Source of the DNA: an uncultured Gammaproteobacteria bacterium
GTDB taxonomy: Bacteria; Patescibacteriota; Microgenomatia; Woykebacterales; RBG-16-39-9b
DNA length: 64,000 bases
Assembly (NCBI GenBank): GCA_964367355.1
Contig: CAYIWY010000002.1
Location: 7,296 to 71,295 of the forward strand
Direction: 5' to 3'
In this document: piece after piece, positions 1 through 64,000 of the stretch
How positions within the stretch are numbered: position 1 is the first letter of the stretch
How the letters are laid out: each line of letters begins with the position of its first letter
Notes under the pieces: model-generated
The model's database searches: none
What the model was told of the DNA's origin: nothing
The model's input: the letters and a program-made list of their open reading frames with translations, nothing else
Made by a program: the position numbers and the translations under genes

Positions 1-1
1 T

Positions 2-202
2 CCGCACGAGAAGTTCGTCTTCGGCACCGTCGTCAGTGAGCCGAAGCCGAAGGGAGAAGGTGGGACGATCACCAAGGACACGCAATGCGTCGTCTTCTGG
101 AAATCGCGCTACCCGACACCACGACCGCACCGCAAACCTGGCGAGAGTGAGCGCTCTCGGCTTTCCGTCGAGTACGCCCGCAGCTTGAGCACCCGGATCT
201 AA
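2..202 (+). CDS. C-terminal fragment of a GC-rich gene running off the left edge (…KFVFGTVVSEPKPKGEGG…CVVFWKSRY…)
   Basis: Frame 2 is open from position 2 to a TAA at 200-202. GC is about 60%, far above the window average. It is followed by a hairpin terminator. Coding status is not verified. Confidence 0.3.
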   Translation, partial: PHEKFVFGTVVSEPKPKGEGGTITKDTQCVVFWKSRYPTPRPHRKPGESERSRLSVEYARSLSTRI

Positions 203-224
203 TAACCCCAGGCGATCAAACTAC

Positions 225-267
225 AAACGGCGATGAGGTACAAACTTCACCGCCGTTTAACTTTTTT
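225..267 (+). terminator. Rho-independent terminator
   Basis: Hairpin AAACGGCG (225-232) … CGCCGTTT (251-258), followed by a TTTTTT run (262-267). Confidence 0.55.
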
Positions 268-394
268 AAGTTAACAAATTCCTGACCCTTTTCTTGTTTT
301 AATTACACAGTTAAGCTAAAATTTCCAGACAATGGCACTCAATGTTAACAAAAAATACAAATTAAAGAGTAAAACTACCCAGGAAAACTAGTCT

Positions 395-1534
395 ATGCAA
401 AATGTTGTTTGTCCCCATTGTGGTAAAGAAGTCGAACTCACCGAAGCTTTCCGCCACGAAGTTGAAGAAAGAATATCCAAGGAATTGAAGGCTTCCCAAA
501 AAGAGCAACTCGAAAAAGTTAAAAGAGAAACTGAGGATCTTCTGGCTAAACGCTTTGCTGAGGAAAATAGTTTTCGTGTAAAGAATTATGAAAATGAACT
601 GGAAGAACTACGCAAAAGCAAAAAAGAAACGGAAAATAAGTATCTCGAAATGATGAGAGAAATAAGGGAACTGCGTGAATCAAATGATAAAACTAGAATT
701 GAAAACGAAAGAAAACTTAACGAGCAGATTGAAAAAATCAAAAACGAAGAAGACCAAAAGGGTAAGCTCGAAAAAATGGAGCTACAGAAAAAACTCGACG
801 ACATGCAAAAGTCGCTCGAGGAAGCGCAACGAAAATCAGTCCAAGGTAGCCAACAACTCCAAGGCGAAGTCTTGGAACTGGATCTAGAAAAACAATTGCA
901 ACTTTCTTTTCCGGAAGATGAAATCCTTCCAGTTCCAAAAGGAATTAGTGGGGGAGACGTACTACAAAAAGTCCGCAATAAAATCGGTCGGGAAGCTGGA
1001 ACAATTATCTGGGAAGCAAAAAGAGCTAAATGGCAGCCGGTTTGGCTTAGCAAATTAAAAGAAGATATGCGCTCGGCTAATGCCTCCGAAGCAATTTTGG
1101 TGGTGGAGAATTTGCCGGAAAAACTTCAGAATTCAGGCTTGGTAAATGGAATCTGGGTTACTTCTTACCGAGACGCACTAACTGTAGCAACTACAATCCG
1201 TTTACTATTAATGAAAGTCGCCGCGGCCAAATCGGCCGCTGAAAATAAAGACGAAAAACTAGAAGACCTTTACCAATATATCACCAGCGACAATTTCCGC
1301 CACAAAATCGAATCCCAACTGGAAAGTTTTATTGAATTAAAAGCTGACCTTGACAGCGAAAAACGTTCAATGGAAAAAAACTGGGCCAAAAGAGAAACGC
1401 AACTTTTGCGCTTAGAAAGAAATACTTCAAAGATATTTGGGGAACTCCAAGGCATCGCCGGCCCGGCTTTACCTTCGATCAAACTTTTAGACGGTCCGGA
1501 AACCGAAAACGAACAAGAAGAACTACCTCTTTAG
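395..1534 (+). CDS. Zinc-ribbon plus long coiled-coil protein (DUF2130-like)
   Basis: 379-aa ORF with an N-terminal CPHCG…(CxxC) and E/K-rich heptad-like repeats. Family assignment is from memory. Confidence 0.55.
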   Translation: MQNVVCPHCGKEVELTEAFRHEVEERISKELKASQKEQLEKVKRETEDLLAKRFAEENSFRVKNYENELEELRKSKKETENKYLEMMREIRELRESNDKTRIENERKLNEQIEKIKNEEDQKGKLEKMELQKKLDDMQKSLEEAQRKSVQGSQQLQGEVLELDLEKQLQLSFPEDEILPVPKGISGGDVLQKVRNKIGREAGTIIWEAKRAKWQPVWLSKLKEDMRSANASEAILVVENLPEKLQNSGLVNGIWVTSYRDALTVATTIRLLLMKVAAAKSAAENKDEKLEDLYQYITSDNFRHKIESQLESFIELKADLDSEKRSMEKNWAKRETQLLRLERNTSKIFGELQGIAGPALPSIKLLDGPETENEQEELPL

Positions 1535-3387
1535 CGAGAAGCGCGCAGAGCATTGAAGATTACAATCACATCAATAACCTCCTGCAAAATTGCCCCTTGG
1601 ACCGGTTTGATAAAACCAGAGGCAGCCAAAATCATCGCCACAAAAGAAGCTCCCATACCAAACATGATTCCGCCGCGGGCGATCGAAAGAACCTCTTTGC
1701 CAATCTCAATCACTTCTCGAACTTTAGCTAAATCATCGACTAAAAGAACTATATCAGCTGATTCACTGGAAACACTACTGCCACCAGCTCCCAGGGCTAT
1801 ACCAACGCTTGAGGCTGCCAGTGCCGGAGCATCGTTGAAACCATCGCCAACCATCACAACATTGCTGTATTTCTTTTTCAAACTATTAACAAAACTTACT
1901 TTTTCATCAGGCAGGCTTTGGGCTTTAACAATATCTATTCCAGTAATCGTAGCTACTTGACCTGCAACTTTTTCGCTGTCTCCGGTTAACATTGCAACAA
2001 TCTCAATTCCGGAGTTTTTTAAGCTTTGAATAATTTGCTTAATATCCGGCCTAATTTCATCACCAAAAACTATTCCCCCAATGATTTTTTTATCCAAAGC
2101 AACGAAACTTACCATACGTCCTAGTTGGTTCTGCTCTTTTTTAAAGCTTAGCCAATATTGGTTGAATTTGACACCAAAAGTCTCCAAAAACGCTACGCTA
2201 GAAACTATTACTTCCTTATTTTTAACTTTGCCTTTAACCCCCTTACCAAAACTCTCTTTAAAGTTTTCCGGGAAAACTAGCTCAATTTTTTTGTCATGCG
2301 CTTCTTTAACGACGGCCTTTGCGAGAATATGGGCTGACAATCTTTCCACTGAGGCGGAGTAGAAAAGTAGTTCTTTCTCGGAAAGTTTATCCAATTTTTT
2401 TATTTCGACAATTTTCGGAACACCAAAAGTCAGTGTTCCGGTTTTATCAAAAACAACTGCCCGGGTCTGACCAACTTTCTCCAGCGAACCACCATTTTTC
2501 ACCACAATTCCGCGCTTGGCTGATTTATTAATCCCACCCATAATCGCAATCGGCGTGGCTAAAATTAAAGGGCAAGGAGTCGCAACCACCAAAACAGCCA
2601 GAACATTAGTGACATTTTGCGTCAAAAGATAAGTCAGAAAAGCAACTATCAAAGTAATTGGCGTAAAAATTGCACCATATTTGTCCGCCAACCGATGGAT
2701 TGGAGCCTTGGTAGTTTGAGCTTCGCGAACTAAAGCAACGATCTGTTCGTATTTACTTTCGGAAGAGGTGCGAATTGCTCTTATCTGGACTGGATTATCG
2801 AGGTTAACACTTCCCGAAAGTACTGCACTGTTGTAAGCTTTGTGGGTTGGGACGCTCTCACCGGTTAAAGCCGCCTCATTCAGTGATGTTTCGCCTTTGA
2901 TGATGACACCATCAACCGGAATCAACTCCCCGGGTTTAACTAACAAAATATCGCCTTCTCGAACTGTTTCTACTTTGACATCTGAGATTTCTTTGTCTTT
3001 AACCAAATGAGCAATTCTGGGAGCGTTTTCGGCCAGTTTCTTTAGGGCGTCTGAAGCGTTTTGCAAGGCAAAGTCCTCCAAAGCCCGTCCACCTGAAAGC
3101 ATAATGATAATGATTGCGCCAGCTAAATACTCACCCAAAAGTAGGGAAGTAATAATTGCCAAAACAGCAATAATATCAGCCCCCCAATTGCGTTTTAGGA
3201 TTTCCTTGAGAGTTTCGTAAGCTAAGGGAATACCACCAAAGATTATCACCAACAAAAATATCAGGTCGGAGAATGCTTTGTTGCCAAAAAACAATTCAAA
3301 AATACTAAAGGCAACTAGAATCAAAGAAAAGAAAAACACGGGGTAACGTAACAAAATCTTCGGGGAAGAGGGGAAAAAACGTTTCAT
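1531..3387 (-). CDS. Heavy-metal translocating P-type (P1B) ATPase lacking an N-terminal metal-binding domain
   Basis: DKTGTLT phosphorylation motif, TGES, TPCP (CPx-like) in TM6 and GDGFNDAPALAAS hinge. 618 aa with multiple TM segments. Confidence 0.9.
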   Translation of the reverse strand: MKRFFPSSPKILLRYPVFFFSLILVAFSIFELFFGNKAFSDLIFLLVIIFGGIPLAYETLKEILKRNWGADIIAVLAIITSLLLGEYLAGAIIIIMLSGGRALEDFALQNASDALKKLAENAPRIAHLVKDKEISDVKVETVREGDILLVKPGELIPVDGVIIKGETSLNEAALTGESVPTHKAYNSAVLSGSVNLDNPVQIRAIRTSSESKYEQIVALVREAQTTKAPIHRLADKYGAIFTPITLIVAFLTYLLTQNVTNVLAVLVVATPCPLILATPIAIMGGINKSAKRGIVVKNGGSLEKVGQTRAVVFDKTGTLTFGVPKIVEIKKLDKLSEKELLFYSASVERLSAHILAKAVVKEAHDKKIELVFPENFKESFGKGVKGKVKNKEVIVSSVAFLETFGVKFNQYWLSFKKEQNQLGRMVSFVALDKKIIGGIVFGDEIRPDIKQIIQSLKNSGIEIVAMLTGDSEKVAGQVATITGIDIVKAQSLPDEKVSFVNSLKKKYSNVVMVGDGFNDAPALAASSVGIALGAGGSSVSSESADIVLLVDDLAKVREVIEIGKEVLSIARGGIMFGMGASFVAMILAASGFIKPVQGAILQEVIDVIVIFNALRASR

Positions 3388-3442
3388 AGGTTTATTCTAA
3401 CGCAAAGTTGTTTAAAAAGGAAAAAATCGCTAGAATAAACTT

Positions 3443-3568
3443 ATGCCGCAGAAAACAAACGACCCGCTCAAACACCCGTTAATAATAGGGCTTTTTGTTT
3501 TTGGTTTAATTTTAATATTTCTCTTTGGAGCCGTCTTTTTTATTCTACAATCTTTGAAAATTAGTTAG
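3443..3568 (+). CDS. Possible 41-aa hydrophobic peptide (MPQKTNDPLKHPLIIGLFVFGLILIFLFGAVFFILQSLKIS)
   Basis: ATG-initiated small ORF in an otherwise empty 220-bp gap, with a single predicted TM helix. No SD. Confidence 0.2.
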   Translation: MPQKTNDPLKHPLIIGLFVFGLILIFLFGAVFFILQSLKIS

Positions 3569-3606
3569 TTTGCTTTTGCCTTCAGAGAATGTCAAACTAA
3601 ATATTA

Positions 3607-4197
3607 ATGACAACAATTTACTTCGTTAGACACGGAGCAACTGAAAATAGAGGTCGAATAATTTATGGGCGAATGCCGGGCTTTAACCTTAGTGAAATTG
3701 GTCGTAAGGAGGCAGAGAGAACGGGTCAGTTTTTTGCCCAAAAAAATATTAAACAGATTTATACGTCCCCTTTAGAACGAGCCTTCCAAACAGCTGATTT
3801 TATCTCCAACCAAATCCCAGGTTCAACTATTACCCATAATTTTGACCTAAACGAGGTCGAAAGTTCTAGCTGGCAAGGTTTGTCCCCGGATGAACTTTTT
3901 AAGAATAACTCTTATGAAATGTTTATCAACGATCCAAATGCTGATATTGGCAGTGAAAATTTAAACCAACTAGTCTACCGAATCAAAAAATTCACCGAAG
4001 AAGTTGTCCAAAAACACAAGGGGGAAGAAGTCATTTGTGTATCCCACGAAATTCCAATGCTGGCATTAAAACTGCATTTTGAAGACAAACCTTTAGTCAG
4101 TTTGAAAACCTATCACTTATCGACTTGCTCAATAATCGAATTCGGATTTGATGAAAACGGCAAGTTTGTTTCTGCAAAATTACTAACCTCAGCTTAA
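3607..4197 (+). CDS. Histidine phosphatase family protein (phosphoglycerate-mutase-like)
   Basis: N-terminal YFVRHGATE…R…G (RHG catalytic motif). 196 aa. Confidence 0.8.
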   Translation: MTTIYFVRHGATENRGRIIYGRMPGFNLSEIGRKEAERTGQFFAQKNIKQIYTSPLERAFQTADFISNQIPGSTITHNFDLNEVESSSWQGLSPDELFKNNSYEMFINDPNADIGSENLNQLVYRIKKFTEEVVQKHKGEEVICVSHEIPMLALKLHFEDKPLVSLKTYHLSTCSIIEFGFDENGKFVSAKLLTSA

Positions 4198-4589
4198 TTT
4201 CTACGAAACAAGCGTTTATTGATCGAGTGTAGCGCGTCTCCAAATCCCAATCTAGCAATTAAGTTTTTTCGGATGTGTTTATCATCTCCTTTTTGGTGTC
4301 TTTCTTTCTCCCGACGAAGCACTTCAATCATCCTCTGGACTGATCGATCAATAGCTTTGTACATATCTCGCTCTTGATCCGAGACTTTGAAGGTATGTCC
4401 TGGAACTTTAACCAGAATATCAGCGATAAAATCATCTTCTTTATTTTTTCGCCCAATTTCAGTGCGAAGTTCAACCTCAATTTTAACTATTTCCGGATAG
4501 TAATGATAAAATTTTTCAGATTTCTTTAGTGCAAAATTTTCTAAAGCTGCATTTTCTTTTACAGTTGTACCTTTAATAACTATATTCAT
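4194..4589 (-). CDS. hpf: Ribosome hibernation promoting factor (HPF/RaiA, short form)
   Basis: 131 aa. N-terminal MNIVIKGTTVKENAALENFALKK…HKVSDQE…YKAIDR…ERHQ matches the sigma-54-modulation/RaiA fold pattern. Confidence 0.8.
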   Translation of the reverse strand: MNIVIKGTTVKENAALENFALKKSEKFYHYYPEIVKIEVELRTEIGRKNKEDDFIADILVKVPGHTFKVSDQERDMYKAIDRSVQRMIEVLRREKERHQKGDDKHIRKNLIARLGFGDALHSINKRLFRRN

Positions 4590-4651
4590 ATGGAAAAGAT
4601 TATATCGCGCTCGAGATAAAAGTACCAGATGTCCGAAAATAAATTACCACA

Positions 4652-5434
4652 CTAAAAAACTTCGGGATTAACAACATCAGAGAGCACAATTTTACCCTCA
4701 AGTATTTTTAATGATTGAGCCGGAATTGTACTGCCGGAAATTGAGAGTCCAATCTTACTTAAACTACTGTCAATGATATTGCTAGCTAGAAAAGTAGGTA
4801 TTTCGAGTTTTCCAAATTTTGCTTGCTCGATATTAAGCTGGACTGTCAAACCTTCTACCTGCATTGTACCCACAATTTCGACCGGCGCATTAGTAGAAAT
4901 TAGATTTCCCGTAAAGATAAACTTACTATTTACTAATTTCAATTTCTGATTTCCGATCGGGAAGCCAATATTATTGCTGATCTGATTATTTAACAGTGCA
5001 TTGATCTCTGCTTCGCTAAGTTCTATATTTTTTAAGCTTTCACCCTCCTCCAAATTTCTTACTTTGTCAATCTTTGAGCTAACTTTTGCAAATTGGTCAA
5101 TCTCAACCGTTGTGAAAGACACTTGTTCAGACCCAAACAAATATCCTGTTAAAAATGGGACCTTTACTAAACCAGTCGAGCCGACTGCTCCCAGGGTAAC
5201 CACGGCAACTATCGATAAGATGATTAGGTTTCCAACAAACCAGCCAGCTAATAGCAAACCAAAAGTTGCAAAACCACCTCGCTTTGATAACCCTCCGGAA
5301 TTAGAAGGGATACCTGGATTCAAAACAATTGGCGGTTGCATCTGAAAATTGACCGACTCAATTTTTGGGGTTGGTGAAACTTCTGTTGGCGGTGGGAGTT
5401 GGATAGTATCTTCACTAAAAGCAGTATTTTCCAT
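4652..5434 (-). CDS. Hypothetical membrane-anchored protein
   Basis: ORF 4652..5482. One TM (FATFGLLLAGWFVGNLIILSIVAVVTLG) followed by an extracytoplasmic domain. The internal Met (MENTAF…) is the more likely start. Confidence 0.45.
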   Translation of the reverse strand: MENTAFSEDTIQLPPPTEVSPTPKIESVNFQMQPPIVLNPGIPSNSGGLSKRGGFATFGLLLAGWFVGNLIILSIVAVVTLGAVGSTGLVKVPFLTGYLFGSEQVSFTTVEIDQFAKVSSKIDKVRNLEEGESLKNIELSEAEINALLNNQISNNIGFPIGNQKLKLVNSKFIFTGNLISTNAPVEIVGTMQVEGLTVQLNIEQAKFGKLEIPTFLASNIIDSSLSKIGLSISGSTIPAQSLKILEGKIVLSDVVNPEVF

Positions 5435-5526
5435 ATGTCTTAATAATAGCCTAACCAATACGGTAATTTCTGTCAATCTCACTTGAAAAATTTGATAAAA
5501 AAAAGGCTATCCCTTAAACTTAAAGA

Positions 5527-5889
5527 ATGCATCCTGCCATTTCGTTTAGTGCCTATCTTTCTAGCCTACCTCTACAATTTCTTCTGTGGTGGTTTGTTGA
5601 GGCTACCTTTACCTTATTTAAAATAATGCGCTTTTCTCTAGCCGCCGCCTACCATTTACTGGGAACAGGTTCTCTTATCAAAACTTTCTTCAAACCCTGG
5701 AAAAACGAATACCGTGAAGGGTTGGTACGTTTTTCTATTCTTATGGGTATGTTTATGAAAACAATGCTGTTGATTTTCGATCTTTTCTTTTTTTCTTTTC
5801 TTATTTTGACAGAGTTTATTCTTTTGCTAGGCTGGATTTTACTACCACTGATAGTTTTGGGAGGAGTCTATGCTGCAATTTTCTCCTAA
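5527..5889 (+). CDS. Small polytopic membrane protein
   Basis: 120 aa with 3-4 hydrophobic helices. Overlaps the start of the Clp-like gene by 20 nt in a different frame. Confidence 0.4.
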   Translation: MHPAISFSAYLSSLPLQFLLWWFVEATFTLFKIMRFSLAAAYHLLGTGSLIKTFFKPWKNEYREGLVRFSILMGMFMKTMLLIFDLFFFSFLILTEFILLLGWILLPLIVLGGVYAAIFS

Positions 5890-8326
5890 AAACTCCACCC
5901 TCTGGCAAGTGGCTGCTTTTAGCCTAGTCTATTCATCAATTTTCGGTGTAATTATCCGGCTGGGAATTCTATTTGGCTTATTCTTAACTATAATTCTTCT
6001 GACAACCAACGGTTCACAAAAACTACCACTTTTTATTTTTTCCCTTTTCGGAACTTTTTTGATGTTTGAGGCCTTTTACCGCTTTAAAGTTTTGCGCACT
6101 AAACCAGCTTTAAAAGGCTCGGAGATTTCTGAAAAAACCAATTTAGCGGATTTGGTTTCGCTCGATCTTGCCAAGGCTCTGCTATTGCATACCAAGTGGT
6201 CGACAACTTCTGCCCTTGTTAAGGTGCTCTATACCAACCGAAAAGTAAAGTTTGTTTTTAATAAAGCCGGTATTAGTACAGCGGATCTCAAACAAACTTT
6301 AGAAATAAATGAAACAGTCAATATCGCCTCTCTACTGCAAGAAGCATTGGCTTTTGCGGAAAAAGACAACGTTTACCATATCGATAGTCTAAGTTTACTT
6401 GCCGCCATTTTTGCGAACTCAAAAGCTTTAGAAAAGCTACTTTTTGATCAGGAATTAAAATTTGCAGATTTAGTCAATATTATCCACTGGGGAAGAATCT
6501 TTTATCACGAGAGAGAAGGGTCAATCCCGTTTTGGGAAAAGCCGACAACTTCTTTGGGGATAGGCATGGCATCGGTTTGGTCCGGAGGCTGGACGATCGA
6601 AACCGAGAAATTTACCAAAGATATTTCTAGCGAGATATTAGGAAAGGAGGAGCACTATTTAGTTGGTCGAAAAAAAGAAATTTCTGAAGTCGAAAATGTC
6701 TTATCCAGATCTGAAAGGCGAAATGTAATCCTACTGGGACAACCAGGCCTAGGCAAAAACACTATAGTCTACTCACTGGCAGCAAAGTCAGTCCGCGGTG
6801 AACTTCCTGACTCACTTCGCTTCAAACGATTCTTGGAGCTTGATGTCACCTCTGTTATTGCAAGTGCCAACCCGAACGAGATTGAGCAAAGAGTAAAAAA
6901 TATACTGGTAGAAATAAGTCATGCCGGAAATGTTGTTCTGTTTATTCCTGAAATTGAGAACCTTGCTGGAGCCTTGGAGAACGGCAAATTGGATATTTCC
7001 GGATTACTGGTTAATTCGCTACAGGATATAGATCTACAGATAATCGGGACGTCCAATCGCGCTGCCTTTCACCAATTTATCGAATCAAAAGCCGCCTTTG
7101 CCAATGACTTTGAGGCTATCGACGTTTCGCAGCCATCAGTTGAAGAAGCAATACAAATTCTGGAAGAGGTTGCAATAAAAATAGAGCAAAAAAACAATTG
7201 CATTGTCACATACTCTGCTATCAAAGCGTCAGTTGAACTGTCGGAAAGATACCTAGTCGATCGGGTTCTTCCTGGAAAAGCGATTGATATTTTAGATGAG
7301 GCTTCTTCCGCAAAAGCTTTAAATGGGGGAGGTTTGTTAACTAAAGACGATATCGAAAAAGTTATTTCTGACAAGACCAATATTCCGTCTGGCATTGCGA
7401 AAGGAGAAGAAAAAGACAAACTTCTTAAACTTTCCAAAACTCTGCACCAGAGAATAGTCGGTCAGGACGAGGCCATCGATTCGATTTCCCTAGCAATCCA
7501 GCGTTCCCGAACTTTGAAAAAAGAGTCAACACGCCCCAACGGTGTATTTCTTTTTCTTGGCCCAACTGGAGTAGGAAAAACTGAAACCGCTAAAGCATTG
7601 GCGGAGGTTTATTACGGATCGGAAGAGCGAATTATTCGTTTTGATATGAGCGAGTTCAACCAGGAGACCGCGGTTTTTCGTCTGATTGGTTCACCTCCCG
7701 GTTCATCTGAATACAAAGAAGGTGGGCAACTAACTGAAGCAGTACGCGTCAATCCATTTAGTTTAATACTCTTGGACGAGCTGGAAAAATCCCATCACAA
7801 AGTACTCGAACTTTTTCTGGCAATTTTTGACGAGGGGAGAATTACCGATTCTTCGGGAAGACTAATTAGTTTTACAAATACGATAATTATTGGAACCTCG
7901 AACGCTGGAGCTGAATTTATCCGTGAGAACATTCAGAAGAACACGCCGGCTGAAACCTTGAAAAAAACCTTAACTGAAAAACTTCTTCACGACGGTATTT
8001 TTAAACCAGAATTTCTCAATCGTTTTGACAGTGTTGTTGTCTATAAACCACTCAACCAGGCAGAAGTGGAAAAAGTCGTTAGTTTAATGATTGTAAAACT
8101 TATCAAAAGACTACAAAAACAGGATTTGGAAATCAGTGTCGCACCAGAAGTGGTCACATACTTAGCCCAAAAAGGCTATGATCCAGAGTTTGGAGCCCGA
8201 CCCTTGCAACGAGCAATTCAAGATCAACTGGAAGGCTTAATTTCAAAAGCTCTTCTCGAAGGAAAACTCAACCGCGGTTCAAAAGCCAATGTGATTCTAG
8301 TTGGAAACGGTCTGCAACTTTCTTAA
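5870..8326 (+). CDS. ClpC/ClpB-family AAA+ ATPase with N-terminal transmembrane helices; D1 module degenerate
   Basis: GGGAGGAG SD 8 nt upstream of the ATG. Two N-terminal TM helices, then Clp_N-like repeats. D1 Walker A is GQPGLGKNT (GKN, not GKT) and D1 Walker B is LFIPEIENL (D to P). D2 is intact: GPTGVGKTETAKALA, LLDELEK. Confidence 0.85.
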   Translation: MLQFSPKNSTLWQVAAFSLVYSSIFGVIIRLGILFGLFLTIILLTTNGSQKLPLFIFSLFGTFLMFEAFYRFKVLRTKPALKGSEISEKTNLADLVSLDLAKALLLHTKWSTTSALVKVLYTNRKVKFVFNKAGISTADLKQTLEINETVNIASLLQEALAFAEKDNVYHIDSLSLLAAIFANSKALEKLLFDQELKFADLVNIIHWGRIFYHEREGSIPFWEKPTTSLGIGMASVWSGGWTIETEKFTKDISSEILGKEEHYLVGRKKEISEVENVLSRSERRNVILLGQPGLGKNTIVYSLAAKSVRGELPDSLRFKRFLELDVTSVIASANPNEIEQRVKNILVEISHAGNVVLFIPEIENLAGALENGKLDISGLLVNSLQDIDLQIIGTSNRAAFHQFIESKAAFANDFEAIDVSQPSVEEAIQILEEVAIKIEQKNNCIVTYSAIKASVELSERYLVDRVLPGKAIDILDEASSAKALNGGGLLTKDDIEKVISDKTNIPSGIAKGEEKDKLLKLSKTLHQRIVGQDEAIDSISLAIQRSRTLKKESTRPNGVFLFLGPTGVGKTETAKALAEVYYGSEERIIRFDMSEFNQETAVFRLIGSPPGSSEYKEGGQLTEAVRVNPFSLILLDELEKSHHKVLELFLAIFDEGRITDSSGRLISFTNTIIIGTSNAGAEFIRENIQKNTPAETLKKTLTEKLLHDGIFKPEFLNRFDSVVVYKPLNQAEVEKVVSLMIVKLIKRLQKQDLEISVAPEVVTYLAQKGYDPEFGARPLQRAIQDQLEGLISKALLEGKLNRGSKANVILVGNGLQLS

Positions 8327-8393
8327 ATTCAAATCTTTGGCCATGTGCGGTATAATAAGGCTCTTCAATAAAGAAAGCAGGGAGGTTTGAAAA

Positions 8394-8705
8394 GTGTTCA
8401 AGCGATTTTGGCTTTGGTTGACTGAAAATTTCGGCTTCTTGACCACAAAAGGATTCGTTTGCTCGTACTTCTTCGGATTATTTGGAGCAGCCTGCTTCTA
8501 TCGCCTATTGATAGAAGGTGAGGGTCTAACTGCAATAATAATTACCGAGCTGGTCGTGATCGGATTAATCTTCTTCTCGGTTGCATTAGTCGCTGGACTC
8601 TTTATTTTTGGTGAATATTGGCCAGGTCTCCACTTCGGAAACGTTCTCGCTGATCTTGACGCAGGGAAAGGACTTGCTTCTAAACCAAGACGAAAACGTC
8701 TCTGA
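8394..8705 (+). CDS. Small membrane protein
   Basis: GTG start after AGGGAGG. 103 aa with two TM helices and a basic tail. Confidence 0.4.
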   Translation: MFKRFWLWLTENFGFLTTKGFVCSYFFGLFGAACFYRLLIEGEGLTAIIITELVVIGLIFFSVALVAGLFIFGEYWPGLHFGNVLADLDAGKGLASKPRRKRL

Positions 8706-8738
8706 AGACTCAAGAAAGAACGGTGGGTAACAGCTGAA

Positions 8739-8769
8739 GGTCTGGTTAAAATTATAACCAGACCTTTTT
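8739..8769 (+). terminator. Rho-independent terminator
   Basis: GGTCTGGTT (8739-8747) … AACCAGACC (8755-8763), then TTTTT. Confidence 0.6.
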
Positions 8770-8771
8770 CA

Positions 8772-8835
8772 TTGACAAGGACGGGCCTTGTCAATGTTTT
8801 CGTTAATTTTAGCCTGCAAGGCCCGGTCTTGTCAC
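8772..8835. repeat. Two copies of the palindromic motif CAAGG-CCCGG-CTTGTCA (TTGACAAGGACGGGCCTTGTCAA at 8772-8794; CAAGGCCCGGTCTTGTCAC at 8817-8835)
   Basis: The first copy is a perfect 9-bp inverted repeat with a 5-nt centre. The second is a one-mismatch variant. A third copy lies at 9650-9668. Confidence 0.6.
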
Positions 8836-8931
8836 AACATTTTAAAACCCAAAATCTGCGAAGCAGAGCGCAGGATCCTAACGGGGTTAATCCTAAGTCG
8901 TCTTCGACGCAAGACGCAAAGCGGCTTATAG

Positions 8932-8961
8932 TTTGACTTCTCCTGGGTTTTGTGGTAAAGT
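8932..8961 (+). promoter_or_regulatory. Sigma-70-like promoter TTGACT-17-TAAAGT
   Basis: Hexamers at 8933-8938 and 8956-8961, preceded by CTTATAG. They sit upstream of an AGGAGG SD and the ATG at 8992. Confidence 0.45.
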
Positions 8962-8991
8962 AATTTCAAACTGACACAGGAGGTGCTTTCG

Positions 8992-9462
8992 ATGTTTCTC
9001 GGGAGAGAGTGGAAGTGCCAAAAGTGCGGCACTTTAAACAAAGCGCGGTACGCTTCTTACGATACGTGTCGTGCCTGCGGCCACATGGCGCGATCGTATA
9101 CCAATTGGCTCCGCAGTCTTTTTCGCCCCTACCAAAACACTTACATGGTGTTTGAAGTCAAGGAGTGTTACAGAAAAGGACGACGGAAGCTGCCGAACAA
9201 AAAGGTCGAAGGCCTCTTTGGTAATATCTGCCATCGACCCGAAACCGGGTTTACGATTGAGTTCGAAGTTCGCAAGTATAACGGTCGCAGATTGAGGATG
9301 AGAATGTCGTTTCCTTTGATCGACATTCTTCCCTGGGGCAAGGACCTCTACAATCTGATCTACAACCCAGACATTTTGCTTGCCAAACTCGCTGCCAGAG
9401 AAGCGCTACCAGCAGTTTTCAATCAAATCACGAGTCCTGAGGCACAGCTTGTGATTGGCTAA
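8992..9462 (+). CDS. Zinc-ribbon protein (WKCQKCG…CRACGH), function unknown
   Basis: AGGAGG 8 nt upstream of the ATG at 8992 (the track ORF starts at a GTG at 8983). GC is about 50%. Confidence 0.5.
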   Translation: MFLGREWKCQKCGTLNKARYASYDTCRACGHMARSYTNWLRSLFRPYQNTYMVFEVKECYRKGRRKLPNKKVEGLFGNICHRPETGFTIEFEVRKYNGRRLRMRMSFPLIDILPWGKDLYNLIYNPDILLAKLAAREALPAVFNQITSPEAQLVIG

Positions 9463-9580
9463 TCTTGGCCAGGCCTCTGAAAGGGATCGTTGGAAAGTAA
9501 TTTGTGATTGATCGGTGGGCCAATCGCACATCCAACCCCTTAATAAGTTGCCGTTTTGAACAGACCCGTCCACCAAGTAA

Positions 9581-9635
9581 GCCCCGTTGTGGTAATTAAA
9601 AACTACCAGCATCACCAACGGGGCTCTTTCTTTTT
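9581..9635 (+). terminator. Rho-independent terminator
   Basis: GCCCCGTTG … CAACGGGGC stem followed by TCTTTCTTTTT. Confidence 0.6.
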
Positions 9636-9649
9636 CATAAGTCTTACTC

Positions 9650-9668
9650 CAAGGCCCGGCCTTGTCAT
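9650..9668. repeat. Third copy of the palindrome CAAGGCCCGGCCTTGTCA
   Basis: Perfect 7-bp arms. Located about 22 nt upstream of the -35 of the next promoter. Confidence 0.6.
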
Positions 9669-9689
9669 AGTCGTATTTTTTCAAGTTTC

Positions 9690-9718
9690 TTGCAGTACCA
9701 AAGTAAATTTGCTACAAT
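9690..9718 (+). promoter_or_regulatory. Sigma-70 promoter TTGCAG-17-TACAAT
   Basis: Near-consensus hexamers with 17-nt spacing. An AAGGAG SD lies at 9731-9736 and the ATG at 9745. Confidence 0.6.
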
Positions 9719-9744
9719 CCCAGACAAAGAAAGGAGTAGTCGAA

Positions 9745-10049
9745 TGGCAACTGGTATTCGACAAGTTGTTTTCGAAAACGGTGAAGACATGAACACCGTT
9801 AACGAAAATCTTAGTGCCGTCGGGTTAAAACTAGTCACTGTTGTCGACATGTACGGTAAGGAAACTTACCCTGTCGACAAAACACACGAACGGGACAACG
9901 GGGAAGAACCAGAGAAACTCGGTCCTGGCGGATTTACCATGGAGGCAGTTAAGCTAGATTTTGACATGATCATTATCATGTACCTGCACCCAGCTTCACC
10001 GGAAATCGACTGTGTTTACTACGCAAAAACAGAGCCCAATCGAAAGTAG
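9745..10049 (+). CDS. Hypothetical 101-aa protein (MATGIRQVVFENGEDM…)
   Basis: Start refined from track ORF 9690..10049 to the ATG after the AAGGAG SD. A terminator hairpin (10069-10098) follows. Confidence 0.5.
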
Positions 10050-10068
10050 AGAGTTTAGACTGTTGAAG

Positions 10069-10098
10069 AGGACGAACCAAACGGCTCGTCCTTTTTTC
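10069..10098 (+). terminator. Rho-independent terminator
   Basis: GAGGACGAA … TCGTCCT, then TTTTTT. Confidence 0.6.
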
Positions 10099-10119
10099 AT
10101 TTGTGTTAAACTTTTCCCA

Positions 10120-10452
10120 ATGATTTCATACGAAGATTTTTCAAAAGTTGATATCCGGGTTGGAAAAATCGTTAAAGTTGAGGATTTTCCAGAGGCACGG
10201 AAGAGAGCTTACAAACTGGAAATTGATTTTGGAGTGGAAATTGGAATTAAAAAGAGTAGCGCACAGATCGTCGATCTTTACAAAAAAGAAGATTTAATCG
10301 ACAGTTTGGTTCTTGGCGTCGTCAATTTTCCACCCAAGCAAATCGGCCCGTTTGTATCTGAGTGTCTGACACTGGGTGTGCCAGATGAGCAGGGTAGAGT
10401 CGTACTGGTTCGTCCGGATAAAAACGCCACAATCGGCGGCAGACTTTTCTAA
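10120..10452 (+). CDS. tRNA-binding domain protein (CsaA/Trbp111-like)
   Basis: MISYEDFSKVDIRVGKIVKVEDFPEARKRAYKLEIDFG…VVNFPPKQIGPFVSE matches the OB-fold tRNA-binding domain pattern. About 110 aa. Confidence 0.65.
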   Translation: MISYEDFSKVDIRVGKIVKVEDFPEARKRAYKLEIDFGVEIGIKKSSAQIVDLYKKEDLIDSLVLGVVNFPPKQIGPFVSECLTLGVPDEQGRVVLVRPDKNATIGGRLF

Positions 10453-10460
10453 CCCATAGC

Positions 10461-10488
10461 TTTACATTCTCCCAAATTCTGCTAAAAT
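10461..10488 (+). promoter_or_regulatory. Promoter TTTACA-16-TAAAAT
   Basis: Hexamers at 10461-10466 and 10483-10488, preceded by CCCATAGC. An SD at 10508 and a TTG start at 10522 follow. Confidence 0.5.
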
Positions 10489-10521
10489 ACACTTGTTCAG
10501 TAAGTCAAAGGAGAAGAAAAG

Positions 10522-11028
10522 TTGAGTGTGTTTGTTAATCTTCCAATCGAACCAGGGGAGGAAGGCAGAAAGACTACGGCTGCAATTCTAGACACTGTCG
10601 CTACTTTTTGCGAAAAAGCAAAGTTTGAAGAAGATGACGTTGTAAAAATAACCGTCTTCGATGGTGACTATGGTTCCTCCAAACTTTGTTACGATATCAG
10701 CTACCAAATTCGAGGTGAGGGGGACGAGGAACCCGACTACGAGATTGTTCGGGTGAAATTCTACCAAGCTGGTGGTTGGAAAATTGAACCAATCAGCTTT
10801 AACCCGCCGAAAGATCCTTTCGGAGGGTGCCTAGAACCGAAGCACGACATGCGCATTGATTGGGAAAATCAAGTTGGTTTTCTTCTAGGAGCTCTGCAGT
10901 TTCTTTACGCTTCAATGGCAGAATTTCTGCTAGAAGATGCTAACTTAACCAAAACGCAAGCAGCCAATATGCGCCGGAGAGCCAAGGCGTTAAAGTCAAA
11001 AGTTGCAAAAACCTGCGAGATCCAATAA
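10522..11028 (+). CDS. Hypothetical 168-aa protein
   Basis: AAGGAG SD plus a TTG start. No recognisable motifs. GC elevated. Confidence 0.45.
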   Translation: MSVFVNLPIEPGEEGRKTTAAILDTVATFCEKAKFEEDDVVKITVFDGDYGSSKLCYDISYQIRGEGDEEPDYEIVRVKFYQAGGWKIEPISFNPPKDPFGGCLEPKHDMRIDWENQVGFLLGALQFLYASMAEFLLEDANLTKTQAANMRRRAKALKSKVAKTCEIQ

Positions 11029-11117
11029 ACAAAAACTCCCAGCGGTGCAAACCAATGGGAGTCTCTCTTTTTCCGAATATTGACCAAAAAATCCCGAAGG
11101 TCTAAGATAGTTAGGCT

Positions 11118-12389
11118 ATGACTTCACAACCACTTGCTGATCAAATGCGGCCCACAAATCTAGAAGGTTTTGTTGGTCAAAGTCATATCGTCGGCAAAGG
11201 TAAAATTATTTCCACGCTCTTGAAACAAGATAAGATCCCATCTCTAATATTCTGGGGGCCACCGGGATCGGGGAAAACTACTTTAGCAAAAATAATTGCC
11301 AATAAAACCAAAAGTTTTTTTGAATTCCACTCTGCTGTTGAGGTTGGGGTTAATGATATTAAAAAAGTAATTTATGAATCCAAAAATAGATTGGAAAAAG
11401 GGGAACCTACTATTCTCTGCATCGATGAAATTCACCGCTAGAACAAATCTCAACAAGCCTACCTACTGCCGTTTGTTGAAGATGGAACAATCATTTTGAT
11501 TGGTGCTACTACCGAAAATCCCTCTTTTGAGGTTATTGGCCCATTACTTTCAAGATCAAGAGTTATAATTCTCGAGCGCCTGGACCAAGAAAACATTAAA
11601 CAACTTGTTGAAAGCGCTTTGAAAGATAAAGAAAAAGGTCTGGGAAATGCCCGGATAAAACTCGAACCAGAAGCACTAAAATTACTTTTGGAAAACTCAA
11701 ACGGCGACGCTCGTACAACTCTCAACGCACTGGAAATTGCTGCCAATCTGACACAACTGCGGCTCGGCGAAAGAAAAGTAACTGTCAAAAAAATTGAACA
11801 AGCCTTAGGCAGCAAAAAACTGCTTTATGATAAAACCGGTGAGGAACACTACAATGTTATCTCTGCATTTATCAAAAGTTTGCGCGGGAGCGACCCTAAT
11901 GCCGCAGTTTACTATTTAGCAAGAATGCTCGAAGCAGGGGAGGATCCAGAATTCATCGCTCGCCGAATGATAATTTTAGCCAGCGAAGATGTTGGCAATG
12001 CCGACCCAAAAGCACTGCAGATTGCCGTTGCGGCAGCACACGCTTTACAATACGTCGGCCTACCCGAAGCTTCTCTAAATTTAGCACAAGCGGCAACTTA
12101 TCTAGCTACTACACCAAAATCCAATGCTAGTTATATGGCTCTGAAAAAAGCCCAAGCAGATGTCAAATATACTCTCAACGAACCTGTACCTCTGCATCTT
12201 CGTAATGCAGTAACCGATCTTATGGGAGATATCGGTTATGGTCAGGGCTACAAATACGCCCACGATTTTGACGGTGGAGTAGTTAAGCAACAGTTTCTTC
12301 CGGATAAATTAAAAGATAAACATTATTACGAACCCAAAGAAATTGGTTACGAAAAATACATTAAAGAACATCTGGAAAAACTCAAATAA
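11118..12389 (+). pseudogene. rarA: Replication-associated recombination protein A (RarA/MgsA) interrupted by an in-frame TAG at 11442-11444
   Basis: Walker A GPPGSGKTTLAK and …CIDEIHR-[TAG]-NKSQQAYLLPFVEDGTIILIGATTENPSFE. The stop replaces the conserved Phe of the HRFNKSQQ motif. Both halves (11118..11441 and 11445/11496..12389) are in the same frame. Confidence 0.85.
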
Positions 12390-12447
12390 TTTTTCCGTTT
12401 CTTTAAGAATCTTGCAACTAAACTTCTGAATTGATAAAGTTATTCTT

Positions 12448-12918
12448 GTGAAATTCAATCAAGTTACTTGGTATTCAAAAATTTTAGCTCTTGCCTTTTT
12501 TGTAGCTCTGCCTTTCCTTGGTTTTTGGCTTGGTGTGAAGTATCAAGAAGCGATTAACCCAAATCTTGAAGTTGTACCCTCAAATCTTACAACCGAAAAC
12601 CAGTCAGGCAGTGGCGCCAAACCAACTCCCGGAAAAATTGTAAAACAAACTACTAATCCATCGATAACAGTTACTTACGATAACGGTATTTATTATTACA
12701 TCGGAACAATACAATTTTCAGAGACTTGTGGAAGTATTACAGCCAAAGCCAGCGTGACACGAACAGATCCAGCAGTTGTAAATATATTTTTGACAACTCA
12801 TCGACCAGAAGGTGTTATGTGTGGTCAAGCATTTACAAATAAACCTTTTTCCGGACAAATTGCTGCCTCTGAGGGCGCAACCATCAATGTTTACCTCAAT
12901 GATCAATTAGTAAAGTAG
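12448..12918 (+). CDS. Hypothetical exported/membrane-anchored protein
   Basis: N-terminal signal-anchor (ILALAFFVALPFLGFWLG). A TTGCAA-17-TAAAGT promoter lies upstream (12405-12433). Confidence 0.45.
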   Translation: MKFNQVTWYSKILALAFFVALPFLGFWLGVKYQEAINPNLEVVPSNLTTENQSGSGAKPTPGKIVKQTTNPSITVTYDNGIYYYIGTIQFSETCGSITAKASVTRTDPAVVNIFLTTHRPEGVMCGQAFTNKPFSGQIAASEGATINVYLNDQLVK

Positions 12919-12928
12919 AGAAACCCAT

Positions 12929-13390
12929 TTGCCCGTTTCTTTTCCTAATGTTAAACTCCTGTTAATGAAAACTCGTTTAATCGTTGTTGCCATAATTGAA
13001 AATAAAGAAGGCCAGATTCTTTTAGGCTTGAAAAAACAAAAACGTGGTGTTTTTCCCGGAACGTGGCACAATCTGGGCGGGGGAGTTGAAAAAGGAGAAA
13101 CCCTGGAACAAGCCCTACGCCGCGAAGTTAAAGAAGAGTCATGTTTGGAAATTGAGAGTTTCACAAGAATGAGTTTTTCAGATGGCGTAGCAACAAAACT
13201 TAAAGACGGCAAGAGCGAAGAAATTTACCACGTTTTTCTCGGATTTTTCTGTAAAACAAAGAATGGAAAACTTATTCCCGGCGATGAGTTTGAAAAGTTA
13301 AGTTGGTTTGCAAAAAAGGATTTAGCCAAAACCAATATCAACCCCTTCGCCCATGAAGGTTTTGTAAGAAGCGGTTGGATAAAGAAATGA
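12929..13390 (+). CDS. NUDIX hydrolase
   Basis: Nudix box GGGVEKGETLEQALRREVKEESCLEI. Confidence 0.8.
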   Translation: MPVSFPNVKLLLMKTRLIVVAIIENKEGQILLGLKKQKRGVFPGTWHNLGGGVEKGETLEQALRREVKEESCLEIESFTRMSFSDGVATKLKDGKSEEIYHVFLGFFCKTKNGKLIPGDEFEKLSWFAKKDLAKTNINPFAHEGFVRSGWIKK

Positions 13391-13713
13391 AAACTCTCAA
13401 ATTCAATCCTAATCTAATTCCGTTAGTTTTGTCCGAAGAAAAAACTTCGACTTGGAGACTTTGGGATGATAAAGATTTGCAAGTCGGGGACAAAGTTAGT
13501 TTTTTAAATAGCGAAACCAAGGAAGAGTTTACGACCGCTGAATTAATTGAAGTAATTGAAAAACAATTTAAAGATTTAACTGATACGGATTGGACAGGTC
13601 ATGAAAAATTTAGTAGTGAGAAAGAAATGTACGAATCTTATTCAAAATATTACAGTAGGGAAGTAACCCCAGAGACTTTAGTAAAAATAATCCACTTCAA
13701 ACTCATCAAATAA
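13387..13713 (+). CDS. ASCH/PUA-like domain protein (tentative)
   Basis: ATGA start/stop overlap with the NUDIX gene. MKTLKFNPNLIPLVLSEEKTSTWR resembles the start of ASCH-domain proteins. Confidence 0.4.
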   Translation: MKTLKFNPNLIPLVLSEEKTSTWRLWDDKDLQVGDKVSFLNSETKEEFTTAELIEVIEKQFKDLTDTDWTGHEKFSSEKEMYESYSKYYSREVTPETLVKIIHFKLIK

Positions 13714-13829
13714 GAAGTATTATTCCCAAGATTTGTTTTTTCAAATTTATTTTGCTAGAATCCTTCTGTTCGGAAGAGATAGTCGAATCCGAGCTAGTTT
13801 TGAGGATATTCCTCAGAAGGAGAACAGGA

Positions 13830-14378
13830 ATGACAGAGGAGGAGAAGATCCCACGTATTTCCATCCCTTTGGACGAAAAAATTCCGGTGGAAATTGTGAC
13901 TGGCGCTTATACGACCGCCTTGTCCGTCTGCAGCGTTTGTGGTCCAGGAGTTGAGATAACTCGGGTCAATGTTGGTTGTGATTTTGATCGACAAAGTCTT
14001 GGAGAAAGAAGTGCTTATGTTGAGTACATGATTTACTTCCTTCTCAAAGGTGAACAACACTGGGTTAAGATGCACTTCGCCAACGCTGGTGTGAGTTCTT
14101 CAGATTGCTTTCGCGCAATCAAATTGCCCTCACCTTCTGCGGGCTGGCATGAAACGCAAGGTATCCCAGGGAGAACTGAGTTGTTTGGGAATTTTAATTT
14201 CCATACTATCGAACTGATAACCAGGATCAGGGTTGTACTAAACCAGCTTTTGGCTGCCAAACAAGAAGCAGCAAGCGCAGTTACAGCCGAAGCTGATGCT
14301 AAACTTGAGATCTTGGATCTAGATATTAAGTTTTTGGAAGAGCAGCTTAGCCAAACTCGCACTGTTTTAATTCCATAA
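13830..14378 (+). CDS. Hypothetical protein with C-terminal coiled coil
   Basis: AAGGAG SD (13817-13822), then the ATG at 13830. GC elevated. The track ORF 13752.. starts further upstream. Confidence 0.45.
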   Translation: MTEEEKIPRISIPLDEKIPVEIVTGAYTTALSVCSVCGPGVEITRVNVGCDFDRQSLGERSAYVEYMIYFLLKGEQHWVKMHFANAGVSSSDCFRAIKLPSPSAGWHETQGIPGRTELFGNFNFHTIELITRIRVVLNQLLAAKQEAASAVTAEADAKLEILDLDIKFLEEQLSQTRTVLIP

Positions 14379-14391
14379 GGAACAAGGTTTT

Positions 14392-14426
14392 AACTCCTCC
14401 AACTAAACTGGGGGAGTTTCTTTTTT
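14392..14426. terminator. Hairpin terminator between convergent genes
   Basis: AACTCCTCC…GGGGGAGTT followed by TTTTTT. Confidence 0.5.
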
Positions 14427-14454
14427 ATATTTATTGCCCGCTTCTTTCTCAAAT

Positions 14455-15087
14455 TTACTCAACTGGCTTATGTAAAACCTTAACCACAGTACCACTAATT
14501 AAGCTATCACTATGATCTTCAGGATGAATAAATATTGGAAGGAAGTCTTGTGATGAATCTGACAACAAAACAACCTGATTCTCATCTTTAAAGAATCTCT
14601 TTATATTTGCTAGATTATCAACAACAGCCACCACAACATCACCTTTTTCAGGACTTCGCTTAGAGCTGTCAACAACCACATAATCACCGTCTTTAATAGT
14701 AACACCCTCAACATTAGCCTTATCCATAGAAGAACCTGTTGCTCTTAAAGCGAAGAGTTTCAAATAATCAGTACCTGGTCGAAGAAGTTTTGAAGAAATT
14801 TTTAAGTAACCTTCAACTTCGTCATTAGCTAAATGAGTAGCTGGCCCGCAGTTTGCAGCGCCTAATATTGGAATTGTTATCAAGTCAGACTTACCAAGAA
14901 ATCTTTTTTCAACTCTGTTTACGCTCCTATTAAGTTTAAGTAAACCCTGTTTTTTGAGCTTAGCAATGTAATACTTGACTGTTTGAGGATTTTTGGTATC
15001 AACAAATCGAGCTATTTCTCGTAGCCTCATAGAAGACAGATTTTGCGATTTTGACAGATCAAGCAATTTTTGTTCAGTTTCGTTCAT
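14455..15087 (-). CDS. lexA: LexA-like S24 peptidase repressor
   Basis: N-terminal wHTH. ATGSSMDKAN (GSSM nucleophile Ser) and …NIKRF (Lys of the Ser-Lys dyad). 210 aa. Confidence 0.8.
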   Translation of the reverse strand: MNETEQKLLDLSKSQNLSSMRLREIARFVDTKNPQTVKYYIAKLKKQGLLKLNRSVNRVEKRFLGKSDLITIPILGAANCGPATHLANDEVEGYLKISSKLLRPGTDYLKLFALRATGSSMDKANVEGVTIKDGDYVVVDSSKRSPEKGDVVVAVVDNLANIKRFFKDENQVVLLSDSSQDFLPIFIHPEDHSDSLISGTVVKVLHKPVE

Positions 15088-15231
15088 TTACAAATGATAC
15101 CATAGAGTTGCGAAAACAACAAGTTTACATCAACTTACACATTTCTTAAATTAGCTATTGACAACTCTCAGAATAATCAAATATTATTAATTTATTATCA
15201 TTAGTTTATTAGATTGGAGGTGAACTTAAAA

Positions 15232-15540
15232 ATGGCAAGAAACTTTAACACTGATCGTTCAGGAAACTCGTTTTCTGTAGCAACTAAAATACTAGTTTGG
15301 ATCAAGGGTGAGACAAACTCTGAATATGACCCTAAGTACTTTAGGAGAGATGCTTGCGGAGCTTTAATTGAATGGGTACAGTACGGATCAACCACCATAC
15401 ACGGCTGGGAGATTGACCACATTAGAACAGTAGCGAACCACGGTGGAGATGAATTATCAAATCTCCAACCCCTACAGTGGGAGAATAATCGAACTAAAGG
15501 TGATTCAACAAGTTTGAATTACTGCAAAGTACGAGAATAA
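15232..15540 (+). CDS. HNH endonuclease (small, about 102 aa)
   Basis: GGAGG SD, then the ATG at 15232. EIDHIRTVANHGGDELSNLQPLQWENNRTKGD is an HNH motif. Divergent from lexA. Confidence 0.8.
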   Translation: MARNFNTDRSGNSFSVATKILVWIKGETNSEYDPKYFRRDACGALIEWVQYGSTTIHGWEIDHIRTVANHGGDELSNLQPLQWENNRTKGDSTSLNYCKVRE

Positions 15541-15569
15541 CCCACAAACAAGTGGCGCTGCCCACCACT

Positions 15570-16175
15570 TTAAATTTCCAAAACCCTCACCGAATTATCT
15601 TCAACCCAAACAGCTTGGTCGTCAGTGAGAGTTTTTAATTTAAACTTGTCCTTGTAATCGTCAATGATTTTTTGATACCGAGACAGATACTTTTCCTTAC
15701 CGTAGTGGGGGAGGATGACAAAATCGACTAGTCCTAGACCTTTGGTATTTTCTAGCTTTGCTTTTGATGGATCGTCCAGATCGTTGACTGGCGCGATATC
15801 CGGACCAGCTAATGTTGCTCCGGCACTTGCACCCACGTAAATCACACCGCTATCGAGCAAATTGCCGATAATTTTATCAAACCCAGATTCTCGGACTTTT
15901 TCTAGTAAATAAAATGTATTGCCGCCAGAGACAAAAATAATATCAAAAGACTTTAGAGCTTCGAAAAGCTTTTCTTCAGTTTGGTTTTTCAGATCAACCT
16001 CAGTAAATTTGAACCCCAGTTCTTTCAAATTTTTTCGATCAGCCTCAATGAACCATTTATCTTCGTAGGGATCCGCCGCTGTCGGAATATAGGCAAGTTT
16101 TAGTTCTTCTGGTTTTGCAGGAAGTTGACCAACCAATTTATCAATCCGCACCGAGGTAAGGTAAAGTTTTCTCAT
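15570..16175 (-). CDS. Peptidase S51 (dipeptidase E-like)
   Basis: FVSGGNTFYLL and YVGASAGATLAG (catalytic Ser motif). Confidence 0.75.
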   Translation of the reverse strand: MRKLYLTSVRIDKLVGQLPAKPEELKLAYIPTAADPYEDKWFIEADRKNLKELGFKFTEVDLKNQTEEKLFEALKSFDIIFVSGGNTFYLLEKVRESGFDKIIGNLLDSGVIYVGASAGATLAGPDIAPVNDLDDPSKAKLENTKGLGLVDFVILPHYGKEKYLSRYQKIIDDYKDKFKLKTLTDDQAVWVEDNSVRVLEI

Positions 16176-16268
16176 TGTTATATTCTAATCCTTTTGACAA
16201 ATCCTTGATCTAGCATTAAAATTCCCACAAACGTAGGGAAACCAAATTAAACGAGAAGGAGATTGGTC

Positions 16269-16757
16269 ATGAGCAAGGTTTCGATTGAAGGAGTAGATCA
16301 CCCGACTTTCTCCACAAGAGACAAACGGGAGATCAGTCGCCTGGCCACAAGGTTGGTCAGATATTGTCCAGGCGTGGTGTCGGTTGAAGTTACCACATCT
16401 CAAACAAGTGGAACCAGGAACTCTGTCTGCCTCGATTACAAAGTCATTTTCGATCTGGGTAAGGTTTTTGCACTGCCGGACAATTTGCCATTTTCTCGCA
16501 CAATCCGTTTCAGCAGTTCCGGGGAGTGGTCGATTATTCCGGACCGGTTCAGAGGCAAGAAAATGCCTAGTGTTCGACCGGATCAAGTGAAAGAAATCGA
16601 CCGTGTGAAAGGTTTGCTCAAAAGCTGGAAAGTTCAACGCGAATTACTCAGTTGGTACTTCGCCGACATCGGCTACTACTGTTTCAGTAGCGGGGGCATA
16701 AGTCTCTGCGGTTGGGAGAGACAACTAGAGCAACGCAAGAAAATAAAGGCTGCATAG
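16269..16757 (+). CDS. Hypothetical 162-aa protein
   Basis: AAGGAG at 16256-16261, then the ATG at 16269. GC about 50%. No motifs. The antisense ORF 16185..16637 was rejected. Confidence 0.45.
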   Translation: MSKVSIEGVDHPTFSTRDKREISRLATRLVRYCPGVVSVEVTTSQTSGTRNSVCLDYKVIFDLGKVFALPDNLPFSRTIRFSSSGEWSIIPDRFRGKKMPSVRPDQVKEIDRVKGLLKSWKVQRELLSWYFADIGYYCFSSGGISLCGWERQLEQRKKIKAA

Positions 16758-16829
16758 CAAACTAAAGTAAGGGGTGGGGCAGTGTTCTACTGGATCGACT
16801 ACTAAAGTAGAAACACTGGACCAAAAGCG

Positions 16830-17033
16830 GTGACAAACCGCCTTCTTGACAAATACGGACTCAGAGTTCTCAAGATCGTTCCCGCCTATTTCGACGAAAG
16901 TAGCGAACTGGTTGAAATTGACGGGGATCTTACAACCTACAAGTTCCCTGCCAATTGTGTTGTGGAAGTTTTTCTTGGAACAGCCGAACCAGAACCATTT
17001 GCTACCTACGTTGCCCAAGTAATAAAGGCCTGA
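16830..17033 (+). CDS. Small hypothetical protein (67 aa)
   Basis: GTG start. Followed by the terminator at 17040-17085. Weak. Confidence 0.3.
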   Translation: MTNRLLDKYGLRVLKIVPAYFDESSELVEIDGDLTTYKFPANCVVEVFLGTAEPEPFATYVAQVIKA

Positions 17034-17039
17034 CCCACA

Positions 17040-17086
17040 CGGCGAGGAAGTTTCGATAAAATCGAATCCTCGCCGCTTCTTTTTAC
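17040..17086 (+). terminator. Rho-independent terminator
   Basis: GGCGAGGA…TCCTCGCC, then GCTTCTTTTT. Followed by CATAGTGTATAAT (-10). Confidence 0.6.
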
Positions 17087-17137
17087 CACAAATTTCATCT
17101 CATAGTGTATAATATATTCCAGGAAAAGGAGTGACTA

Positions 17138-17626
17138 ATGTTAAGTCAGGGGCAGATTTTTCAGCTAGTGGTAAGTGGAAGAATGTTTTGTTGGGCTGGT
17201 CAAGGTGATCGCCACAGCATTGAACCAACGATTCCCGGAGCAAAGCGTTTTAGACTTGAAACAAACTACAACGGAATTCCAGCAAGTTACGAAGACCAGT
17301 ACCTGGGAGAAAACGCTTTTTTTGGATCCGAACTAGTTCGGGTTGGGGATGAAAACGAAGCCGTCTGGGGAATGAATTACAACGGCTACTTGATGGATGA
17401 AGTCGAGAAAGTTGAACAATTCCTCAAGTCCATCCTTCGTACCGAAGCAAACCGTATCCGGTTTGGCGAAGACGTCCATATAACCCAAAAAGACTTGACT
17501 TATTCAAGTCGCACTGTCCGTCGGGTAAATAATCTGCATTTTACCCAAATTGAAACCATAAAGAGGGCTGGGGTAGAGTTTTACTCTGCAACACTCTCAG
17601 CCGGATCGATCATGACTCTTCCATGA
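17138..17626 (+). CDS. Hypothetical 162-aa protein
   Basis: AAAGGAG SD plus ATG. GC elevated. Confidence 0.5.
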   Translation: MLSQGQIFQLVVSGRMFCWAGQGDRHSIEPTIPGAKRFRLETNYNGIPASYEDQYLGENAFFGSELVRVGDENEAVWGMNYNGYLMDEVEKVEQFLKSILRTEANRIRFGEDVHITQKDLTYSSRTVRRVNNLHFTQIETIKRAGVEFYSATLSAGSIMTLP

Positions 17627-17646
17627 TAGATTTAGTCCGAATTTTC

Positions 17647-17687
17647 GGCGGGATCTGTGAAACTTCACACTCCCGCCGTTTCTTTTT
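17647..17687 (+). terminator. Terminator element GGCGGGATCTGTGAAACTTCACACTCCCGCC-GTTTCTTTTT (copy 1)
   Basis: Long hairpin with an internal TGTGAA-N2-TTCACA palindrome, then a T-run. Near-identical to 18258-18301. Confidence 0.65.
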
Positions 17688-17763
17688 GATAACTATCCCA
17701 TAGTGACAATTTGTGCTATAATACATGCAATTAACTTGTTCAATCCTGAAAAGGAGAAGAAAC

Positions 17764-18246
17764 GTGAGAGCGATACGAACCCTTCGAGATATGTTCGAAG
17801 ACCAATCGGAAATTTTCGAAAAGGTAAAGAAACTTTTCCCAATGGTCGATTGGAAAACAGTCGAACTAAATGGGGATGACATTCAGGATCTGTTGGCTAA
17901 ACTTCGCTGCGGTGCTTACGGAGATGAGGATCTTCTGAACGCATCAATCGAAGATTATGGTGGCATAGATCAAATAGTCGATGAGTTGTTTGAGATTCAT
18001 AAGCGCGATGGTCTTGGAACCGATAATCCTTTGCTCGCATTGAGTCGAGCTGTTGATTTCACGAAAGCAGTGATCCTTGCTGTGGCGGATATAACTCTCG
18101 AAATTGCAGAAAGCGAACCACCAGAAGAAGTAAAACTTCTGCTTGACCAGATTAGGGCTAAAGCCGCCGGTCAGCCAGTAACCCGCCCAACAATTGACCG
18201 TTTTCGTGGTGTCCCAAGGACACAAGATGGCCAGATAATCAACTAG
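17764..18246 (+). CDS. Hypothetical 160-aa acidic protein
   Basis: Extended -10 TGCTATAAT (17724-17732). AAGGAG SD, then a GTG start at 17764. Confidence 0.5.
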   Translation: MRAIRTLRDMFEDQSEIFEKVKKLFPMVDWKTVELNGDDIQDLLAKLRCGAYGDEDLLNASIEDYGGIDQIVDELFEIHKRDGLGTDNPLLALSRAVDFTKAVILAVADITLEIAESEPPEEVKLLLDQIRAKAAGQPVTRPTIDRFRGVPRTQDGQIIN

Positions 18247-18257
18247 AGTGGCACAAA

Positions 18258-18301
18258 CGCGGTGGGATTTGTGAAATTTCACACTCCCGCCGTTTCTTTT
18301 T
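18258..18301 (+). terminator. Terminator element GCGGTGGGATTTGTGAAATTTCACACTCCCGCCG-TTTCTTTTT (copy 2)
   Basis: Same architecture and almost the same sequence as 17647-17687. Confidence 0.65.
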
Positions 18302-18390
18302 GACAACTCCTCAAACCAATCTAAATCTCCTATATCTTATAGTCTCTGTGGTATAATATTTTCCAACAAACGAGCTACTTTAGCCAACTG

Positions 18391-18428
18391 GGAGTTGTTC
18401 CATCTCGATGGCAACTCCCGATTTTTTT
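18391..18428 (+). promoter_or_regulatory. Intrinsic-terminator-like hairpin inside a 5' leader (candidate attenuator)
   Basis: GGGAGTTG…CAACTCCC plus GATTTTTTT. It lies between the TGGTATAAT -10 (about 18347) and the SD/start at 18468/18481. Confidence 0.4.
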
Positions 18429-18480
18429 GGTCATAAAACTTGTTTTGTGTGGTAAAATCATTTCTAAAAGGAGGGGACCA

Positions 18481-18900
18481 GTGACCCATGCAGTGAACCA
18501 CCTGCAGGATCAGGAAAGAGTCGAGTTCGACGACCAAACCGTTCGGCGTGTCTTTGACTGTTTCCGGGATTATTCACTTTCCAGTTTGCTACTGTTGCTT
18601 CAAAAACGCCGTGGGGGACTGGGAATAGTAAGCCTTCAAGAAAAGATCAACCCGATTTATCAAAAGAGAGGCCTGTGGCCAGTTGATGAGAAATTCCTAA
18701 CCGATAAGCTTAGGGTTCTTGTCGAACTTGGATTGGTTGGCGTAAATCCAGCCCAAAACACCTATCGACTCAGTCCGATTGGAAAGCTGTTAGTCGAGCA
18801 CTTACTAATAACCGGTCGGAAAATGGAGCAGAAGCGCCGAGAGTTTGACGAGATATGTAATGCACATGGACAAATTCAGCTAGGGTCGTACGGGGACTGA
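18481..18900 (+). CDS. Hypothetical protein, possible winged-helix DNA-binding fold
   Basis: AAGGAGG SD, then GTG at 18481 (or ATG at 18487). …KLRVLVELGLVGVNPAQNTYRLSPIGKLLVEHL resembles a wHTH recognition helix and wing. Tentative. Confidence 0.4.
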   Translation: MTHAVNHLQDQERVEFDDQTVRRVFDCFRDYSLSSLLLLLQKRRGGLGIVSLQEKINPIYQKRGLWPVDEKFLTDKLRVLVELGLVGVNPAQNTYRLSPIGKLLVEHLLITGRKMEQKRREFDEICNAHGQIQLGSYGD

Positions 18901-19069
18901 TCACACCTAATACCGCTTCAACGAAGTTTACTGCAAAGATCTTCCACTAACCTGGAAGGTCTTTCTTTTTGACAAACAAGCCCTATAACAAGTAATGTAG
19001 CAACTAAACCAAACTTGTTGTATAATCACGAATAACTAAAAGTGGATAGATCTAGGTAAGGAGATTGAA

Positions 19070-19546
19070 ATGACCGACAAAACCCTCGATGTCCAGCTGG
19101 AGGATGCCACTCAGAAAATTCTATATTCGGAAATTAAAGAGTTGGCCGCCAACTCAACCATCGACCCGCTGCGTAAGTACCAATTCGCCCAAACGTACTC
19201 AAGGAGTGAGAATCAGGAGAATTGGTTACTAATGGGCATTGTTGCCGCTTTTGTTTTCCTAGTAATAGCGCTTGGTATCGGAATTACCTGGGCCGGATTC
19301 AATGACCTGCACAACCAATTTGGAGTTACCCCTGGCAACTCCCGAGCCGGCACTGAACTATTAGTTGGCATGCTCTTTATCTTTTTCGGTTCAGGGGTTT
19401 GTTGGTGGTTTCTGGCTTTTGCTGCAAACGCGTCGGCTCGAAAAATGGTTATCAGGGCACGTTTTGAGGAAACTCAAAAACCCAAAAGCTCTGAACAAAC
19501 CGAGATGCCAAACCAGACACCTGCAGCAGAACCCGGTAAGGAGTGA
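19070..19546 (+). CDS. Membrane protein (2 TM)
   Basis: AAGGAG SD plus ATG. TM helices LLMGIVAAFVFLVIALGIGI and LLVGMLFIFFGSGVCWWFLAF. Confidence 0.5.
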   Translation: MTDKTLDVQLEDATQKILYSEIKELAANSTIDPLRKYQFAQTYSRSENQENWLLMGIVAAFVFLVIALGIGITWAGFNDLHNQFGVTPGNSRAGTELLVGMLFIFFGSGVCWWFLAFAANASARKMVIRARFEETQKPKSSEQTEMPNQTPAAEPGKE

Positions 19547-19547
19547 G

Positions 19548-19887
19548 CATGGAAGATCTGGACCAGGAAAAGGGAACCCTGGATTACATGTGGGAACTGC
19601 TCGCCATGCCACTAGAAGGAATGCATGATTTAGTCGGCAAAGCTTGGGCAATATTTTACCTAATGGTTGCCTTTGTTTTGATTGGCGGATTGGTAAACAA
19701 AATACCGAGTGTCGAAATAAGCCGAGTGATCAATTTCGTTGCTCTTGTCGTCCTGGTTGGTTGTTTGGGAGTGGCAATCAAGACAAGCCCCAACCTAAGT
19801 AAGTGGTGGACATTTCCGGGACGAGCAGAATTGCTTGGAATTATGTCTGGTATTGGTCTGTCTGGATTCCTTTTGACCACAATCTAA
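19548..19887 (+). CDS. Membrane protein (3 TM)
   Basis: The ATG at 19548 overlaps the preceding TGA. An AAGGAG SD lies in the upstream gene. Confidence 0.5.
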
Positions 19888-19949
19888 GGCCACTGGAACA
19901 AACTGTGCGATCTTTCTTATCTAAAGAATGGGAGTTGGACAAAAATAAA

Positions 19950-19986
19950 AGAGCAAATCATCAGATTTGCTCTTTCATCTTTTTTC
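19950..19986. terminator. Bidirectional terminator
   Basis: AGAGCAAATC…GATTTGCTCT with an A-run 5' and a T-run 3'. Lies between convergent genes. Confidence 0.6.
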
Positions 19987-20066
19987 AGTTCCCATTTTTT
20001 TTAGTCTTCCTAGACGCAGAGCGCGAAGCGATCTTAGATTTCCTAATCGCAGGACGCTTTAGGGGA

Positions 20067-20552
20067 CTATTTAACTGTAAATTTGTAAGAACCGGTAGTA
20101 GTTCCGCCAACAACCCAATTCAAGCTGTAACTAACCGTGTAGGTTCCGACAACCGATATTGAAACTGGGACAGACAGGGTTTTAAAGTCGGTCGAGAGTT
20201 TGTTACCGGTGGTGACAACGTCAACATTCTTATCTGAAACAACTTTTATTTCTGAGAGCGCGGCCAATGCTTTATCAACTTTTACAGAAACTGAAGTTGG
20301 TTTGGTTGTGAGACTTGCATTCGACGTTGGGTCGGTCGAAACAACGCTTTTAGAAGTAACTGCTGGAGATTCGCTTGTTTTATTTTCTTCAGTAGTTTTT
20401 GCGCCTTCCTCATCCAGCTTGACCTGGTCTTCTTGCTTGGTCGTACTTTTTTCTTCAGTTTTTTTGTTGCTGTTGGTCACATAGTAACCGCCAACTAATA
20501 ATATTAAAACTATGGCAATGATTATAAGGTTTCGATCTTTTATAAATTTCAT
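20067..20552 (-). CDS. Membrane-anchored Ser/Thr-rich exported protein
   Basis: N-terminal TM (LIIIAIVLILLVGGYYV), then a low-complexity T/S/K-rich region and a small C-terminal domain. Confidence 0.5.
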   Translation of the reverse strand: MKFIKDRNLIIIAIVLILLVGGYYVTNSNKKTEEKSTTKQEDQVKLDEEGAKTTEENKTSESPAVTSKSVVSTDPTSNASLTTKPTSVSVKVDKALAALSEIKVVSDKNVDVVTTGNKLSTDFKTLSVPVSISVVGTYTVSYSLNWVVGGTTTGSYKFTVK

Positions 20553-20734
20553 AAGGTCCTCCTGTAATTTCCAGTCTAACGACTAGTAAATAACTTGTCA
20601 AATAATATTTAATATAAGTTACTATATCAAAATATCCTGAATTCGAAGTCAAAAAGTAGTTTTGAACATAAGAAAGTTATATAAACACTCGATAACATCT
20701 CGCGCTTGTATCGCCAGAGCGATATAGTCGCAAA

Positions 20735-21391
20735 TTGCTTCCTGTTTCGCTAACGCGATATAATAACTTTGTGTACATTATTCCTGTCGTAATTGCAGTT
20801 GTTATCGGATATTTCGTTTACCAGTATTGGAAATATAAAGCCTCAGATGATGGCGCACCGTATGTTGCCATGGACCAAGAGTTAGTTGCAACAATACTGC
20901 AAACAGCTGCTGTTAATGAAACTGATATTGTCTACGATCTTGGCAGTGGCGACGGTAGAATTCCCATCACCACCGCGCTTTTATTTCATGCAAGAGCCGT
21001 CGGGATTGAAATTGATAAACTGCGTTATCTCTATAGTCAATATAAAAGATTTATTTTGAGACTTGGAGACAAAGTAACTTTTCTCAATAAGAATATTTTC
21101 GAAGTCAATCTCTCTGAAGCAACAGTTGTCGTTATGTATTTATTGCAAGAAACCAACGAAGCTCTGACAGAAAAACTGCTTACTGAGTTAAAACCAGGAA
21201 CAATAATAATCTCCGGAGCTTTTAATTTTCCAGATTGGCAACCAATTTTTGTTGACCGGGATCATAAAACTCCCTTTGGTCCAATTTATTATTATCAAAT
21301 TCCTGGTACCGAACAAATCATACAAACACCGCAAACCACTTCCCCAACTCAACAAACCCCAGTTCAACCAGCACCCACCCCGACAAAATAG
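20735..21391 (+). CDS. Class I SAM-dependent methyltransferase with N-terminal TM helix
   Basis: Motif I VYDLGSGDGRI. C-terminal Pro/Thr/Gln-rich tail. Start uncertain (TTG at 20735 or GTG at 20772). A TTGCTT-18-TATAAT promoter lies at 20735-20762. Confidence 0.65.
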   Translation: MLPVSLTRYNNFVYIIPVVIAVVIGYFVYQYWKYKASDDGAPYVAMDQELVATILQTAAVNETDIVYDLGSGDGRIPITTALLFHARAVGIEIDKLRYLYSQYKRFILRLGDKVTFLNKNIFEVNLSEATVVVMYLLQETNEALTEKLLTELKPGTIIISGAFNFPDWQPIFVDRDHKTPFGPIYYYQIPGTEQIIQTPQTTSPTQQTPVQPAPTPTK

Positions 21392-21453
21392 TTTTGGTTT
21401 GATTTACAAGCAAATTAAGAGTAAGATCAGCCTTGAAGTAAGGAGACTTTCAG

Positions 21454-21717
21454 TTGAAACAAACTTGGTTCTGCCCAAGATGTGAACACAACGGCATGAT
21501 GGAATTATCGCAAGAACCCACCACAATCGCAGCGATTATTGCCTTGCTCGAAAAAGAGCACCGAGAAAAATCACCGGATTGTCCGACTAAAACAACAGAT
21601 CTTTTAGTTGCAGTCCATGACCCAATCATCAGAGATTCTCCGTCGGGAACGAGAGGAATGGTTCGATTGGTACATGTAGAAAGGCACAAAGCAAACTTGG
21701 ACCGGTCTAGTGAATAA
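21454..21717 (+). CDS. Small Cys-containing hypothetical protein (87 aa)
   Basis: AAGGAG SD, then a TTG start. WFCPRCEHNG… may bind metal. Confidence 0.35.
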   Translation: MKQTWFCPRCEHNGMMELSQEPTTIAAIIALLEKEHREKSPDCPTKTTDLLVAVHDPIIRDSPSGTRGMVRLVHVERHKANLDRSSE

Positions 21718-21776
21718 AAACTTGAAGGGCGTCTACAAAATTGTAGCCGTCCTTATGTTTGAAAGGGGAGTTAACA

Positions 21777-22016
21777 ATGATGTTTTTCTCGATGCGCTTC
21801 TGGACAGAAGAAGCAATCATTTTAGTGATTTCCTTAGTAGTGGCGCTGGGACTGCACTTTGTTGGTCTTGAAGGTTTCTTTAAAAGCTGGCCTTTGTTTC
21901 TTGGCAGTTTGTTGATCGTCTTGAGGATGATCGTAGTCGAAACGAGAGATAAAACAGTCGGTCTTGTCTGTGTCTTCTTGTTGATGATTCTAGGCTTGGG
22001 CGGAACCATCAACTAG
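21777..22016 (+). CDS. Small membrane protein (about 79 aa)
   Basis: AAGGGGAG SD, then ATG. Two hydrophobic helices. The terminator at 22030-22066 follows. Confidence 0.35.
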   Translation: MMFFSMRFWTEEAIILVISLVVALGLHFVGLEGFFKSWPLFLGSLLIVLRMIVVETRDKTVGLVCVFLLMILGLGGTIN

Positions 22017-22029
22017 GAAAGCAACCCAA

Positions 22030-22066
22030 AAAAGCGTCCCCCTTGCAAGGAGACGCTTCTTTTTTA
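22030..22066. terminator. Terminator hairpin (A-run/T-run flanked)
   Basis: AGCGTCCCC…GGAGACGCT followed by TCTTTTTT. Confidence 0.55.
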
Positions 22067-22235
22067 CCTAATCCAAACAACATTTTAACGATCCTGGAAT
22101 CGAAAAACGAATTTTAAACCTGAGTATTAAGTTGTTCAATAGTTGTAAATTTGAATTGTAGAGAAATTAATTCTTTTTCGTAGTTTATAGAGGATTAGCT
22201 AAATAATTTTACCAATCTTCTGTTAAGTAAAATAA

Positions 22236-22270
22236 AGGCTGTGGTTTACAAAGACTACAGCCTTTTTTTT
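22236..22270 (+). terminator. Rho-independent terminator inside the gene-free tract
   Basis: GGCTGT…ACAGCC followed by TTTTTTTT. No annotated gene precedes it. Confidence 0.5.
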
Positions 22271-23943
22271 CGGACTCTACTGAGAAAGTGCCTCTTCAAG
22301 AGTCGTTGACATCATTTAGATGGTCAAGCGAATCAATCTTGTCCAAAGTTAGAATTGGAACACTCCGACACTTTTACCTCCATCCTCACTTGTAACTAAG
22401 CCGATAATATCAAAATAAGTACTTAAAGCCCATCGATCAAAGCTAAAAGGTGGTTTTTATATCTGAAAGATAGCTTTTATATTGATATATCAGCCTATTT
22501 TGGTAATTATAGGTTCAATTTTAGGAAAAGCAGAGAAGTGGCTAAATTGGCTAAATTTCTTGTTTTGCTTGATATATCAACCATTTTGGTCAATTTAAGC
22601 GCAAACAAATTTTTAAAGAAAAATCGACATGGTAAAAGTAGAGAATTTTGTAAAATCCTTTTGGGTAAAGTTTGAGAACAATACAGCAGAGAAGAGACCC
22701 GAAAAAAATTTAATAATAATCTACCGGAGAAGAGCGTGGTCTGACGTCGTATAAGATACATTGTGCGACGTAATAACAATTGAGGCTGGGCCTAGGAAGA
22801 GACCTCTGAGGAGGGGTCTGAGTAGCTCCAACAATAGAACAATTAACCAATCGGTCTCCGTGCTCCGAAAGTTACAGCACTAAACTTATTACTTACACCT
22901 ATAAAACAGTTTGTAGAGCCTTGCAGCGGCTCGTATTTACCAGGCATAAGGAGGTTCTAACCTGTAGGTCTGGTTTACGAGCAGTAAAGTCGTGGCGGTG
23001 GGTGTCAAAATTGCTTGTTTAATCAATCTATTTTTAATATTTTTAGCCTGAAAATTGATTGATTTAGCCTCGAAATTAGCACTCCCTTTTGGGTTTTGCA
23101 ATAGTTATCCACAATTTAGACCTAGGACTAAGTGAAAAGAGTGCGACAAAAAAAATTAAAGTCTAGGTTTTGCCAAAAGAGAAGAGTGGAGTCACAAACT
23201 TTTTCTGACTTCTTAACAGCACCGAAGAGTCTTTCGGTTTTCTTTCGCTCTCTCCCACCAATTAATGTCGGCCCTATAGTTATCTTTCCACACGTGGAAA
23301 CAACTATATCATACTACATCACTTATACCTTATAGTAAGTTAGTCTTTGCGTTATAAGACTACAACCTCTCCTCTACTTCCCTAACTACCTAAAAAAAAT
23401 CTCCGTTTGTCTTCGTTTAATATTTTTTTATTCGGAATATACTTTGCTCGAAGAAAAGGTTTGTAAAATACTTTCTTTCTGAAAACTTGAACTTGTTCCC
23501 ACTACCTTTCGAAAAAAAGTGCCCAAGTTACCCGAAAGTATCTTGGACACTTCAATTGAAAACTACCGCCTGAACACTACCCCAGCAAGAGCAGGATTCA
23601 GCTTCCTTGGCAAACTCTGCGTTGATGTCGACGTCTTCTGCTTCTCCTTTTCCGCCGAACACCAAATACAAAGATGCCCGTTTGTTGTCATCTTTGCGTT
23701 ACCCGTATCGACCACATGCGGTTTCTTGTCGCTTCCGGGAAACCCGTAACAGTTGACTTTGCCCATGAGGTTTGAGATCCTTCTACTCCAATTCGCAAGC
23801 CTTGCGAGACCTTCCTTGATCGAGTGTTTTAGGTGACTTCAAAAAAAAATCGCTTCTCTACTTCACACACACCTCCCTTTAGTAAACTCTTCCTCTAGGA
23901 AAGATTATATATTTGAAAACACTACCAGTCAACTTTTCGGCAG

Positions 23944-24720
23944 TTAGATACCCCAATTTGTGGTTACAAAAAGTAAAAAGAAGACGCTAAAACCAACAAA
24001 AATGTATTCAATTGCCGCTCTTTTGGTTAGGTCTTTTTTGATCATGTGCTGCATAATTCCAAGTAATACATAAACCAAAGCTGTCATCGCAAGTCCAATT
24101 TTTGGCGGATCAAGTGGCCAAAACGAAAGTCCGGCTGCTAACTGCCCTACCAAAAACCCAGCAGCCAATGAATTAATTACCAGTTCCCGACTAAAAGTCT
24201 CCTCTAGCTCGATCTGCCAAAGTGCTTGGGAAAAAAGCAAACTACCGACAATAAAAGCGATAATACTCAAAAACCACCACGGAAACCCTAAACCAAACAG
24301 GAGTGAGAAAAATGAAAAAGCAACGAATAAAGTCACTAAATAGCCGACCGTTCTTGCAGCTCTAAGTAATGGTATATTCCGCTCAGCGGAGACATTGAAA
24401 ATATTTTCTGCTAAAAGGTTTGTGTAAAGTACAGTTCCATAAACGATCGATAAAAGTAAACGAACCTCAGTAATCGGCTTGTATTGGTTGATAAATAAAC
24501 CAAAACTTAAAGTCAAAAGGGTCGGTAAAACGAATAAAGTGATAAACTCAAAACCCTCTAAATCCTGATAAATTGACCACACGGAGAGCAAGTAGCTTCC
24601 CAGTACAAGAGCGGAAAGAAAATAAATTTTGAGTCGATCATCTACAAATGGGAAGGTAAAAAGAGAAATTGTCAATAGAGTCGTAGTAATCGAGATCTTT
24701 ACACGTTTAGTTAAAAACAT
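23944..24720 (-). CDS. Polytopic integral membrane protein (7-8 TM), unknown function
   Basis: Hydrophobic throughout. Probable start at MFLTKR (24720), 8 nt downstream of the ruvC stop. Confidence 0.55.
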   Translation of the reverse strand: MFLTKRVKISITTTLLTISLFTFPFVDDRLKIYFLSALVLGSYLLSVWSIYQDLEGFEFITLFVLPTLLTLSFGLFINQYKPITEVRLLLSIVYGTVLYTNLLAENIFNVSAERNIPLLRAARTVGYLVTLFVAFSFFSLLFGLGFPWWFLSIIAFIVGSLLFSQALWQIELEETFSRELVINSLAAGFLVGQLAAGLSFWPLDPPKIGLAMTALVYVLLGIMQHMIKKDLTKRAAIEYIFVGFSVFFLLFVTTNWGI

Positions 24721-24728
24721 ATCTGGTT

Positions 24729-25253
24729 TTAAGTCTGTTGGGATTTTAGCACATGGCACATAGCTAAAGCTATGGCGTCGTAGGCATCATCACGAAATCG
24801 AAAAATTTCTTTACCAGCTTGGCTTTTAGGTATTGGTAACTCTTTAAGTTTCAACAGTTTCAAAACTCCTTCTTGAACTTGTTGTTTATCGGCTCGTCCA
24901 TGACCTCCAACCATGAGTTTCATTGTCAAACCAGTATAACCAACGATCGGTACATGTTTTTCGGCAGCTGCCAAATAAATTGCTCCAATCGCCTGCCCGA
25001 CTGCAATCGCAGTTCGAGAATTTACGCCGAAAAATATCTGCTCAACTGACATTATCTCTGGTTTATAGTCAACAAGAAGTTTGGTGATACCCTCTTTTAT
25101 AGACAACAAACGGTACTGAATCTCCCGTTCTTTGTCAGTCAAAATACAACCAAATTGTCGAATAGCAAATTTTGTTTTCCCGTTGGTGCCCTCTGCATTG
25201 AGAACTCCCCAACCGGTTGTAGCAGTTCCTGGATCAATTCCAAGGATTAACAT
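24729..25253 (-). CDS. ruvC: Crossover junction endodeoxyribonuclease RuvC
   Basis: MLILGIDPGTATTGWGV… (catalytic Asp7). 174 aa, a typical RuvC profile. Confidence 0.9.
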   Translation of the reverse strand: MLILGIDPGTATTGWGVLNAEGTNGKTKFAIRQFGCILTDKEREIQYRLLSIKEGITKLLVDYKPEIMSVEQIFFGVNSRTAIAVGQAIGAIYLAAAEKHVPIVGYTGLTMKLMVGGHGRADKQQVQEGVLKLLKLKELPIPKSQAGKEIFRFRDDAYDAIALAMCHVLKSQQT

Positions 25254-25265
25254 AAATTAGATTAA

Positions 25266-25577
25266 TTAAATGTGGTCAAAGTCGCCTTTTTGGCGCCGTG
25301 TGTCGATGTGTTCTAAAACTTTTGGGTATTCTTTATCTAAGTCTATACCATAGATTGCCGCAATACAAAAAAGTGAGTAAAGGCTGTCACAAACAGAATC
25401 GATTAACTCTGATTTTGACCGCTTCTGCGATTTCCAACCTTCTTCGACTTGAATCGCGTTCGCGAGTTCTCCGACTTCTTCAACAAGATCGGTTAACCGC
25501 TGGTAAATTTCCCATTTTTTGCCAGGCATTTGGTCGGAAACTTCTTTTGTTTTCTTAACTGCTTCGTTTAAATTCAT
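25266..25577 (-). CDS. MazG-like nucleotide pyrophosphohydrolase (small all-alpha NTP-PPase)
   Basis: LVEEVGELANAI…SELIDSVCDSLYSL fits the EExxE/D metal-binding helix pattern of the MazG/HisE superfamily. Confidence 0.65.
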   Translation of the reverse strand: MNLNEAVKKTKEVSDQMPGKKWEIYQRLTDLVEEVGELANAIQVEEGWKSQKRSKSELIDSVCDSLYSLFCIAAIYGIDLDKEYPKVLEHIDTRRQKGDFDHI

Positions 25578-26323
25578 AAGGCCACTTTCTCCAGCATCTC
25601 GCTCGGAATGTCAAAATTAGCGTAAACTTTTTGGACGTCGTCGGAATCTTCGAGTTTTTCAAGCAAACTTAATACACTTTTGGCCTTCGACTCGTCAGTA
25701 ATTTTTATAGTGTTTGTAGCTTCCTTAATAACCTGCGCACTAGTTATTTCGTAACCAGCAGTAGAAATTGCTTCTTTAACTTTTACTAAATCATCGCTCC
25801 TGCAGAAAACAGTTGACTCTCCTTCATGTGATTCAATATCCTCTGCCCCACTATCAGCTGCTAGCAGGAAAAGTTCGTCTGGGTCTTTCCCGGAAATGTT
25901 AACTGAAATTGCCCCAATAGATTTAAAGTTATAAGCAACACTTCCAAGACCGGCGAGGTGTCCACCACTTTTATCGAGTAAACTACGAATGTCCGCGGCT
26001 GTCCGCATTTTGTTATCCGTGACCACTTCAATTAATAACGCTACACCAGAGGGTCCATAACCCTCGTAAACAGCTTCTTCGAGCGGTTTTGAACCTTCCC
26101 CTCCGATTGCTCTGGCAATCGCGCGCTCGATGTTGTCTTTTGGCATGTTAATCGACCGCGCGGCTTCAACAGCTAAACGTAGTTTGAAATTGGTATCAGG
26201 GCTCGCCCCATCACGAGCGGCAATAGTGATTAACTTGGACGCTTTAGTAAACGCTTGGCCACGTTTAGCATCGTTAGCCCCTTTTGCTCGTTTAATTGTC
26301 GACCACTTGCTATGACCGGACAT
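25574..26323 (-). CDS. yebC: YebC/PmpR family DNA-binding transcriptional regulator
   Basis: MSGHSKWSTIKRAKGANDAKRGQAFTK… is a canonical N-terminus. Classic yebC-ruvC linkage. Confidence 0.9.
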   Translation of the reverse strand: MSGHSKWSTIKRAKGANDAKRGQAFTKASKLITIAARDGASPDTNFKLRLAVEAARSINMPKDNIERAIARAIGGEGSKPLEEAVYEGYGPSGVALLIEVVTDNKMRTAADIRSLLDKSGGHLAGLGSVAYNFKSIGAISVNISGKDPDELFLLAADSGAEDIESHEGESTVFCRSDDLVKVKEAISTAGYEITSAQVIKEATNTIKITDESKAKSVLSLLEKLEDSDDVQKVYANFDIPSEMLEKVAL

Positions 26324-26342
26324 AAAATAACCTTTCTTGTGG

Positions 26343-26480
26343 TCGACTACGGAGCGCGAAGCGATCCATAGTACTCCACTTAGAATGTCCTGACATTTTT
26401 ATTTACTTTCCCTTGACCATTTTAGCCCACGCAGTGGTCGCAAAGCGCGAAGCGATTTACTATGACCTGACATATCTTAA
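26343..26480. repeat. Two tandem copies of a roughly 45-nt repeat (…GAGCGCGAAGCGATCCATAGTACTCC…ATGTCCTGACAT… and …AAGCGCGAAGCGATTTACTATGACCTGACAT…)
   Basis: Direct comparison of 26343-26400 with 26430-26477. A partial third copy, ATGTCCTGAC, lies at 26489-26498. The core GAGCGCGAAGCGATC is also found at 20019-20033. Confidence 0.6.
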
Positions 26481-26665
26481 TTATCCTTTCAGTTGTAATG
26501 TCCTGACTTTTGCGTCAGCAAATGCAGCGTTTCTTAACGCACCATAATTGGCAATATTTTAACACATGCTAAACTCCAACAGTATTCGCCAAAATGCGAA
26601 GGCCGAAGACGAAGTCAAGGACTTGACAGGTAGTTTATAAATACTCTGTAATAAACTAGTTACTT

Positions 26666-27517
26666 ATGTCACAATCAGAACTCGATCCACGAAATCAAGA
26701 ATCAATTCAAGCTGCTTTGGAAGGAGCTTGGGAAAAAGCTGTCGAACTAAATATTCTCTTGTCTGAAGAATTCCCCGAAGACCTTGAAATCTTAAATCGC
26801 CTTGGCAAGGCCTACAGCGAACTCGGGCAAGTAAATAAAGCCAAAGCTACTTTTGAAAAAGTTTTGGAAAGCGATCCCTACAACCCAATCGCCACAAAGA
26901 ACCTTGAAAGACTTTCGACCTTACGCGGCTCGACGATCAAGCTTAAAGAACAAGCTACAAAACCACTTAATCCGGACATATTTATTGAAGAGCCAGGAAA
27001 AACAAAAACGATCTCTGTTACAGATTTGGCAATGCCAAAAGTATTGATCCACCTGCGGGTTGGAGACAGTGTGAAACTAAATACAACAAAAGATGCAACT
27101 GCCGTGATTTCAGAGGACAATCATCGCCTGGGAAAATTGGAACCGATTATTGGCCAGGATGTTTCACAAGCCTTTGCACTTGGAAGTGAGTTCTCAGCTA
27201 TAGTAAAAGCCATCAAAGTCGGAAAGGATGAAAAAAACTCTAGCTTGACAGTTTTCGTCCGTGAAACTAAACATAGTACTAAACTCGCCCACCCTGTTTT
27301 CACGTTTGAAAGTAATTTTACCCCTTTTGTTAGCGAAGAAACCATTTCTTATCTAAAGGATGAAGAACCTCTAAAAAGTGATGCTTCTGATGAAACCAGC
27401 GAAATTGAGGGCGAAGACATACCTTTAGATGATCATGGGGAACAAAATCACGAAGAAGAGACCAATCATCCGAAGATGGATCCAATTGAAGACGAAGAAG
27501 ATTTTTCCCCAAAATGA
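26666..27517 (+). CDS. TPR-repeat protein with acidic C-terminal tail
   Basis: N-terminal TPR-like helices (LGKAYSELGQVNKAKATFEKVLESDPYNPIA). The C-terminus is very D/E-rich. Confidence 0.55.
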   Translation: MSQSELDPRNQESIQAALEGAWEKAVELNILLSEEFPEDLEILNRLGKAYSELGQVNKAKATFEKVLESDPYNPIATKNLERLSTLRGSTIKLKEQATKPLNPDIFIEEPGKTKTISVTDLAMPKVLIHLRVGDSVKLNTTKDATAVISEDNHRLGKLEPIIGQDVSQAFALGSEFSAIVKAIKVGKDEKNSSLTVFVRETKHSTKLAHPVFTFESNFTPFVSEETISYLKDEEPLKSDASDETSEIEGEDIPLDDHGEQNHEEETNHPKMDPIEDEEDFSPK

Positions 27518-27563
27518 AACTCTTTGAGCTTCGTTTTACTTCGTAAAATAAATTCCCAAAAAT

Positions 27564-28520
27564 TTAAGTTAGTTCGTCCTCTTCCGGACTAATCTCAATC
27601 GGAGCGGGTTTTGCTACAGATGCAGGTTGAACCACAGGTTTGGCAACCTCTTCTACTTTCGGTTCTGGTTCAATCGTAATTGCTTTCAGAGGCTCTGGTT
27701 TTATAACAACGGTTTCTTTTGCGGGTGGTTTAACTTCTGGTTGTTTTTCTACTTTCGCAACGCGAATGGAGTCATCTACATTTGCGGAGCGAATGGGTTC
27801 TGATATTTTCGGTGCCGGTTTTGGCGCCTCAACTTTTGGAGCTACTTTTGGAGCTTCCATCTTTTTTTCCTCCACTTTTTTCTCTTCAACTTTTTTTGGC
27901 TCCTCTTTCTTTTCTGTTGGTGCTTCTGTAACTTTAGCTTCTTTGACAACTGCTTTTTCTACTTTCTTCTCAGCCTCTTCTAATACTGGCTGTGGTTTTT
28001 CACTATCGGCTTCAAAACTTTTTTCTACCTTACCCTTAACCGACTCGATTGCCCCATAGGGAACAGTTAAGTTGTTTGCCGGTAGATGCAAAGTCACCTC
28101 ATTTCCAACATCAGCGCCAAAATGAGCTACAGCTGATGGTAAAACTTTATAAGAACCCTCTGGAGTGACCACCTTCCATTTACCATCCTTCTTAGTTAAG
28201 ATTCCCGTTGTCTTATGACGCTTTACATGTTCGATTTGCTTAAAACGTTTTTCCTTGCCTTCGTCAACAAGTTTTAGGCTGTCGCCAACAACCAACATAC
28301 TTTTACTAGCATAGTTTGCTGGCACCGGAAAGGTCTGGCCGTTCTCAGAGGCCATATTTTCACCATCAAAAATTCCGGCAATACCAGGAAGCTCAACCGC
28401 TTTTGGTTTAGCGATTACCCCAGAATCCACAAGATCGTTTAATAATTGTTTGGCCAGCTTTATACTACTCTCGGCTGCCCCTAGTGCTTGTCTGATTAAC
28501 TCAAGATTACTTTGATTCAT
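27564..28520 (-). CDS. Hypothetical protein with K/P/E/V-rich repetitive C-terminal half
   Basis: AGGAGG SD. The N-terminal ~190 aa is globular, followed by (EKKVEE/APKV/KPEP)n low complexity. Downstream of the T4CP-like gene. Confidence 0.5.
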   Translation of the reverse strand: MNQSNLELIRQALGAAESSIKLAKQLLNDLVDSGVIAKPKAVELPGIAGIFDGENMASENGQTFPVPANYASKSMLVVGDSLKLVDEGKEKRFKQIEHVKRHKTTGILTKKDGKWKVVTPEGSYKVLPSAVAHFGADVGNEVTLHLPANNLTVPYGAIESVKGKVEKSFEADSEKPQPVLEEAEKKVEKAVVKEAKVTEAPTEKKEEPKKVEEKKVEEKKMEAPKVAPKVEAPKPAPKISEPIRSANVDDSIRVAKVEKQPEVKPPAKETVVIKPEPLKAITIEPEPKVEEVAKPVVQPASVAKPAPIEISPEEDELT

Positions 28521-28538
28521 TTGTTTTTTCCTCCTTTA

Positions 28539-28625
28539 ATTATATCGTTAAGAAACTCTAAATTGCTCCATTATATCGTTAGGAAACTCATAATTTCATA
28601 ATTAGACTCAGGTATAATTGCTCCA
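28539..28625. repeat. Direct repeats in the promoter region (TTATATCGTTARGAAACTC x2; ATTGCTCCATTATA x2)
   Basis: Copies at 28539-28557 and 28571-28589, and at 28561-28575 and 28611-28625. Confidence 0.5.
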
Positions 28626-28631
28626 TTATAA

Positions 28632-31604
28632 TTACTTAAGATCATTTTGGGTTGGTGGAAAGCGAAATATTTCCACTTCTCCGGATGACTGCCCATCTTG
28701 CTCGACTTTAGGACTTTGATTTTGCGCTGTTGACTGGGAATTCTGATCCCCTACTTCGTTTACTCTCGGTTGATTTTGCAGCTGTGGCAAATCTTGATTT
28801 ATTTGTGTCATATTTGATTCCAAATCCTTCAAAAATTGGTTTGAATCAACTTCCTCTGAAAAAACTGGTTTTTCTGGTAAACCTTCTACTGTCTCTGGTT
28901 TTGAAATAACTTGTTGCGGTGATACCTGTTGTACAGGGTTAACTGGTTGCTCAATATTTTGCTTTTGCAGTCCCTGAGACAGCGGTAAAGTGGTTTCTTC
29001 AGGCTGACTTACCACTTCTGCAAGTAGATCAGCTAATGGTGAGTCCTCGGGGCTAATAGGGGTTGATTGAACAACAATCGCTGGTTGAGATCCTTCAATT
29101 GGTTGTTGGGCATCTATTACAGCCGCTGAAACAGCTGCTTGTGCAGCAGCTTTGGCCTCATCGATTGCCCATTGTGGCGGCAACGGTGGTTGACCAAGAC
29201 GGAATTTTGTTTCGGTCCATTTTTTTATTAATTTTTCGATTTTTTCCAGCTCTCGAGAGTATTTTTGACGAGAAAGTGAAATTGCTCGTTGAGAAAGATT
29301 TGTCGGATCCTTATAAGGTGCTAAGGAAATGGCTGAAAATGGTTGTGAAGACATATCGTCGATTTGTAGTTTTATATACATTTCAAACCTACCTAAATTA
29401 ATAAAATCATTTTCCAAAAATGTTGGTGAGTATTCTCTCTCCAAAAAGTGGGCATCCTGATTGCCAACCGCAAAACTTATCATCGTCCCAACGTTACCGA
29501 AAATTGCATCCCTGACAGCTTCCGGCATTTGTTCAATATATTGGTGCGTAACAATTAAATCGAGTCGGTATTTCCTCGCTTCAGAAAGAATCACCGCAAA
29601 AGAATCGGTGGCAAAGTTTTGAAACTCGTCAGCGTAAAGGAAAAAGTCGCTGCGTTGCTCTTCAGGAATATCAACCCGCCGCATAGCGGCAAATTGAAGT
29701 TGAGAAACAATCATCGCTCCAAGCAAAGAGGTGTTGTTGGCGCCGATACGACCGGAAGCAAGGTTAACAAAGAAAATCTTTTTCTGATTAATAATCTCAT
29801 CAATTTTAATACTTGATTTCGGCTGACCAACAATATTTCTGATTAATTCACTATTCAAAAATTGACCGACTTTATTTTGAATTGGGGCAATTGCTTCGGT
29901 AATCAAACGATCATTAGTTTCCATCTTGGCAAACTCTTCATTCCAATATTTTTTCATTTGCGGATCGGAAATTAAATTAACAATGTATTTTCGATAGTCA
30001 CGATCAACTAGCATACGAATAACTGAAAGTAAGGAGGTGTTGGGAACTTCAAGCAGTGTCAGAATACAATTTTTTAAAATATACTCAAGTCTTGGTCCCC
30101 AGCTCTCGGCGAAATATTTTTTGAAAACATCGACCAGAGTATCACCGATCAAAGTCCGTTGTCTTGGATCGACTAGCTCTAACATATTTAAAGCAACTGG
30201 GTATTGTGCGTCGGCCGGGTTGAAGATAACAACATCATCAAGTCGGTTTTCCGGCACAAACTCCAAAAGTTCATCGATCAACTGACCGTGCGGGTCAAGA
30301 ACAGCAACACCCTCACCGTTGCGCATATCCTGAATTATCATATTACTTATCAAAGTTGATTTCCCGACTCCAGTTTTACCGATCATATACATATGCTTGC
30401 GTCGATCCGGTCTCTTAATACCAAATTTAATTTCTTGATCACGGAAATAAGTTTTACCCATATAAGTGACGTTTTCTGTTGGTAAGTTAAGTGGTGGTTC
30501 GCTCTTTTTGGAGCGAGTCCAGGCAATGGTTGGGGTTTCGACTGACATATTCGGCAAATGGAAAATTGAGGCAAGCTCTTCGATATCCAATATGTAGTCC
30601 CCTGCTTCACCCTCAGGAAAGAGTCGGCTCTGGTAACTTTTTAACAAAGTAGCTGTTGTCGGACTATCAGGATCTTCCTCAAAACTGTTTAAAGAAGCAG
30701 TTGAGAATTGTTTGAAAGAAGCAACGGCGCTAGCCAAGCGCTGTTGTGCAGCTTCAGCAGAGTTACCAATAGAAATTACTCTTATTTTTGTCTCAAAACC
30801 TATCTTCGAAAGTTTATTCTCGATCATTTTCAAATCGAGTTCTTTTCCGGCAGAAAGTTTTGGCAGCTGTGGGGGTCCTACTCTGGGTGCTACAACCTCA
30901 GCAGGTCCGCGGGCAATATAAGGAAAAATATTTCCACCCACCGACATGATGTGTTTTCCAACATCAATCATAATTTGTGAGGCATTCAATGTAACCGGCT
31001 CTTGACCCTCACGGACCATCTGAACATACTCGTGACCACGTTCTTGCCAAAAATCATCTACCGGGCGCACCAAAATCTGAGCCCAAAGCTGCTCGCCATT
31101 ACGGACGCTACTTAAGGCACTAGTAACCGCTGCCAGTGGATCGACCTCAAAATCCCGAAAAGTTTTGATCGGAAGAATAAAATCTTTTGACAAAACTATT
31201 TCCGTACCGCTAACAACTGCTGAGGCACCAACACTTTTTGAATAATCGACTGCTTCACGAATTTCCGCAGTCGGATACTGCGCATAAATTTGACTTTCAA
31301 CGAAACTTTTGAATTGTCTAGGGGTAAAAACGTAAAAGCCGAGCCCTTCAGCTGAGCTGGCCATTTCCAGTGAGACATGCTCTTGAATTCCGGGGGTAAA
31401 CTTCAGTAAACCATGAAGCGAGGCAAACATTTGCTCGGCCGCGATCGGAAGTTTTTCGTTTTCACGCGGCAAACGAATGGAAAGTAGAACTCCCTCTTTG
31501 ATATCTGATTTTTTCGACTTGCCGGCTTCCTGCTGCAATGCGCTTCTATAAGCAAAAAAGAAGGCTACAAGAACGATTATTCCTAAAATTATGATTAAAG
31601 GCAT
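28632..31604 (-). CDS. Type IV coupling-protein-like ATPase (VirD4/TraG/TraD family), 990 aa, with N-terminal TM and Q/P-rich C-terminal tail
   Basis: N-terminal TM helix. Walker A MIGKTGVGKST. DPHGQ. Walker B FFLYADEFQNF (the DEF pattern typical of TraG/VirD4). The C-terminal ~200 aa is Q/P/S-rich low complexity. Confidence 0.7.
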   Translation of the reverse strand: MPLIIILGIIVLVAFFFAYRSALQQEAGKSKKSDIKEGVLLSIRLPRENEKLPIAAEQMFASLHGLLKFTPGIQEHVSLEMASSAEGLGFYVFTPRQFKSFVESQIYAQYPTAEIREAVDYSKSVGASAVVSGTEIVLSKDFILPIKTFRDFEVDPLAAVTSALSSVRNGEQLWAQILVRPVDDFWQERGHEYVQMVREGQEPVTLNASQIMIDVGKHIMSVGGNIFPYIARGPAEVVAPRVGPPQLPKLSAGKELDLKMIENKLSKIGFETKIRVISIGNSAEAAQQRLASAVASFKQFSTASLNSFEEDPDSPTTATLLKSYQSRLFPEGEAGDYILDIEELASIFHLPNMSVETPTIAWTRSKKSEPPLNLPTENVTYMGKTYFRDQEIKFGIKRPDRRKHMYMIGKTGVGKSTLISNMIIQDMRNGEGVAVLDPHGQLIDELLEFVPENRLDDVVIFNPADAQYPVALNMLELVDPRQRTLIGDTLVDVFKKYFAESWGPRLEYILKNCILTLLEVPNTSLLSVIRMLVDRDYRKYIVNLISDPQMKKYWNEEFAKMETNDRLITEAIAPIQNKVGQFLNSELIRNIVGQPKSSIKIDEIINQKKIFFVNLASGRIGANNTSLLGAMIVSQLQFAAMRRVDIPEEQRSDFFLYADEFQNFATDSFAVILSEARKYRLDLIVTHQYIEQMPEAVRDAIFGNVGTMISFAVGNQDAHFLEREYSPTFLENDFINLGRFEMYIKLQIDDMSSQPFSAISLAPYKDPTNLSQRAISLSRQKYSRELEKIEKLIKKWTETKFRLGQPPLPPQWAIDEAKAAAQAAVSAAVIDAQQPIEGSQPAIVVQSTPISPEDSPLADLLAEVVSQPEETTLPLSQGLQKQNIEQPVNPVQQVSPQQVISKPETVEGLPEKPVFSEEVDSNQFLKDLESNMTQINQDLPQLQNQPRVNEVGDQNSQSTAQNQSPKVEQDGQSSGEVEIFRFPPTQNDLK

Positions 31605-31800
31605 TTTTCCTCTCTTTTCTCCTCTCTAACTTAACTGGAGTTTACTCTTTTTTAGCTTTAAAGTCAATAAAAACGACAAAACTCCCCCGTAGGAGAGCTT
31701 TGTCTGAAGAAAGGACTAATTTTGGCCCTTTCTTCGGAAGAAAGGAGAGAGATCGTGAAAATAATAGCACCTTTTCTGCTAAAAGTCAAGATCATACTCT

Positions 31801-32892
31801 TTAAAAATCGAAAACCGAGGCAAAATCATTACCAATTTTTACTTTTATATCGCCTTCAATCGAATCCTTGTTACTTATTTTTTCCATTCTTACTCCAAGT
31901 ATTGTTTCTAAACGCTTAGCCAACAAATTATTTTTATCTTTAACTAGTATTCTACTTTTTTCTAATTCTTCAGCTTTAGAGACATTAAGCACGTTTCCTC
32001 CGAGGTTTGTGACAACAGCTTTCAGAATACTCCCTACACCTGGCACACTACTAGAATTCTCAATCTGAACGGCAGCTTCTTCCTTAGAAATACTGTTATC
32101 GCTCAAAAACAACCCAAGCTTATTTGCAGAGGATTGAGAATCAAAAATACCTTGACTATCAATACTCCTTGTCAAATCAATCAGACTAACCCTCTCGGGA
32201 GTCAAATTCTTACTAAACCAAATTAAACTATTGGCTTTATCCAATGTAATATTAGTTTTCATTTTTCTATCAAGATAATCTTTACTGTTACCCAATTTCC
32301 AGAAAAATCCCGGTGAATAAAAACTGTCAATTAATTCTTCCAAAACAGCCTTATTGATCCAATTTATTTTGTCATTAACTACAATGTAACCATCAAAAAA
32401 ATATCCGAGCGTTAGCATCAAAGACGCCTCTAGTCTATCAATATTTAAATTCCCATTCGTGAACGCCCGCTCAGAAAAAGATTTTGACAGCGTTAAAGTG
32501 TCAATTTTTGCTTGGGGGTTAATCTTAACTAATTTCACTTTTCTATCCCCTTTCTCCAAACTCAGAAAACCTAGTTCTGTCACTTTTTTATCGACCTGCG
32601 TAACAAGTAGTATATTTGTTCTTTGTTCTATATTTATCTCTCCTCGACTTGCAAATTTACTTTGTATAAAATGGAAGGGTTTTTGAATCTTACCAATAAG
32701 ACTTGGGACTTGAACAATAAGAGTCAGTGAAACTACTACAAGAAAAAATAATACCAAAACTCGAAAAAATTGACCAGATTTTTTCTTGGATCTTTCTTCG
32801 GCTAACTTTTTGCTTTGACTAGAAACTTGTTGATCGTAAAATCGATTTTTTGTCTGGTTCTTTAACATAGAATTAAATATTAGCACAAACAC
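31801..32892 (-). CDS. Membrane-anchored extracytoplasmic protein, weak LytR-CpsA-Psr (LCP)-like features
   Basis: A single N-terminal TM (FFRVLVLFFLVVVSLTLIV), then a soluble domain. The RTNILLVTQVD segment resembles the LCP core motif. Tentative. Confidence 0.4.
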   Translation of the reverse strand: MFVLIFNSMLKNQTKNRFYDQQVSSQSKKLAEERSKKKSGQFFRVLVLFFLVVVSLTLIVQVPSLIGKIQKPFHFIQSKFASRGEINIEQRTNILLVTQVDKKVTELGFLSLEKGDRKVKLVKINPQAKIDTLTLSKSFSERAFTNGNLNIDRLEASLMLTLGYFFDGYIVVNDKINWINKAVLEELIDSFYSPGFFWKLGNSKDYLDRKMKTNITLDKANSLIWFSKNLTPERVSLIDLTRSIDSQGIFDSQSSANKLGLFLSDNSISKEEAAVQIENSSSVPGVGSILKAVVTNLGGNVLNVSKAEELEKSRILVKDKNNLLAKRLETILGVRMEKISNKDSIEGDIKVKIGNDFASVFDF

Positions 32893-32941
32893 TTACGCTT
32901 GTTTTCTTGACACTTTAGCACTAATTGAATAACATTTAGTT

Positions 32942-33652
32942 ATGGATTCCCAACCAATTCAAAATACCGCGTCCTCCCCTTCAGGAGAACTTAAGCGATC
33001 AAACTTAAAGTCACCAAAAGCTTCGTTAATCGACCAAATTCAAAAATTAAGCCTGCTTACAAAAATAATTTCGGCTGCAGCAGTTTTTTTACTTTTGACA
33101 TTTCTGGTTTTGTTAGTACTGTTCTTAACAAACAATCAAAGGGAGCAATCTAAATCTGTTTCAACTACCAAAGTAGATGCTGTTGAAAAAGAACGGAATA
33201 GACAAAACGTAGCCAGTCAAACTGCCCTAGAGCAGCTGGAGCCGATAAATCAGCTGGAAAAGGCCTATGACGATTCTGTGGGCTCAGACAGCTCAAAAAG
33301 GAGCTTGGGTATCGATGCTGATGGAAACGCAATTATCGAATATGAGATTTCCTCAAAAGATGGGCAACTTATTTTGAAAACTTCTTATGAAAATTTTGCT
33401 GACCTGGCAAAGCGAGTCTTTAATATTCCGACAATAAAAAGACTAAATGTAACAACTTACGCCAATAAATTCACTGACCTCTTCGGTAAACCAAATGTTT
33501 TTGCGCTTAAACTCCAACTAACCAAAGAAACCAATTCCAAAATCAACTGGTCAATCAAGAAATATTCCTATGCTAATTACGCGACTATTCTCGATCTTCA
33601 CGAAATAAATCCTGATTTAACTAAAGACTATAAAGCCTTAACAAAAAAGTAA
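32942..33652 (+). CDS. Membrane-anchored hypothetical protein
   Basis: N-terminal TM (AAAVFLLLTFLVLLVLFL), then a 170-aa extracytoplasmic domain. Confidence 0.45.
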   Translation: MDSQPIQNTASSPSGELKRSNLKSPKASLIDQIQKLSLLTKIISAAAVFLLLTFLVLLVLFLTNNQREQSKSVSTTKVDAVEKERNRQNVASQTALEQLEPINQLEKAYDDSVGSDSSKRSLGIDADGNAIIEYEISSKDGQLILKTSYENFADLAKRVFNIPTIKRLNVTTYANKFTDLFGKPNVFALKLQLTKETNSKINWSIKKYSYANYATILDLHEINPDLTKDYKALTKK

Positions 33653-35335
33653 CTAAGCAATTTTTGTTCGTAATTCTTCCAAATGTTCTTGCTTAACCTC
33701 CCCGGCTTTGATCTCAGCTAGTTTCTGCGGACCAAGAAGATGGGCTACCTGGTGACCAGATAGTATCCTGGGCACTACGACATAATCAGCTCCCATTTTA
33801 TAGAAAGCGACAGCCCACTCTCGTTCAGCCGCGGTAACGAAAACAATCGGTTTTGAACTTAATTCTTTCACACAAGACAGAAGTTCTTCAGTGTCATCGA
33901 AATCAAAAACCGTTGAAATAACTAAACTAGCCTTATCAATTTTAGCTTCTTCCCAAATATCAGGATCGGTAATGTCCCCAAAAAGGTAACTAACATTAGC
34001 CTCCTTCAAAAAATTGACAATTGTCGGATTGAAATCAACCACTAAGATTTGTTTTCCTTGCTTGCGTAGTTGTTTTAAAATTTCGCCTCCGAGACGACCA
34101 CAACCAATCAAAACTACATGATCATCCAACTCCAAACCAGTATTTAACTCAATACTGGAGTCTTTAAGCTCAAAAACTTTTAAGTGTTTCTCTAATTTTC
34201 GATAGACCTTGGTCGCAAAAACCAAAATATAAGACGAAACAGCAATTGTGATAATCGCCGATAGAGTCACAACTGCAACCACAGAATTAGTTACAACTTT
34301 CCCCTCAAGGGCTAGCAAAATTAAGACAAAAGAAAATTCAGAGACCTGAGCTAAGGAAACACCAGTCATAAAACCAGTCCGACGTTTGAATCCCAATCTG
34401 CCTAATGTAATAATAACGATAAGTGGTTTGATCAATAAAACAAACAAGCTTAGTAATATAGCTTGCCAAAGAATTACAAAACTAAAATCGACAACAATCC
34501 GACTTCCCAGAAAAATGAAAAAGAGTACTAGAAAAAAATCCCGCAGTGGCTTTATTCGCGCCGCAATCTGATGTTCTTGTTTCAAAGAAGCTAGGCCAAG
34601 TCCAGCAATAAAAGCACCAATTTCCAGTGAAAAATGAAAAAATCCAAAAGCCGAAATAACAATAAATAGCCAAGCTAAACCAGACAGAAAAAGCAACTCC
34701 ATATTACGAGCGAGCCTTTCAAAAAGATACGGTAGGACTTTCTGATTTAGAAAATATATCACCCCGAGCAGAACTGTCCCGCTAACGATGGTTAGTAAAA
34801 TCGTTGAAATACTTAAACTACTAGTGTCTGTGCTAAGACTGGAAAATAAGATAAGAAAGAATATTGCCACTAAATCTTGAAGCAGGAGGATCGCGATTGA
34901 AAGTTTCCCATATAGGGAGTCGTAGTCCCGCTTTTCATTTAAAATTTTGACAACTATGACTGTGCTGGAAAAAGTTAAAGCTAACCCAATATAAATCGAC
35001 GCAATTGGGGTAAAACCTAGAAGCAAAGAGAAGAGAAATGCGAGAATGCTCGTGGCAGCAATCTGTATAACTCCGGTTGTCAGTGCCTGACGACCAAATT
35101 GCCGCAGTTCAGAAGTACTAATTTCTAACCCAACCAGAAACAAAAGAAAACTCAAGCCCAAATCCCGAAATAATTCAAGTTGATTACTAGTATCACTATT
35201 GAGAAGAAATGGTCCGACAATAATTCCCGCTAAGATATACGCGAGTATTAACGGAAGACGAAAAAACGACGACCAGGCACCTAAAAAGGCAGCCAAAGCA
35301 ATTATCAACCCAATCGCCAAAAAGGCAGTAGACAT
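33653..35335 (-). CDS. Monovalent cation:proton antiporter (Kef-type, CPA2) with C-terminal RCK/TrkA-N domain
   Basis: About 12 TM helices. C-terminal VVLIGCGRLGGEILKQL… (Rossmann GxGxxG of the RCK domain). Confidence 0.85.
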   Translation of the reverse strand: MSTAFLAIGLIIALAAFLGAWSSFFRLPLILAYILAGIIVGPFLLNSDTSNQLELFRDLGLSFLLFLVGLEISTSELRQFGRQALTTGVIQIAATSILAFLFSLLLGFTPIASIYIGLALTFSSTVIVVKILNEKRDYDSLYGKLSIAILLLQDLVAIFFLILFSSLSTDTSSLSISTILLTIVSGTVLLGVIYFLNQKVLPYLFERLARNMELLFLSGLAWLFIVISAFGFFHFSLEIGAFIAGLGLASLKQEHQIAARIKPLRDFFLVLFFIFLGSRIVVDFSFVILWQAILLSLFVLLIKPLIVIITLGRLGFKRRTGFMTGVSLAQVSEFSFVLILLALEGKVVTNSVVAVVTLSAIITIAVSSYILVFATKVYRKLEKHLKVFELKDSSIELNTGLELDDHVVLIGCGRLGGEILKQLRKQGKQILVVDFNPTIVNFLKEANVSYLFGDITDPDIWEEAKIDKASLVISTVFDFDDTEELLSCVKELSSKPIVFVTAAEREWAVAFYKMGADYVVVPRILSGHQVAHLLGPQKLAEIKAGEVKQEHLEELRTKIA

Positions 35336-35373
35336 ATAGATTAATTATATAGTTAGAAAGCGAAAAATCAAAA

Positions 35374-36261
35374 TTAAATTCTTAATTTTTTTAAGCAACT
35401 TTCCAAATCAGAAGGCAGTGTGGATTCAAACTTCATTCTTTTTCCACTTGTCGGATGTGTTAATTCCAGTTTTGCAGCGTGTAAAAACTGCCGACCGAGG
35501 AGCATCTTACCACCATATAATTTATCCCCAACCACCGGATGACCAATGTGCGAGAGATGGACTCGTATTTGATGGGTACGACCAGTGAGAGGTTTTAACT
35601 CAAGAAGAGTAAATTTGTCAAAACGCTCTAGTACCTTATACTTGGTTGTCGCTTCTCGTCCGCCCTTCGAAACAGTAAATTTTGACCGAAATTTTGGATG
35701 ACGGTCAATTTTTTCCTTAATTACCCCAACTTCCTTCTCTACTCTACCCGTAACTAAAGAAATATAGGTTTTTGAAACCTCTCGATCCTTAAATTGCTTT
35801 TTCAAATTCTCCAAAGCAGTTTGCGTTTTCGCCACAACCACAACCCCTGATGTATTTTTATCAAGTCGATGAACTATCCCTGGCCTTAAATCGTCGGATT
35901 TAAGATCTTTAAGATGATTTAAGATTGCATTCACCAAGGTTCCGGACGGATGGTCTAAAGTCGGATGTGTAACTAAATTCGGTGGTTTATCAACCACAAG
36001 CAACTCCTGATCCTCGTAAATAATTGTTAAAGGTATTTTTTCTGGTTTTAAGGAAACTTCTTTGGCAGCAGGAATTTCAACTTTTATCGTATCCCCCTTT
36101 CGAACTTTGTAAGCTGGATCGGAAACTTGGCCATCGACAAGAATGTAACCTTCTTTTATCAATTTTTTTGCCGCGGAACGTGAAAGATTCTTGACCAGGT
36201 CAGCAACGAATTGATCGAGACGATCTTTTTGAGGTTTAACAGTTACTTTTAGAACCTGCAT
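35374..36261 (-). CDS. rluD: RluA-family 23S rRNA pseudouridine synthase (RluD-like) with N-terminal S4 domain
   Basis: The catalytic motif HRLDKNTSGVVVVAKT. N-terminal S4-like region (LDQFVADLV…SRSAAKKLIKEG). Confidence 0.85.
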   Translation of the reverse strand: MQVLKVTVKPQKDRLDQFVADLVKNLSRSAAKKLIKEGYILVDGQVSDPAYKVRKGDTIKVEIPAAKEVSLKPEKIPLTIIYEDQELLVVDKPPNLVTHPTLDHPSGTLVNAILNHLKDLKSDDLRPGIVHRLDKNTSGVVVVAKTQTALENLKKQFKDREVSKTYISLVTGRVEKEVGVIKEKIDRHPKFRSKFTVSKGGREATTKYKVLERFDKFTLLELKPLTGRTHQIRVHLSHIGHPVVGDKLYGGKMLLGRQFLHAAKLELTHPTSGKRMKFESTLPSDLESCLKKLRI

Positions 36262-36653
36262 TAAGTTGGGGTGGACAGGGAACTTTTGTTCAAAAAAACT
36301 TTAACTTCGGACAAAACTTGGTCTGGGTTCATTGCGGATTTTATTAAATAACCCGAAGCCCCCAAGGCAAAACCTTCTTTGATTATCGAATCTTGTCCCA
36401 AATTGGTTAATAAAACTGTTGGTCCATTCTTTAGTTTTGGTGATTTGTCTTTGACATGACGCAAAATTTCCAAGCCATCCATTTTTGGTAACATTATATC
36501 AAGTAATACCAGATCAAACCCGCCTTCAGAGATATGATTCAAACCCTCCTCTCCATCAACTGCCAAAGTTACATCGTAACCTTCTCCCTTAAGAAGTTCA
36601 TCATAAAGCTCTCTGAGAAATTCATCATCTTCGACTACAATTATTTTAGACAT
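36261..36653 (-). CDS. Stand-alone response-regulator receiver domain (CheY-like)
   Basis: IIVVEDDE…, DLVLLDIMLP (phospho-acceptor Asp) and …K… . 130 aa. TAATG overlap with rluD. Confidence 0.8.
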   Translation of the reverse strand: MSKIIVVEDDEFLRELYDELLKGEGYDVTLAVDGEEGLNHISEGGFDLVLLDIMLPKMDGLEILRHVKDKSPKLKNGPTVLLTNLGQDSIIKEGFALGASGYLIKSAMNPDQVLSEVKVFLNKSSLSTPT

Positions 36654-36727
36654 TTTAACAAAACCCTCTTTTTTTAATTCCTAATTCCATTATGCTCTTT
36701 TTTTTGCATAACGAATTCCTAATTCCA

Positions 36728-37069
36728 TTATGCCCCTTTTTTCTTAGCTTGGCAACTTGTACAAAATGAAGCAGTCGGCATCGCATTAAGTCGCTCTTCA
36801 CTGATCTTTTGAGTACAATTTAAACAAACTCCAAAAGTATTGTTTTCAATTCTTTTTAAGGCCGCTTGCGTGTCTTTCAAGGATATTTCCAGTTCAAACC
36901 TTGTCGCAGCAATACGATCGTGCCCCTCTATTTCGGTTATAGAATCATCAAATGTTTGAGACGAACGATTTTTATCCAGATAAGGATCTTCTTGCTTGTA
37001 AAAGCTAATTTCTTTGACCAACTTTTCTAATTCCTCTTCAAGTAATTTTTTGTAAAAAGTCAAATCCAT
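36728..37069 (-). CDS. DksA/TraR-family C4 zinc-finger protein
   Basis: C-terminal CLNCTQKI…CTSCQ with an upstream coiled-coil region. Confidence 0.75.
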   Translation of the reverse strand: MDLTFYKKLLEEELEKLVKEISFYKQEDPYLDKNRSSQTFDDSITEIEGHDRIAATRFELEISLKDTQAALKRIENNTFGVCLNCTQKISEERLNAMPTASFCTSCQAKKKGA

Positions 37070-37088
37070 ACTTCCCTTCTCTCTAAAT

Positions 37089-37913
37089 CTAGCCTCTAAA
37101 CGGACGCTTAAATCTTAAATTCAAGCCAAAAATATGTTTAGAGATTACTTTGAAATCTGCTCTGAAATTGCGAAACTGATAGTAGTATAATCCGAGCATT
37201 GAAAAAATAGCAACTCCTAAGGCTAGTAAACTCGCCAACCGAAATGGTCCCAAATATGTCGAATCTCCACGAAGCTGTTCAAACACCAGTCTTCCCAAAG
37301 ACCAAAAAAGTAAGTAATAGAAAAAAACAGCACCAGAGCGAAATTGCGACAACATTTTTAATCGATCTTGATAAAAACGATACAAAAAAATAAAAAGCAC
37401 TAAGCTAAATATAGCTTCATAAATTTGCACTGGGTGGCGAGGGCCTTCCAAAAAAGTGTAAACTACGCCAAGTGGGAATTTTGTAATTGCTCCATAATCA
37501 TTTCCTGCCAAAAAACTACCAATTTTGCCAAAAAAAGTCGCTAATAAAACAGCTTGTACAGCGATATCAGCAACTTGAAAAAAATCCCATTTCCACTTTC
37601 TGATTAAATAAGCACCTGCCAAAAAAACTAAAATAAAACTTCCGTAGTAAGCAAAACCACCTTCCCAAAAATAAAAAATACGCCAAAAATTGGTTGAAAA
37701 TAAATTGAAGTTAATCAAAGAGTACAGTATTCTTCCACCAATAATAGCGCTCAGCAGTATCACCACGCTGAAATCAATAAGTTTTTCTTCCTTATATCCC
37801 CTTTTTCTACCTTCCCTCCAAAAAAAGAAAGTTCCAGCCAAATAAGCAATCGCCAAGAAAAAACCATACGAATAAATTGTCAGCGGGCCAAAGTGAAAAA
37901 GTATTGGATACAT
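37089..37913 (-). CDS. lgt: Prolipoprotein diacylglyceryl transferase
   Basis: GPLTIYSYGFFLAIAYLAG…R…GGRILY…, …FGKIGSFLAGNDYG and HPVQIYEAI align with conserved Lgt blocks. Confidence 0.85.
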   Translation of the reverse strand: MYPILFHFGPLTIYSYGFFLAIAYLAGTFFFWREGRKRGYKEEKLIDFSVVILLSAIIGGRILYSLINFNLFSTNFWRIFYFWEGGFAYYGSFILVFLAGAYLIRKWKWDFFQVADIAVQAVLLATFFGKIGSFLAGNDYGAITKFPLGVVYTFLEGPRHPVQIYEAIFSLVLFIFLYRFYQDRLKMLSQFRSGAVFFYYLLFWSLGRLVFEQLRGDSTYLGPFRLASLLALGVAIFSMLGLYYYQFRNFRADFKVISKHIFGLNLRFKRPFRG

Positions 37914-37931
37914 GTCTTCTTTAGATTATAC

Positions 37932-39113
37932 CTATTTTGCTCGAAGTCGGTAAAGACCGAAACACAAAACAACAATACCAAGAACCGTAAGAACAGTCCT
38001 AACACCAAATATATCGCCAATTGCTCCAGATAAAATTACCGGCAACGCTGCTACTCCGCTGATAAAAGTTCCAAGAAGTCCATATGCCCGACCACGCATT
38101 TTTTCCGGCGTGTTTTTTTGGAAAGCAGTCGTCACCGGAATTGTTATAAAGGCATTTTCTATTCCTAGTAATAAAATGCAGAAGAGCGAAAATATTTGGA
38201 AAAAAATCCCAAATTGGTAATTCCCAAAGGAAGCTAAGACTAGAAAAGTTATCCCAAGTCCGAGTAACCCAATGTTTACCAACACCCGTTCCGTCAACCG
38301 ATTTGCGATATGGCTGATTATCACTGACCCAATCGCCATACCAACTACTGCTGGCGCGATAACTAAAGTTGAGGCAAATTTGATGTTTAATTTCAGTATT
38401 TTATCGACATAACCTGGACCGATTGTGGCCAAAATGAAAAAAATAGTTGTTGTTAAAGTTAAAAAGAAAATCGAATCCCTTACAACCTTAGTTGTGATAA
38501 TGAATTTGATCCCGTCCCAAAAACTACTCAACAAACCTACCTTATGCAATTTCACTTCTGATTTAATATTTTTTGGTAAAAAGAAACTAAGCAAAACTGA
38601 AATAATAAAACAAGTAAAAATTGCGGCTAACGTAAAGGATTCACCCAAAAGATTCAAAGAAAAACCACCGGCCAAAAAGCCAACTATGAGTCCAGTCTGC
38701 AATGAAAGCGAAAACAAACTATTTGCGGCTATCAAATCCGTTTCTGGGACTAAAGCTGGTATCGCCGAACCTTCCGCTGGAATAAAGAAAAGTGTCGCCA
38801 CGGCCAAAATAAAAACCAGTAAAAAAACTAATGGTTGAAATTGAATAAAAAATATTAAAAAAAGAACTGAAAATGCTCGGATCGTATTTGTTATTAAAAG
38901 AACTTTTCTTAGGTTGACTTGATCAACATAAACTCCGGCCAAGTAACCCAAGAAAATTGAGGGGGCTGTGAAAGTTAATATTAAAATACTAACAACAGTG
39001 TTTGAAGACGTCAGCTCGTACATCTTTATTATCAAAACAAAATAAAGCGCGTTTAGAGCAATTTGTGAGGTAATCTGTGAACCCCAAAGAACTAGGAAAT
39101 TTGGGTTGAACAT
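37932..39113 (-). CDS. MFS transporter
   Basis: 12 TM segments and an MFS-type loop 2-3 pattern. 393 aa. Confidence 0.8.
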   Translation of the reverse strand: MFNPNFLVLWGSQITSQIALNALYFVLIIKMYELTSSNTVVSILILTFTAPSIFLGYLAGVYVDQVNLRKVLLITNTIRAFSVLFLIFFIQFQPLVFLLVFILAVATLFFIPAEGSAIPALVPETDLIAANSLFSLSLQTGLIVGFLAGGFSLNLLGESFTLAAIFTCFIISVLLSFFLPKNIKSEVKLHKVGLLSSFWDGIKFIITTKVVRDSIFFLTLTTTIFFILATIGPGYVDKILKLNIKFASTLVIAPAVVGMAIGSVIISHIANRLTERVLVNIGLLGLGITFLVLASFGNYQFGIFFQIFSLFCILLLGIENAFITIPVTTAFQKNTPEKMRGRAYGLLGTFISGVAALPVILSGAIGDIFGVRTVLTVLGIVVLCFGLYRLRAK

Positions 39114-39157
39114 GACTCTTGGGAAAAATCTTTTAATTTCTACCTCCTTTTTTCTAC

Positions 39158-40588
39158 TTAGATTTGCTCGATTAGTTTTAGTAGAGTTCTGACTCCGACA
39201 CCAGTAGCTCCTTTTGACATATATGGTTTTTCACTATCAAGCCAAGCCGTACCGGCAATATCAAGGTGAACCCAAGAATTTTTCGGATCAATAAATTCTT
39301 GCAAAAAAACTGCGCCCGCGATAACACCAGCTCCCCGACTCGGAGCAACATTCGCTAGGTCAGCAACATCAGACTTAAGCATTTCTTTATGTTCAGGATA
39401 AATTGGTAGTTGCCACATTCTCTCCCCGCTTTCCGCTCCTGATTTGATCACTAGATCAGCAAAATCTTGCTTATTACCAAGTAGTGCTGTGGCTTCACTA
39501 CCCAAAGCGACAATCACTGCCCCAGTTAAAGTCGCCAGATCGACAATCTTGGTTGCTCCAAGTTTTTGCACTAGAGTCAGGGCGTCACACAAAACCACCC
39601 GACCTTCAGCGTCAGTATTGATAACTTCGATTGTTTTTCCAGCAAGTGAACGAACGACATCTCCTGGTTTCAACGCCCCACCACCGGGTAAATTTTCTGT
39701 CAAAGGAGCCACCACAATAATATTTTCTTTTAATTTCAGCTGAGCGCAAAGTTTTATGAAGGCAATGGCCGTTGCTGCCCCAGCCATATCAAGTTTCATT
39801 TCATGCATTTTTTCAGATGGTTTGATTGAAATTCCGCCAGAATCAAAGGTAATTCCTTTACCGACAACCCCAAAGATTGGCTTTTTCTTATCGACAATAT
39901 ATTTAAGCACAAGCATAAACGAAGGTTGGTGACTGCCTTGGGAGATCCCAGCAAAAGCATTCATCCCGCGACGTTTTGCTTCCTTCTCATCAATTACTTC
40001 GATCTCAAGTTTAAATTCCCGTGCAATTCTTCTGGCATTTTCAACCATGATTTTTGGAGTGAGGTGGTTAGCCGGCTCGGTGACTAGACTACGAATCCAA
40101 TTGGTACTCTCTAAAACAGCTTGGGATTTTTTAATTTCTTCTAAAGAAAGTTTGCCACAGATTATCAACTCTTCTATTTTCGAAGGTTTATCTTTACCTG
40201 TTTTGTATATACCCTGATCGAATTCACCAATTCCAGCTCCTTCAATGATCACTTCGGGTTGTGAGTAAATTCGACTATCAAAGGCGACTGACTTTATTTT
40301 GCTTTTCTCTAAACGCCGAATTGCTGCTCCAGCAACATTACGCGCCAAACGATTGTCAAAATCTTCTTTTTTACCTGTCCCAATTAGTAAAACTCTGGGG
40401 TTTGATGAAATTAAAAATGTTTCGTAAAGCTTGCCGGAAAATTCGGCTGGGTTAATTGTGAAGTTACACTTTGCTAAAAAGCTTTTCACTGTTTCGGGAA
40501 CAGTTTTTACCTCTTCTTCAAACAAGGGAATAACCAAAGCTTCACATTCAATTTTCTCAAGCGGCAATGATGTGGTAGTAACTTTCAT
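39158..40588 (-). CDS. pepA: Leucyl aminopeptidase (M17)
   Basis: NTDAEGRVVLCDAL signature plus a C-terminal catalytic domain. Confidence 0.9.
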   Translation of the reverse strand: MKVTTTSLPLEKIECEALVIPLFEEEVKTVPETVKSFLAKCNFTINPAEFSGKLYETFLISSNPRVLLIGTGKKEDFDNRLARNVAGAAIRRLEKSKIKSVAFDSRIYSQPEVIIEGAGIGEFDQGIYKTGKDKPSKIEELIICGKLSLEEIKKSQAVLESTNWIRSLVTEPANHLTPKIMVENARRIAREFKLEIEVIDEKEAKRRGMNAFAGISQGSHQPSFMLVLKYIVDKKKPIFGVVGKGITFDSGGISIKPSEKMHEMKLDMAGAATAIAFIKLCAQLKLKENIIVVAPLTENLPGGGALKPGDVVRSLAGKTIEVINTDAEGRVVLCDALTLVQKLGATKIVDLATLTGAVIVALGSEATALLGNKQDFADLVIKSGAESGERMWQLPIYPEHKEMLKSDVADLANVAPSRGAGVIAGAVFLQEFIDPKNSWVHLDIAGTAWLDSEKPYMSKGATGVGVRTLLKLIEQI

Positions 40589-40663
40589 TTCGAGAGGAAT
40601 TTTAACACAAAAGATGTTTCAAAGAAACTGTGCTTAAAATTACCAAAGCTGAAGTTAAGAAAG

Positions 40664-41830
40664 TTACTTTGCTGTCCCCTCTTTAACTAACTGCCCAGAT
40701 AAATTGTACTGGGAGCCTTCGGAAAGAACAGTATAATTAAGATCGACATGTAAACAATTATCTTTTGGTGTGCATTTGCGTAATGTATTTACGGATAATA
40801 TATTTGAGTCAACCCATTTTGGCCCAGTTGCGTCTTTAACTAGAATTGTTTCCGTCTTTGAATCCAAATAATATATTAGAACGTCTGATCTTACCTGACC
40901 TCCTTCGCCACTTTCATCACGTGCAAAGGCAATTTTTGTTTTATCTGGTGAAAGAACAGGTCGTGTCCAATTATTTAGAATCTTAGTACTTGCTTTTGTA
41001 GAAATATCTACTCTGTAAACTGGGTATTGGGCACTTAGCTCCATGTAATAAAAAGTGTTGTCTGAATACCAAAAAGCTTGCGCTCCTCCTAGTGAATAAA
41101 GTTTCTTACCATTTGTATCAGTAATTACCAAAGTTGTAGGGTTGGCGACTGTTTCCCCATCTGTTACCTCTGAAACTGTATTTACCATCATCACAAAGCT
41201 TACATTTGGGGAAATCTGGATGGAACTTTGATCCCACCATATACCACCCCGCCCACCTTGATTTATTGACTGAAGAATAGTTTCTTTTCCAGTTTTTATA
41301 TCAAGCAACGTGTAATCAAGTTCCTTATCTTCAAATCTTGAGTCGGTTTGATATGCAACAAGACCTGCTTCTTTATTGTAGTCAAAATTAATATGATTCC
41401 AATATTTATAGTTATTTTGCCCATTTTTCAAACCAAAATATTCAACATTGTAAATATACTTAGTATGAATAATTAAACTGTTATTTCTATAGATTTCACA
41501 ATAATTTTCAGGCCCAGAAACAATAGAAACAAAATTAGTATAAGGGTTAACAATAACTAGTTGCTGACATTTAAAAGTTAGATCGTCAACCTTAGCTTCT
41601 ATTGGCTTAACTTTTGGCTCAGTTTTTGTCTCGGAAGAAGAAAATGTGGCTTGCTTTTGTGCTGAAGAAGTTGAAGTTTTGATGTCACTAGCAGTTTTTG
41701 TTTTGTTATTTATTATCAAAAACAACAGAATAATTACAAAAATGATTCCAAACACTGATATTAAGATAAGTTTTTTATTGGATTTATACTTGCCTAGCAA
41801 TACTTCTATAAAACCTTGTATTTCAGACAT
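40664..41830 (-). CDS. Membrane-anchored beta-propeller (PD40/TolB-like) protein
   Basis: N-terminal TM. Repeated …SPDKTKIAF…-type PD40 motifs. Confidence 0.45.
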   Translation of the reverse strand: MSEIQGFIEVLLGKYKSNKKLILISVFGIIFVIILLFLIINNKTKTASDIKTSTSSAQKQATFSSSETKTEPKVKPIEAKVDDLTFKCQQLVIVNPYTNFVSIVSGPENYCEIYRNNSLIIHTKYIYNVEYFGLKNGQNNYKYWNHINFDYNKEAGLVAYQTDSRFEDKELDYTLLDIKTGKETILQSINQGGRGGIWWDQSSIQISPNVSFVMMVNTVSEVTDGETVANPTTLVITDTNGKKLYSLGGAQAFWYSDNTFYYMELSAQYPVYRVDISTKASTKILNNWTRPVLSPDKTKIAFARDESGEGGQVRSDVLIYYLDSKTETILVKDATGPKWVDSNILSVNTLRKCTPKDNCLHVDLNYTVLSEGSQYNLSGQLVKEGTAK

Positions 41831-41860
41831 TAATTAAATTATACTCACCAACAATTTGCT

Positions 41861-42985
41861 TTACAACTTAAGCGTAACCTCTTCGATTTTCTTTGGGGCT
41901 TTTGTCAAAACTTCATAACCTTTTTCTGTAACCAAAATCATATCTTCAATCCGCACTCCTCCCCAACCTGGTTCATAAATTCCAGGTTCAACTGTTACTA
42001 CATTACCTGCTTCAAATTTTTCTTTGGCTTTTGGGTTAAGTCGCGGCAGTTCGTGAACCTCAATCCCCACTCCGTGACCAACGCCATGACCAAAAACAAA
42101 TTCAGATTTCTCTTGAAGAAACTCTCGGGCTGCTAGGTCAACATTTTTCGTTTGGTTGCCAACTTTAACTTCTAAAATTCCTCTCTTTTGTGCTTCTAAA
42201 ACTAGATTATAGACTTCCGCTTGTTTTGTATTTGGTGTTCCCAGAAACACCACCCGAGAGGTATCAGACGCATAACCCTGATAAACACAACCCCAATCGA
42301 TCAAAACTTGATCACCTTTCTTAAGTTTGGTATCTCCGGCTGCGTAATGGACTTTTGAAGAATTTACACCTGCTCCAACAATAAACGGATGCCAGGCGTT
42401 ACCCTCTGCCCCATGCTCTCGCATAAACTGCTCAAGTTTCCAAGCAATTTCCTTTTCTGTCTGACCAACCCTTATGTTCTTTAAGATATACTCAAAAGAT
42501 TTGTCGGAAATTGCGAGGGACTTTTTAAACAAACTAATTTCAACCGTATCTTTTTTGGCTCTTAATTCTTCGACAAAGTCTTTTGTTTGGACAAATGTTA
42601 AGTTCTTGGTTAACTTTTGAAAATTATTTAGTGCAAAAACTGACAAATCTTTTACTTCAAAGCCAACTTTACTAACCTTTATTTCACTAAATAATTTTTC
42701 CCAGAACTTCTCATCCCAACCACTCTCTTTCAACTCATAATTAGCAACCACACTTGCCTCTTCGGTATAACGGCTATCAGTGACAACAAAAGATTTTTTG
42801 GGGGTAATCAATAAATAACCAGACTCGATATCTCCGTGCCAACCGGTCAAATAAAAACGATTGGCCATCGATGAAATTAAAATAGCATCTAGCTTTTGGA
42901 AAATTAATTTTTCCCGTAGTTTCTCTAAGCGAGAATACAGATTAGGACTGGAATCTTTGGGTTTCATCTTTTCTTGGTCGGCCAC
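41861..42985 (-). CDS. pepP: Xaa-Pro aminopeptidase (M24B)
   Basis: HGVGHGVGIEVHE (pita-bread metal site), …D…D… . The N-terminal creatinase-like domain is present. Confidence 0.85.
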   Translation of the reverse strand: MADQEKMKPKDSSPNLYSRLEKLREKLIFQKLDAILISSMANRFYLTGWHGDIESGYLLITPKKSFVVTDSRYTEEASVVANYELKESGWDEKFWEKLFSEIKVSKVGFEVKDLSVFALNNFQKLTKNLTFVQTKDFVEELRAKKDTVEISLFKKSLAISDKSFEYILKNIRVGQTEKEIAWKLEQFMREHGAEGNAWHPFIVGAGVNSSKVHYAAGDTKLKKGDQVLIDWGCVYQGYASDTSRVVFLGTPNTKQAEVYNLVLEAQKRGILEVKVGNQTKNVDLAAREFLQEKSEFVFGHGVGHGVGIEVHELPRLNPKAKEKFEAGNVVTVEPGIYEPGWGGVRIEDMILVTEKGYEVLTKAPKKIEEVTLKL

Positions 42986-43586
42986 GGTGTCGTTTTACAA
43001 CCGGATTTTCTGGTTCTGGTTTTCTGGGACGGCCACGACCGCGTTTTATTTCAACTGGTTCACTGGGAGCTGAAAATATTTTTTTAAACAAACCGAAAAA
43101 CGATCCATTTGGCTTTGTAGAAAGAAGTTTTACTTCGACTGCACCTGCTAAAACTGGCGTGCCAACACTAACTCCACAAAAGGGGCATTGCTGCCAGACA
43201 ATTTCCAGTGGGTGTTTGCAGGAAGGACATTCTTTTCTAACAATTAAACCACAATGGCTACAAAACAAAAAATCATCACGAACTAATTCATTACAGCGTG
43301 GGCAAGTAAAGGTTTTTGTTTGACTCTCAAGGATTTTTTCCTCAAGATCGTGAATTTTATGATCCTCGATTGTTGAGGGAGGTCGAACTATCAAATAAAG
43401 GATGAAACCAAAGAAAAACCCAAATCCGACTAAAAGTACTGCCCCGATTCGAACAAACCAGTTCTTAGAGCGGCTGAAAATATCCATTGCGCCCCAAACA
43501 GTGAGCGCCAGCCAAAGCACAAAAATATAACCAAGCAAAATTGCTAAGACTAAACTATTGGTTAAAAAATAAATAACTTCAGCCAT
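42942..43586 (-). CDS. Membrane-tethered double zinc-ribbon protein with C-terminal AT-hooks
   Basis: Two TM helices. Four CxxC pairs (CPRC, CSHC, CPSC, CPFC). C-terminal KRGRGRPRK … RGRPRK (AT-hook GRP cores). Confidence 0.5.
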   Translation of the reverse strand: MAEVIYFLTNSLVLAILLGYIFVLWLALTVWGAMDIFSRSKNWFVRIGAVLLVGFGFFFGFILYLIVRPPSTIEDHKIHDLEEKILESQTKTFTCPRCNELVRDDFLFCSHCGLIVRKECPSCKHPLEIVWQQCPFCGVSVGTPVLAGAVEVKLLSTKPNGSFFGLFKKIFSAPSEPVEIKRGRGRPRKPEPENPVVKRHRGRPRKDETQRFQS

Positions 43587-43663
43587 ATTTCTTTGACAAT
43601 AAAATCTCTACATGTATATAATGAAGCTGCTTCTTCAGTCAATAGGTAGATTTTTTAACTAAA

Positions 43664-44110
43664 ATGCTTTCTACACCCCACCTATTAGTCGGTGCAGCAA
43701 TTGTCAAAACAATACCAAATCCGGCGATCTCTTTGCCGCTGGCTCTACTTAGCCATTTTGCTCTTGATTCTTTCCCCCATTGGGATGGGTCTCCAAAAGC
43801 TCCTTTTGGCCTGAAAACAACCGGTTGGATAATTGTAGATTATTTGATCGGCTCAAGTATAGTCCTGTTGTTGACCGCCGGGCTTGAGAATCAAGTTCTG
43901 ATTTGTTTGGGGGCTTTTTTGGGAACGTTACCAGATTTTATTTTAGGCACTTATCGCCATTTGGAATCAACTTTTTCAAAATACAGACTTTTACGAGTCC
44001 CAAATCAATTTCACATGGGTATCCAGAGAAATATACCGTTCCGACCAGGGCTAATTGTTACCTCAATAACCTCATTAATTTCAATCCTGATTCTTTTAAG
44101 TGGTAAGTAA
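43664..44110 (+). CDS. Membrane-bound metal-dependent hydrolase-like protein (DUF457/YdjM-like)
   Basis: All-TM, 148 aa. LSHFALDSFPHWD His/Asp cluster. Tentative. Confidence 0.4.
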   Translation: MLSTPHLLVGAAIVKTIPNPAISLPLALLSHFALDSFPHWDGSPKAPFGLKTTGWIIVDYLIGSSIVLLLTAGLENQVLICLGAFLGTLPDFILGTYRHLESTFSKYRLLRVPNQFHMGIQRNIPFRPGLIVTSITSLISILILLSGK

Positions 44111-44298
44111 ACAACTTTTAACCCGACCTTAGAGCCGACGCGTTAAGAAAATTGAAGTTTGCCGACTGTTCCACAGGAAATTTTCAATTTGTCTAAACGA
44201 AGTGTTTTTGAAAATTAAGGAGGTAAACAATATTTTTAGCCAAAGGCTCTCGGTCGGCAGTTTGGTGCAACCTTTGCTGCCAAAGGTTGCTTGAAAAA

Positions 44299-44859
44299 TT
44301 ACCTTTTAACTCTCTCAATATATTCCCCACTCCTGGTATCAACTTTAACAATGTCGCCTTCGTTAATAAACAACGGAACTTTGACTTCAAGGCCGTTTTC
44401 CACTTTGGCTGATTTGTAAACATTAGAAACTGTATCGCCGCGTACACCCGGAGGGCTATCAACAACTTGCAGTTCAACTGTTCGGGGTAAATCAACTTTG
44501 AGAATTTGGTCCTTGAAAACTAAAAGCGAATAAGTAGAGCCTTCCTGCAGATATTTTTCTCCACCAGAGAGTATCTTGTTTTCAACTGCAAATTGGTCAA
44601 AAGTTTTCGGATCCATGAAGGTCGAATCGTTCTCATTTTTGTAAAGAAATTGGCCCTCTCTTTTGTCTAGATCAGCTTCCTCTACTCTTGCTCCAGAAAT
44701 AAAGGTTTTTTCAGTAGTTGAACCTGATTTTAAATTTTTTACCTTGACCCGAATGGTCGCTGTCCCCCGTCCCATTTTGGTATGGGAATATTCCAATACT
44801 TCAAAAAGACTACCGTCTTCCTGAAAAGTTGCACCAGATCGTAAATCATTAACATTTAA
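44299..44859 (-). CDS. efp: Elongation factor P
   Basis: …HTKMGRGTATIRVKVKNLKSGSTTEKTF… matches the KPGKG-loop region and three-domain length. The internal Met (MLNVNDL…) is the likely start; the track ORF extends to 44901. Confidence 0.85.
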   Translation of the reverse strand, partial: LNVNDLRSGATFQEDGSLFEVLEYSHTKMGRGTATIRVKVKNLKSGSTTEKTFISGARVEEADLDKREGQFLYKNENDSTFMDPKTFDQFAVENKILSGGEKYLQEGSTYSLLVFKDQILKVDLPRTVELQVVDSPPGVRGDTVSNVYKSAKVENGLEVKVPLFINEGDIVKVDTRSGEYIERVKR

Positions 44860-44979
44860 CATAAGTTGTCCATTTTTACCAAAAAACTGACTATATTGCA
44901 ATTATTTAGTTTAAAAGCTTGCTTGCTAGGAATATAATAAGGCTAACAAAGGTAACAGTAGTAGGAAAGGAGTCTGATA

Positions 44980-45342
44980 GTGGCTGCTACTTATCCACCC
45001 AGAGGCAAGAGACCAACAAAGGACCTGTTGGAAACGGTCAGGAATATTGCTCACGCAACACCAGAGCAGCTGCGGGATGGTTACCTCAACCGCCTGCGTC
45101 GACTGCTGCGGTTGCGTCGCGACAACTTCGAAGATCTGAACGAGCAAGGTTTGCGGCTTTTGGACCAATCGATCTTTGCATCCTACTGCGATTGTCTCGA
45201 CATTGGCCAGGGAGATGAGGCAAAGTCGATTCTCAAAAACGTCCGATTGACCCTTAGTCTCACAAGAACAAGTCAGCGCAACCAACCTGCCACGGTAAGG
45301 TCGACAACGGAAGGAAAGCAAGATCCTGGTTACACATACTAA
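44980..45342 (+). CDS. Hypothetical 120-aa protein, GC about 53%
   Basis: AAGGAG SD, then a GTG start. The R/L-rich helix is unrelated to anything I can name. The antisense ORF was rejected. Confidence 0.4.
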   Translation: MAATYPPRGKRPTKDLLETVRNIAHATPEQLRDGYLNRLRRLLRLRRDNFEDLNEQGLRLLDQSIFASYCDCLDIGQGDEAKSILKNVRLTLSLTRTSQRNQPATVRSTTEGKQDPGYTY

Positions 45343-45440
45343 CCAACCTAGACCTCTGGAACTCACAAGTTTCCGAGGTCTTTTTCTTGGATTTGAATTC
45401 AAAGATAATAAATTGTATAATTACTCTCGCTTTTTCCCTT

Positions 45441-45527
45441 GCCGGGGTGGCGGAATTGGTAGACGCGCGGGACTCAAAATCCCGTGATCGCAAGGTCGTG
45501 GGAGTTCGATTCTCCCCCTCGGCACCA
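45441..45527 (+). tRNA. tRNA-Leu (anticodon CAA), CCA encoded
   Basis: Acceptor GCCGGGG/CCTCGGC. Anticodon loop CTCAAAA. Long variable arm TGATCGCAAGGTCGT. T-arm GGGAGTTCGATTCTCCC. Confidence 0.85.
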
Positions 45528-45601
45528 TAAACTTTCACTTAATTTTCACTTTTGTGCTAAAATAGCAATTTCAGAATTCAAATAAGTAAGGAGAGTGTCT
45601 T

Positions 45602-45883
45602 TTGAATCAAGAACCTAAGGTCGAGATCCATTTGCTCATCACTGACTACAGCCCACAAATCGGTGATCATGTCAGGACTAGTTGCGGACAAACCTTGCCT
45701 TTCATGAAGGGAGTTGATTTCGATAAACCTCACACTGACCCAAGGTTTTGCCGTTCTTGCCTCAACCAGTTGGGAGAAACAAACGACAAGTTCATCTTTG
45801 CTTTCTGGGGAACACCAATTATTGCAGTGACAATTTCCCCAACTGCACGTATCGGAGGTAGAAGAAGCAGTCCATTTCAGTAA
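45602..45883 (+). CDS. Hypothetical 93-aa protein
   Basis: AAGGAGAG SD, then a TTG start. Cys-containing. Confidence 0.35.
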   Translation: MNQEPKVEIHLLITDYSPQIGDHVRTSCGQTLPFMKGVDFDKPHTDPRFCRSCLNQLGETNDKFIFAFWGTPIIAVTISPTARIGGRRSSPFQ

Positions 45884-45896
45884 GGAGAGGAAAATC

Positions 45897-46130
45897 GTGG
45901 TAAAAGCTTATATCATGGTTGTCACAGATCCCGGTAAGACAAAATCAGTCTATGAAGAGCTAGGGAGAATCGAACAACTGCAGGAAGTTCATGAGGTAAT
46001 GGGTCCTTACGACATTATTGCCACCATTGAGGTTACGTCATTAGGAGAAGTTCCTTCAATCGTTACTTCTGTTCGCAAAGTTGAAGGCATTCAATCCACC
46101 CTGACTCTAACCACCTTCCCGGATGTCTAG
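45897..46130 (+). CDS. Stand-alone Lrp/AsnC ligand-binding (RAM) domain protein
   Basis: MVKAYIMVVTDPGKTKSVYEELGRIEQLQEVHEVMGPYDIIATIEV… is the typical pattern of small AsnC_trans_reg-domain proteins. Confidence 0.55.
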   Translation: MVKAYIMVVTDPGKTKSVYEELGRIEQLQEVHEVMGPYDIIATIEVTSLGEVPSIVTSVRKVEGIQSTLTLTTFPDV

Positions 46131-46214
46131 AGGTCGGCAACCAACCTAAAACGTGTTTCTTTTCCAAGAAGCACGTTTTTTATTTCAAAAAGAAAGCCGC
46201 CTAGTGAGATTTCA

Positions 46215-46778
46215 CTAAACGGCTATGCGCGAATAAACTACTTCCCCATCACGAGTTCTGACTTCGACAACATCATCGAGGAAAAGCTCTTCAAAAACAG
46301 CTTGGATATCCCTAACCGGACCCCAATCTGCACTTCTGTCCAAACCTTCCAGATCAAAGATGTTTTCCCAGGTTTCTTCCTTCAATCGGTGACGATCTGC
46401 CCTGTGCAAGACGCATTCAAAGTCATTGAGCACAGCGTGCCAAGATGAAAAATCGGACAAAAGAACCCGGCTCTGGGAAATCCGAATCTTAAAAACATAG
46501 TCGCCTTTGGGAACCCACTTCTTCAAGGGATAACGGCGAAAAGCCCAAATCGGAAAACCGCCTCGGTAAGCGACCAAACGCTTTTGCATTTGCGCTTTCA
46601 TCCATTGGTAAGGTTTGCGAAAGGTCCAATGGTAAACTCTTCTTCCATCGGCCCGAAACTTCCCTCTTTTCAAAAGTTGAAGAACTTTGGGGTTTTGGGC
46701 AGTCCAAAGCGTGATCGGATCTCGACCTGATCGGCACACTACAACTGAAGCTTTCCTCACTTTCACCAAAGCTGCCAC
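46215..46778 (-). CDS. Hypothetical 187-aa basic protein, GC about 50%
   Basis: No recognisable catalytic motifs. AAGGAGAG lies upstream. CCCATAGTATATAG sits in its promoter region. Confidence 0.4.
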   Translation of the reverse strand: MAALVKVRKASVVVCRSGRDPITLWTAQNPKVLQLLKRGKFRADGRRVYHWTFRKPYQWMKAQMQKRLVAYRGGFPIWAFRRYPLKKWVPKGDYVFKIRISQSRVLLSDFSSWHAVLNDFECVLHRADRHRLKEETWENIFDLEGLDRSADWGPVRDIQAVFEELFLDDVVEVRTRDGEVVYSRIAV

Positions 46779-46836
46779 TCTCCTTATCTATATACTATGG
46801 GGTTGGATTATAGGTTTTGTTTGAATTAAAGTCAAG

Positions 46837-48189
46837 CTAAACTCGGGCTTTTTCGATGGCGAAGAATCTGCGGCGTTCGCCTTTGAATTTGAGGTCTACT
46901 TCACCGAGTGGACCGGAGCGGTGTTTTGCAATAGAAAGTTTTACATTTTCAAAGTCTTCCGCGTCTTCACGGTAAAGAAACATCACCACATCAGCATCTT
47001 GTTCAATCCCACCAGACTCGCGCAAATCAGAAAGCTGGGGAATCTTGGCTGTCCGACTTTCGACCGCTCGCGAAAGCTGTGAACACGCTAGCACTGGAAT
47101 TTTCAGTTCCCGAGCCAGGTTCTTCAAGGCTTGAGAAATTTCGGAAACTTCCTGAACTCGATTTTCTAAGTTGCGTCCGTGAACCAATTGTAAGTAATCG
47201 ACGATTAAAAGTTTCAGACCGTGTTCCATCTGCAAACGACGGGCTTTGGTGCGCATTTCCATAATCGAAATGCCGGGCGTATCATCAATATAAATTGGCG
47301 CTTCGGCTAATTCACCCATCGCTTCCGAAAGTTTTTCAAAATCTTCTTCCTTGAGGTTTCCAGTCGTGATTTTCCAGGCATCAACATCGGATTGCGAAGC
47401 AAGCATTAAGTCGACCAGTTGTTCTTTGCTCATCTCGAGTGAAAAAACTCCAACCGGGATTTTTTCCTTGACTCCCATATATTGGGCAACGTTCATACAA
47501 AAGGTTGATTTACCCATCGAAGGACGAGCTGCTAAAATAATCAAAGTTGAATCCTGCAGGCCGGAAAGTTTTTTATCGATATCGTTGAAACCTGTTGGCA
47601 CACCCCGCATTCCACTACCCTTTTTGTGAAGTTCATCCAGTCGATCAAAACTTTCAGCCAGAGCATCTTTCAGGGGAATAAAATTCTGTTTGAGATGTTG
47701 CTGGGAAATTCCGAAAAGCGATTGCTCTGAAGCATCAAGCAAATCTTTAACTTCCACACCGGTTTCAAAAGCTTTTTCAGTAATCTTCGCTGCAGCTGTA
47801 ATGAGGGCTCGTTTAGTGGCTGCCTCTTTGACAATTTCAGCGTAATTTTGAATATGCGCGCTGGTCGGAACAGAATTGACCAAACTTGTTAAGTAACTTG
47901 TACCGCCAGCTAACTCTAGATTTCCGGCTTTTTTTAAAATATCACTAACGGTAACTAAATCAGCTGGTTGGCGTTTTTCGTAAAGAGTCAAAATCGCTCG
48001 GTAAATTTCACCGTGTTGTTCACGGTAAAAGTGTTCCGGGGAAAGAACCTCGGCGATTTTTACAATCGCGTCTTTATCAAGCAGTAAACTACCCAAGACC
48101 GACTGCTCGGCCTCAATATTCTGAGGTGGGATTTTGCCTTCGATGTTGAGTTTTGTCTCCACTCTTGGAATGTTTGTCCGAGTCGCCAT
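46837..48189 (-). CDS. dnaB: Replicative DNA helicase
   Basis: N-terminal PQNIEAEQSVLGSLLLD. Walker A ARPSMGKST. RecA-like C-terminal domain. 450 aa (no intein). Confidence 0.9.
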   Translation of the reverse strand: MATRTNIPRVETKLNIEGKIPPQNIEAEQSVLGSLLLDKDAIVKIAEVLSPEHFYREQHGEIYRAILTLYEKRQPADLVTVSDILKKAGNLELAGGTSYLTSLVNSVPTSAHIQNYAEIVKEAATKRALITAAAKITEKAFETGVEVKDLLDASEQSLFGISQQHLKQNFIPLKDALAESFDRLDELHKKGSGMRGVPTGFNDIDKKLSGLQDSTLIILAARPSMGKSTFCMNVAQYMGVKEKIPVGVFSLEMSKEQLVDLMLASQSDVDAWKITTGNLKEEDFEKLSEAMGELAEAPIYIDDTPGISIMEMRTKARRLQMEHGLKLLIVDYLQLVHGRNLENRVQEVSEISQALKNLARELKIPVLACSQLSRAVESRTAKIPQLSDLRESGGIEQDADVVMFLYREDAEDFENVKLSIAKHRSGPLGEVDLKFKGERRRFFAIEKARV

Positions 48190-48195
48190 TGGAAT

Positions 48196-48837
48196 TTAAC
48201 TTTTTGACATTACAACAATCTGAGTTTCTTCGGGAAGTTTATCAGCAGCTATTGTGAGTTTTTGTACGCTCTCGATGCCTTCTTTTCCCATCTCCTTGAG
48301 AAAACTATCAACGCTGGAGAGTTCTTTAATTGTTGAGTCTGGATCAAGGTAATGCATCGGAATAATAATTTTTGGCTCGAGTTGAGAAACAATTTTACTA
48401 GCAACCGAAGCGTCAATTGTGAAGTAGCCACCAACTGGAATCAAAAGGATATCGACATTACCGATTTCTTCAACTTGCTCAGTCGTTAAACTATCTTGTC
48501 CCAAGTCACCAAGATGAGCGATATTCATTTTGTCGATTTTGAAATTGAAGATTGTATTGTTGCCCCGCTCCTCACCCTTTTTATTATCATGAAATGAAGC
48601 AACACCGATTATCTCTACTCCTTTTACTTCATACTCTCCTGGTCCGCTGACAATAAAAGGCTCTCCTTGAACTAAGTCTGTAGCAGAGTGGTCAAAGTGA
48701 CTGTGAGTTACCGAAACGATATCAGCTTCGACTTTAGGAAATTTCAGGCCGGTTTTGGAATCAAACGGATCTGTAACTAAACAAGCGTTTTTGCCTTTGA
48801 TTTTAAAACTAGCGTGACCTAAGTAAGAAATATCCAT
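48196..48837 (-). CDS. Metallo-beta-lactamase-fold metal-dependent hydrolase (UPF0173-like)
   Basis: HSHFDH motif. 213 aa. Confidence 0.8.
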   Translation of the reverse strand: MDISYLGHASFKIKGKNACLVTDPFDSKTGLKFPKVEADIVSVTHSHFDHSATDLVQGEPFIVSGPGEYEVKGVEIIGVASFHDNKKGEERGNNTIFNFKIDKMNIAHLGDLGQDSLTTEQVEEIGNVDILLIPVGGYFTIDASVASKIVSQLEPKIIIPMHYLDPDSTIKELSSVDSFLKEMGKEGIESVQKLTIAADKLPEETQIVVMSKS

Positions 48838-49017
48838 CGAATTAAAAATTAATAACTATCTGAATCATTCGCTAACGCGAAAGTAAGAATTAAGAGCAGA
48901 AAAATACTACCACAGGAAAACTAGCAATTCAACCTTTGCCCAAAAAGAGTTGACACTTCTCAGCAATTTTTTTAAGATTAGCAAGACTTAAAATTTAAGA
49001 AATCAATAAACTGCCAG

Positions 49018-49446
49018 ATGGATACAACAACACAAGAGTCTCTAAAAAATAGATTTTCAAAAATTTTACTTGGGTTTGTTGGTGGGGTAATTCTTTCTCT
49101 AGTAGCTTTTCTTTTATTTAATATTTTTTCTGCTTCAAACAAACCAAAAGTAATTACTGCAAGAAAAACCCTCACTCTGAGCGTCGCTTCCCCCGAAACA
49201 AACCTAGCAACTGCAAACAAAACAATTACTATTTCTGGAAGTACTAAAGTCAAAAGTATTGTCACTCTCAGTACCAGTAAGCAGTCAAAAATAGTTGAAA
49301 CTTCAGGAAGCTACTTCTCAGGTTCACTTGAATTAATCGAAGGGAAAAATATCATTACCATCGTCGCCTTTGACAGCTCAACCGGAGAATCACAAACAAC
49401 GACAAAAGAAGTACTTTATTTGAATCAAGATTTAACTGCTTTATGA
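49018..49446 (+). CDS. Membrane-anchored exported protein
   Basis: TM (ILLGFVGGVILSLVAFLLF). A TTGACA-17-TAAGAT promoter lies at 48950-48978. Confidence 0.45.
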   Translation: MDTTTQESLKNRFSKILLGFVGGVILSLVAFLLFNIFSASNKPKVITARKTLTLSVASPETNLATANKTITISGSTKVKSIVTLSTSKQSKIVETSGSYFSGSLELIEGKNIITIVAFDSSTGESQTTTKEVLYLNQDLTAL

Positions 49447-50144
49447 AAAAGAAGTTATTAACTATTATTTTTTTCTTAAGTCCTTTGATACTTGGCAGCG
49501 CATTGGTAAATTCCCAAACGAGTCAAAGTCAGGAATACAGGCTTGAGCAAGTCGAAAAACTCAGCGCGACAGCAAGCTCTAAGGTGGCAACAAGCTCTGC
49601 AAAAACAAAATCCCACTCGATTAGCTTTACGGGCGGAACCGTGATTTCAATCGCAAGCAATGTGGTTTATTTAGCTACAAAAGAAGGCACAAAAACAATC
49701 TTCACCTCTGAAAATACTTTTTACTACAATATTGACTCCGCTGGTAAAAAACTAATTGGAATTGGAGATTTAAAAACTGGAGACAATATTGATGTCGTTG
49801 GTATCTCAGCACAAACAAGTTCGGGAAGTGCAAAAATAATTGTTCGTGACCAAACCAAAGTAACAAAGAATTTTTCGTTGATCGGTAAAGTGCTAGAAAT
49901 TAACGCAACTAGTTTAAAGGTTGGTAGTTTAACCAGAGTTGACTTACCTACGATAACCACAACCTTAAATAACGAAACTACTTTCGCAAACAGTCGCTCG
50001 TCTTCTCTTAAAATTTCCGACATCTTAGTTAACGATAAAATTGCCCTTGCTGGATATTTTGATGACAAGGGCAGTTTGATAACAAAGCAGATTTTTAAAA
50101 TTTCTCCACTTGTTAATAAAACCGCAACTTCTTCAGCAAACTAA
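49443..50144 (+). CDS. Secreted protein (signal peptide), S/T-rich
   Basis: ATGA-overlapped start. Signal peptide MKKKLLTIIFFLSPLILGSALV. Confidence 0.45.
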   Translation: MKKKLLTIIFFLSPLILGSALVNSQTSQSQEYRLEQVEKLSATASSKVATSSAKTKSHSISFTGGTVISIASNVVYLATKEGTKTIFTSENTFYYNIDSAGKKLIGIGDLKTGDNIDVVGISAQTSSGSAKIIVRDQTKVTKNFSLIGKVLEINATSLKVGSLTRVDLPTITTTLNNETTFANSRSSSLKISDILVNDKIALAGYFDDKGSLITKQIFKISPLVNKTATSSAN

Positions 50145-50216
50145 TTTTCCCAAAAAGAAAGCGCTGCCCTCAGGGTTGGACCTAAGAACAGCGCCTTTAT
50201 AATTAAACCGCGAACT

Positions 50217-50897
50217 CTACTTCTTCTTGGAACTCACACCACCGTTGCTGGTAGCACGAACCCCATGGATAATCCGCCCGTTGACATTGCGGAAACCGAA
50301 TTCCTTGGCAAGGACCTTCTTGACTTCGTCAGTCTCGGTAATCCCACGTGAGAGAACCTTTCGGATAGACTCAAGAAGTTTCTGCTTCCGCTCCGCGCTC
50401 ATCCGCCTGGTCTTCTTCTTGGCCACATTCTTCTTCTTGGAACCCTTGCCCTTAGGCTGCTTCTTGGCAGAGGCCTTAGCAGCCGCTGCTCCTGAGGAAG
50501 GGGCTCTCTGAGCTTTCTTCTGATTCTTCTCCAAGGTGTAACGAGATTTGATCGCTCTGATTGAGTGTTTGCCAACGACGCCACCGATTTTCTCAAAAAG
50601 CTTATCGGTGTCAGTAATCCCCTGGTCAATCAATCCACGTACTTTCAGAGAAACCTCTGTGATGTTTGTCGGCTCACCCGTCGTCTTTGCAGAAGCTACC
50701 GAAGCCTCCATATAGCTGTCAAGATCGTTCAGTTTGCCAAGGAATCTGGCAGAGACATCTTGAAAGCCTGTCATCATCTCAGCGACTATACTGACCTGTG
50801 TAAAATCGCCAGCTTTGACCAGACTTTCCAGATACCTGGCAACCTTGGCACCGACTTTATCGACAAGCCCTTTGATTGCTTCAATCTCTTCTTGCAT
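50217..50897 (-). CDS. Hypothetical protein with poly-Lys/Ala C-terminal tail
   Basis: GGAGGTGAG SD, then ATG (MQEEIEAIK…); the track ORF starts 20 codons upstream. GC about 50%. Confidence 0.45.
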   Translation of the reverse strand: MQEEIEAIKGLVDKVGAKVARYLESLVKAGDFTQVSIVAEMMTGFQDVSARFLGKLNDLDSYMEASVASAKTTGEPTNITEVSLKVRGLIDQGITDTDKLFEKIGGVVGKHSIRAIKSRYTLEKNQKKAQRAPSSGAAAAKASAKKQPKGKGSKKKNVAKKKTRRMSAERKQKLLESIRKVLSRGITETDEVKKVLAKEFGFRNVNGRIIHGVRATSNGGVSSKKK

Positions 50898-51050
50898 TAC
50901 ACTCACCTCCAAAATACTTAAACCTCCTCCTGCTTTTTCTTGGGTTTTATATACCACATATCAAACGTTTTGTCAATTACTACAGGTTGACTTTATATTG
51001 AAGTTATAATAAAATCCGTTTAATTGAGATCTAGTAGTGAAAGGTGAGAA

Positions 51051-51779
51051 ATGCCGTTATTTACCCGAACCTGGGTCAAAAAGAATATCGGGTCGTTTGC
51101 AACGTTGGTTCATCGGGATTTTCCTAATGTGCCCGAGCATTACGATTATTCTGAAAAGAATCGGGTTCGCCGCTACATGGTTAAGCAAACCAGCGCGAGC
51201 TTGGATCCGAAATCCAAAAGAATTCGGATGCTTTTCATGCCTTCAGTTTGGGCGATCGATCTTTATGAGTTTTCCCAAAAATTTAGGATTGATTCCGCCC
51301 ACAGCTTAGCAGTCGAACACAACCACTTCTACGCTGAGCACTTACGTTCCTGGGTCGAAGCCGCCGATCAACTTGTCGGTGGTGTACCTTTCAAGGGCAT
51401 GCAAATTTACGAAGGCAAAATGTCGGAAGCAACTCGGGAAGTTTCTGGACCGTTTGAGGTTGCCAATCTGGACTTCATCAGCCCCTGGAACCGAGAAGTT
51501 CGAGAATCGGTCAAAAACCTCCTGCAACGTGATTTGCTGACCATTCCGGCGGTTCTCTTTATCACTCTGAACGCAACTGATTGGATTCGGTCAATCCACG
51601 AGAAAAAGACCGACAAGAGTTTGGCTCAGTTAATGCCTGCTCGTATTTACCGGCTTAGTCATAAGACAAAGTATACCTGTCACTACCGTTGGCATATGGA
51701 CTGGATCGGCGAAGGCGGCAGTAAAATGTTGACCATCGCTTTTACAGTTCACGCCAAAGAAAAAAGGGTTGAGTCCTAA
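51051..51779 (+). CDS. Hypothetical 242-aa protein
   Basis: AAAGGTGAG SD, then ATG. No motif recognised. GC elevated. Confidence 0.45.
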   Translation: MPLFTRTWVKKNIGSFATLVHRDFPNVPEHYDYSEKNRVRRYMVKQTSASLDPKSKRIRMLFMPSVWAIDLYEFSQKFRIDSAHSLAVEHNHFYAEHLRSWVEAADQLVGGVPFKGMQIYEGKMSEATREVSGPFEVANLDFISPWNREVRESVKNLLQRDLLTIPAVLFITLNATDWIRSIHEKKTDKSLAQLMPARIYRLSHKTKYTCHYRWHMDWIGEGGSKMLTIAFTVHAKEKRVES

Positions 51780-51808
51780 TGGATTCAACCCTTTACTATT
51801 TCTCCCAC

Positions 51809-53494
51809 CTATTTCTTCAGAACCAAGTTACCTCTGACGTAAGTCAAATAGCGCAAGCTATCGACCTCGCGTAACATTTCCTCCGGCGAGTAAACTCCAC
51901 CAAAGAAAAATGAAAATAGACAGCTGATCAACTGATCAATCTTGTATCTCCGAGAATCAACACCATTTGGGCTGGGCTCAACGAAAGTCTTGTAATCAGA
52001 ATGCTCCGAATTAAGCAGTACTGCCACAAGCCGATTTTCTTCGTTCGTGCGTACCTGAGCACGCGGCTCTTCCGGTTTCATTGGCATCGGAAAAACTTCG
52101 AACTTCGGCCGACTGCTGGCTGTTTTCTTAGGCTTGCTTGGATCAAGAGTGTCAGTAGGCTTCCCACCAGGAAGTATGTCAACCGATTTCGCACCCCCAC
52201 CAGCTGGACCAGGACAACCACCAGATTTACTCCCACCTAACTTTTTGATCGGAACATTTATCTCTTCCCGCCCACCAACTTGCGGACGTTTCTTAACCGG
52301 AAAACCATCCAGCAGGTAACCTTGGTCAACAAAAACGTCAACGACAAGGTTGCGCAACTGTTTGGTTACATTATCCCGAACCTCGGGACGCTGGGCATCA
52401 ATCTCGCTAAGGAACTCCAGCAAAGCCTTTTCAAGTTCCTTAAGACCCTTCTTGAAGGCCTCAAAGTTTCCCTCCGGGTCAGAGATTAGGACTTTCTTAG
52501 CCGAATCTGTCTTGCAGAAATCCGCTGAAAAATCCATGTCAAGTCGACCACTATTCCAAGGAGCACAATCAAAACCTTCAATTTCGGTAATATCATTAAA
52601 AACCCGACGGTGTCCCCACCAAACCCGACAGCGACCATCGTGCCGGTGCGGCAGAACCCCACCAGACCAAGTCACCCACTCTTGGTGTGACTTACCATAA
52701 CTAGTCCACACCAAACACTTTTCTTGCTTTCCGTTTGAAAGCTGGAACTCGTTGACATGGGCAATTACTGGTGAAACGTAGACGCTTGGCTTCTTCTGAC
52801 CCTTTTTGTCGATTTCGACGATCTCAATCACGATTTTTGGGTCAGAGTTGGGAAGGTCCTTACGGTATTCCTGGGCGAAAAAGCTCTCGAGCTTTCTGAT
52901 ATTTATCTGGCTCATCTTTGCCGGATCAATGTCAGAAATTTCAACATCCGTCCCGATAGTCGGCCGGTTTTTGCTTTCCGGAGCAAGTTTCGGACGAATC
53001 TTACGACCGTCCTCACCTAACCCAAACATCAAAGTCCAGGTTTGCTCCGAAGTTGCCTCCGAACGACTGGTAACCAAGCAAATCCGACCAACAATTTCCC
53101 AAGCATGAACTCCCACTTGGTTGATACCGCGCATGCGGGCAATCTGACCCTTCCGCGAAGTATCGTTGTTAATCATGACTGCCCAGTTACGCTTACTCTC
53201 CAAACCCCCGCCAATTTCTGACGGCACTTGGATCATCCGGTTACGGGTCATTCCATGAGAATTGTCAGAGACGATAATCCGGTTGCGGAGGCGGTCAATA
53301 GTTACAGTTATGATGTACTCTTTCCGCTTCTTATCCGCCATCCACAGAGAGTCAAGACTGTTATCAACCAGCTCTCGCAAGTACTCCGGAGTTGATGAAA
53401 CCAACCTCGCTACAAGCGAGATAACCGAATCAGTATCCCCGAAGTTATAATCAACATACTCAAAGTCCACATCGTCCGCTGCTACCATCATCAC
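51809..53494 (-). CDS. GHKL (Bergerat-fold) ATPase, MORC/HSP90/MutL-like N-terminal domain, 561 aa
   Basis: N-box ELVDNSLDS (aa 41-49) and G1 box IIVSDNSHGM (aa 73-82). GGGAGGTG SD. The start is 4 nt after the TAG stop of the upstream gene. The C-terminal two-thirds are unassigned. Confidence 0.6.
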   Translation of the reverse strand: MMMVAADDVDFEYVDYNFGDTDSVISLVARLVSSTPEYLRELVDNSLDSLWMADKKRKEYIITVTIDRLRNRIIVSDNSHGMTRNRMIQVPSEIGGGLESKRNWAVMINNDTSRKGQIARMRGINQVGVHAWEIVGRICLVTSRSEATSEQTWTLMFGLGEDGRKIRPKLAPESKNRPTIGTDVEISDIDPAKMSQINIRKLESFFAQEYRKDLPNSDPKIVIEIVEIDKKGQKKPSVYVSPVIAHVNEFQLSNGKQEKCLVWTSYGKSHQEWVTWSGGVLPHRHDGRCRVWWGHRRVFNDITEIEGFDCAPWNSGRLDMDFSADFCKTDSAKKVLISDPEGNFEAFKKGLKELEKALLEFLSEIDAQRPEVRDNVTKQLRNLVVDVFVDQGYLLDGFPVKKRPQVGGREEINVPIKKLGGSKSGGCPGPAGGGAKSVDILPGGKPTDTLDPSKPKKTASSRPKFEVFPMPMKPEEPRAQVRTNEENRLVAVLLNSEHSDYKTFVEPSPNGVDSRRYKIDQLISCLFSFFFGGVYSPEEMLREVDSLRYLTYVRGNLVLKK

Positions 53495-53498
53495 CTCC

Positions 53499-54341
53499 CT
53501 ACAACTCCACTCGAGAGTTCAGCCACACTTGAAAATCAGCTTCTTTAATCAAAGAAGCCAAACCAGTTGCAAGTCGCAGTACAAAAGCTGGATCAAAATT
53601 GCCCTTGAGATCTTTACGAGGCCCCTCATTCTGAGCGAAGAAGTTGAGTGCGCTATTAAGTGCACCCAAAGTTTCTTCAAAAGTATCTCCTGGATTTCTG
53701 GCATCAAATCTATTTGGATAGTCAAGGTCAAAACCGACTGAGTCTTTTTCAATACCTGTCGCACGTCTGGCGACTTCAGCCATACCTTCGAAAAACCTCG
53801 CCACTAATTCCGTGTTTGTTGGGTCCTCAACTTGACCGAGTCGCGCCTCAACCCGAGCAAGTCTTAAATCAAATTCGTTTCCGGTTTCGACCTGCTTGAA
53901 AATCCTCTTTGCTTTGGCGACACTAGTCTTCTCAACTTCACCCGTAGCAAGTTTCAAGCCGATCGTCGCAAAAACTTTTTGAGCGACCATTTCTGAAGCA
54001 ATGTTCTGGTAAAGTGCCGAGTTAAGGGTTCCGGCTGTCAAACCGATTTTTTCGGAGAGCTGGTTCGGAGTCATTTCATTTTCGAACATATACTCCATTA
54101 AGTGTGTCAGAACTTTCGGCCTCAAACTACTAACCTTACGGTCAGTCGCCAACCAAACTCGCCATAAGGTCCGAGGTTGAAGAGCCTCCTTTTTTCGAAA
54201 CCGACGTAGAATTGGACCATCGATCTTGAATTTCTTACCGACATTTAGTCGACGGGCAATTTCTTCGTTATCGAATTCATCAAGTTTTTGCTCACGCAGA
54301 AACTCTTCAAAATCTGCTACCTGCTTTTTCACTGAAGCCAA
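53499..54341 (-). CDS. Hypothetical 280-aa protein with HTH-like segment, co-transcribed with the GHKL ATPase
   Basis: GGAGGTG SD, then a TTG start. MTPNQLSEKIGLTAGTLNSALYQ resembles an HTH. Translationally coupled to the downstream gene. Confidence 0.45.
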   Translation of the reverse strand: MASVKKQVADFEEFLREQKLDEFDNEEIARRLNVGKKFKIDGPILRRFRKKEALQPRTLWRVWLATDRKVSSLRPKVLTHLMEYMFENEMTPNQLSEKIGLTAGTLNSALYQNIASEMVAQKVFATIGLKLATGEVEKTSVAKAKRIFKQVETGNEFDLRLARVEARLGQVEDPTNTELVARFFEGMAEVARRATGIEKDSVGFDLDYPNRFDARNPGDTFEETLGALNSALNFFAQNEGPRKDLKGNFDPAFVLRLATGLASLIKEADFQVWLNSRVEL

Positions 54342-54482
54342 GTTTTCACCTCCACACCTTTCCTAGGATGTTTGATTGTTAATGTACTCAAACTTGGGCC
54401 GACTATAGCATATTCAAGCGTGTTCGTCAATCTCATAGTAAAAGGTCTTTCTTTATCGTTAAGTTTTGATATAATGGTTGGG

Positions 54483-55700
54483 ATGAATAAAATTGAAGCT
54501 AAGACACCAAAAGGTTTTCGTGACTTTTTAGGGGTTAGCGCTAAAGTACGCCAAGAAGTAATAACTACCTTTTCTAAGGTTTTTGAGCGGTTCGGTTTTG
54601 AACCGTTAATTACGCCTGCTTTGGAATACGCTGAAGTTTTAAAGGGAAAATATGGCGAGGAAGAAAAATTGATCTATGAGTTTGAAGATCGTGGTGGTCG
54701 CCAAGTTGCCCTGCGTTATGATCAAACTGTACCACTAGCCCGTGTGGTTGCAAACTATCCTGACATTACTAAACCTTACAAGCGTTACCAAATTCAACCG
54801 GTCTGGAGAGCAGAAAATCCCCAAAAAGGACGCTTCCGCGAATTTATTCAAGTTGATATCGATACAATCGGTAGCTCTTCCCTACTTGTGGAAGCGGAAA
54901 CTATTAGTTGTATTGTTTCAGCCATGCAAAGTTTGGGTTTCAAGAATTTTAATCTCAAAGTTAATGACCGCGAGATTTTCGCCGGATTACCCAATAGTGT
55001 AATTTCAACCATCGACAAACTTGACAAAATCGGGAAAGAAGGTGTGATTGCTTTACTTAAAAACCAAAGCTACTCTGATTTTCAAGCTGCCGATATTTTG
55101 AAAAAAGTTACTGACAGCAAACCCACACCGACGATTGAAAAGCTGTTTAATCTATTGACTAAGTATAAAATTAGCCAAGATTTCTATTCCTTTGATCCTT
55201 CACTTGCTCGAGGTTTGGATTATTATACTGGGTTAATTTTTGAGCTTGAAATTGAGGGCTACAGTACTGGCAGTATTGGTGGTGGTGGTCGATATGACCG
55301 CTTGATTGGAACATTTACCGACAAAGAGCAACCAGCAATGGGTTTTTCCTTTGGTTTTGATCGCATAATTGAAGCGATGGAAAGCCTTGAGCTTCTCCCT
55401 AAAAAACTCTCTACTACGGAAATTTTGGTAACTGTTTTTAATAATGATCTCCTCGATGAATCGCTCGAGGTTGTTTCTGGTTTACGCGATCAAGGCATAA
55501 ATACAGAGATCTCCCTTGACCCTGAAGCCAAGCTTGATAAACAAATAAAATACGCCGATCAAAAAAATATCCCTTTTGTTATTGTCCTTGGTCCTGAAGA
55601 AGCTAAAAACAAGACTCTAACCTTAAAAAATTTACAAACTACTAAGCAAAGTGTCGTCAAACTCTCCCAAATTAAAACTTTGATTGACCAAGAGAAGTAA
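54483..55700 (+). CDS. hisS: Histidine--tRNA ligase
   Basis: MNKIEAKTPKGFRDFLG…, class II motifs (…RYDQT…, GGGRYD) and a C-terminal anticodon-binding domain. Start refined from track 54372. Confidence 0.9.
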   Translation: MNKIEAKTPKGFRDFLGVSAKVRQEVITTFSKVFERFGFEPLITPALEYAEVLKGKYGEEEKLIYEFEDRGGRQVALRYDQTVPLARVVANYPDITKPYKRYQIQPVWRAENPQKGRFREFIQVDIDTIGSSSLLVEAETISCIVSAMQSLGFKNFNLKVNDREIFAGLPNSVISTIDKLDKIGKEGVIALLKNQSYSDFQAADILKKVTDSKPTPTIEKLFNLLTKYKISQDFYSFDPSLARGLDYYTGLIFELEIEGYSTGSIGGGGRYDRLIGTFTDKEQPAMGFSFGFDRIIEAMESLELLPKKLSTTEILVTVFNNDLLDESLEVVSGLRDQGINTEISLDPEAKLDKQIKYADQKNIPFVIVLGPEEAKNKTLTLKNLQTTKQSVVKLSQIKTLIDQEK

Positions 55701-55722
55701 AAATAGGTATACTTAATTCATA

Positions 55723-57528
55723 ATGTCCGAACCTGCCGCACCACAAACCCAAACTAATCAAACTCCACTTAATTCAAACATTGTGTCCAACGGATCTAAA
55801 ACTGGTACTCAGGAAGAAATAAATAAGCTACTCGCCGCAGTCGAAAAGTTTCGCAAAACAGGATTGGTCGAAGATTCAGAAGTAACTTTTGCCAAAGAAA
55901 AAGTTTTACCCAAACTCGGGCTTTCATCAGAACAAATTAATGAGTTAGGACCAGTCGGAATAATGGTCAAACTTCAGGAGGAAGCTGATAAAAAACGCCT
56001 CAGCGCAAGTGGTATCAATTCTAACCTGGAACCTGCAATACCAGAAGTTGTTGAAACTAGCATTCCAAATTTAGTCAAACCAATACCTTCATCACCACCT
56101 CCCAAGATCAAAACCGAACTGGAAACAAATATTGATGAAAACAGTTTTAAGGAACTAACTAAACAGGTTTCGAAAATGACAGACAATCTGTCAGTCGATA
56201 TTGACAAGGAAATCAAAAGACAACTGGAGGAAAAGAAAGCTCTGGAACAAGCCCAAGACAAGGTTGATACGGTTTTGAAGGAACACGAGGAACTTTCCCT
56301 ACCCCAAATAAATAAAGAACCACAAACCCCAAAACCAACTATTGGACTTTTTCATACAAAAACTGTCGACAACACAGAAAATAAGCCACCAATTATTCAC
56401 GACCTTACCTACCCAATTCATCAACCAGAACCAACACAACCAGAGAACATTTCGACTGACCCACTCGAAGCGAGTATTGAAAATGCTATGAATTCATTGA
56501 AAGAAGGTGACTCTATTGGTAGTGAGTGGGTATTAAAGAAAATCCTAACAACGAGTTTCGGTAACAAAAAATCCCCTTTTTATGAACTTCTGAATAAATC
56601 CGGGGCAGCTTGGACACTTAGTCCTGAAGAAATGCGTGACGCGCTTCGCAGCAACATTTTGTCAAAAAACACCACCCCAGTGAAAGAAATTAACAGTGAA
56701 AAAGTCCAACCGCTTCACAATTTAAATGAACCGGATGATAAAATTGATGCTAAAACAAGTACTCAAATAACTGCAGGAGAGGTCGAGAGAATAAAAGAGC
56801 AACTCTCTGAAGAGAAAAAAGTTAATCATCCTTCCGATCAACCAAAGGAGCCCCACGAAGAAAGACATTCTGAGACAAAAGAGCATACTAAACCCTTTGA
56901 ACACCATGAGACGACAAGAACTAAACCTGAAATGGAAAAAAGCGAGCAAAAATTTGAAAAAGATCAAGTTGACTCAAAAGAACAAGGGCAAACAAAATTC
57001 AACCAAAAACAAATTGACTTTCTTAACAAAATCCACTCTGACCAAAGTCTCTGGAATTCCTTTACCTCGTTCAATCCAGAACTATGGCAGTATTTTCACG
57101 ACCTCTACGAAGAAGGTCGCTTAAGCAGCATCGGAATCGACGCTCATCCCCTATTTGATAAACTTGCTAGTAGTGACTTTGGCAGCTTAATTGACATTCA
57201 AAAAGGAGATTCGGCTAGTAAAATTCTGTCCGAGGCCGGTTACAACTTGTCCTGGACCCCGGAAGATGCGGAAATATTTGCAGTTCATCTTATCGCAAAT
57301 CATAAAATTCTAACAGATTCCGTCAGAAAATTGGAAATTAGCGGGCTAACTGCTCCTTCTCTACCCTCACCAAAGGATGTAATCGATTTAACTCTCGGTG
57401 CTAAAAACGGCAACCATGAGTCATTACACAAGCTTGAAGAGGCACTTAATTTCTTACCTGTGAACAGCAAGTTCAAGCTAATAAAACCTCCTCAACTAGA
57501 CTTATTGAAAAAATACTTTAAGCGTTAA
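55723..57528 (+). CDS. Hypothetical 601-aa acidic/low-complexity protein
   Basis: E/K/P-rich with no TM. The globular C-terminal ~150 aa is of unknown function. Confidence 0.5.
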   Translation: MSEPAAPQTQTNQTPLNSNIVSNGSKTGTQEEINKLLAAVEKFRKTGLVEDSEVTFAKEKVLPKLGLSSEQINELGPVGIMVKLQEEADKKRLSASGINSNLEPAIPEVVETSIPNLVKPIPSSPPPKIKTELETNIDENSFKELTKQVSKMTDNLSVDIDKEIKRQLEEKKALEQAQDKVDTVLKEHEELSLPQINKEPQTPKPTIGLFHTKTVDNTENKPPIIHDLTYPIHQPEPTQPENISTDPLEASIENAMNSLKEGDSIGSEWVLKKILTTSFGNKKSPFYELLNKSGAAWTLSPEEMRDALRSNILSKNTTPVKEINSEKVQPLHNLNEPDDKIDAKTSTQITAGEVERIKEQLSEEKKVNHPSDQPKEPHEERHSETKEHTKPFEHHETTRTKPEMEKSEQKFEKDQVDSKEQGQTKFNQKQIDFLNKIHSDQSLWNSFTSFNPELWQYFHDLYEEGRLSSIGIDAHPLFDKLASSDFGSLIDIQKGDSASKILSEAGYNLSWTPEDAEIFAVHLIANHKILTDSVRKLEISGLTAPSLPSPKDVIDLTLGAKNGNHESLHKLEEALNFLPVNSKFKLIKPPQLDLLKKYFKR

Positions 57529-57537
57529 TTTCCCGAA

Positions 57538-58461
57538 ATGAAAACCAAAAACCTTGCCGTTGTTGCCCTTTTAACTACAGCTATAATCTGGGGAATTACT
57601 CTGCCTTTAATGAAGGTTAACCTAGACACAATGCCTCCCTTGACAATTGCTTTCCTGCGTTTTTCCCTAGCAGCAACCATTGCACTATCTTTTGGCGGAT
57701 TCGACAAGCTCAAGTTTAAGGATTTTTTACATATTGGTTTTTATTCTTTTTTTGGAATCACACTTAGTATTGGTTTGCTGCTTATTGGTTTAAATATGAC
57801 AACCGCAATCAACGCTACAATTCTACTTACTTTAAGTCCAATTATTACCTCGATTTTAGCAGCTTTTACGCTTAAGGAAAAAATAAATTCAATGCACGCT
57901 CTCGGTATTTTTCTCGCTTTTCTTGGGGTTTTTATATATTTGGTGGTTCCCGAGATAATCTCACAAAAATTTTCAAGGATTAATGTGCTTGGAGATTTAT
58001 TGATTTTGTTAGCAGTTTTATCGGCAGCAATTTTTACAATCGGCTCAAAAAAACTCATTGCCAGCTACCATCCGGGATCAATTAGTAGCGTCTCTTTCCT
58101 AGTGGGTGCAATCTGCTTTCTACCGGCAGCCTTTTTTGAATATATCCAAAACCCATACTGGGTCAACCATATTTCCTGGTTCAATATTTTTTCTTTAATT
58201 TTCTTAGGTGTTTTTTCTTCTTTCATTGCCTACAGCGCTTTGGAATGGGCCTTGTCAAAAGTTGATGTCCATGTTGACGTCACTATCGGATACCTGTCCA
58301 CATTAATTGCAATCTTAATCGCAACAACTTTTCTTCATGAAAAAATTTACTTCACAACTTTCATTTTAAGCTCAATATTGGTTGGTAGCGGAATTTTACT
58401 AGTCTCCAAAAACAAACCTCCAGGTCTTCATTTCCACCGACGAATCCATCATAATACCTAG
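57538..58461 (+). CDS. EamA-family (DMT superfamily) transporter
   Basis: 10 TM helices in two duplicated 5-TM halves. Confidence 0.8.
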   Translation: MKTKNLAVVALLTTAIIWGITLPLMKVNLDTMPPLTIAFLRFSLAATIALSFGGFDKLKFKDFLHIGFYSFFGITLSIGLLLIGLNMTTAINATILLTLSPIITSILAAFTLKEKINSMHALGIFLAFLGVFIYLVVPEIISQKFSRINVLGDLLILLAVLSAAIFTIGSKKLIASYHPGSISSVSFLVGAICFLPAAFFEYIQNPYWVNHISWFNIFSLIFLGVFSSFIAYSALEWALSKVDVHVDVTIGYLSTLIAILIATTFLHEKIYFTTFILSSILVGSGILLVSKNKPPGLHFHRRIHHNT

Positions 58462-58491
58462 TCTAAGCTCAAGCAGCCTTGTCAACCAATT

Positions 58492-58935
58492 TTGAATATG
58501 TTAATATGCTTTTCGCTTATGCAAGATCCAATACAAGTCGAGACAAAAGAAGAAGTGACAACTGAAGTCGAGGATAACGAAACTCCAGTTGAGAAACCCA
58601 ATCCGCCAGCTGGCGGAGAAAAAAAGTCAGCCGCTAAATCAGTGGCGACTCAAATTGCGTACTTTGCGGAAGCTAGAGTAACCTGTGCTTGCGGTAATAA
58701 ATTTACCACTGGTTCAACTAAAGAAGAGATCCGAGTCGAGATTTGCAACAGCTGTCATCCTTTCTTTACCGGACAGGAAAAATTTGTTGATACTGAAGGT
58801 CGGGTTGAGCGCTTCAAACGTATGGAAGACGCTAAAAAGGAAACCAAAACCAAAAAAGACGTCGAAAGAAAAGAAGACCAACCAAAAACTCTCAAAGAAA
58901 TGCTAATGTCACTTAACGACAAGAAATCATCTTAA
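58492..58935 (+). CDS. rpmE: Ribosomal protein L31 with N- and C-terminal extensions
   Basis: …[14 protein letters not shown]…[29 protein letters not shown]. The core L31 is about 70 aa and this ORF is 138-147 aa. Start ambiguous (58492 or 58519). Confidence 0.7.
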
Positions 58936-58979
58936 CTATTCCCTTTCCCTTTTAAACTAACCTGCTGTAAAATTTACTT

Positions 58980-59915
58980 ATGGATTATCTCAAAACTCAA
59001 ATTGAGGAACTCGAGAAAAAAATCGAGGAAACTAGAAAACTTTTAACCGATCCGGATTTAGCTGACCTTGCTCAAGGCGAAATTGATAGTTTAAAAGAAC
59101 AGAAAGAATCTTTACTATCGCTAATTAACCAATCAAGTGAAAAACCTTCTGGTGACGGGAATGTTGACTCACACAATTGTATTGTCGAGATTCGCGCCGC
59201 AGCTGGTGGCGATGAAGCTGGTCTTTTTGCCGGCGTCCTCTACCGGATGTACACTCGCTTTGCCTCTAACAAAATTTGGAAGGTTGAGCAACTTTCGATA
59301 AATGAAGGTGGGATTGGTAATATTAAAGAAGTAATTTTCCGTGTAATTGGACGGGGGGCTTACGGACTTTTGAAGTTCGAAAGTGGCGTCCACCGCGTCC
59401 AGAGAGTTCCTGAGACCGAAAGCTCCGGTCGGGTTCATACCTCGACTACAACTGTCGCCGTACTACCTGAACTGGAAGATATTGATTTTCATATTAACGA
59501 AGTTGATATAAAAACCGATACCTTTCACGCCAGCGGTCATGGTGGACAAAGTGTTCAAAAAGTTGAGACCGCCGTTCGATTGACCCATATTCCAACCGGA
59601 ATTATTTCTACTTGTCAAACCGAGCGATCTCAATTTCAGAACAAAGAAAAGGCACTGGCGGTATTGCGGTCTAGAATTTATGAAGCGCAAGAATCCAAAG
59701 CTAATGCCGCTGTGGCCAAAGACCGTAAACTCCAAGTCGGAACTGGTGATCGCAGTGAAAAAATCCGCACTTACAACTACCCACAAGATCGAATTACTGA
59801 CCATCGGATCGGTAAAAATTGGCATAATATTGAAGTAATTTTAGAAGGAAATCTAGATACTCTACTTAACGATATTCAAAAAGCCGATACGCAAGATTCC
59901 TCTGAAAAAGATTAA
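58980..59915 (+). CDS. prfA: Peptide chain release factor 1
   Basis: GGQ motif (HASGHGGQSVQKVETAVRLTH). VPETESSGRVHTS (RF1-type PxT tripeptide region, not SPF). Confidence 0.85.
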   Translation: MDYLKTQIEELEKKIEETRKLLTDPDLADLAQGEIDSLKEQKESLLSLINQSSEKPSGDGNVDSHNCIVEIRAAAGGDEAGLFAGVLYRMYTRFASNKIWKVEQLSINEGGIGNIKEVIFRVIGRGAYGLLKFESGVHRVQRVPETESSGRVHTSTTTVAVLPELEDIDFHINEVDIKTDTFHASGHGGQSVQKVETAVRLTHIPTGIISTCQTERSQFQNKEKALAVLRSRIYEAQESKANAAVAKDRKLQVGTGDRSEKIRTYNYPQDRITDHRIGKNWHNIEVILEGNLDTLLNDIQKADTQDSSEKD

Positions 59916-59969
59916 GGGCCGCTCGGTGTTTCTCGCTTGACGCTCGAAATCCGTTTCAGCCCTATCCTT

Positions 59970-60395
59970 TCACTTCCCTTCTGAACACACCGTGTGTACA
60001 TCATCTGAAGTGAGTTCAAGGTCCCTGGGAGTGGGTGGAGCCCAACTGATCCGACGATTGATGAAGTCCTGGGTGAACATACTGCAAAGAACCTTATCAG
60101 CTTCAACCTTGAAGCGACGGTAGTCGGCCAAGTCGGAAGCCTTTAGGATTCCTGCAACGATCAACCCACTCGCGGTCCCGCAGTCAATGCTGAATCCAGC
60201 ACCGGCAGCGAGAACCTTGCTCCCTGTGACTTCTGTCCGTGGACAAGGGTCAGTAGTGGACGGAACGGCTGGAAATGATACACTCGGCATCACTTCAAAT
60301 GTCACGGCCGGCGCCGACTTCTTTGATTCCCCTCCGCAAGCCACTAAAGCCAACGAAACGAGAACCGCGACTGCGGTTAAAAGCAGCTTTTTCAC
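59970..60395 (-). CDS. Lipoprotein (lipobox LVAC), paralogue of 60579..61076
   Basis: Signal peptide ending ALVACGG. The C-terminal domain shares …LIVAGI…DY…WAPP…DV.T.CS.G with the next gene. Confidence 0.5.
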   Translation of the reverse strand: MKKLLLTAVAVLVSLALVACGGESKKSAPAVTFEVMPSVSFPAVPSTTDPCPRTEVTGSKVLAAGAGFSIDCGTASGLIVAGILKASDLADYRRFKVEADKVLCSMFTQDFINRRISWAPPTPRDLELTSDDVHTVCSEGK

Positions 60396-60463
60396 CTGAT
60401 TCCTCCTACTCTTTAACCAACTGGTGAATTAAACACATTATATCACTATAGGACTGTAAAGTC

Positions 60464-60563
60464 AAGTACTTCGTACTTGCATTTGAGGACAAAAGTTAAG
60501 TACTTCGTACTTGCATTTGAGGACAAAAGTTAAGTACTTCGTACTTGCATTTGAGGACAAAGT
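60464..60563. repeat. Tandem direct repeat, 3 x 34 bp (AAGTACTTCGTACTTGCATTTGAGGACAAAAGTT); each unit contains the palindrome AAGTAC-TTC-GTACTT
   Basis: Units at 60464-60497 and 60498-60531, with a third unit (2-nt deletion) at 60532-60563. Located upstream of the 59970..60395 gene. Confidence 0.8.
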
Positions 60564-60578
60564 AAAGCTGGGATTTAT

Positions 60579-61076
60579 TCAAAAGGAGCAGCCTGAGGTT
60601 CGTACGTCTTCGGGTTGAAGATCTTTCTTCAGCTCAAAGGGCGGCGCCCAAAGTAAAGCTAGATTACAGAGATTATCTGCTCCAAGAACGTGCAGCTGCT
60701 GTTCAAGTAAAAATTTCTTCTCGCGGTAATCATTAATATTTTTGGCTTGAGTAATTCCAGCCACAATCAAAGTAGTCTTTGGACCATAATCAATTGTAAT
60801 ATTGTGTTTTTTATCAATATACGGTAGCTTGTTTTTGATTTTATTGACCTCAGTATTTCTGAGTTTTGACTCTGCTAGCTTTTGTTTACTGTTGATATCT
60901 GGTAGAAATGGACTTATCTTTCCCGACTGTAATTTCTCTACAGCTGGTAATTTTTTTAAACTGCTTTCGAGACTTATGTCAACACCTCTTAGAATTAATA
61001 AATTAATTCCCAGTAAAGAGAGTCCAATAATTATTAGGGACACGGTTAGTATTTTTTGGTTGCTTAAATATTTCAT
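60579..61076 (-). CDS. Membrane-anchored paralogue of the upstream lipoprotein
   Basis: N-terminal TM/signal anchor. Conserved C-terminal domain (…LIVAGITQAKNINDYR…LLWAPPFEL…EDVRTSGCSF). Confidence 0.5.
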   Translation of the reverse strand: MKYLSNQKILTVSLIIIGLSLLGINLLILRGVDISLESSLKKLPAVEKLQSGKISPFLPDINSKQKLAESKLRNTEVNKIKNKLPYIDKKHNITIDYGPKTTLIVAGITQAKNINDYREKKFLLEQQLHVLGADNLCNLALLWAPPFELKKDLQPEDVRTSGCSF

Positions 61077-61082
61077 TTTAGT

Positions 61083-64000
61083 TTAGCAATACCCTGGATA
61101 GGCTATTTTGAAACCACCCCACTCACAGTGGTTACCTGCTTTAAATTTAACTACTGCAGCTTCTACCTGAGAATACGGATTCCAGGCTCCATTATCAATG
61201 TTGACACCGTTTGTAGTTTCATAATCATAATACTTGCCGTTATATGGACTGACTAAGGGATCCTCACTGTTTGTATCTCTGCCTGGTATTTTCCAACAGC
61301 CATTCCAACCATTAATACTACCTTTATTGAAATAAGTTGTGCTTCCTGAACCACCATCCAAGCCTGCCACTTTTTTGCCGGTGCTATTCCAAGTCGGTGC
61401 CATAAACTGGAACACGCCAATTTCACCGTTACCACCAGCCGCACAAAGACCTTTATTTCTTTGTTGAAGATCATTTCCTGAGCTAAAGAGAGTCCCATCT
61501 TCATTTGAAACTGTATCCCACATAACCTTGGTCAGCGAAACTCCTGGCACTTTAGGATCAGCAATTTCAGCAGTTTGATTTGCAATGTAATTAGCAAGGT
61601 CATCCCAGGATCCGTCACCAGTTACACCTTTTGGAATAGAGGTGGTGGGCGCAATCGGACAGTCTTTTGTCCTAAAAGATTGGGTGTCACTAAAGTATGG
61701 GTAACCGTCACGATTGGTGTTCACCCGCCAATTGAAGGTAGTACTAGCTGGCAAATTAATTGTTGTATAAAAAGCTGTGTTTGGACTGAAAACGCTTGGA
61801 GTTGGGACAGAATTTGCAAAAGTTCCTGCCAAAAAGTTGTTGTCATATATTGAGTAGTCTAAAATTTGTGTTGGCAGAGATTTTGCACTTGTAAATAGTG
61901 TGCCTGACTTCCAGGCAATGTTAATTGTTCTAGACCTTCCATCGGGGCTGCACTCGCTTTGCGTGATGAGCTGATTCGCAGTCGTAGCTACTACTCCATC
62001 TTGATAACTACTAATATTAAAGCTTGCGATTGGTGAGAATAGTATATGAAAGATGTCACAACTTGGATTTGTACACGCAATAACCATCCAGTTCCAGTTA
62101 CCCTTAAACAGAGGGGCAGGAATATAATTTGGATTTATTGTTCCGTTTTGATCAGACTCCCAGTTCCAAGTACCATCAGAAGCGTTAAGTGGCGATAGAC
62201 AAAGCTTTGGATCAGTTGTCCCAGTACAAATTTTGGTAGAGACATCCTTAATCCAGTAACCTCCCTCATTGAAAGTGTTTATTTTATTACCTTCAGACTG
62301 TTTCAACAAAACACGGTAATGATCGATTGTTCCCACAGCTGGTTTAGCCGCAAGCCAAGATAAATGACCAGGTACGCTCGAAAAAGATACTCGAAGATCG
62401 CTTGGTGGGGATTGAACTAAAGTCCCCGCTACTGTAAAACTTGACTCAACAAAACCAGTAAGTGGGCAAGTTACCGTCGTACAAGACCAGACAAAATAGT
62501 AATACGTTTTTCCGGCAGTTAACATTAAAGGCTTGGCTCCAATATTCCCAACAGAATACCAATTAAGATCAGTCCAGTTTCGTACACAACTCGTTGTACT
62601 ACAATCAAGAGCACCTAGATAAGATTTCCAGAGCCGCGTAGCCGAGATCAGATCAGCGTGATTATCCGAAACCGCAAGTCCGTAGTAAGCCGCTTGAGAG
62701 TTCGGCTTCCAGACAAAGGATGGCTGGGGACTCTGATCAGGCCCAATTGGGGATTGCAAAGTTACGGCTATACTTGTAGCGCATAATTCTTTATTAAAGT
62801 TTGCGGGTGTACCAGTCTCTGTCGCTCCATCAGTTTTTGCATAAGTTACATCAAATACTTCCCCTGCACTATTTTTGGCCCATACTCGCCAGAAATAGGT
62901 CTTGGCCGGAGAAAGGGCTAATACACGATTAACGGTCAGGGGTGTTGATGTGAAATTGTCCTTCCAATCCCCACCAACTCGATCACCTGTCAGGCTTAAC
63001 TGGGTTCCGGAAACAACTTTATTGGCAAAACCAGCAAAATTACTACTTTCCGACACGTCAACTGCATACGAAGCAGCATTAGTTCCCTTCCAACTAAAGC
63101 GCAGCCCACTTCCCCAAATTACTCCGTTGGTTCCGCAAATTAGTGCTTTTATGTTTGTATTTAAACTATAAGGCTGGGACGGTTTTGTTGCGGTAGTTGG
63201 AGTAGAAAGCGGTGGCTTATCCAATTGATCGATTACGCTATAAACTTCCCCAGCAGAATTTTTTGCCCAAACCCACCAATAATAGGTTGTAGTTTCCGCC
63301 AAATTTAGTTTACCAGCGTTGTTATAATCAACTGTCCCCTTGGTAACCCACCCACTATCACCATAAGTAAAGTAAAACCCAGTATCTCGTGTGAGGGCTA
63401 CTGGCATAGTTTTTTTAACATAATTGGTCGTAAAAGTCTTGTCGGAAGATATCAAAATATTAAACTCAGTTGTACTACTCCCGTTCCAGGAAAATTTATG
63501 AGTTGCTCCCCATCTACCTGATGGTACGGAAAGAAGTGCATCCGTATCAACCAAAGAAGTCGGGCTCGCCGGCTTAGCAGCGACCGGAATAAGTGGTGGT
63601 TTAGTTATTTTTAGATTTGGGATTGACGTACCTGTTTGGGGAATATTATATATTGCACCTCCAATATTTTTAGCATAGACTCGCCAATAGTAAGTTGTCC
63701 CTTCCTGCAAGGCTAGTTGCCCATTAGCTGAATAAGTCGCGGTTCCTTGGTTGATCCAACCACTATCCCCCAACACTGAGTAAGTCGCTAAAGCATCAGC
63801 TTTGGTAACATTGAGTATCCGATTAACGAAGTGTCCGCTGGCAAAGTTCTGATCCGAAGAAATATCAACTGCAAACTGATCAGCATTTGCTCCGGTCCAT
63901 TGGAACTTATGGGTTGTTCCCCAAACACCTGAAGGTACGCTAGTTTGTGAATCAGAATCTACAAGAGCCGCGACTGAGGGTAAGGAGGCTATAGGTGGTG
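61083..64000 (-). CDS. Giant repeat-containing surface protein with C-terminal lytic-transglycosylase-like domain (5' end beyond the window)
   Basis: Repeated roughly 100-aa modules carrying …TYYW(R/W)VWAKNSAGE… (FN3/PKD-like). The C-terminus GVFQFMAPTW resembles an SLT-domain motif. The frame stays open past the GTG at 63776, to the window edge. Confidence 0.6.
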   Translation of the reverse strand, partial: PPIASLPSVAALVDSDSQTSVPSGVWGTTHKFQWTGANADQFAVDISSDQNFASGHFVNRILNVTKADALATYSVLGDSGWINQGTATYSANGQLALQEGTTYYWRVYAKNIGGAIYNIPQTGTSIPNLKITKPPLIPVAAKPASPTSLVDTDALLSVPSGRWGATHKFSWNGSSTTEFNILISSDKTFTTNYVKKTMPVALTRDTGFYFTYGDSGWVTKGTVDYNNAGKLNLAETTTYYWWVWAKNSAGEVYSVIDQLDKPPLSTPTTATKPSQPYSLNTNIKALICGTNGVIWGSGLRFSWKGTNAASYAVDVSESSNFAGFANKVVSGTQLSLTGDRVGGDWKDNFTSTPLTVNRVLALSPAKTYFWRVWAKNSAGEVFDVTYAKTDGATETGTPANFNKELCATSIAVTLQSPIGPDQSPQPSFVWKPNSQAAYYGLAVSDNHADLISATRLWKSYLGALDCSTTSCVRNWTDLNWYSVGNIGAKPLMLTAGKTYYYFVWSCTTVTCPLTGFVESSFTVAGTLVQSPPSDLRVSFSSVPGHLSWLAAKPAVGTIDHYRVLLKQSEGNKINTFNEGGYWIKDVSTKICTGTTDPKLCLSPLNASDGTWNWESDQNGTINPNYIPAPLFKGNWNWMVIACTNPSCDIFHILFSPIASFNISSYQDGVVATTANQLITQSECSPDGRSRTINIAWKSGTLFTSAKSLPTQILDYSIYDNNFLAGTFANSVPTPSVFSPNTAFYTTINLPASTTFNWRVNTNRDGYPYFSDTQSFRTKDCPIAPTTSIPKGVTGDGSWDDLANYIANQTAEIADPKVPGVSLTKVMWDTVSNEDGTLFSSGNDLQQRNKGLCAAGGNGEIGVFQFMAPTWNSTGKKVAGLDGGSGSTTYFNKGSINGWNGCWKIPGRDTNSEDPLVSPYNGKYYDYETTNGVNIDNGAWNPYSQVEAAVVKFKAGNHCEWGGFKIAYPGYC

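Follow-up and report, generated by a model that had tools for sequence, protein, structure and literature searches.

Small orphan genes in a putative flexible genomic island of a groundwater Patescibacteria genome

Genes and features of the locus

The window, i.e. the whole stretch of 64,000 nucleotides that was analysed, is part of the genome of an ultra-small Patescibacteria (CPR) bacterium of Hainich groundwater. An earlier note had described the segment from 8.7 to 19.9 kb as a cassette-like string of 11 small, GC-elevated, individually transcribed plus-strand ORFs. All 11 were present with the starts given there, except that 9745 was corrected to 9744 and 19548 to 19549 (Table 1). The GC-elevated small ORF o8394 was added as the twelfth of the set. 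The interspersed AT-rich genes were found as described (tRNA_bind/CsaA, RarA, NUDIX, S24 LexA-like and S51 PepE); an ASCH gene and an HNH gene, omitted from that list, are also interspersed and AT-rich. Because the same gene order occurred in 15 contigs from several independent samples and assemblers, the arrangement is not an assembly artefact. Independent gene calls on 4 to 7 public contigs listed the same genes.

Table 1. Positions and properties of the features of the locus (window coordinates; aa id., amino acid identity)
Feature	Position	Strand	Description
o8394	8394..8705	+	103-aa membrane protein, 2 TM-like segments, GC 44%; first variable gene past clpB; 85% aa id. to L107 (backbone 94-98%)
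o8992	8992..9462	+	156-aa basic protein, pI 9.8, N-terminal CxxC...CxxC zinc ribbon; GC 49%, GC3 58%; terminator at +117..+168
promA promoter module	9687..9720	+	TTCTTGCAGTAyCAAAnTAAATTTGCTAnAATCC, upstream of o9744
o9744	9744..10049	+	101-aa acidic orphan protein, GC 45%; terminator at +11..+62
csaA-like tRNA-binding-domain gene	10120..10452	+	Backbone, AT-rich; Pfam tRNA_bind, E 1.7e-14
o10522	10522..11028	+	168-aa acidic orphan, TTG start, GC 45%; terminator at +6..+39
rarA	11118..12389	+	Backbone; interrupted by in-frame TAG at 11439-11441
o12448	12448..12918	+	156-aa AT-rich conserved hypothetical; backbone, rapidly diverged
NUDIX and ASCH genes	12929..13713	+	Pfam; AT-rich, native composition; not in this place in relatives
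Promoter and 5'UTR module of o13830	13741..13829	+	Conserved; upstream of o13830
o13830	13830..14378	+	182-aa orphan, GC 45%, long C-terminal helix; terminator at +13..+42
LexA-like S24 repressor (-), small HNH nuclease (+), S51 peptidase PepE (-)	14455..16175		Pfam
o16269 promoter module	16192..16233	+	TTGACA N17 TAAAAT; retained in L103 and L107
o16269	16269..16757	+	162-aa basic orphan protein, GC 48.5%
o16830	16830..17033	+	67-aa acidic protein without SD; probably co-transcribed with o16269
o17138	17138..17626	+	DUF5680-domain protein, 162 aa; Pfam PF18931, E 1.6e-14
Terminator module D3, copy 1	17646..17694	+	Hairpin and T-run, -21 kcal/mol
o17764	17764..18246	+	160-aa acidic helical orphan protein
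Terminator module D3, copy 2	18260..18308	+	92% identical to copy 1
51-nt promoter module	18324..18374	+	Extended -10; TGTGGTATAAT
o18481	18481..18900	+	139-aa basic protein; possible winged helix, not significant
o19070 (158 aa) and o19549 (112 aa)	19070..19887	+	Membrane proteins (TM segments), 4-nt overlap
Terminator of o19070/o19549 unit	19923-20000	+	

A zinc ribbon, a possible wHTH and two membrane proteins had been noted among the small proteins. The zinc ribbon is that of o8992, which also gave weak Pfam matches to DUF7577 and Zn_ribbon_Com, and the membrane proteins are o19070 and o19549, with o8394 as a third. For the wHTH, o18481 is a candidate, but its only Pfam match, to a Dimerisation domain, was not significant (E 0.098). 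The AF2 model of o16269 had a pLDDT of 63, and a fold search with it gave no convincing match. The interrupted rarA was called as 107 plus 297 aa in all independent assemblies, and the gene is intact in all relatives (423-445 aa).

Composition, selection and expression signals

The GC content of the small ORFs, reported as near 50% against about 38% for neighbouring genes, was somewhat overstated, but the elevation is real. The 11 small ORFs had 44.8-49.0% GC with a mean of 46.4%, and the other 50 genes of the window a mean of 38.9% (sd 2.8; Mann-Whitney p=2.9e-7). A per-gene comparison of GC3, which the earlier note had proposed, gave 46.6% for the small ORFs and 33.2% for the other genes (p=3.5e-7), so that both GC and GC3 differ highly significantly from the rest of the window. 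GC1 was also raised (55.1% versus 48.4%, p=0.004), while GC2 was not significantly different (37.5% versus 35.1%). The AT-rich genes o12448, ASCH and csaA have a high dS, so divergence alone does not raise GC. GC-elevated genes without a Pfam match were also seen elsewhere in the window, at 44926-46778, 50217-54341 and 59970-60395.

Five ORFs were tested against homologs in the annotated frame and gave dN/dS values of 0.10-0.22, among them o8992 (0.10), o16269 (0.11), o17764 (0.10) and o16830 (0.18). These five are real genes under purifying selection.

A strong Shine-Dalgarno sequence had been claimed for each ORF; AAGGAG or AGGAGG was located 5-10 nt upstream of the start in 10 of the 11, the exception being o16830. 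As for a sigma-70-like promoter of its own for each ORF, extended -10 promoters (TGnTAnAAT) are readable upstream of most units; a generic promoter scan was only weakly enriched (30 sites versus 19.1 +/- 4.8 expected). The promoters of small ORFs and backbone genes are of the same style. Intrinsic terminators, noted earlier after several ORFs, were present after nine of the 11 as a hairpin (-14 to -22 kcal/mol) with a T-run within 170 nt downstream, and o8394 has such a structure as well. The two ORFs without a terminator, o16269 and o19070, are the first genes of two-gene units and appear to be co-transcribed with o16830 and o19549, respectively; individual transcription therefore holds for most of the ORFs, but not for all.

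Comparison with related genomes

A backbone of more than 25 kb is common to the relatives and includes clpB, csaA, rarA, copC, a DOT1-like methyltransferase gene and RuvC. Its order is clpB, csaA, rarA, o12448, copC, DOT1-like methyltransferase, a conserved non-coding stretch and DUF5656-RuvC-MazG-YebC. Four distant relatives (L023, L104, L105 and L108; RarA 78-88% identical in amino acids) have this backbone, and none of the 11 ORFs was present at their syntenic locus. Their slots contain other, unrelated genes without a Pfam match, which are mostly GC-elevated: those of L104 and L108 lie 5-10 GC points above the backbone, while those of L105 are not elevated. Higher-GC relatives, with backbones of 44-47%, exist. 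The csaA-like gene is syntenic in L023, L104 and L107, and homologs of o12448 (41-55% aa identity) adjoin the 3' side of rarA in L105, L107 and L108. The ASCH gene was found elsewhere in L107 and L108. The AT-rich S24 LexA-like, HNH and PepE genes lie inside the variable zone and were not found at this locus in L023, L104 or L105.

In the close relative L107 the backbone proteins are 94-98% identical. L107 keeps four of the 11 ORFs, i.e. o8992 (92% aa identity), o19549 (74%), o16830 (68%) and o17764 (61%, dS 2.4), as well as o8394, all at 61-92% identity. It is without o16269, o18481, o19070 and the whole unit of o17138, and unrelated ORFs occupy the places of o9744 and o10522, the latter encoding 176 aa. 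No homolog of o9744 was found in the locus of any relative, and o13830 has a distant homolog (27% aa identity) in a different slot of L107. The comparison across related genomes that had been suggested thus showed that the ORFs are missing from the locus in four distant relatives and that a close one has lost or replaced some of them; they are not universally conserved. Synonymous divergence from L107 is a mosaic, with a dS of 0.09-0.27 in the backbone and 0.8-2.4 in the cluster at 16.8-19.9 kb; the synonymous divergence of the small ORFs is 5-20 times that of the flanking backbone. The turnover seen here rests on few comparisons, namely one close relative, represented by a contig of 15 kb, and a small number of short contigs.

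An exhaustive homolog search, covering the o16269 family among the small ORFs, found three matches in a set of 5.8 billion proteins and, in 1.84 billion representatives, a single further cluster, i.e. only 3-4 homologs anywhere. The small ORFs appear to be taxonomically restricted (orphan) genes. Judged by these comparisons, the zone seems to change fast and to consist of small, lineage-only accessory genes that are gained, lost and swapped among close relatives, while the adjacent housekeeping genes are stable.

Promoter, 5'UTR and terminator modules recur with 87-100% identity before or behind different ORFs and are far better conserved than the adjacent ORFs. The promA module occurs twice in L107 as well (7020-7053 and 7702-7735, two substitutions), before two different ORFs. 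The promoter and 5'UTR of o13830 match L107 7031-7115 at about 89-90% identity, up to and including the SD and ATG, and the downstream ORFs share 27% of their amino acids. Exact copies of the 51-nt promoter (100% identity) are located at L101 419-469 and L102 143-193, where it drives an o16269 homolog whose coding DNA is 69% identical to that of the window; in the window it precedes a different gene. A third copy of terminator D3 is located behind an unrelated ORF at L107 15281-15325, which places D3 behind three unrelated ORFs. Homology of L103 to the window starts exactly at the -35 box of the o16269 promoter. With respect to L107, the indel junction of o17138 lies within the repeated terminator tail CGCCGyTTCTTTTT, and o16269 is deleted between short direct repeats AAGGaGTgG. 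The repeats shared at the indel junctions measure only 13-14 nt, less than efficient RecA-dependent exchange requires, and the two mapped indels may have arisen by simple deletion instead of cassette exchange. Likewise, the modules could be conserved because of strong regulatory constraint (shared operators) and not because they have a role in recombination.

Interpretation and alternative explanations

The segment from 8.7 to 19.9 kb probably belongs to a flexible (hypervariable) genomic island in the chromosome of this groundwater Patescibacteria bacterium. This island seems rather likely to consist of mostly independently transcribed orphan cassettes with turnover by homologous and illegitimate recombination, the recombination being deduced from sequence comparison. 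The conserved syntenic backbone would contain a few slots filled with small orphan genes, and each gene or gene pair would be a self-contained expression unit of extended -10 promoter, strong Shine-Dalgarno sequence, ORF and intrinsic terminator. Since each unit would bring its own promoter and terminator, it could be expressed wherever it is inserted and leave its neighbours undisturbed. Units would pass between related, co-occurring CPR populations when DNA is taken up and recombines homologously, with backbone genes and the shared promoter and terminator modules as anchors, and would be lost by short-repeat (illegitimate) deletion. The GC shift of +7 points would be the mark of a separate pool of accessory genes in the clade. 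For aquifer Patescibacteria, genomic islands and intra-phylum HGT have been reported as common (PMC12455944), and natural competence has been demonstrated in Saccharibacteria (PMC10633639).

It is possible, although we consider it doubtful, that the genes are native and vertically inherited, and that they either evolve fast or are young (de novo or lineage-specific). Their excess of GC would then be intrinsic, with long ORFs surviving more readily in GC-richer DNA or with selection on expression or mRNA structure, and the seeming gain and loss would be deletion plus rapid divergence. The promoter style common to small ORFs and backbone genes agrees with this, and the o13830 pair, conserved in its 5' region and not in its protein, suggests very fast in-place protein evolution. 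Both mapped indels resemble deletions between short repeats. Homologs of o16269 hold 47.5-48.7% GC in three lineages at saturated synonymous sites, as would be expected of a maintained composition and not of a fading foreign signal, and the orphans of L108 exceed in GC a backbone that is itself higher. In the cluster, however, dS and not only dN is raised over the backbone, and therefore allele replacement is needed, not just relaxed or positive selection. The identical 51-nt promoter in genomes saturated at synonymous sites argues for recent exchange, the o16269 family occupies different slots with different neighbours in L101, L103 and L107, and the intergenic DNA is GC-shifted as well (40.5% within the island versus 34.5% elsewhere).

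Transport as cargo of a classical mobile element by site-specific recombination (an integron-like array, a prophage or moron, or a Xer/dif-integrating IMEX) is improbable. The Pfam matches of the window included no integrase, transposase or tyrosine/serine recombinase family, and the proposed search for attC-type R''/R' pairs found 0 versus 2.3 expected. The co-oriented units with 3' hairpins and atypical composition would suit such an element, but the hairpins bear T-runs and behave as terminators. An S24 repressor-like gene divergent from the HNH gene within the zone and a dif-like palindrome 3 kb away (22744-22771) also speak for it; that palindrome, however, is the single dif-like site in the window, and the flanks are syntenic housekeeping genes. 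PHROGs gave no matches, and tblastn against 50,697 phage records and against plasmid collections gave none. Neither relatives of three tested ORFs nor copies of the modules were present in IMG/VR, and no defence matches were found. An integron was not supported, with no tyrosine recombinase in any gene tested, no attC-type pairs and cassettes with promoters of their own, nor was a phage moron, given the lack of phage matches and the chromosomal flanks. The earlier comparison with a mobile cassette array or a phage moron region thus found no support in these specific senses, whereas accessory, cassette-like genes with mostly their own transcription, and not a housekeeping operon, are supported.

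That the ORFs are no genes but stay open by chance in non-coding DNA of higher GC, or come from a chimeric assembly, is very improbable: such DNA has fewer stop codons and several antisense overlapping ORFs of 90-150 aa occur in the same stretches, but the low dN/dS, the correctly spaced SD sequences, the terminators directly behind stop codons and the 15 agreeing contigs stand against it, and it is refuted for the five ORFs with homologs (the others being o9744, o10522, o18481, o19070 and the DUF5680 gene).

As a flexible island of exchanged cassettes, the locus would, on the best reading, work like the minimal mobile elements (MMEs) of Neisseria as presented in PMC3082526, citing Snyder et al. 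Like the present locus, MMEs have conserved flanking genes with different whole-gene cassettes between them in different relatives, no dedicated mobility genes and a host group with demonstrated natural competence (for the present locus, in Saccharibacteria, PMC10633639). Compared with MMEs as described there, several slots lie side by side here in an island of about 12 kb, most cassettes come with a promoter and a terminator, internal anchors seem to be provided by the repeated regulatory modules themselves, and transformation-based recombination is deduced. The cassettes are also GC-richer than the host, whereas Neisseria accessory genes are reported there as low-GC.

Phage morons, which HGT distributes among phage genomes as independent transcription units (PMC3594210), resemble the units in being single genes with their own promoter and terminator, in a composition unlike that of their neighbours and in presence or absence among relatives; here the neighbours are syntenic chromosomal housekeeping genes, and the units do not lie in a phage or prophage. 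Integron arrays share the co-oriented small, mostly uncharacterised ORFs, hairpin-forming repeat ends and variation between relatives, but differ in IntI and attI/attC, which are missing here, and in that the units have promoters and their hairpins, like those of intrinsic terminators, precede T-runs. The islands of aquifer Patescibacteria, where most transfers were inferred between Patescibacteria (PMC12455944), agree in phylum, habitat type and detection by atypical composition. That study was a prediction-tool survey with functions such as R-M systems and regulators, whereas the present locus consists of orphans, and its single junctions and the promoter and terminator modules it shares are resolved. 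As genomic islands of this type are already known, the finding is real but fairly ordinary.

A niche-specific role of the small proteins, e.g. in host or phage interaction, would be a guess. The protein types present are a zinc ribbon, a possible wHTH, three membrane proteins, a DUF5680 protein and several acidic proteins.

Gene calls, composition and coding capacity

The window has a GC content of 40.7% and comes from an uncultivated bacterium of the Patescibacteria (CPR). Proteins encoded on it had exact matches in Hainich groundwater metagenomes and related runs (ENA ERZ1292617 'Hain_H52', Logan ERR3858110 and others), on 15 contigs of up to 214 kb. RarA relatives with 73-76% identity carry the label Woykebacteria. 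The best match of PepE among species representatives showed only 58% identity and belonged to a Falkowbacteria MAG, and no species-representative genome was syntenic around pepE. One NCBI copy carries the bin name 'Nanoarchaeota archaeon', almost certainly through a binning error.

All 11 small plus-strand ORFs of the earlier note were confirmed, and their starts, after which they are named here, matched independent gene calls except that 9745 became o9744 and 19548 became o19549. Their GC content was significantly raised, although the figure of near 50% had been slightly too high: it ranged from 44.8 to 49.0% (mean, 46.4%), compared with 38.9 ± 2.8% in the window's 50 other genes (Mann-Whitney p=2.9e-7). 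GC3 was 46.6% versus 33.2% (p=3.5e-7) and GC1 was also higher (p=0.004), while GC2 did not differ significantly. The encoded proteins were enriched in Arg, Cys, Met and Trp and depleted of Lys, Ser and Ile. Intergenic DNA had a GC content of 40.5% inside the region and 34.5% elsewhere. At its core the observation is real and significant.

An AAGGAG-type Shine-Dalgarno sequence preceded 10 of the 11 ORFs, not every one of them as had been reported. Extended -10 promoters were readable in nearly every spacer, and a generic promoter-consensus scan by itself gave weak enrichment. The intrinsic terminators were confirmed: a hairpin of -14 to -22 kcal/mol with a T-run followed 9 of the 11 ORFs, and likewise the additional ORF o8394, within 170 nt of the stop codon. 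Individual transcription therefore holds for most units, with their own promoter and terminator, but not for all, as o16269+o16830 and o19070+o19549 look like bicistronic pairs.

The ORF arrangement was identical across independent assemblies. The dN/dS of o16269 against its homologs was 0.11, and values against the close relative L107 were 0.10-0.22 for o8394, o8992, o16830, o17764 and o19549. For the ORFs that could be tested, these data argue for true genes. The orphan genes tested are under purifying selection and therefore do something.

DUF5680 in o17138 (E 1.6e-14) was the sole Pfam family match among the small ORFs. The zinc ribbon described before was seen again in o8992 (CxxC...CxxC, weak hits). 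The possible winged helix-turn-helix protein, o18481, did match a winged-helix dimerisation domain, but the match was not significant. Transmembrane segments were present in o19070 and o19549, and also in o8394, so that there are three membrane proteins and not two. PADLOC and NCBIfam searches of the small ORFs gave no match, and no small-ORF protein matched anti-phage defence or toxin-antitoxin families. PDB sequence searches with the DUF5680 protein, o18481 and o8992 returned nothing significant, the literature on DUF5680 yielded nothing informative, and the single-sequence structure prediction of the DUF5680 protein reached a pLDDT of 34, too low to be of use.

A deep homolog search was carried out for o16269 only. 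It gave three matches among 5.8 billion proteins, and a profile search found one cluster among 1.84 billion cluster representatives. On this evidence o16269 is a true clade-restricted orphan. Its AF2 model (pLDDT 63.5) had no convincing structural neighbour. Paralogy among the small ORFs was rejected, as none appeared in an all-against-all BLASTP of the window ORFs. A common beta-alpha-beta plus long-helix architecture likewise found no support (hhalign of the o16269 and o13830 families, E 0.16; o13830 family and o10522, E 0.54). In the relative L101, a second ORF with an o16269-like N-terminus (VGKVTVDIQGEYFTLEDRAEIYKIAERL...) lies after the o16269 homolog, and the contig ends within it; the two point to tandem paralogs of this orphan family in the L101 genome.

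Comparison with related loci

Comparative genomics gave the decisive evidence for the island reading. Loci were fetched with RarA as anchor, and RarA identity was 78-88% in four more distant relatives (L023, L104, L105 and L108). The backbone common to these four runs up to clpB, includes csaA, rarA, o12448, copC and a DOT1-like methyltransferase gene, and continues through a conserved non-coding stretch to DUF5656-RuvC-MazG-YebC and beyond. At the syntenic locus the four relatives had none of the 11 ORFs, and the genes are therefore not universally conserved in the lineage. The NUDIX, LexA-like, HNH and PepE genes were also absent there; L108 had an ASCH homolog (66% amino acid identity) between clpB and rarA. 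The clpB-csaA, csaA-rarA and o12448-copC slots held non-homologous genes in each relative, namely other small genes without a Pfam match. Slot genes in L104 and L108 lay 5-10 GC points above their own backbone; those of L105 were not raised.

The backbone of L107 was 94-98% identical at the amino acid level, and its rarA is intact. It keeps o8394 (85%), o8992 (92%), o16830 (68%), o17764 (61%) and o19549 (74%) and has no o16269, DUF5680 gene, o18481 or o19070. Unrelated ORFs occupy the places of o9744 and o10522, and a homolog of o13830 with 27% identity lies in a different slot. Between window and L107, dS stood at 0.09-0.27 in rarA and the flanking backbone genes, was 0.4-1.0 from clpB through csaA, and reached 0.8-2.4 in ASCH and in the cluster at 16.8-19.9 kb. 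This mosaic indicates that alleles were replaced and not just that constraint was relaxed.

Regulatory modules were shared between loci. A 51-nt promoter was 100% identical to the copy in L101 and L102, where it drives the o16269 homolog, while the coding DNA of that homolog was only 69% identical to that of the window, with synonymous sites saturated. The promoter and 5'UTR of o13830 were 89% identical to the region before its L107 homolog, and homology collapsed a few codons past the ATG. The promoter module promA precedes o9744 in the window and two different ORFs in L107. The 45-nt terminator D3 follows the DUF5680 gene, o17764 and an unrelated L107 ORF, and the DNA on either side of the copies is unrelated.

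The L107 junction lacking the DUF5680 unit is a clean chimera with its crossover in the common terminator tail CGCCGyTTCTTTTT. L107 has lost o16269 by a deletion between AAGGaGTgG repeats, which fuses the first 10 o16269 codons to o16830. In the relative L103, the -35 box of the promoter of o16269 marks the exact start of homology with the window. The motif 'TTTTTGACA', a terminator tail fused to a -35 box, was rejected as an enriched repeat (6 in the window versus 2.8 expected).

Two leaders were observed. The 58-nt 5'UTR of o13830 was 91% identical to the L107 version, compared with 27% for the ORFs. By eye it forms two hairpins, the second of which (GAGGA-TAT-TCCTC) abuts the Shine-Dalgarno sequence. 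The first (GTTCGGA...TCCGAGC) is kept in L107 with two changes in the 3' arm (U-G to U-A and G-C to G-U). It may be a cis-regulatory leader, the two sequences available being too few for covariation. The leader after the 51-nt promoter has a terminator-like hairpin (GGGAGTTG...CAACTCCC plus T7), downstream of which o18481 has its own second promoter (TGTGGTAAAAT); this leader might act as an attenuator, form a small RNA or be what is left of a replaced cassette.

Interpretation and known mobile systems

The region is probably a flexible genomic island of mostly monocistronic orphan cassettes within a conserved backbone. The closest concept is the minimal mobile element, in which, by the definition quoted in PMC3082526, conserved genes enclose different whole-gene cassettes that enter through homologous recombination. 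Here too conserved genes flank the site in L023, L104, L105, L107 and L108, and the whole-gene cassettes between them differ from genome to genome. The dS mosaic, the 51-nt module that is 100% identical in divergent genomes and the absence of mobility genes are indirect evidence that cassettes may have entered by DNA uptake and then homologous recombination, with no machinery encoded by the element. Cassettes would be exchanged in this way and lost through short-repeat deletion. Saccharibacteria have been shown to be naturally competent (PMC10633639), and islands and intra-phylum horizontal gene transfer were already reported to be common in aquifer Patescibacteria (PMC12455944).

The composition shift would be sourced from a clade-internal accessory pool of higher GC content. 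GC-biased gene conversion was rejected as its cause, since o12448, ASCH and csaA, which are highly divergent or recombinant (dS 1.0-2.2), stay AT-rich. As these genes share the zone, recombination alone fails to explain the shift. It persists in the o16269 homologs despite saturated dS, so that either maintenance or repeated transfer would be needed.

A further proposal is that the promoter/5'UTR and terminator modules also act as anchors of a recombinase-free cassette exchange. Orphan genes would then be shuffled among co-occurring CPR populations through homologous recombination at portable 'terminator-promoter' junctions, as functional analogues of attC, in a hot zone beside the candidate dif/terminus. 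We consider this improbable. Genomic islands and minimal mobile elements are known, so a specialist would be little surprised by the phenomenon; mildly novel is that the modules are far better conserved than the genes they serve and sit at the junctions.

The description as a cassette-like accessory region was broadly right, but the moron and integron analogies were wrong. Like phage morons, whose unit architecture is comparable (PMC3594210), the units are independent transcription units with a composition unlike that of their neighbours; they lie, however, outside any phage. PHROGs gave no matches for 10 ORFs, none of the 12 ORFs had a tblastn match in 50,697 phage records or in plasmid collections, and IMG/VR held no relatives of three ORFs and no copies of two DNA modules. 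The flanks are syntenic housekeeping genes. For an IMEX (dif-bounded, Xer-integrated), the window has one dif-like site only, and a search that tolerated as many as 8 substitutions in the 28 nt revealed no further copy. Pfam results for genes across the window contained no transposase families. The integron reading failed, as Pfam results across the 64-kb window (a few short ORFs lay outside the scan) held no Phage_integrase or other recombinase, and a regex for attC core sites (imperfect palindrome R'' RYYYAAC ... R' GTTRRRY, as R''-N40-130-R') gave 0 hits on both strands of 8300-20100, compared with 2.3 +/- 2.4 in shuffles. Integron cassettes lie beside an intI tyrosine recombinase gene, are promoterless, share the Pc promoter and end 3' in an attC site, whereas most units here come with an extended -10 promoter and a terminator of their own, with 3' hairpins and then T-runs.

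The flexible island offers a junction-level view of accessory-genome turnover in an uncultivated, genome-reduced CPR bacterium, in which self-contained promoter-gene-terminator units are swapped or lost in a stable backbone while no machinery of a mobile element is visible. Interaction with hosts or phages, a biology mostly uncharted in this group, is a candidate function for the orphan genes. The promoters, 5'UTR and terminators, which are short and strongly conserved, could serve as ready-made expression parts in the emerging genetics of Patescibacteria.

Other features of the window

Coordinates of features in the window and in two related loci
Feature	Position	Remark
Backbone up to clpB	395-8326	common to four distant relatives
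o8394	8394-8705
TGACAAGGnCGGGCCTTGTCA	8773-8793, 8814-8834, 9647-9667	GC-rich palindrome; spacers around o8992
Segment with TGACAAGGnCGGGCCTTGTCA	8791-8927	~20 nt instead in L107
Segment with TGACAAGGnCGGGCCTTGTCA	9624-9669	46-nt insertion, absent from L107; TTTTTCA repeats at flanks
rarA	11118-12389
In-frame TAG in rarA	11439-11441
o13830 5'UTR	13765-13822
51-nt promoter	18324-18374
Leader after 51-nt promoter	18375-18420
CGCAGAGCGCGAAGCGAT	20015-20032, 26348-26365, 26439-26456	18-nt GC-rich motif, intergenic; also L105 21250-21267
Gene-free stretch	22017-23943	1.9 kb; kept especially at 22467-23380
dif-like palindrome	22744-22771	28 nt, ACGTCG(T/C)ATAA-GATACA-TTGTGCGACGT
DnaA box	23105-23113	TTATCCACA, perfect
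Nearly invariant block	around 23270-23330	~60 nt, ...CTTTCCACACGTGGAAAC...
GC-elevated small genes	44926-46778	158-aa ORF, 93-aa ORF, 77-aa AsnC-type, DUF3841
tRNA-Leu(CAA)	45441-45527	only tRNA gene of the window
GC-elevated block	50217-54341	GC 45-49%; 246, 242, 561 and 280 aa
Minus-strand ORF	59970-60395	GC 53.5%
Tandem repeat	60458-60561	three copies of AAAGTyAAGTACTTCGTACTTGCATTTGAGGACA (34 nt)
Minus-strand ORF	60579-61076
Second o16269-like ORF	L101 1185-1313

The TAG in rarA replaces the Phe of DEIHRFNK, a conserved motif. Every independent assembly of the population has the gene called in two parts, of 107 and 297 aa; all relatives have it intact (423-445 aa), as does L107 with its 97%-identical copy. 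No other window gene has such an in-frame stop. Either the TAG is a nonsense mutation that has become fixed, leaving a pseudogene or split gene, or it is a site of read-through.

The gene-free stretch is kept in L104, L023 and L105 (alignment A9). Its palindrome, which resembles a dif/Xer site, shows no variation other than a single substitution in the window. The DnaA box and the nearly invariant block lie within the stretch, genes converge there, and cumulative GC skew peaks locally at ~23.0 kb. Rfam gave no match on it. The stretch is a candidate for the terminus of replication or for a dif region, but it may also be an origin or a large ncRNA. The variable island lies 3-14 kb away from it.

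The TGACAAGGnCGGGCCTTGTCA copies look like small REP- or MITE-like insertions, and CGCAGAGCGCGAAGCGAT may be an operator or a small repeat. The tRNA gene is flanked by the GC-elevated small genes, and a tRNA gene with such flanks is a typical island setting. The four genes of the second GC-elevated block have no Pfam family except for a weak HATPase_c_3 (GHKL ATPase) match in the 561-aa protein; the block could be another accessory or defence-type island. The 34-nt repeats separate the two minus-strand ORFs, which are paralogous, with 35% identity over 69 aa.

Follow-up and report, generated by a model that had tools for sequence, protein, structure and literature searches.

A 49-nt direct repeat (17646-17694 and 18260-18308, plus strand; hereafter A1 and A2) follows two neighbouring genes in a block of seven small ORFs, all on the plus strand, at about 16.2-19.9 kb of the window, i.e. 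the whole 64-kb stretch of DNA that was analysed. By type, the element is an ordinary predicted intrinsic terminator, and its interest lies in the surrounding pattern: from strain to strain the conserved junction modules occur in different pairings, and the genes that they enclose have diverged or given way to others. The account that we favour, and consider probable as a whole, is that a terminator module would be present twice here because recombination at short sequences shared between cassette junctions has added, removed, and reshuffled the cassettes of the block. If true, this would provide a concrete mechanism for the trial and exchange of new small genes in CPR-type bacteria, and the cassettes would represent compact, insulated natural expression parts for organisms without genetic tools. 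For comparison we used contigs, mostly short, of four related groundwater genomes (L010, L011, L012, and L014).

A repeated, predicted terminator module

The preliminary description had placed an element of about 45 nt at both junctions. The repeat search confirms it and extends it to 49 nt, 45 of which are identical between the copies (92%), and the consensus given earlier describes the element correctly except for one overlooked mismatch, where GGCGGG in A1 reads GGTGGG in A2 and a G-C pair becomes G-U. The copies are offset by 614 nt, start to start. A1 begins 20 nt past the stop codon of the gene at 17138-17626, and A2 begins 14 nt past that of the gene at 17764-18246. A pattern of the 34-nt core with up to three mismatches matched only these two sites in the 64-kb window and nothing in 100 shuffles. 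A generic terminator family occurring dozens of times genome-wide had been named as the opposite case; the blastn-short search, also applied to a related genome, found no further copy of the element outside the block in the ~78 kb of this genome that it covered (the window and ~14 kb of flanks). The region is also present in nine independent contigs that derive from several samples, with 100% identity in eight of them and one mismatch in the ninth, so the arrangement is not an assembly artefact.

In A1, the hairpin (17646-17678) is followed by a T-tract (17679-17687), TTGATA (17686-17691), and AACT; in A2, the hairpin (18260-18292) is followed by the T-tract, TTGACA (18300-18305), and AACT. 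Both copies fold alike, with 8-9 GC-rich pairs, a 2x1 internal loop, five pairs formed by TGTGA and TCACA, and a tetraloop, and the fold energies are -22.4 kcal/mol for A1 (z = -5.0) and -21.2 kcal/mol for A2 (z = -3.8). UUUCUUUUU stands directly 3' of the stem in both, and the T-tract TTTCTTTTT starts at the base right after it, in agreement with the GC-clamped hairpin and U-tract proposed at the outset. The element thus has, like canonical intrinsic terminators, a stable GC-rich stem-loop with a U-tract directly after it, 14-20 nt past the stop codon of a co-oriented gene just upstream and on that gene's strand, and we predict that it is a Rho-independent terminator with a two-tier, GC-clamped hairpin. 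An identity of 92% over 49 nt that extends into the unpaired tail, as seen between A1 and A2, is however not usual among canonical terminators that belong to different genes. A search of Rfam over 15-21 kb returned nothing meaningful.

A consensus structure was obtained across four copies of this hairpin (hairpin A). Apart from the one change from G-C to G-U, the copies vary mainly in their internal and apical loops; in the more divergent copy of L010 the upper stem and the 3' arm are also changed, and the hairpin is still formed. There are no compensatory double changes among the copies, so covariation speaks neither for nor against the structure.

A1, A2, and the copy in L011 share a mutual identity of ~92%, which indicates that the duplication is old rather than recent, and A1 and A2 appear from their sequences to be old paralogues of one terminator module. 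Their longest unbroken identity, 26 nt, is at the bottom of the range that suffices for homologous recombination. A simpler explanation would be that the two copies reflect a mere local, tandem-type duplication or the convergence of strong terminators and take no part in the exchange of cassettes. A1 and A2 are indeed adjacent to each other, and TTTCTTTTT is a common ending of the intrinsic terminators of this genome. Convergence, however, is excluded by the extent of the identity, which includes the unpaired tail TTGAYAACT, together with the lack of any match in the shuffles, and the flanking genes are unrelated, so that no tandem gene duplication has taken place. Furthermore, the same module is found at other junctions in other genomes, one junction is chimeric, and a gene order and module pairing shared by all relatives is contradicted by L010, L011, and L012. 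We therefore regard this explanation as unlikely.

Genes, predicted promoters, and hairpins of the block

The small ORFs of the block include a 67-aa ORF (16830-17033), a truncated form of an 83-aa gene of the relatives, a DUF5680 gene (162 aa, 17138-17626; Pfam assignment) as the first cassette, and a 160-aa near-orphan gene (17764-18246) in a cassette bracketed by A1 and A2. They are followed by a 139-aa gene (18481-18900) and by genes for membrane proteins of 158 and 112 aa (19070-19887), homologues of which adjoin the 160-aa gene in L011 and L010. The 139-aa protein is probably a winged-helix regulator of the ArsR/PadR/MarR type, on the weak basis of a single-sequence model (core pLDDT ~80) with best structural matches to ArsR, PadR, and MarR at weak E-values. 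DUF5680 is the only Pfam family found in the block, and searches of PHROGs and PADLOC gave no match for any of its small ORFs. The cassette genes are near-orphans, with five and two matches in 5.8 billion proteins and nine in 1.84 billion representatives. The block also differs from its surroundings in composition, with a G+C content of ~45% vs. ~39% in its immediate flanks, and in the density of terminator-like hairpins, which occur about every 0.7 kb in the block vs. about every 3 kb elsewhere in the window (about fivefold denser).

The window encodes ClpB, MgsA, RuvC, YebC, DnaB, EF-P, HisRS, a release factor, Lgt, and a VirD4-like ATPase, a gene content that identifies it as part of a bacterial chromosome. 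As the contigs derive from 0.1-µm-filtered Hainich groundwater, the host is probably an ultra-small groundwater bacterium of the CPR/Patescibacteria type. The ORFs scanned include no integrase and no transposase, and a CRP-family protein is likewise missing from the window and from the called genes of the ~14 kb flanks.

Two-tier hairpins also stand at other junctions of the block. Hairpin B with its T-tract (17040-17084, plus strand; CGGCGAGGA..TCCTCGCCG CTTCTTTTT) is a predicted intrinsic terminator, the hairpin proper (17040-17075) having an energy of -21.9 kcal/mol and being followed by CUUCUUUUU and by TATAAT at 17108-17113. The view that this third junction (17040-17120) follows the same logic with a different hairpin is thereby borne out. 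Hairpins A and B have a nearly common lower stem, with CGGCG(A)GGA on the 5' side and TCC(T)CGCCG on the 3' side. Hairpin C and its T-tract (18389-18428, plus strand; GGGAGTTG..CAACTCCC) carry CCATC/GATGG on top, and the upper stems of both B and C are unrelated to that of A. Hairpin D (18935-18975, plus strand) is followed by TTTCTTTTTGACAA, the same 14-nt tail as in A2; at junction D, a 49-nt deletion in L015 takes out the equivalent of the TTGACA segment.

The promoter cores are conserved modules separate from the hairpin repeat. The core of the DUF5680 gene promoter (17091-17113, plus strand; AATTTCATCTCATAGTG TATAAT) is kept in L011 and L014. That of the 160-aa gene (17692-17722, plus strand; ACTATCCCATAGTGACAATTTGTGCTATAAT) contains an extended -10 box, TGCTATAAT, at 17714-17722, and its identity across four genomes is 90-100% irrespective of which hairpin, A or B, lies upstream. 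A third, promoter-like segment (18309-18357, plus strand) ends in TGGTATAAT (18349-18357) and has no ORF following it, but is homologous to the promoter ahead of the 158-aa gene homologue in L011. We regard the TGnTATAAT boxes as predicted promoters. The hairpin had been said to run straight into a promoter, and the motifs named for it, TTGATA/TTGACA and TGnTATAAT, are present. They do not form one canonical sigma-70 promoter, however: the repeated unit comprises the hairpin, the T-tract, and TTGAYA, while the -10 box lies outside it, 25 nt from TTGATA in copy 1 (17686-17691 to 17717-17722) and 46 nt from TTGACA in copy 2 (18300-18305 to 18352-18357). These spacers rule out TTGAYA as the canonical -35 element of the downstream promoter.

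The reuse of modules extends beyond the A1/A2 repeat. A second promoter family is reused nearby, at 9676-9722 of the window and, in shortened form, at ~13735-13765, and is found twice in L010. In addition, an 85-nt stretch of promoter and 5'UTR is 89% identical ahead of two proteins that are themselves 27% identical and are encoded at different positions.

The TGTGAA..TTCACA palindrome forms the upper stem of hairpin A. The preliminary description had considered it a CRP/FNR-like site placed inside the terminator, and the 14-mer TGTGAAACTTCACA could in principle be the operator of a dimeric regulator, either CRP/FNR-like or the winged-helix product of the 18481 gene, that controls read-through or the downstream promoter. 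Its TGTGA/TCACA half-sites are identical to CRP half-sites and are kept in all complete copies, and the putative regulator gene lies 170 nt downstream of A2. Known CRP sites, however, have the form TGTGA-N6-TCACA and FNR sites the form TTGAT-N4-ATCAA, whereas the spacing here is N4, with only N3 in L010, and each copy has its own central bases. The interval that separates the palindrome from the following -10 box changes by ~21 nt between the copies, no further TGTGA-type palindrome is present in the 64-kb window, and no cNMP-binding or CRP-type protein is encoded among the ORFs scanned there and among the called genes of the ~14 kb flanks. A more natural operator for the product of the 18481 gene would be a separate palindrome (18432-18449) over that gene's own promoter. 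Since the two-tier shape recurs in hairpins B and C, whose upper stems are unrelated, hairpin function alone is sufficient to explain the palindrome. We thus consider an operator at this position very improbable and infer that the palindrome serves as the upper stem of the hairpin and is no protein-binding site.

Modules and cassettes in related genomes

The comparative loci were all obtained by exact-protein look-ups, with homologues of the 160-aa, DUF5680, and 158-aa proteins as leads, because a protein-guided locus search with the 160-aa family found no relatives in the metagenome_contigs and genome_contigs collections. Gene order varies among the window, L010, L011, and L012. The window has, in order, an S51 peptidase gene (minus strand), the 164-aa gene, the 67-aa gene, hairpin B, the DUF5680 gene, A1, the 160-aa gene, A2, the orphan promoter, hairpin C, the 139-aa gene, hairpin D, and the 158-aa and 112-aa genes. 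L014 has the 164-aa and 83-aa genes, hairpin B, the DUF5680 gene, and hairpin A. In both L010 and L012, the 83-aa gene and hairpin B are followed by the 160-aa gene, with the 112-aa gene directly next in L010, where a 168-aa gene with A', a variant of hairpin A, is found further along. L011 has an HNH gene, the 158-aa homologue, hairpin A, the 160-aa gene together with a 135-aa gene, a hairpin of different sequence (E), and the DUF5680 gene. The block occupies the same chromosomal place in L010 as in the window.

Hairpin A is present at five junctions in four genomes (the window, L014, L011, and L010), and together with its CCGCCGTTTCTTTTTGAYAA tail it stands behind four different genes: the DUF5680 gene in the window and L014, the 160-aa gene in the window, the homologue of the 158-aa membrane-protein gene in L011, and, as a variant, the unrelated 168-aa gene in L010. 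Hairpin B, by comparison, follows the 67/83-aa gene in four genomes (the window, L014, L010, and L012), but the promoter after it is that of the DUF5680 gene in the window and L014 and that of the 160-aa gene in L010 and L012. Across genomes, the DUF5680 promoter likewise has two different hairpins upstream.

A chimeric junction in L010 (9881-9931) consists of hairpin B, then the exact A2 tail CGCCGTTTCTTTTTGACAACT, and then the promoter of the 160-aa gene. The switch falls within 14 nt common to both modules, CGCCGTTTCTTTTT, where the matches overlap. The segment over which the DUF5680 cassette is present or absent is thus delimited by hairpin B at one end and by A1 at the opposite end. The earlier suggestion of a duplicated cassette boundary is thus supported and can be extended, given hairpin A behind four genes, the re-pairing of hairpins and promoters, and the chimera in L010. 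Among 17 contigs of the population from which the window comes, none is a variant without the 160-aa cassette. L016 was considered as a rearranged variant and rejected; the initial 460 nt of this contig, which has 3x coverage, are unrelated and of higher G+C content, so that it is probably a chimeric assembly.

Between the window and its relatives, hairpins with their tails are 87-96% identical and promoter cores mostly 90-100% (83% in one comparison), vs. 64-69% for the 5'UTRs and 68-78% for the cassette coding sequences. Two controls put these values into perspective: core genes are 87-90% identical between the window and L010, and an unrelated terminator region at 8.7 kb is 92.6% identical. 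The junction modules (87-100%) therefore match the genome background of 87-90% or exceed it slightly, and the core-gene control ruled against their conservation being exceptional. Measured against the same control, what is truly unusual is how far the cassette coding sequences have diverged.

Under the mechanism that we propose, the block would be built of cassettes, each an insulated unit of a promoter with an extended -10 box, one small gene, and a strong intrinsic terminator. The junctions have three short stretches in common, namely TTGAYAA, the T-tract, and CGGCG/CGCCG at the base of the stem. With these as the point of exchange, recombination or slippage from one junction to another could delete, insert, or replace a whole cassette, leaving the genes undisturbed and carrying their signals along, so that one terminator would come to stand behind different genes and one promoter behind different terminators. 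That the shared junction sequence is the actual recombination substrate is suggested by one chimeric junction (n = 1).

A small dispersed mobile repeat of the REP or MITE kind, with its own spreading mechanism and a terminator function by chance, could also place a sharply bounded unit of ~47-49 nt (hairpin and tail) behind four unrelated genes in related genomes. Against this, no copy lies outside the block in the ~78 kb covered, and the sole copy in the 12.9-kb L010 contig lies within the same variable region. No target-site duplication is visible at the repeat copies, and no transposase, RAYT, or integrase is present among the ORFs scanned. An exact scan with the 20-base hairpin-A core gave no matches in the genome_contigs, metagenome_contigs, and viral_contigs collections. 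Moreover, reassortment affects promoters and hairpins alike, and a mobile element made up of the hairpin alone would leave this unexplained. We consider such an element quite unlikely as the source of the 49-nt unit, and cassette shuffling remains the preferred reading.

Relation to known systems

Like REP/BIME sequences and the attC sites of integrons, this locus has palindromic elements that follow genes or cassettes on their 3' side. The 49-nt element differs from REP/BIME sequences in its low copy number (two in ~78 kb, both in the block), and no RAYT/Y1 transposase is found among the ORFs scanned. The attC sites of integrons are 57-141 nt long and have GTTRRRY/RYYYAAC core sites, and they belong to promoterless cassettes with an intI gene nearby. 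Here, by contrast, the hairpin measures 33 nt, the boundary contains no GTTRRRY/RYYYAAC, each cassette has its own -10 box, and no integrase is encoded among the ORFs of the window; identity with attC was rejected on these grounds.

Phage morons, reportedly autonomous units of promoter, gene, and terminator inserted between phage genes (Hendrix/Juhala et al. 2000), also resemble the cassettes in that a single small gene has its own promoter and terminator, and the raised G+C content of the block relative to its immediate flanks adds to the likeness. The cassette genes, however, have no PHROG matches, and the block is found at the same chromosomal place in L010.

The closest known analogue is the promoter-early stem-loop (PeSL) of T4-type phages, a motif composed of a stem-loop terminator and an early promoter that is found on either side of orphan genes in hyperplastic regions (Arbiol et al. 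2010, PMC2839356; Comeau et al. 2014, PMC4122927). Recombination between PeSLs explains indels between sister phages and yields mini-circles, and a phage genome contains ~50 copies (PMC2839356; PMC4122927). As this mechanism provides a precedent, we have counted it in favour of cassette shuffling at the locus described here. In a limited literature search, the pattern was found described for T4-type phages (PeSLs) and not for a bacterial chromosome.

The two systems differ in several respects. They have no sequence similarity, and PeSLs belong to T4-type phages, whereas the present block lies in a bacterial chromosome, with ClpB, MgsA, RuvC, DnaB, and EF-P nearby. No prophage context emerged: there was no viral-contig match (the hairpin B core likewise gave none in viral_contigs) and no PHROG match for the cassette genes, and the surrounding genome is not of the T4 type. 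Compared with ~50 PeSLs per phage genome, one family has two copies here in 64 kb, and its TTGAYA hexamer lies at a non-canonical distance from the -10 box. Mini-circles and reporter activity are documented for PeSLs, while this locus is known from sequence alone, and phage recombination is far more active than would be expected in a small-genome bacterium.

The features in common concern the organization of the locus. Both systems have a short, repeated intergenic motif in which a terminator stem-loop is joined by sigma-70-type promoter elements, though here the repeated unit itself contains TTGAYA and the -10 box lies outside it. In both, the motif is concentrated in a hyperplastic region beside small orphan genes; here, the copies are found only in the block, among near-orphan genes in variable order. 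In both, single-gene cassettes with their own promoter and terminator are inserted, deleted, or replaced between relatives, with breakpoints in the motifs. The latter is seen here, in a small sample, at L010 9881-9931 and in the DUF5680 cassette bounded by B and A1. It is conceivable, if rather doubtful, that the analogy goes further and that the junction modules act as portable recombination anchors for orphan-gene cassettes in a PeSL-like chromosomal system. In that case cassettes might be excised (the 614-bp A1-A2 unit, for instance, in the form of a mini-circle) or inserted, and strains that occur together might exchange highly divergent alleles of them, making the block a dedicated "gene nursery" of a streamlined genome. 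Independently of this extended version, the pattern around the repeated terminator looks like a chromosomal analogue of the PeSL shuffling known from phages.

Shortened, split and missing genes

Several genes differ in extent between the window and related genomes. The 67-aa ORF of the cassette block (window 16783-17033) is a truncated version of an 83-aa gene present in three contigs of related genomes (L010, L012, and L014). Codon 8 of this gene is TAA in the window, whereas the relatives have CAA, and the window copy is either disrupted or restarts translation at GTG 16830. The gene for the 164-aa product (window 16263-16757) is nearly all absent from L010, where only its promoter and first codons are present (L010 9583-9625), joined to the beginning of the 83-aa gene. 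Outside the block, an MgsA/RarA-type ATPase (window 11118-12389) is divided between an ORF of 107 aa and another of 297 aa, whereas L010 carries a single 423-aa gene.

Reused promoter sequences and candidate regulatory elements

A second promoter family, with the consensus TTTTTTCAAnTTTCTTGCAGTAyCAAAnTAAATTTGyTAnAATCC, is reused at several junctions in the window (9676-9722 and 13735-13824) and in L010 (4487-4596 and 5172-5218). An 85-nt promoter and 5'UTR with 89% identity precede two proteins that share only 27% identity and that occupy different positions in the window genome and in L010.

Hairpin C, a strong predicted terminator, lies ~30 nt downstream of a good extended -10 box (TGGTATAAT) in the segment at window 18349-18428, and neither an ORF nor a ribosome-binding site occurs between the two. 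The promoter is homologous to that preceding the homologue of the 158-aa gene in L011, another contig of a related genome. This segment may represent either an emptied cassette or the gene for a small RNA of ~65 nt.

Just downstream, the gene for the 139-aa probable winged-helix protein has the -10 box TGGTAAAAT, immediately upstream of which lies the palindrome CATAAAAC-TT-GTTTTGTG (window 18432-18449). This palindrome is a candidate operator through which the 139-aa protein may regulate its own expression. Between the convergent genes for a 112-aa product and a CopC-like protein, an inverted repeat with 37-nt arms (window 19923-20000) probably acts as a bidirectional terminator.

Population variants, contig quality, and taxonomic label

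Variation within the block is also found among further contigs matching the region. One population variant has a 105-nt in-frame deletion within the 160-aa gene (L013 281-289; window 17886-17990). Another carries a 49-nt deletion between CTT repeats (L015 1-40; window about 18968-19016), which takes out the TTGACA segment between hairpin D, a further predicted terminator, and the -10 box of the 158-aa gene. In the low-coverage contig L016, unrelated sequence of higher GC content (positions 1-460) is joined mid-gene to the 158-aa gene, and this contig is probably a chimeric assembly.

Proteins of the source MAG carry the label "Nanoarchaeota archaeon" in one database. As the gene content of the window is bacterial (ClpB, RuvC, DnaB, EF-P, Lgt, an RF-1 type release factor, and a LexA-like S24 peptidase), this label is probably a taxonomic mis-assignment.

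Follow-up and report, generated by a model that had tools for sequence, protein, structure and literature searches.

The dif site, as published, consists of two 11-bp half-sites separated by a 6-bp centre (PMC5357621). In E. coli, the site served by XerC and XerD reads GGTGCGCATAA-TGTATA-TTATGTTAAAT, and a proteobacterial set of such sites was compiled by Carnoy and Roten in 2009; in published surveys, the sequences flanking dif are not conserved (PMC2731167). In the XerS and XerH systems, dif and xer are known to stand side by side, and the union of site and gene in one genetic module is a hallmark of single-recombinase systems (PMC5357621). A literature search turned up no account of dif/Xer loci in CPR/Patescibacteria.

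The locus considered here is a tract at positions 22017-23943 of a 64-kb stretch of DNA (hereafter, the window), which was analyzed over its full length. A first-pass annotation had described the tract as gene-free and bounded by convergent genes, both of whose orientations do point into it. An ORF check likewise upheld its statement that neither strand carries an ORF of more than 90 aa, and it is only the label “gene-free” that goes too far, as a conserved 67-aa ORF is present at 23563-23766 on the minus strand. TAA, TAG, and TGA are all frequent in all six frames, and stop-codon recoding is therefore rejected as the cause of the missing ORFs. A scan of the window for tRNA and tmRNA genes returned a single match, a tRNA-Leu at 45441. 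The tract proves to be composite rather than a gene for a structured RNA or a stretch of decayed junk. It is probably a dif (chromosome dimer-resolution) locus at the likely terminus of a CPR/Patescibacteria chromosome, enlarged by gene turnover. The first-pass annotation overlooked the dif site, the 67-aa gene, and the conserved linkage of the region to DUF5656 and xer.

The candidate dif site and its surroundings

The site lies at 22744-22771 and reads, on the minus strand, ACGTCGCACAA-TGTATC-TTATACGACGT. It is a 28-bp, near-palindromic 11-6-11 element whose arms differ at two positions in the window and at one in most relatives, and it has the features of a 28-31 bp dif core, namely two ~11-bp half-sites, partial dyad symmetry, and a 6-8 bp centre. 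A dif matrix was built from 40 published proteobacterial sites (PMC2731167) and run over both strands of the 64 kb. Among the 128,000 positions, 22744-22771 ranked first, with 17.1 and 15.1 bits on the two strands, and the next unrelated match reached 7.2 bits; the score falls within the range of the 40 training sites (minimum 6.1, median 28.9 bits). The agreement with known dif sequences extends to all related loci of the same dif type, in every one of which the matrix picks the homologous site at 11-23.6 bits. Elsewhere in those loci it gives at most 7.8 bits, except in L050 and L051, where a second site of 13.7 bits lies 87 nt upstream of the homologous one. Classical-looking dif sites are also found downstream of DUF5656 in the distant loci L021/57/66, L024, and L072/73. 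Finally, the site is intergenic and single-copy within the 64 kb, occurs once per related locus, and is the most conserved part of the surrounding non-coding block in the alignments. There is a strong case that 22744-22771 is a chromosomal dif site, with binding and strand exchange predicted from its sequence.

The surroundings are those of a probable replication terminus of a Woykebacteria-like CPR/Patescibacteria chromosome, judged from evidence local to the window. Plus-strand genes predominate at 5.5-22 kb and minus-strand genes at 23.9-48.8 kb, and at ~23 kb the GC skew passes from weakly positive to strongly negative. The far-side skew within the window is weak. Among relatives, the skew is lower downstream than upstream of the site in 15 of 16 loci, but truly negative in only four of the 16. 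A search for KOPS-like polar oligomers around the site gave no clear signal in the 64 kb, a test that is confounded by gene orientation. CT-rich blocks near dif were also considered as FtsK-orienting motifs and set aside, as their orientation is correct to the left of dif and wrong for two blocks to the right.

In many relatives, the gene for an Xer-like tyrosine recombinase is located directly after a variant site in the same position. For example, the block in L013/14/15 and others is followed by a gene whose 313-aa product carries Phage_integrase and Phage_int_SAM_1 domains and matches the XerC, XerD, and XerA models from end to end, at scores below the cut-offs. Upstream of this xer-like gene lie a TTGACA-17/18-TAAnnT promoter and a different 11-6-11 palindrome. 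In L027, L046, and L055, the last conserved block of the region corresponding to 22462-22743 stands ~85 nt upstream of a xer gene. A test of 45 window ORFs, which make up about two-thirds of those of at least 90 aa, turned up no Xer gene, and none lies within 2-3 kb at any locus of the window’s dif type; a cognate recombinase is therefore assumed for the site. Likewise, tblastn with all ORFs of all loci detected no xer remnant in the tract.

The conserved non-coding block downstream of DUF5656

The dif site is embedded in ~0.94 kb of conserved non-coding DNA (22462-23400, minus strand) that always lies directly downstream of the DUF5656 gene and in the same orientation. In nhmmer scans of genomes and metagenomes, the block was matched once per locus in ~50 of 76 loci from several CPR lineages, where it has been inherited with the upstream DUF5656-RuvC-YebC genes. 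About 0.9 kb of non-coding flank has been kept across lineages in which the neighbouring protein is only ~50% identical, and the conservation of the block matches that of the adjoining coding DNA. Judged from these comparisons, the block is under purifying selection. A protein gene or pseudogene was rejected for 22462-23400: substitutions are flat across codon phases (versus 383/147/885 in the neighbouring DUF5656 gene), of the 29-49 indels in each pairwise comparison, only 3-8 have lengths divisible by three, and no ORF is present in any of the ~50 loci. A viral or IMEX origin was rejected in turn, as the motifs of the block had no matches in 2.9 million viral contigs. Since the flanks of published dif sites are not conserved, the presence of dif does not by itself explain a ~0.9-kb conserved flank, which would be DNA with a regulatory or accessory role, or else would give rise to an unstructured leader transcript. 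The DUF5656 protein itself yields a confident all-helical membrane model (pLDDT 86), which has no significant relative in the PDB and offers no functional clue; the window’s version has no exact-sequence match on record.

Within the block, short motifs are arranged in an order that varies by lineage, with the DnaA box, for example, standing before or after AAAACCCGAA. Nearest to DUF5656 is a purine block, AGTAGAGGAG, at 23369-23378 on the minus strand, which is nearly invariant in at least 45 loci. Long-range pairing of AGTAGAGGAG with TTCTCTACT (~22640) was considered and rejected; the two are complementary in the window, and inspection by eye found only wobble changes and one mismatch in the relatives, with no compensation. 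An alignment of 45 loci also revealed the tandem motif TGATRYAGT / TGATAYAnT at 23302-23321 (minus strand), the second copy of which varies in the manner of an extended -10 element (TGnTAyAnT) and may belong to a promoter. Immediately beyond it lies a 16-bp palindrome, TTTCCAC-NN-GTGGAAA (23285-23300), a candidate operator or protein-binding site. The first-pass annotation had listed an inverted repeat near 23288, and this is indeed the palindrome, present in the window as TTTCCAC-AC-GTGGAA. It is unique in the window and almost invariant, being found in nearly every locus (~50) with variation confined to the central two bases; changes in the left arm are all C to T. Its likeness to parS, Noc, or matS sites we take to be superficial.

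Further along, the invariant block ACTATAGGG was identified by multi-locus alignment at 23272-23280 (minus strand), and it is followed at 23221-23246 by the block AAAAAACCCGAA (GAAAGAAAACCGAA in the window), which is kept in at least 40 loci. On the plus strand, the latter forms a terminator-like hairpin with a succeeding T-run. This hairpin is weak in the window (-7.1 kcal/mol, z -1.0) and forms in just 19 of 40 loci, and a universal plus-strand terminator was accordingly rejected. A perfect DnaA box is present at 23105-23113, reading TTATCCACA on the plus strand and TGTGGATAA on the sense strand of DUF5656, and it is the only perfect box in the tract. Of 61 loci, 23 have a perfect sense-strand box in the first kilobase after DUF5656, against 0.2 expected, with none in the antisense orientation and none in the upstream control. 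The boxes are not clustered (four relaxed boxes versus a background of 3.6).

Two copies of TTTAGCCT, reported earlier at 23041-23080, do exist and are moderately conserved, reading AGGCTAAA on the minus strand. At 23076-23084 (minus strand) is the block GAGTGCTAA, which is unique in the window and, in some relatives, forms the right arm of GCACTC-N7-GAGTGC. The CIRCE operator bound by HrcA has the form TTAGCACTC-N9-GAGTGCTAA, and the window block is thus identical to its right arm. The left arm is missing in the window, however, most relatives have a spacer of 7 instead of 9, and no chaperone gene is nearby; with no matches at up to three mismatches and only the right arm present, a CIRCE/HrcA operator was rejected. 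Closer to dif, the block CGAGCCGCTGCAAGGCTCTAC (22913-22933, minus strand; alignment of ~45 loci) can fold into a short hairpin whose loop, GCTGTAA, is conserved; a conserved T-run comes next, at ~22902-22906. By eye, its stem varies among GCC/GGC, GGC/GCC, GCCC/GGGC, and GAGC/GCTC, although RNAalifold does not call it.

On the other side of dif, the region 22462-22743 is 93-100% identical to that of L001 and is conserved in loci with the window’s dif type. It contains GCTCTTCTCCGG at 22724-22735 and CT-rich blocks. The sequence ACCAAAATnGnyTGATATATCAA occurs there twice, at 22568-22590 and 22481-22503, each time enclosing the palindrome TTGATATATCAA. The 27-nt direct repeat noted at the outset (22482-22508 and 22569-22595) is real, 78% identical between copies, and retained in relatives at both positions.

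Flanking sequence and rival readings of the tract

The remainder of the tract has a different history. To the right, in the closest clade only, a small gene at 23563-23766 (minus strand) would encode a protein of 67 aa (MGKVNCYGFPGS...CIWC...). Intact orthologues of 67-68 aa occur in L001, L002, and L004, with indels in frame and, in one example, differences by codon position of 30/23/43, an excess at the third position. Comparison with the same three loci also places the ribosome-binding site AGAAGGA 9 nt upstream, and the protein database holds an identical 67-aa protein and one 76% relative. A sigma-70-type promoter, TTGACT-17-TATAAT (23904-23932, minus strand; 11/12 consensus match), located just after the DUF5656 stop codon in a region 95-98% identical to L001, probably drives the gene. 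Downstream, an intrinsic terminator at 23508-23547 (minus strand) has a 12-bp outer stem with a 4-bp helix cap, followed by U7 (-22.6 kcal/mol, z -3.4); it is kept in seven relatives and is the sole strongly conserved fold of the right-hand tract in a scan of the structure conservation index (SCI). Reading frame, indels, ribosome-binding site, promoter, and terminator all point to a small protein gene, for which support is moderate because there are only four orthologues. Between this gene and the block lies an AT-rich variable spacer (23400-23507) that is poorly alignable and has 53-58% identity to L001, a level like that of neutral third codon positions.

The left part, 22017-22462, is variable, and the gene content adjoining the conserved block differs among close relatives. 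The 85-aa gene at 21759-22016 (plus strand) ends in a bidirectional terminator at 22028-22062. A second bidirectional intrinsic terminator (22234-22265), composed of an A-run, a 14-bp stem, and a T-run, had been described as an orphan. Its hairpin and T-run are real (-20.3 kcal/mol, z -5.9), but it has an owner: positions 22229-22315 align with the terminator of a ~100-aa gene in L001 (13232-13313), and a remnant of that gene persists at 22308-22364 on the minus strand (tblastn over 15-19 aa, 53-67% identity, E ~1e-4). The gene is intact in L001, L002, and L004. As the terminator is left over from this lost gene, the small transcript that had been placed at ~22070-22270 is not implied.

What, then, is the block? 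One reading, possible though unlikely, is that it specifies a long, largely unstructured RNA, either what was ancestrally the 5' leader of xer or a ~0.4-1 kb ncRNA running through dif, with the blocks acting as RNA or via transcription across dif. The ncRNA would start at the extended -10-like motif at ~23302-23310 (minus strand), where the second tandem copy, TGATAYAnT, does vary like a -10 hexamer, yet no -35 element accompanies it. The C-to-T changes in the left arm of the 16-bp palindrome would leave G-U pairs if the minus strand were RNA, one palindrome change is compensated (in L058), and the variable stem at 22913-22933, with its conserved loop and subsequent T-run, hints at a transcript; no consensus structure emerges beyond the palindromes, however, and SCI values stay at or below 0.3. 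In loci with other dif types, dif falls inside the predicted xer leader, downstream of TTGACA-17/18-TAAnnT; the block in this genome has no gene after it. The lineage-variable order of the blocks is more easily reconciled with separate DNA sites than with a single folded RNA.

A structured ncRNA, whether one large RNA of the OLE, GOLLD, or ROOL type or several small ones, had been among the initial proposals and is suggested by the length of the block, its conservation without coding capacity, and its several hairpins. It is now largely refuted, and has little chance of being correct. Rfam 15 gave nothing at gathering or E-value thresholds in the tract, where only chance-level matches appeared at E up to 10, and nothing at the gathering threshold in the rest of the window or in 16 related loci. 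RNAalifold, applied to sets of 42, 22, and 20 sequences, recovered just the two palindromes, with zero or one pair changed on both sides and hence essentially no compensation. A scan of alifold z-scores and SCI across seven close relatives was flat on both strands, with SCI at or below 0.3 outside the palindromes and one terminator. The region 22462-22743 has no consensus RNA structure, and the hairpin after dif shows no consistent fold. The hairpins listed earlier are either DNA palindromes or not conserved, as is the case for the GNRA-looped hairpin at 22858-22880.

The suggestion that the tract is decayed DNA, made up of pseudogenes or of a mobile element or prophage remnant integrated at the terminus, is very improbable. 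It draws on the real ~100-aa gene remnant and terminator at 22234-22364 and on the differing gene content beside the block in close relatives, and a “degraded gene set” does explain the left terminator. The core, 22462-23400, is not decayed: it lacks ORFs in ~50 loci and is conserved like neighbouring coding DNA, and an element retained in so many loci, with motifs missing from the 2.9 million viral contigs, is not the decayed mobile element once proposed. A tblastn search with the ORFs of all loci returned only DNA-level echoes in multiple frames and on both strands. Equally improbable is a replication element (oriC, a DnaA-titrating sequence, or an iteron-type origin), despite the perfect, conserved, oriented DnaA box, AT-rich stretches, and direct repeats 87 bp apart: the box is single, relaxed boxes stand at background level, genes converge rather than diverge, the skew changes sign in the manner of a terminus, and no dnaA, dnaN, or rep is encoded by the 45 ORFs of the window that were tested, roughly two-thirds of those of at least 90 aa. 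On the first four of these grounds, oriC itself was rejected.

Proposed role and comparison with known systems

In the dif-locus reading, one or more Xer recombinases encoded elsewhere in the genome would bind both arms of dif, and strand exchange across the 6-bp centre would resolve chromosome dimers into monomers when the cell divides. The other conserved elements would be protein-binding DNA: the oriented DnaA box, the extended -10-like motif, and the TTTCCAC-NN-GTGGAAA and TTGATATATCAA palindromes. The flank may represent the ancestral promoter/operator and upstream region of a dif-xer module, possibly serving as an accessory recombination sequence as well, and would have persisted at this locus though xer departed. 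The rest of the tract would comprise the clade-specific 67-aa gene and a variable spacer with its gene remnant and terminator.

It is tempting, if speculative and on balance doubtful, to go further and suggest that Woykebacteria/WWE3/Woesebacteria CPR carry an extended dimer-resolution “super-site,” in which the dif core sits within ~0.9 kb of conserved DNA with a DnaA box and palindromes, and is tied to DUF5656, RuvC, YebC, and an FtsK/HerA-superfamily ATPase. The flanks would then be functional accessory DNA, or give rise to a long transcript through dif, that couples Xer to replication status via DnaA or replaces FtsK-type activation. The locus would be a ready terminus marker for these uncultured bacteria with small genomes, and would aid assembly checks and replication-rate estimates. 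Should the flanks prove functional, they could show how minimal cells govern dimer resolution, and the deep DUF5656-dif linkage is a first functional lead for an uncharacterized family of membrane proteins. If the flanks are just the promoter/operator DNA of a relocated xer, the result is an ordinary but useful annotation.

The window site shares with the classical XerC/XerD dif its 28-bp length, 11-6-11 layout, and partial dyad symmetry, its inner arm ends (..CAA and TTAT..), and its TGTAT centre. Like classical sites, it is intergenic, present in a single copy in the window, and located where skew and gene orientation switch, and its score lies inside the range of known sites. It differs in having two nearly identical arms (ACGTCGCACAA and ACGTCG[C/T]ATAA), in its GC-rich outer arm, ACGTCG, and in its ~0.9 kb of conserved flank, where published sites have variable flanks. 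The XerS/difSL system of streptococci and lactococci and the XerH/difH system of Helicobacter and Campylobacter find a parallel in the related CPR loci that have an Xer-like gene ~65-400 nt from a palindromic 11-6-11 site. The window’s own locus, however, has no adjacent xer, and its site is of the classical type rather than difSL (with an 11-bp centre) or difH. The related CPR recombinase, at 313 aa, is closest to the XerC, XerD, and XerA models, which sets it apart from XerS.

DnaA boxes outside oriC are found at DnaA-regulated promoters and in box clusters such as datA. The box described here has the perfect TTATCCACA consensus and a conserved orientation in common with these, but it is a single box, beside dif, rather than a datA-like cluster; to our knowledge, no DnaA box linked to dif has been described. 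Finally, the plasmid Xer sites cer and psi have accessory sequences of ~160-180 bp on one side, which are bound by PepA together with ArgR or ArcA. By analogy, this long required flank may be the closest precedent for the conserved flanks of the present locus, and a PepA-family gene (Peptidase_M17) does occur in the window at 39158-40588, 17 kb away. Here, however, conservation reaches ~630 bp to one side of the core and ~280 bp to the other, and the site is chromosomal rather than plasmid-borne.

A conserved gene-free region downstream of DUF5656

The gene-free tract at 22017-23943 lies between convergent genes, an 85-aa ORF on the left (21759-22016, plus strand) and a DUF5656 (PF18900) membrane protein on the right (23944-24720, minus strand), with genes for RuvC, a 103-aa protein, and YebC beyond it. 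An ORF scan of both strands bore out the first-pass annotation that no ORF exceeds 90 aa, and since TAA, TAG, and TGA are each frequent in all six frames, an alternative genetic code hides no gene. More than 200 homologues of the DUF5656 protein were found, and the named ones belong to metagenome bins of Candidatus Woykebacteria and other Patescibacteria/CPR. Through contig look-ups for close homologues, a scan of GTDB species genomes, and a scan of JGI metagenomes, 76 loci were gathered, nearly all with a gene-free gap of 0.65-1.55 kb downstream of DUF5656. Blastn and iterated nhmmer showed 22462-23900 to be homologous to this gap, with an identity to close relatives (72-86%) equal to that in adjacent coding DNA. 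The core of the tract (22462-23400) was found in about 50 loci, including WWE3- and Woesebacteria-labelled bins in which DUF5656 identity falls to about 50%; by nhmmer, it occurs once per locus, invariably after DUF5656 and in constant orientation.

Read along the minus strand, which is the DUF5656 sense strand, the core is a series of 8-28-nt blocks: AGTAGAGGAG (23369-23378), TGATGTAGT-A-TGATATAGT (23302-23321), the palindrome TTTCCAC-NN-GTGGAAA (23285-23300), ACTATAGGG (23272-23280), AAAAAACCCGAA (about 23232-23246), the perfect DnaA box TGTGGATAA (23105-23113), GAGTGCTAA (23076-23084), ACAAGCAA (23011-23018), CGAGCCGCTGTAAGGC (22913-22933), the dif site ACGTCGCACAATGTATCTTATGCGACGT (22744-22771), GCTCTTCTCCGG (22724-22735), and two copies of ACCAAAATnGnyTGATATATCAA (22568-22590 and 22481-22503). 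The palindrome is real, as is the 27-nt repeat with copies at 22482 and 22569; both were remarked on at first reading. Many blocks are palindromic, the spacers between them vary and carry indels, and block order is lineage-dependent, the DnaA box lying +31 to +187 from the palindrome on either side of AAAACCCGAA. Short blocks, variable spacers, shifting order, and palindromes typify DNA with clustered protein-binding sites, which these blocks may represent.

The predicted dif site and its chromosomal context

The most conserved block, 22744-22771, has the 11-6-11 layout of an Xer core site, in which two partially symmetric 11-bp arms flank a 6-bp centre (PMC5357621). When the whole window was scanned with a position matrix built from 40 dif 28-mers of proteobacteria listed by Carnoy & Roten in 2009 (PMC2731167), this block was the top match on both strands (17.1 and 15.1 bits, within the range of the training sites), and the next unrelated match scored 7.2. 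The matrix also selects the homologous site in every locus of the window's type (11-23.6 bits) and scores no more than 7.8 elsewhere in them, except in L050/L051, where a second match (13.7 bits) lies 87 nt upstream of the homologous site. It likewise detects classical-looking dif sites 3' of DUF5656 in far more distant loci, namely L021/57/66 (ACTTCCGATAATGTTACTTATCTCAACT, 15 bits), L024, and L072/73. The 22744-22771 sequence occurs once in the window and had no match among viral contigs. By architecture and sequence, it is a predicted member of the known dif family; its terminus position and uniqueness are supported only locally.

Nearly all genes between 5.5 and 22 kb lie on the plus strand and nearly all between 23.9 and 48.8 kb on the minus strand. 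GC skew is weakly positive to the left and strongly negative to the right, with a cumulative maximum near 23 kb. Such a pattern is expected of a terminus and served Carnoy & Roten to validate dif sites (PMC2731167). Skew is higher upstream than downstream in 15 of 16 related loci, yet only 4 of the 16 have negative skew downstream, so the evidence for a terminus is moderate. Downstream of DUF5656, a perfect sense-strand DnaA box lies within 1 kb in 23 of 61 loci (0.2 expected) and never antisense or in the upstream control, which points clearly to selection on this single box.

Several observations concern the surroundings. Identity to L001, a close relative, is mosaic (at 22549-22788 and 23734-24450): DUF5656 and the DNA around and past dif are 93-100% identical, third codon positions of YebC only 50%, and the spacer 23384-23503 53-58%, which suggests that recombination was recent or that the surroundings of dif are very strongly constrained. 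The L005 contig (logan:SRR24524427_24) stops within the conserved block, 1051 nt past DUF5656, and such assembly breaks might reflect strain variation at the terminus. A gene string conserved between 23944-31604 and L001-L007 ends at dif, in the order 990-aa ATPase, ~300-aa protein, TPR protein, YebC, MazG-like 103-aa protein, RuvC, and DUF5656. The membrane-anchored ATPase (28632-31604; DUF8128 plus TrwB_AAD_bind/DUF87, FtsK/HerA superfamily, with weak TraD/CedD matches) could be the DNA translocase serving dif in these organisms. The order DUF5656, DnaA box, dif is kept in the very distant CPR loci L021, L024, L057, and L065-L073, which include a Saccharibacteria-labelled bin and whose DUF5656 is only 28-44% identical; this suggests a functional link between the DUF5656 membrane protein and either the terminus or dimer resolution. 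No significant PDB relative turned up for the AlphaFold model of this protein (pLDDT 86, ~10 helices).

Xer recombination at cer and psi in E. coli uses PepA as accessory protein; the presence of a PepA-family aminopeptidase gene in the window (Peptidase_M17, 39158-40588, minus strand) is probably coincidental. Replication and repair genes near the tract include a DnaB helicase (46837-48189, minus strand) and a 297-aa ORF (11496-12389, plus strand) whose only matches are to two C-terminal domains of MgsA/RarA, MgsA_C and AAA_assoc_2, its L007 homologue being 425 aa long. The gene at 5870-8326 (plus strand) is probably ClpB, from its 818-aa length and an annotated ClpB-like neighbour in L002. 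To the left of the tract, 13750-20000 holds mostly short hypothetical ORFs without a Pfam match, together with a LexA-like S24 peptidase (14455-15087), a weak HNH match (15214-15540), and DUF5680 (17138-17626); at 16185-17018, ORFs without a family match overlap across both strands and GC is higher (0.45). Possibly, this stretch near the terminus is an island or has been mis-called.

Transcript, gene-remnant, and RNA explanations

In the main rival to protein-binding sites around dif, transcription would start at an extended -10-like motif and make of the core an unstructured RNA, either a leader or a long one running through dif. Two weak hints favor a transcript, namely a hairpin at 22913-22933 whose stem varies by eye while its GCTGTAA loop is kept, and a left palindrome arm (23285-23300) in which C to T is the only change; neither is evidence of a structured RNA.

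Decay of genes, another early proposal, holds for the left 150 bp of the tract and not for the rest. Specifically, tblastn, using every stop-to-stop ORF from all loci as queries, detected at 22308-22364 the remnant of a ~100-aa gene that L001, L002, and L004 still carry intact. Because 22229-22315 aligns with the 3' end and terminator of this gene in L001, the supposedly orphan terminator at 22234-22265, a genuine hairpin with a T-run, is what a lost gene left behind. This terminator is also bidirectional (A-run before, T-run after) and does not imply a small transcript. Across the core, the same search returned only DNA-homology echoes in several frames on both strands, and no xer remnant was found in the tract. 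In the DUF5656 gene, substitutions differ strongly by codon position (383/147/885); those in the tract are flat in every 150-nt segment, tract indels between relatives are mostly not multiples of three, and no ORF within the core is common to the relatives. Taken together, these patterns indicate that the core is not a pseudogene and is non-coding and under selection.

Outside the core, 23563-23766 (minus strand) reads as a small, fast-evolving, clade-specific gene: its 67-aa ORF is matched by intact orthologues of 67-68 aa in L001, L002, and L004, alignments show in-frame indels and a most variable third position (e.g., 30/23/43), and it possesses an upstream ribosome-binding site (AGAAGGA/AGAGGGA), a near-consensus promoter (23904-23932, minus strand), and a strong, conserved terminator (~23508-23547, minus strand; -22.6 kcal/mol). 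The protein database contains an identical protein and one relative at 76%. Together with the remnant at 22308-22364, this gene takes up the part of the tract beyond the core.

A structured RNA, as first suspected, is not supported. Rfam 15 gave no match at the gathering threshold in the window or 16 related loci, those at E up to 10 being chance-level only. RNAalifold on three alignments (right-hand module, n = 42; middle, n = 22; part after dif, n = 20) found only two 6-bp helices, both DNA palindromes, with two-sided changes almost nil. Sliding alifold, shuffle-z, and SCI profiles of seven close relatives were flat on both strands except at palindromes and the 67-aa-gene terminator. The GNRA hairpin noted at 22858-22880 exists, but relatives do not keep it. 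Finally, an oriC was rejected, since the DnaA boxes in the tract are unclustered and the genes convergent.

Linkage to xer and comparison with known dif systems

In about one third of the loci, a different 11-6-11 palindrome, ATCGAGTATAA-TCACCA-TTACACTCGAT, lies +476 to +547 from the 23285-23300 palindrome, the position of dif in the window's type. Loci with this different palindrome next to xer include L013-L015, L028, L029, L033, L035, L037, L042, L043, and L054. A same-strand tyrosine recombinase gene (313 aa; Phage_integrase plus Phage_int_SAM_1 in Pfam) starts ~65 nt past the palindrome and matches the full length of NCBIfam XerC (207 bits), XerD (201), and XerA (178), all under trusted cut-offs. 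In L027, L046, and L055, the variant ATCGAGTATAA-TCCCTC-AAATGCTCGAT is followed by ~330 nt including a TGATATATCAA block and then xer; the Xer-like recombinases adjoining both site types are 311-314 aa. In both groups, the site is immediately preceded by a TTGACA-17/18-TAAnnT promoter, so that the predicted xer transcript begins with dif, an arrangement that suggests autoregulation.

The single-recombinase systems XerS and XerH are characterized by genetic linkage of dif to its recombinase (PMC5357621), and many of these CPR loci likewise pair site with xer. This linkage points to an ancestral layout of DUF5656, promoter/palindrome module, ~0.5 kb, dif, and xer; in the window's clade, xer has gone from the locus and the non-coding DNA on either side of dif has been kept. 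In our preferred reading, Xer recombinases encoded elsewhere in the genome would resolve chromosome dimers at 22744-22771, and the flanking blocks would be binding sites that together made up the former control region of the dif-xer module, a promoter or operator with a DnaA-responsive element, and perhaps also accessory sequences, as at cer and psi. In the literature searched, no paper dealt with DUF5656, and none with dif/Xer or with large non-coding elements of CPR bacteria. Known dif sites have variable surroundings (PMC2731167), whereas here ~0.9 kb of flank is conserved across CPR lineages, together with an oriented DnaA box and DUF5656/RuvC/YebC synteny.
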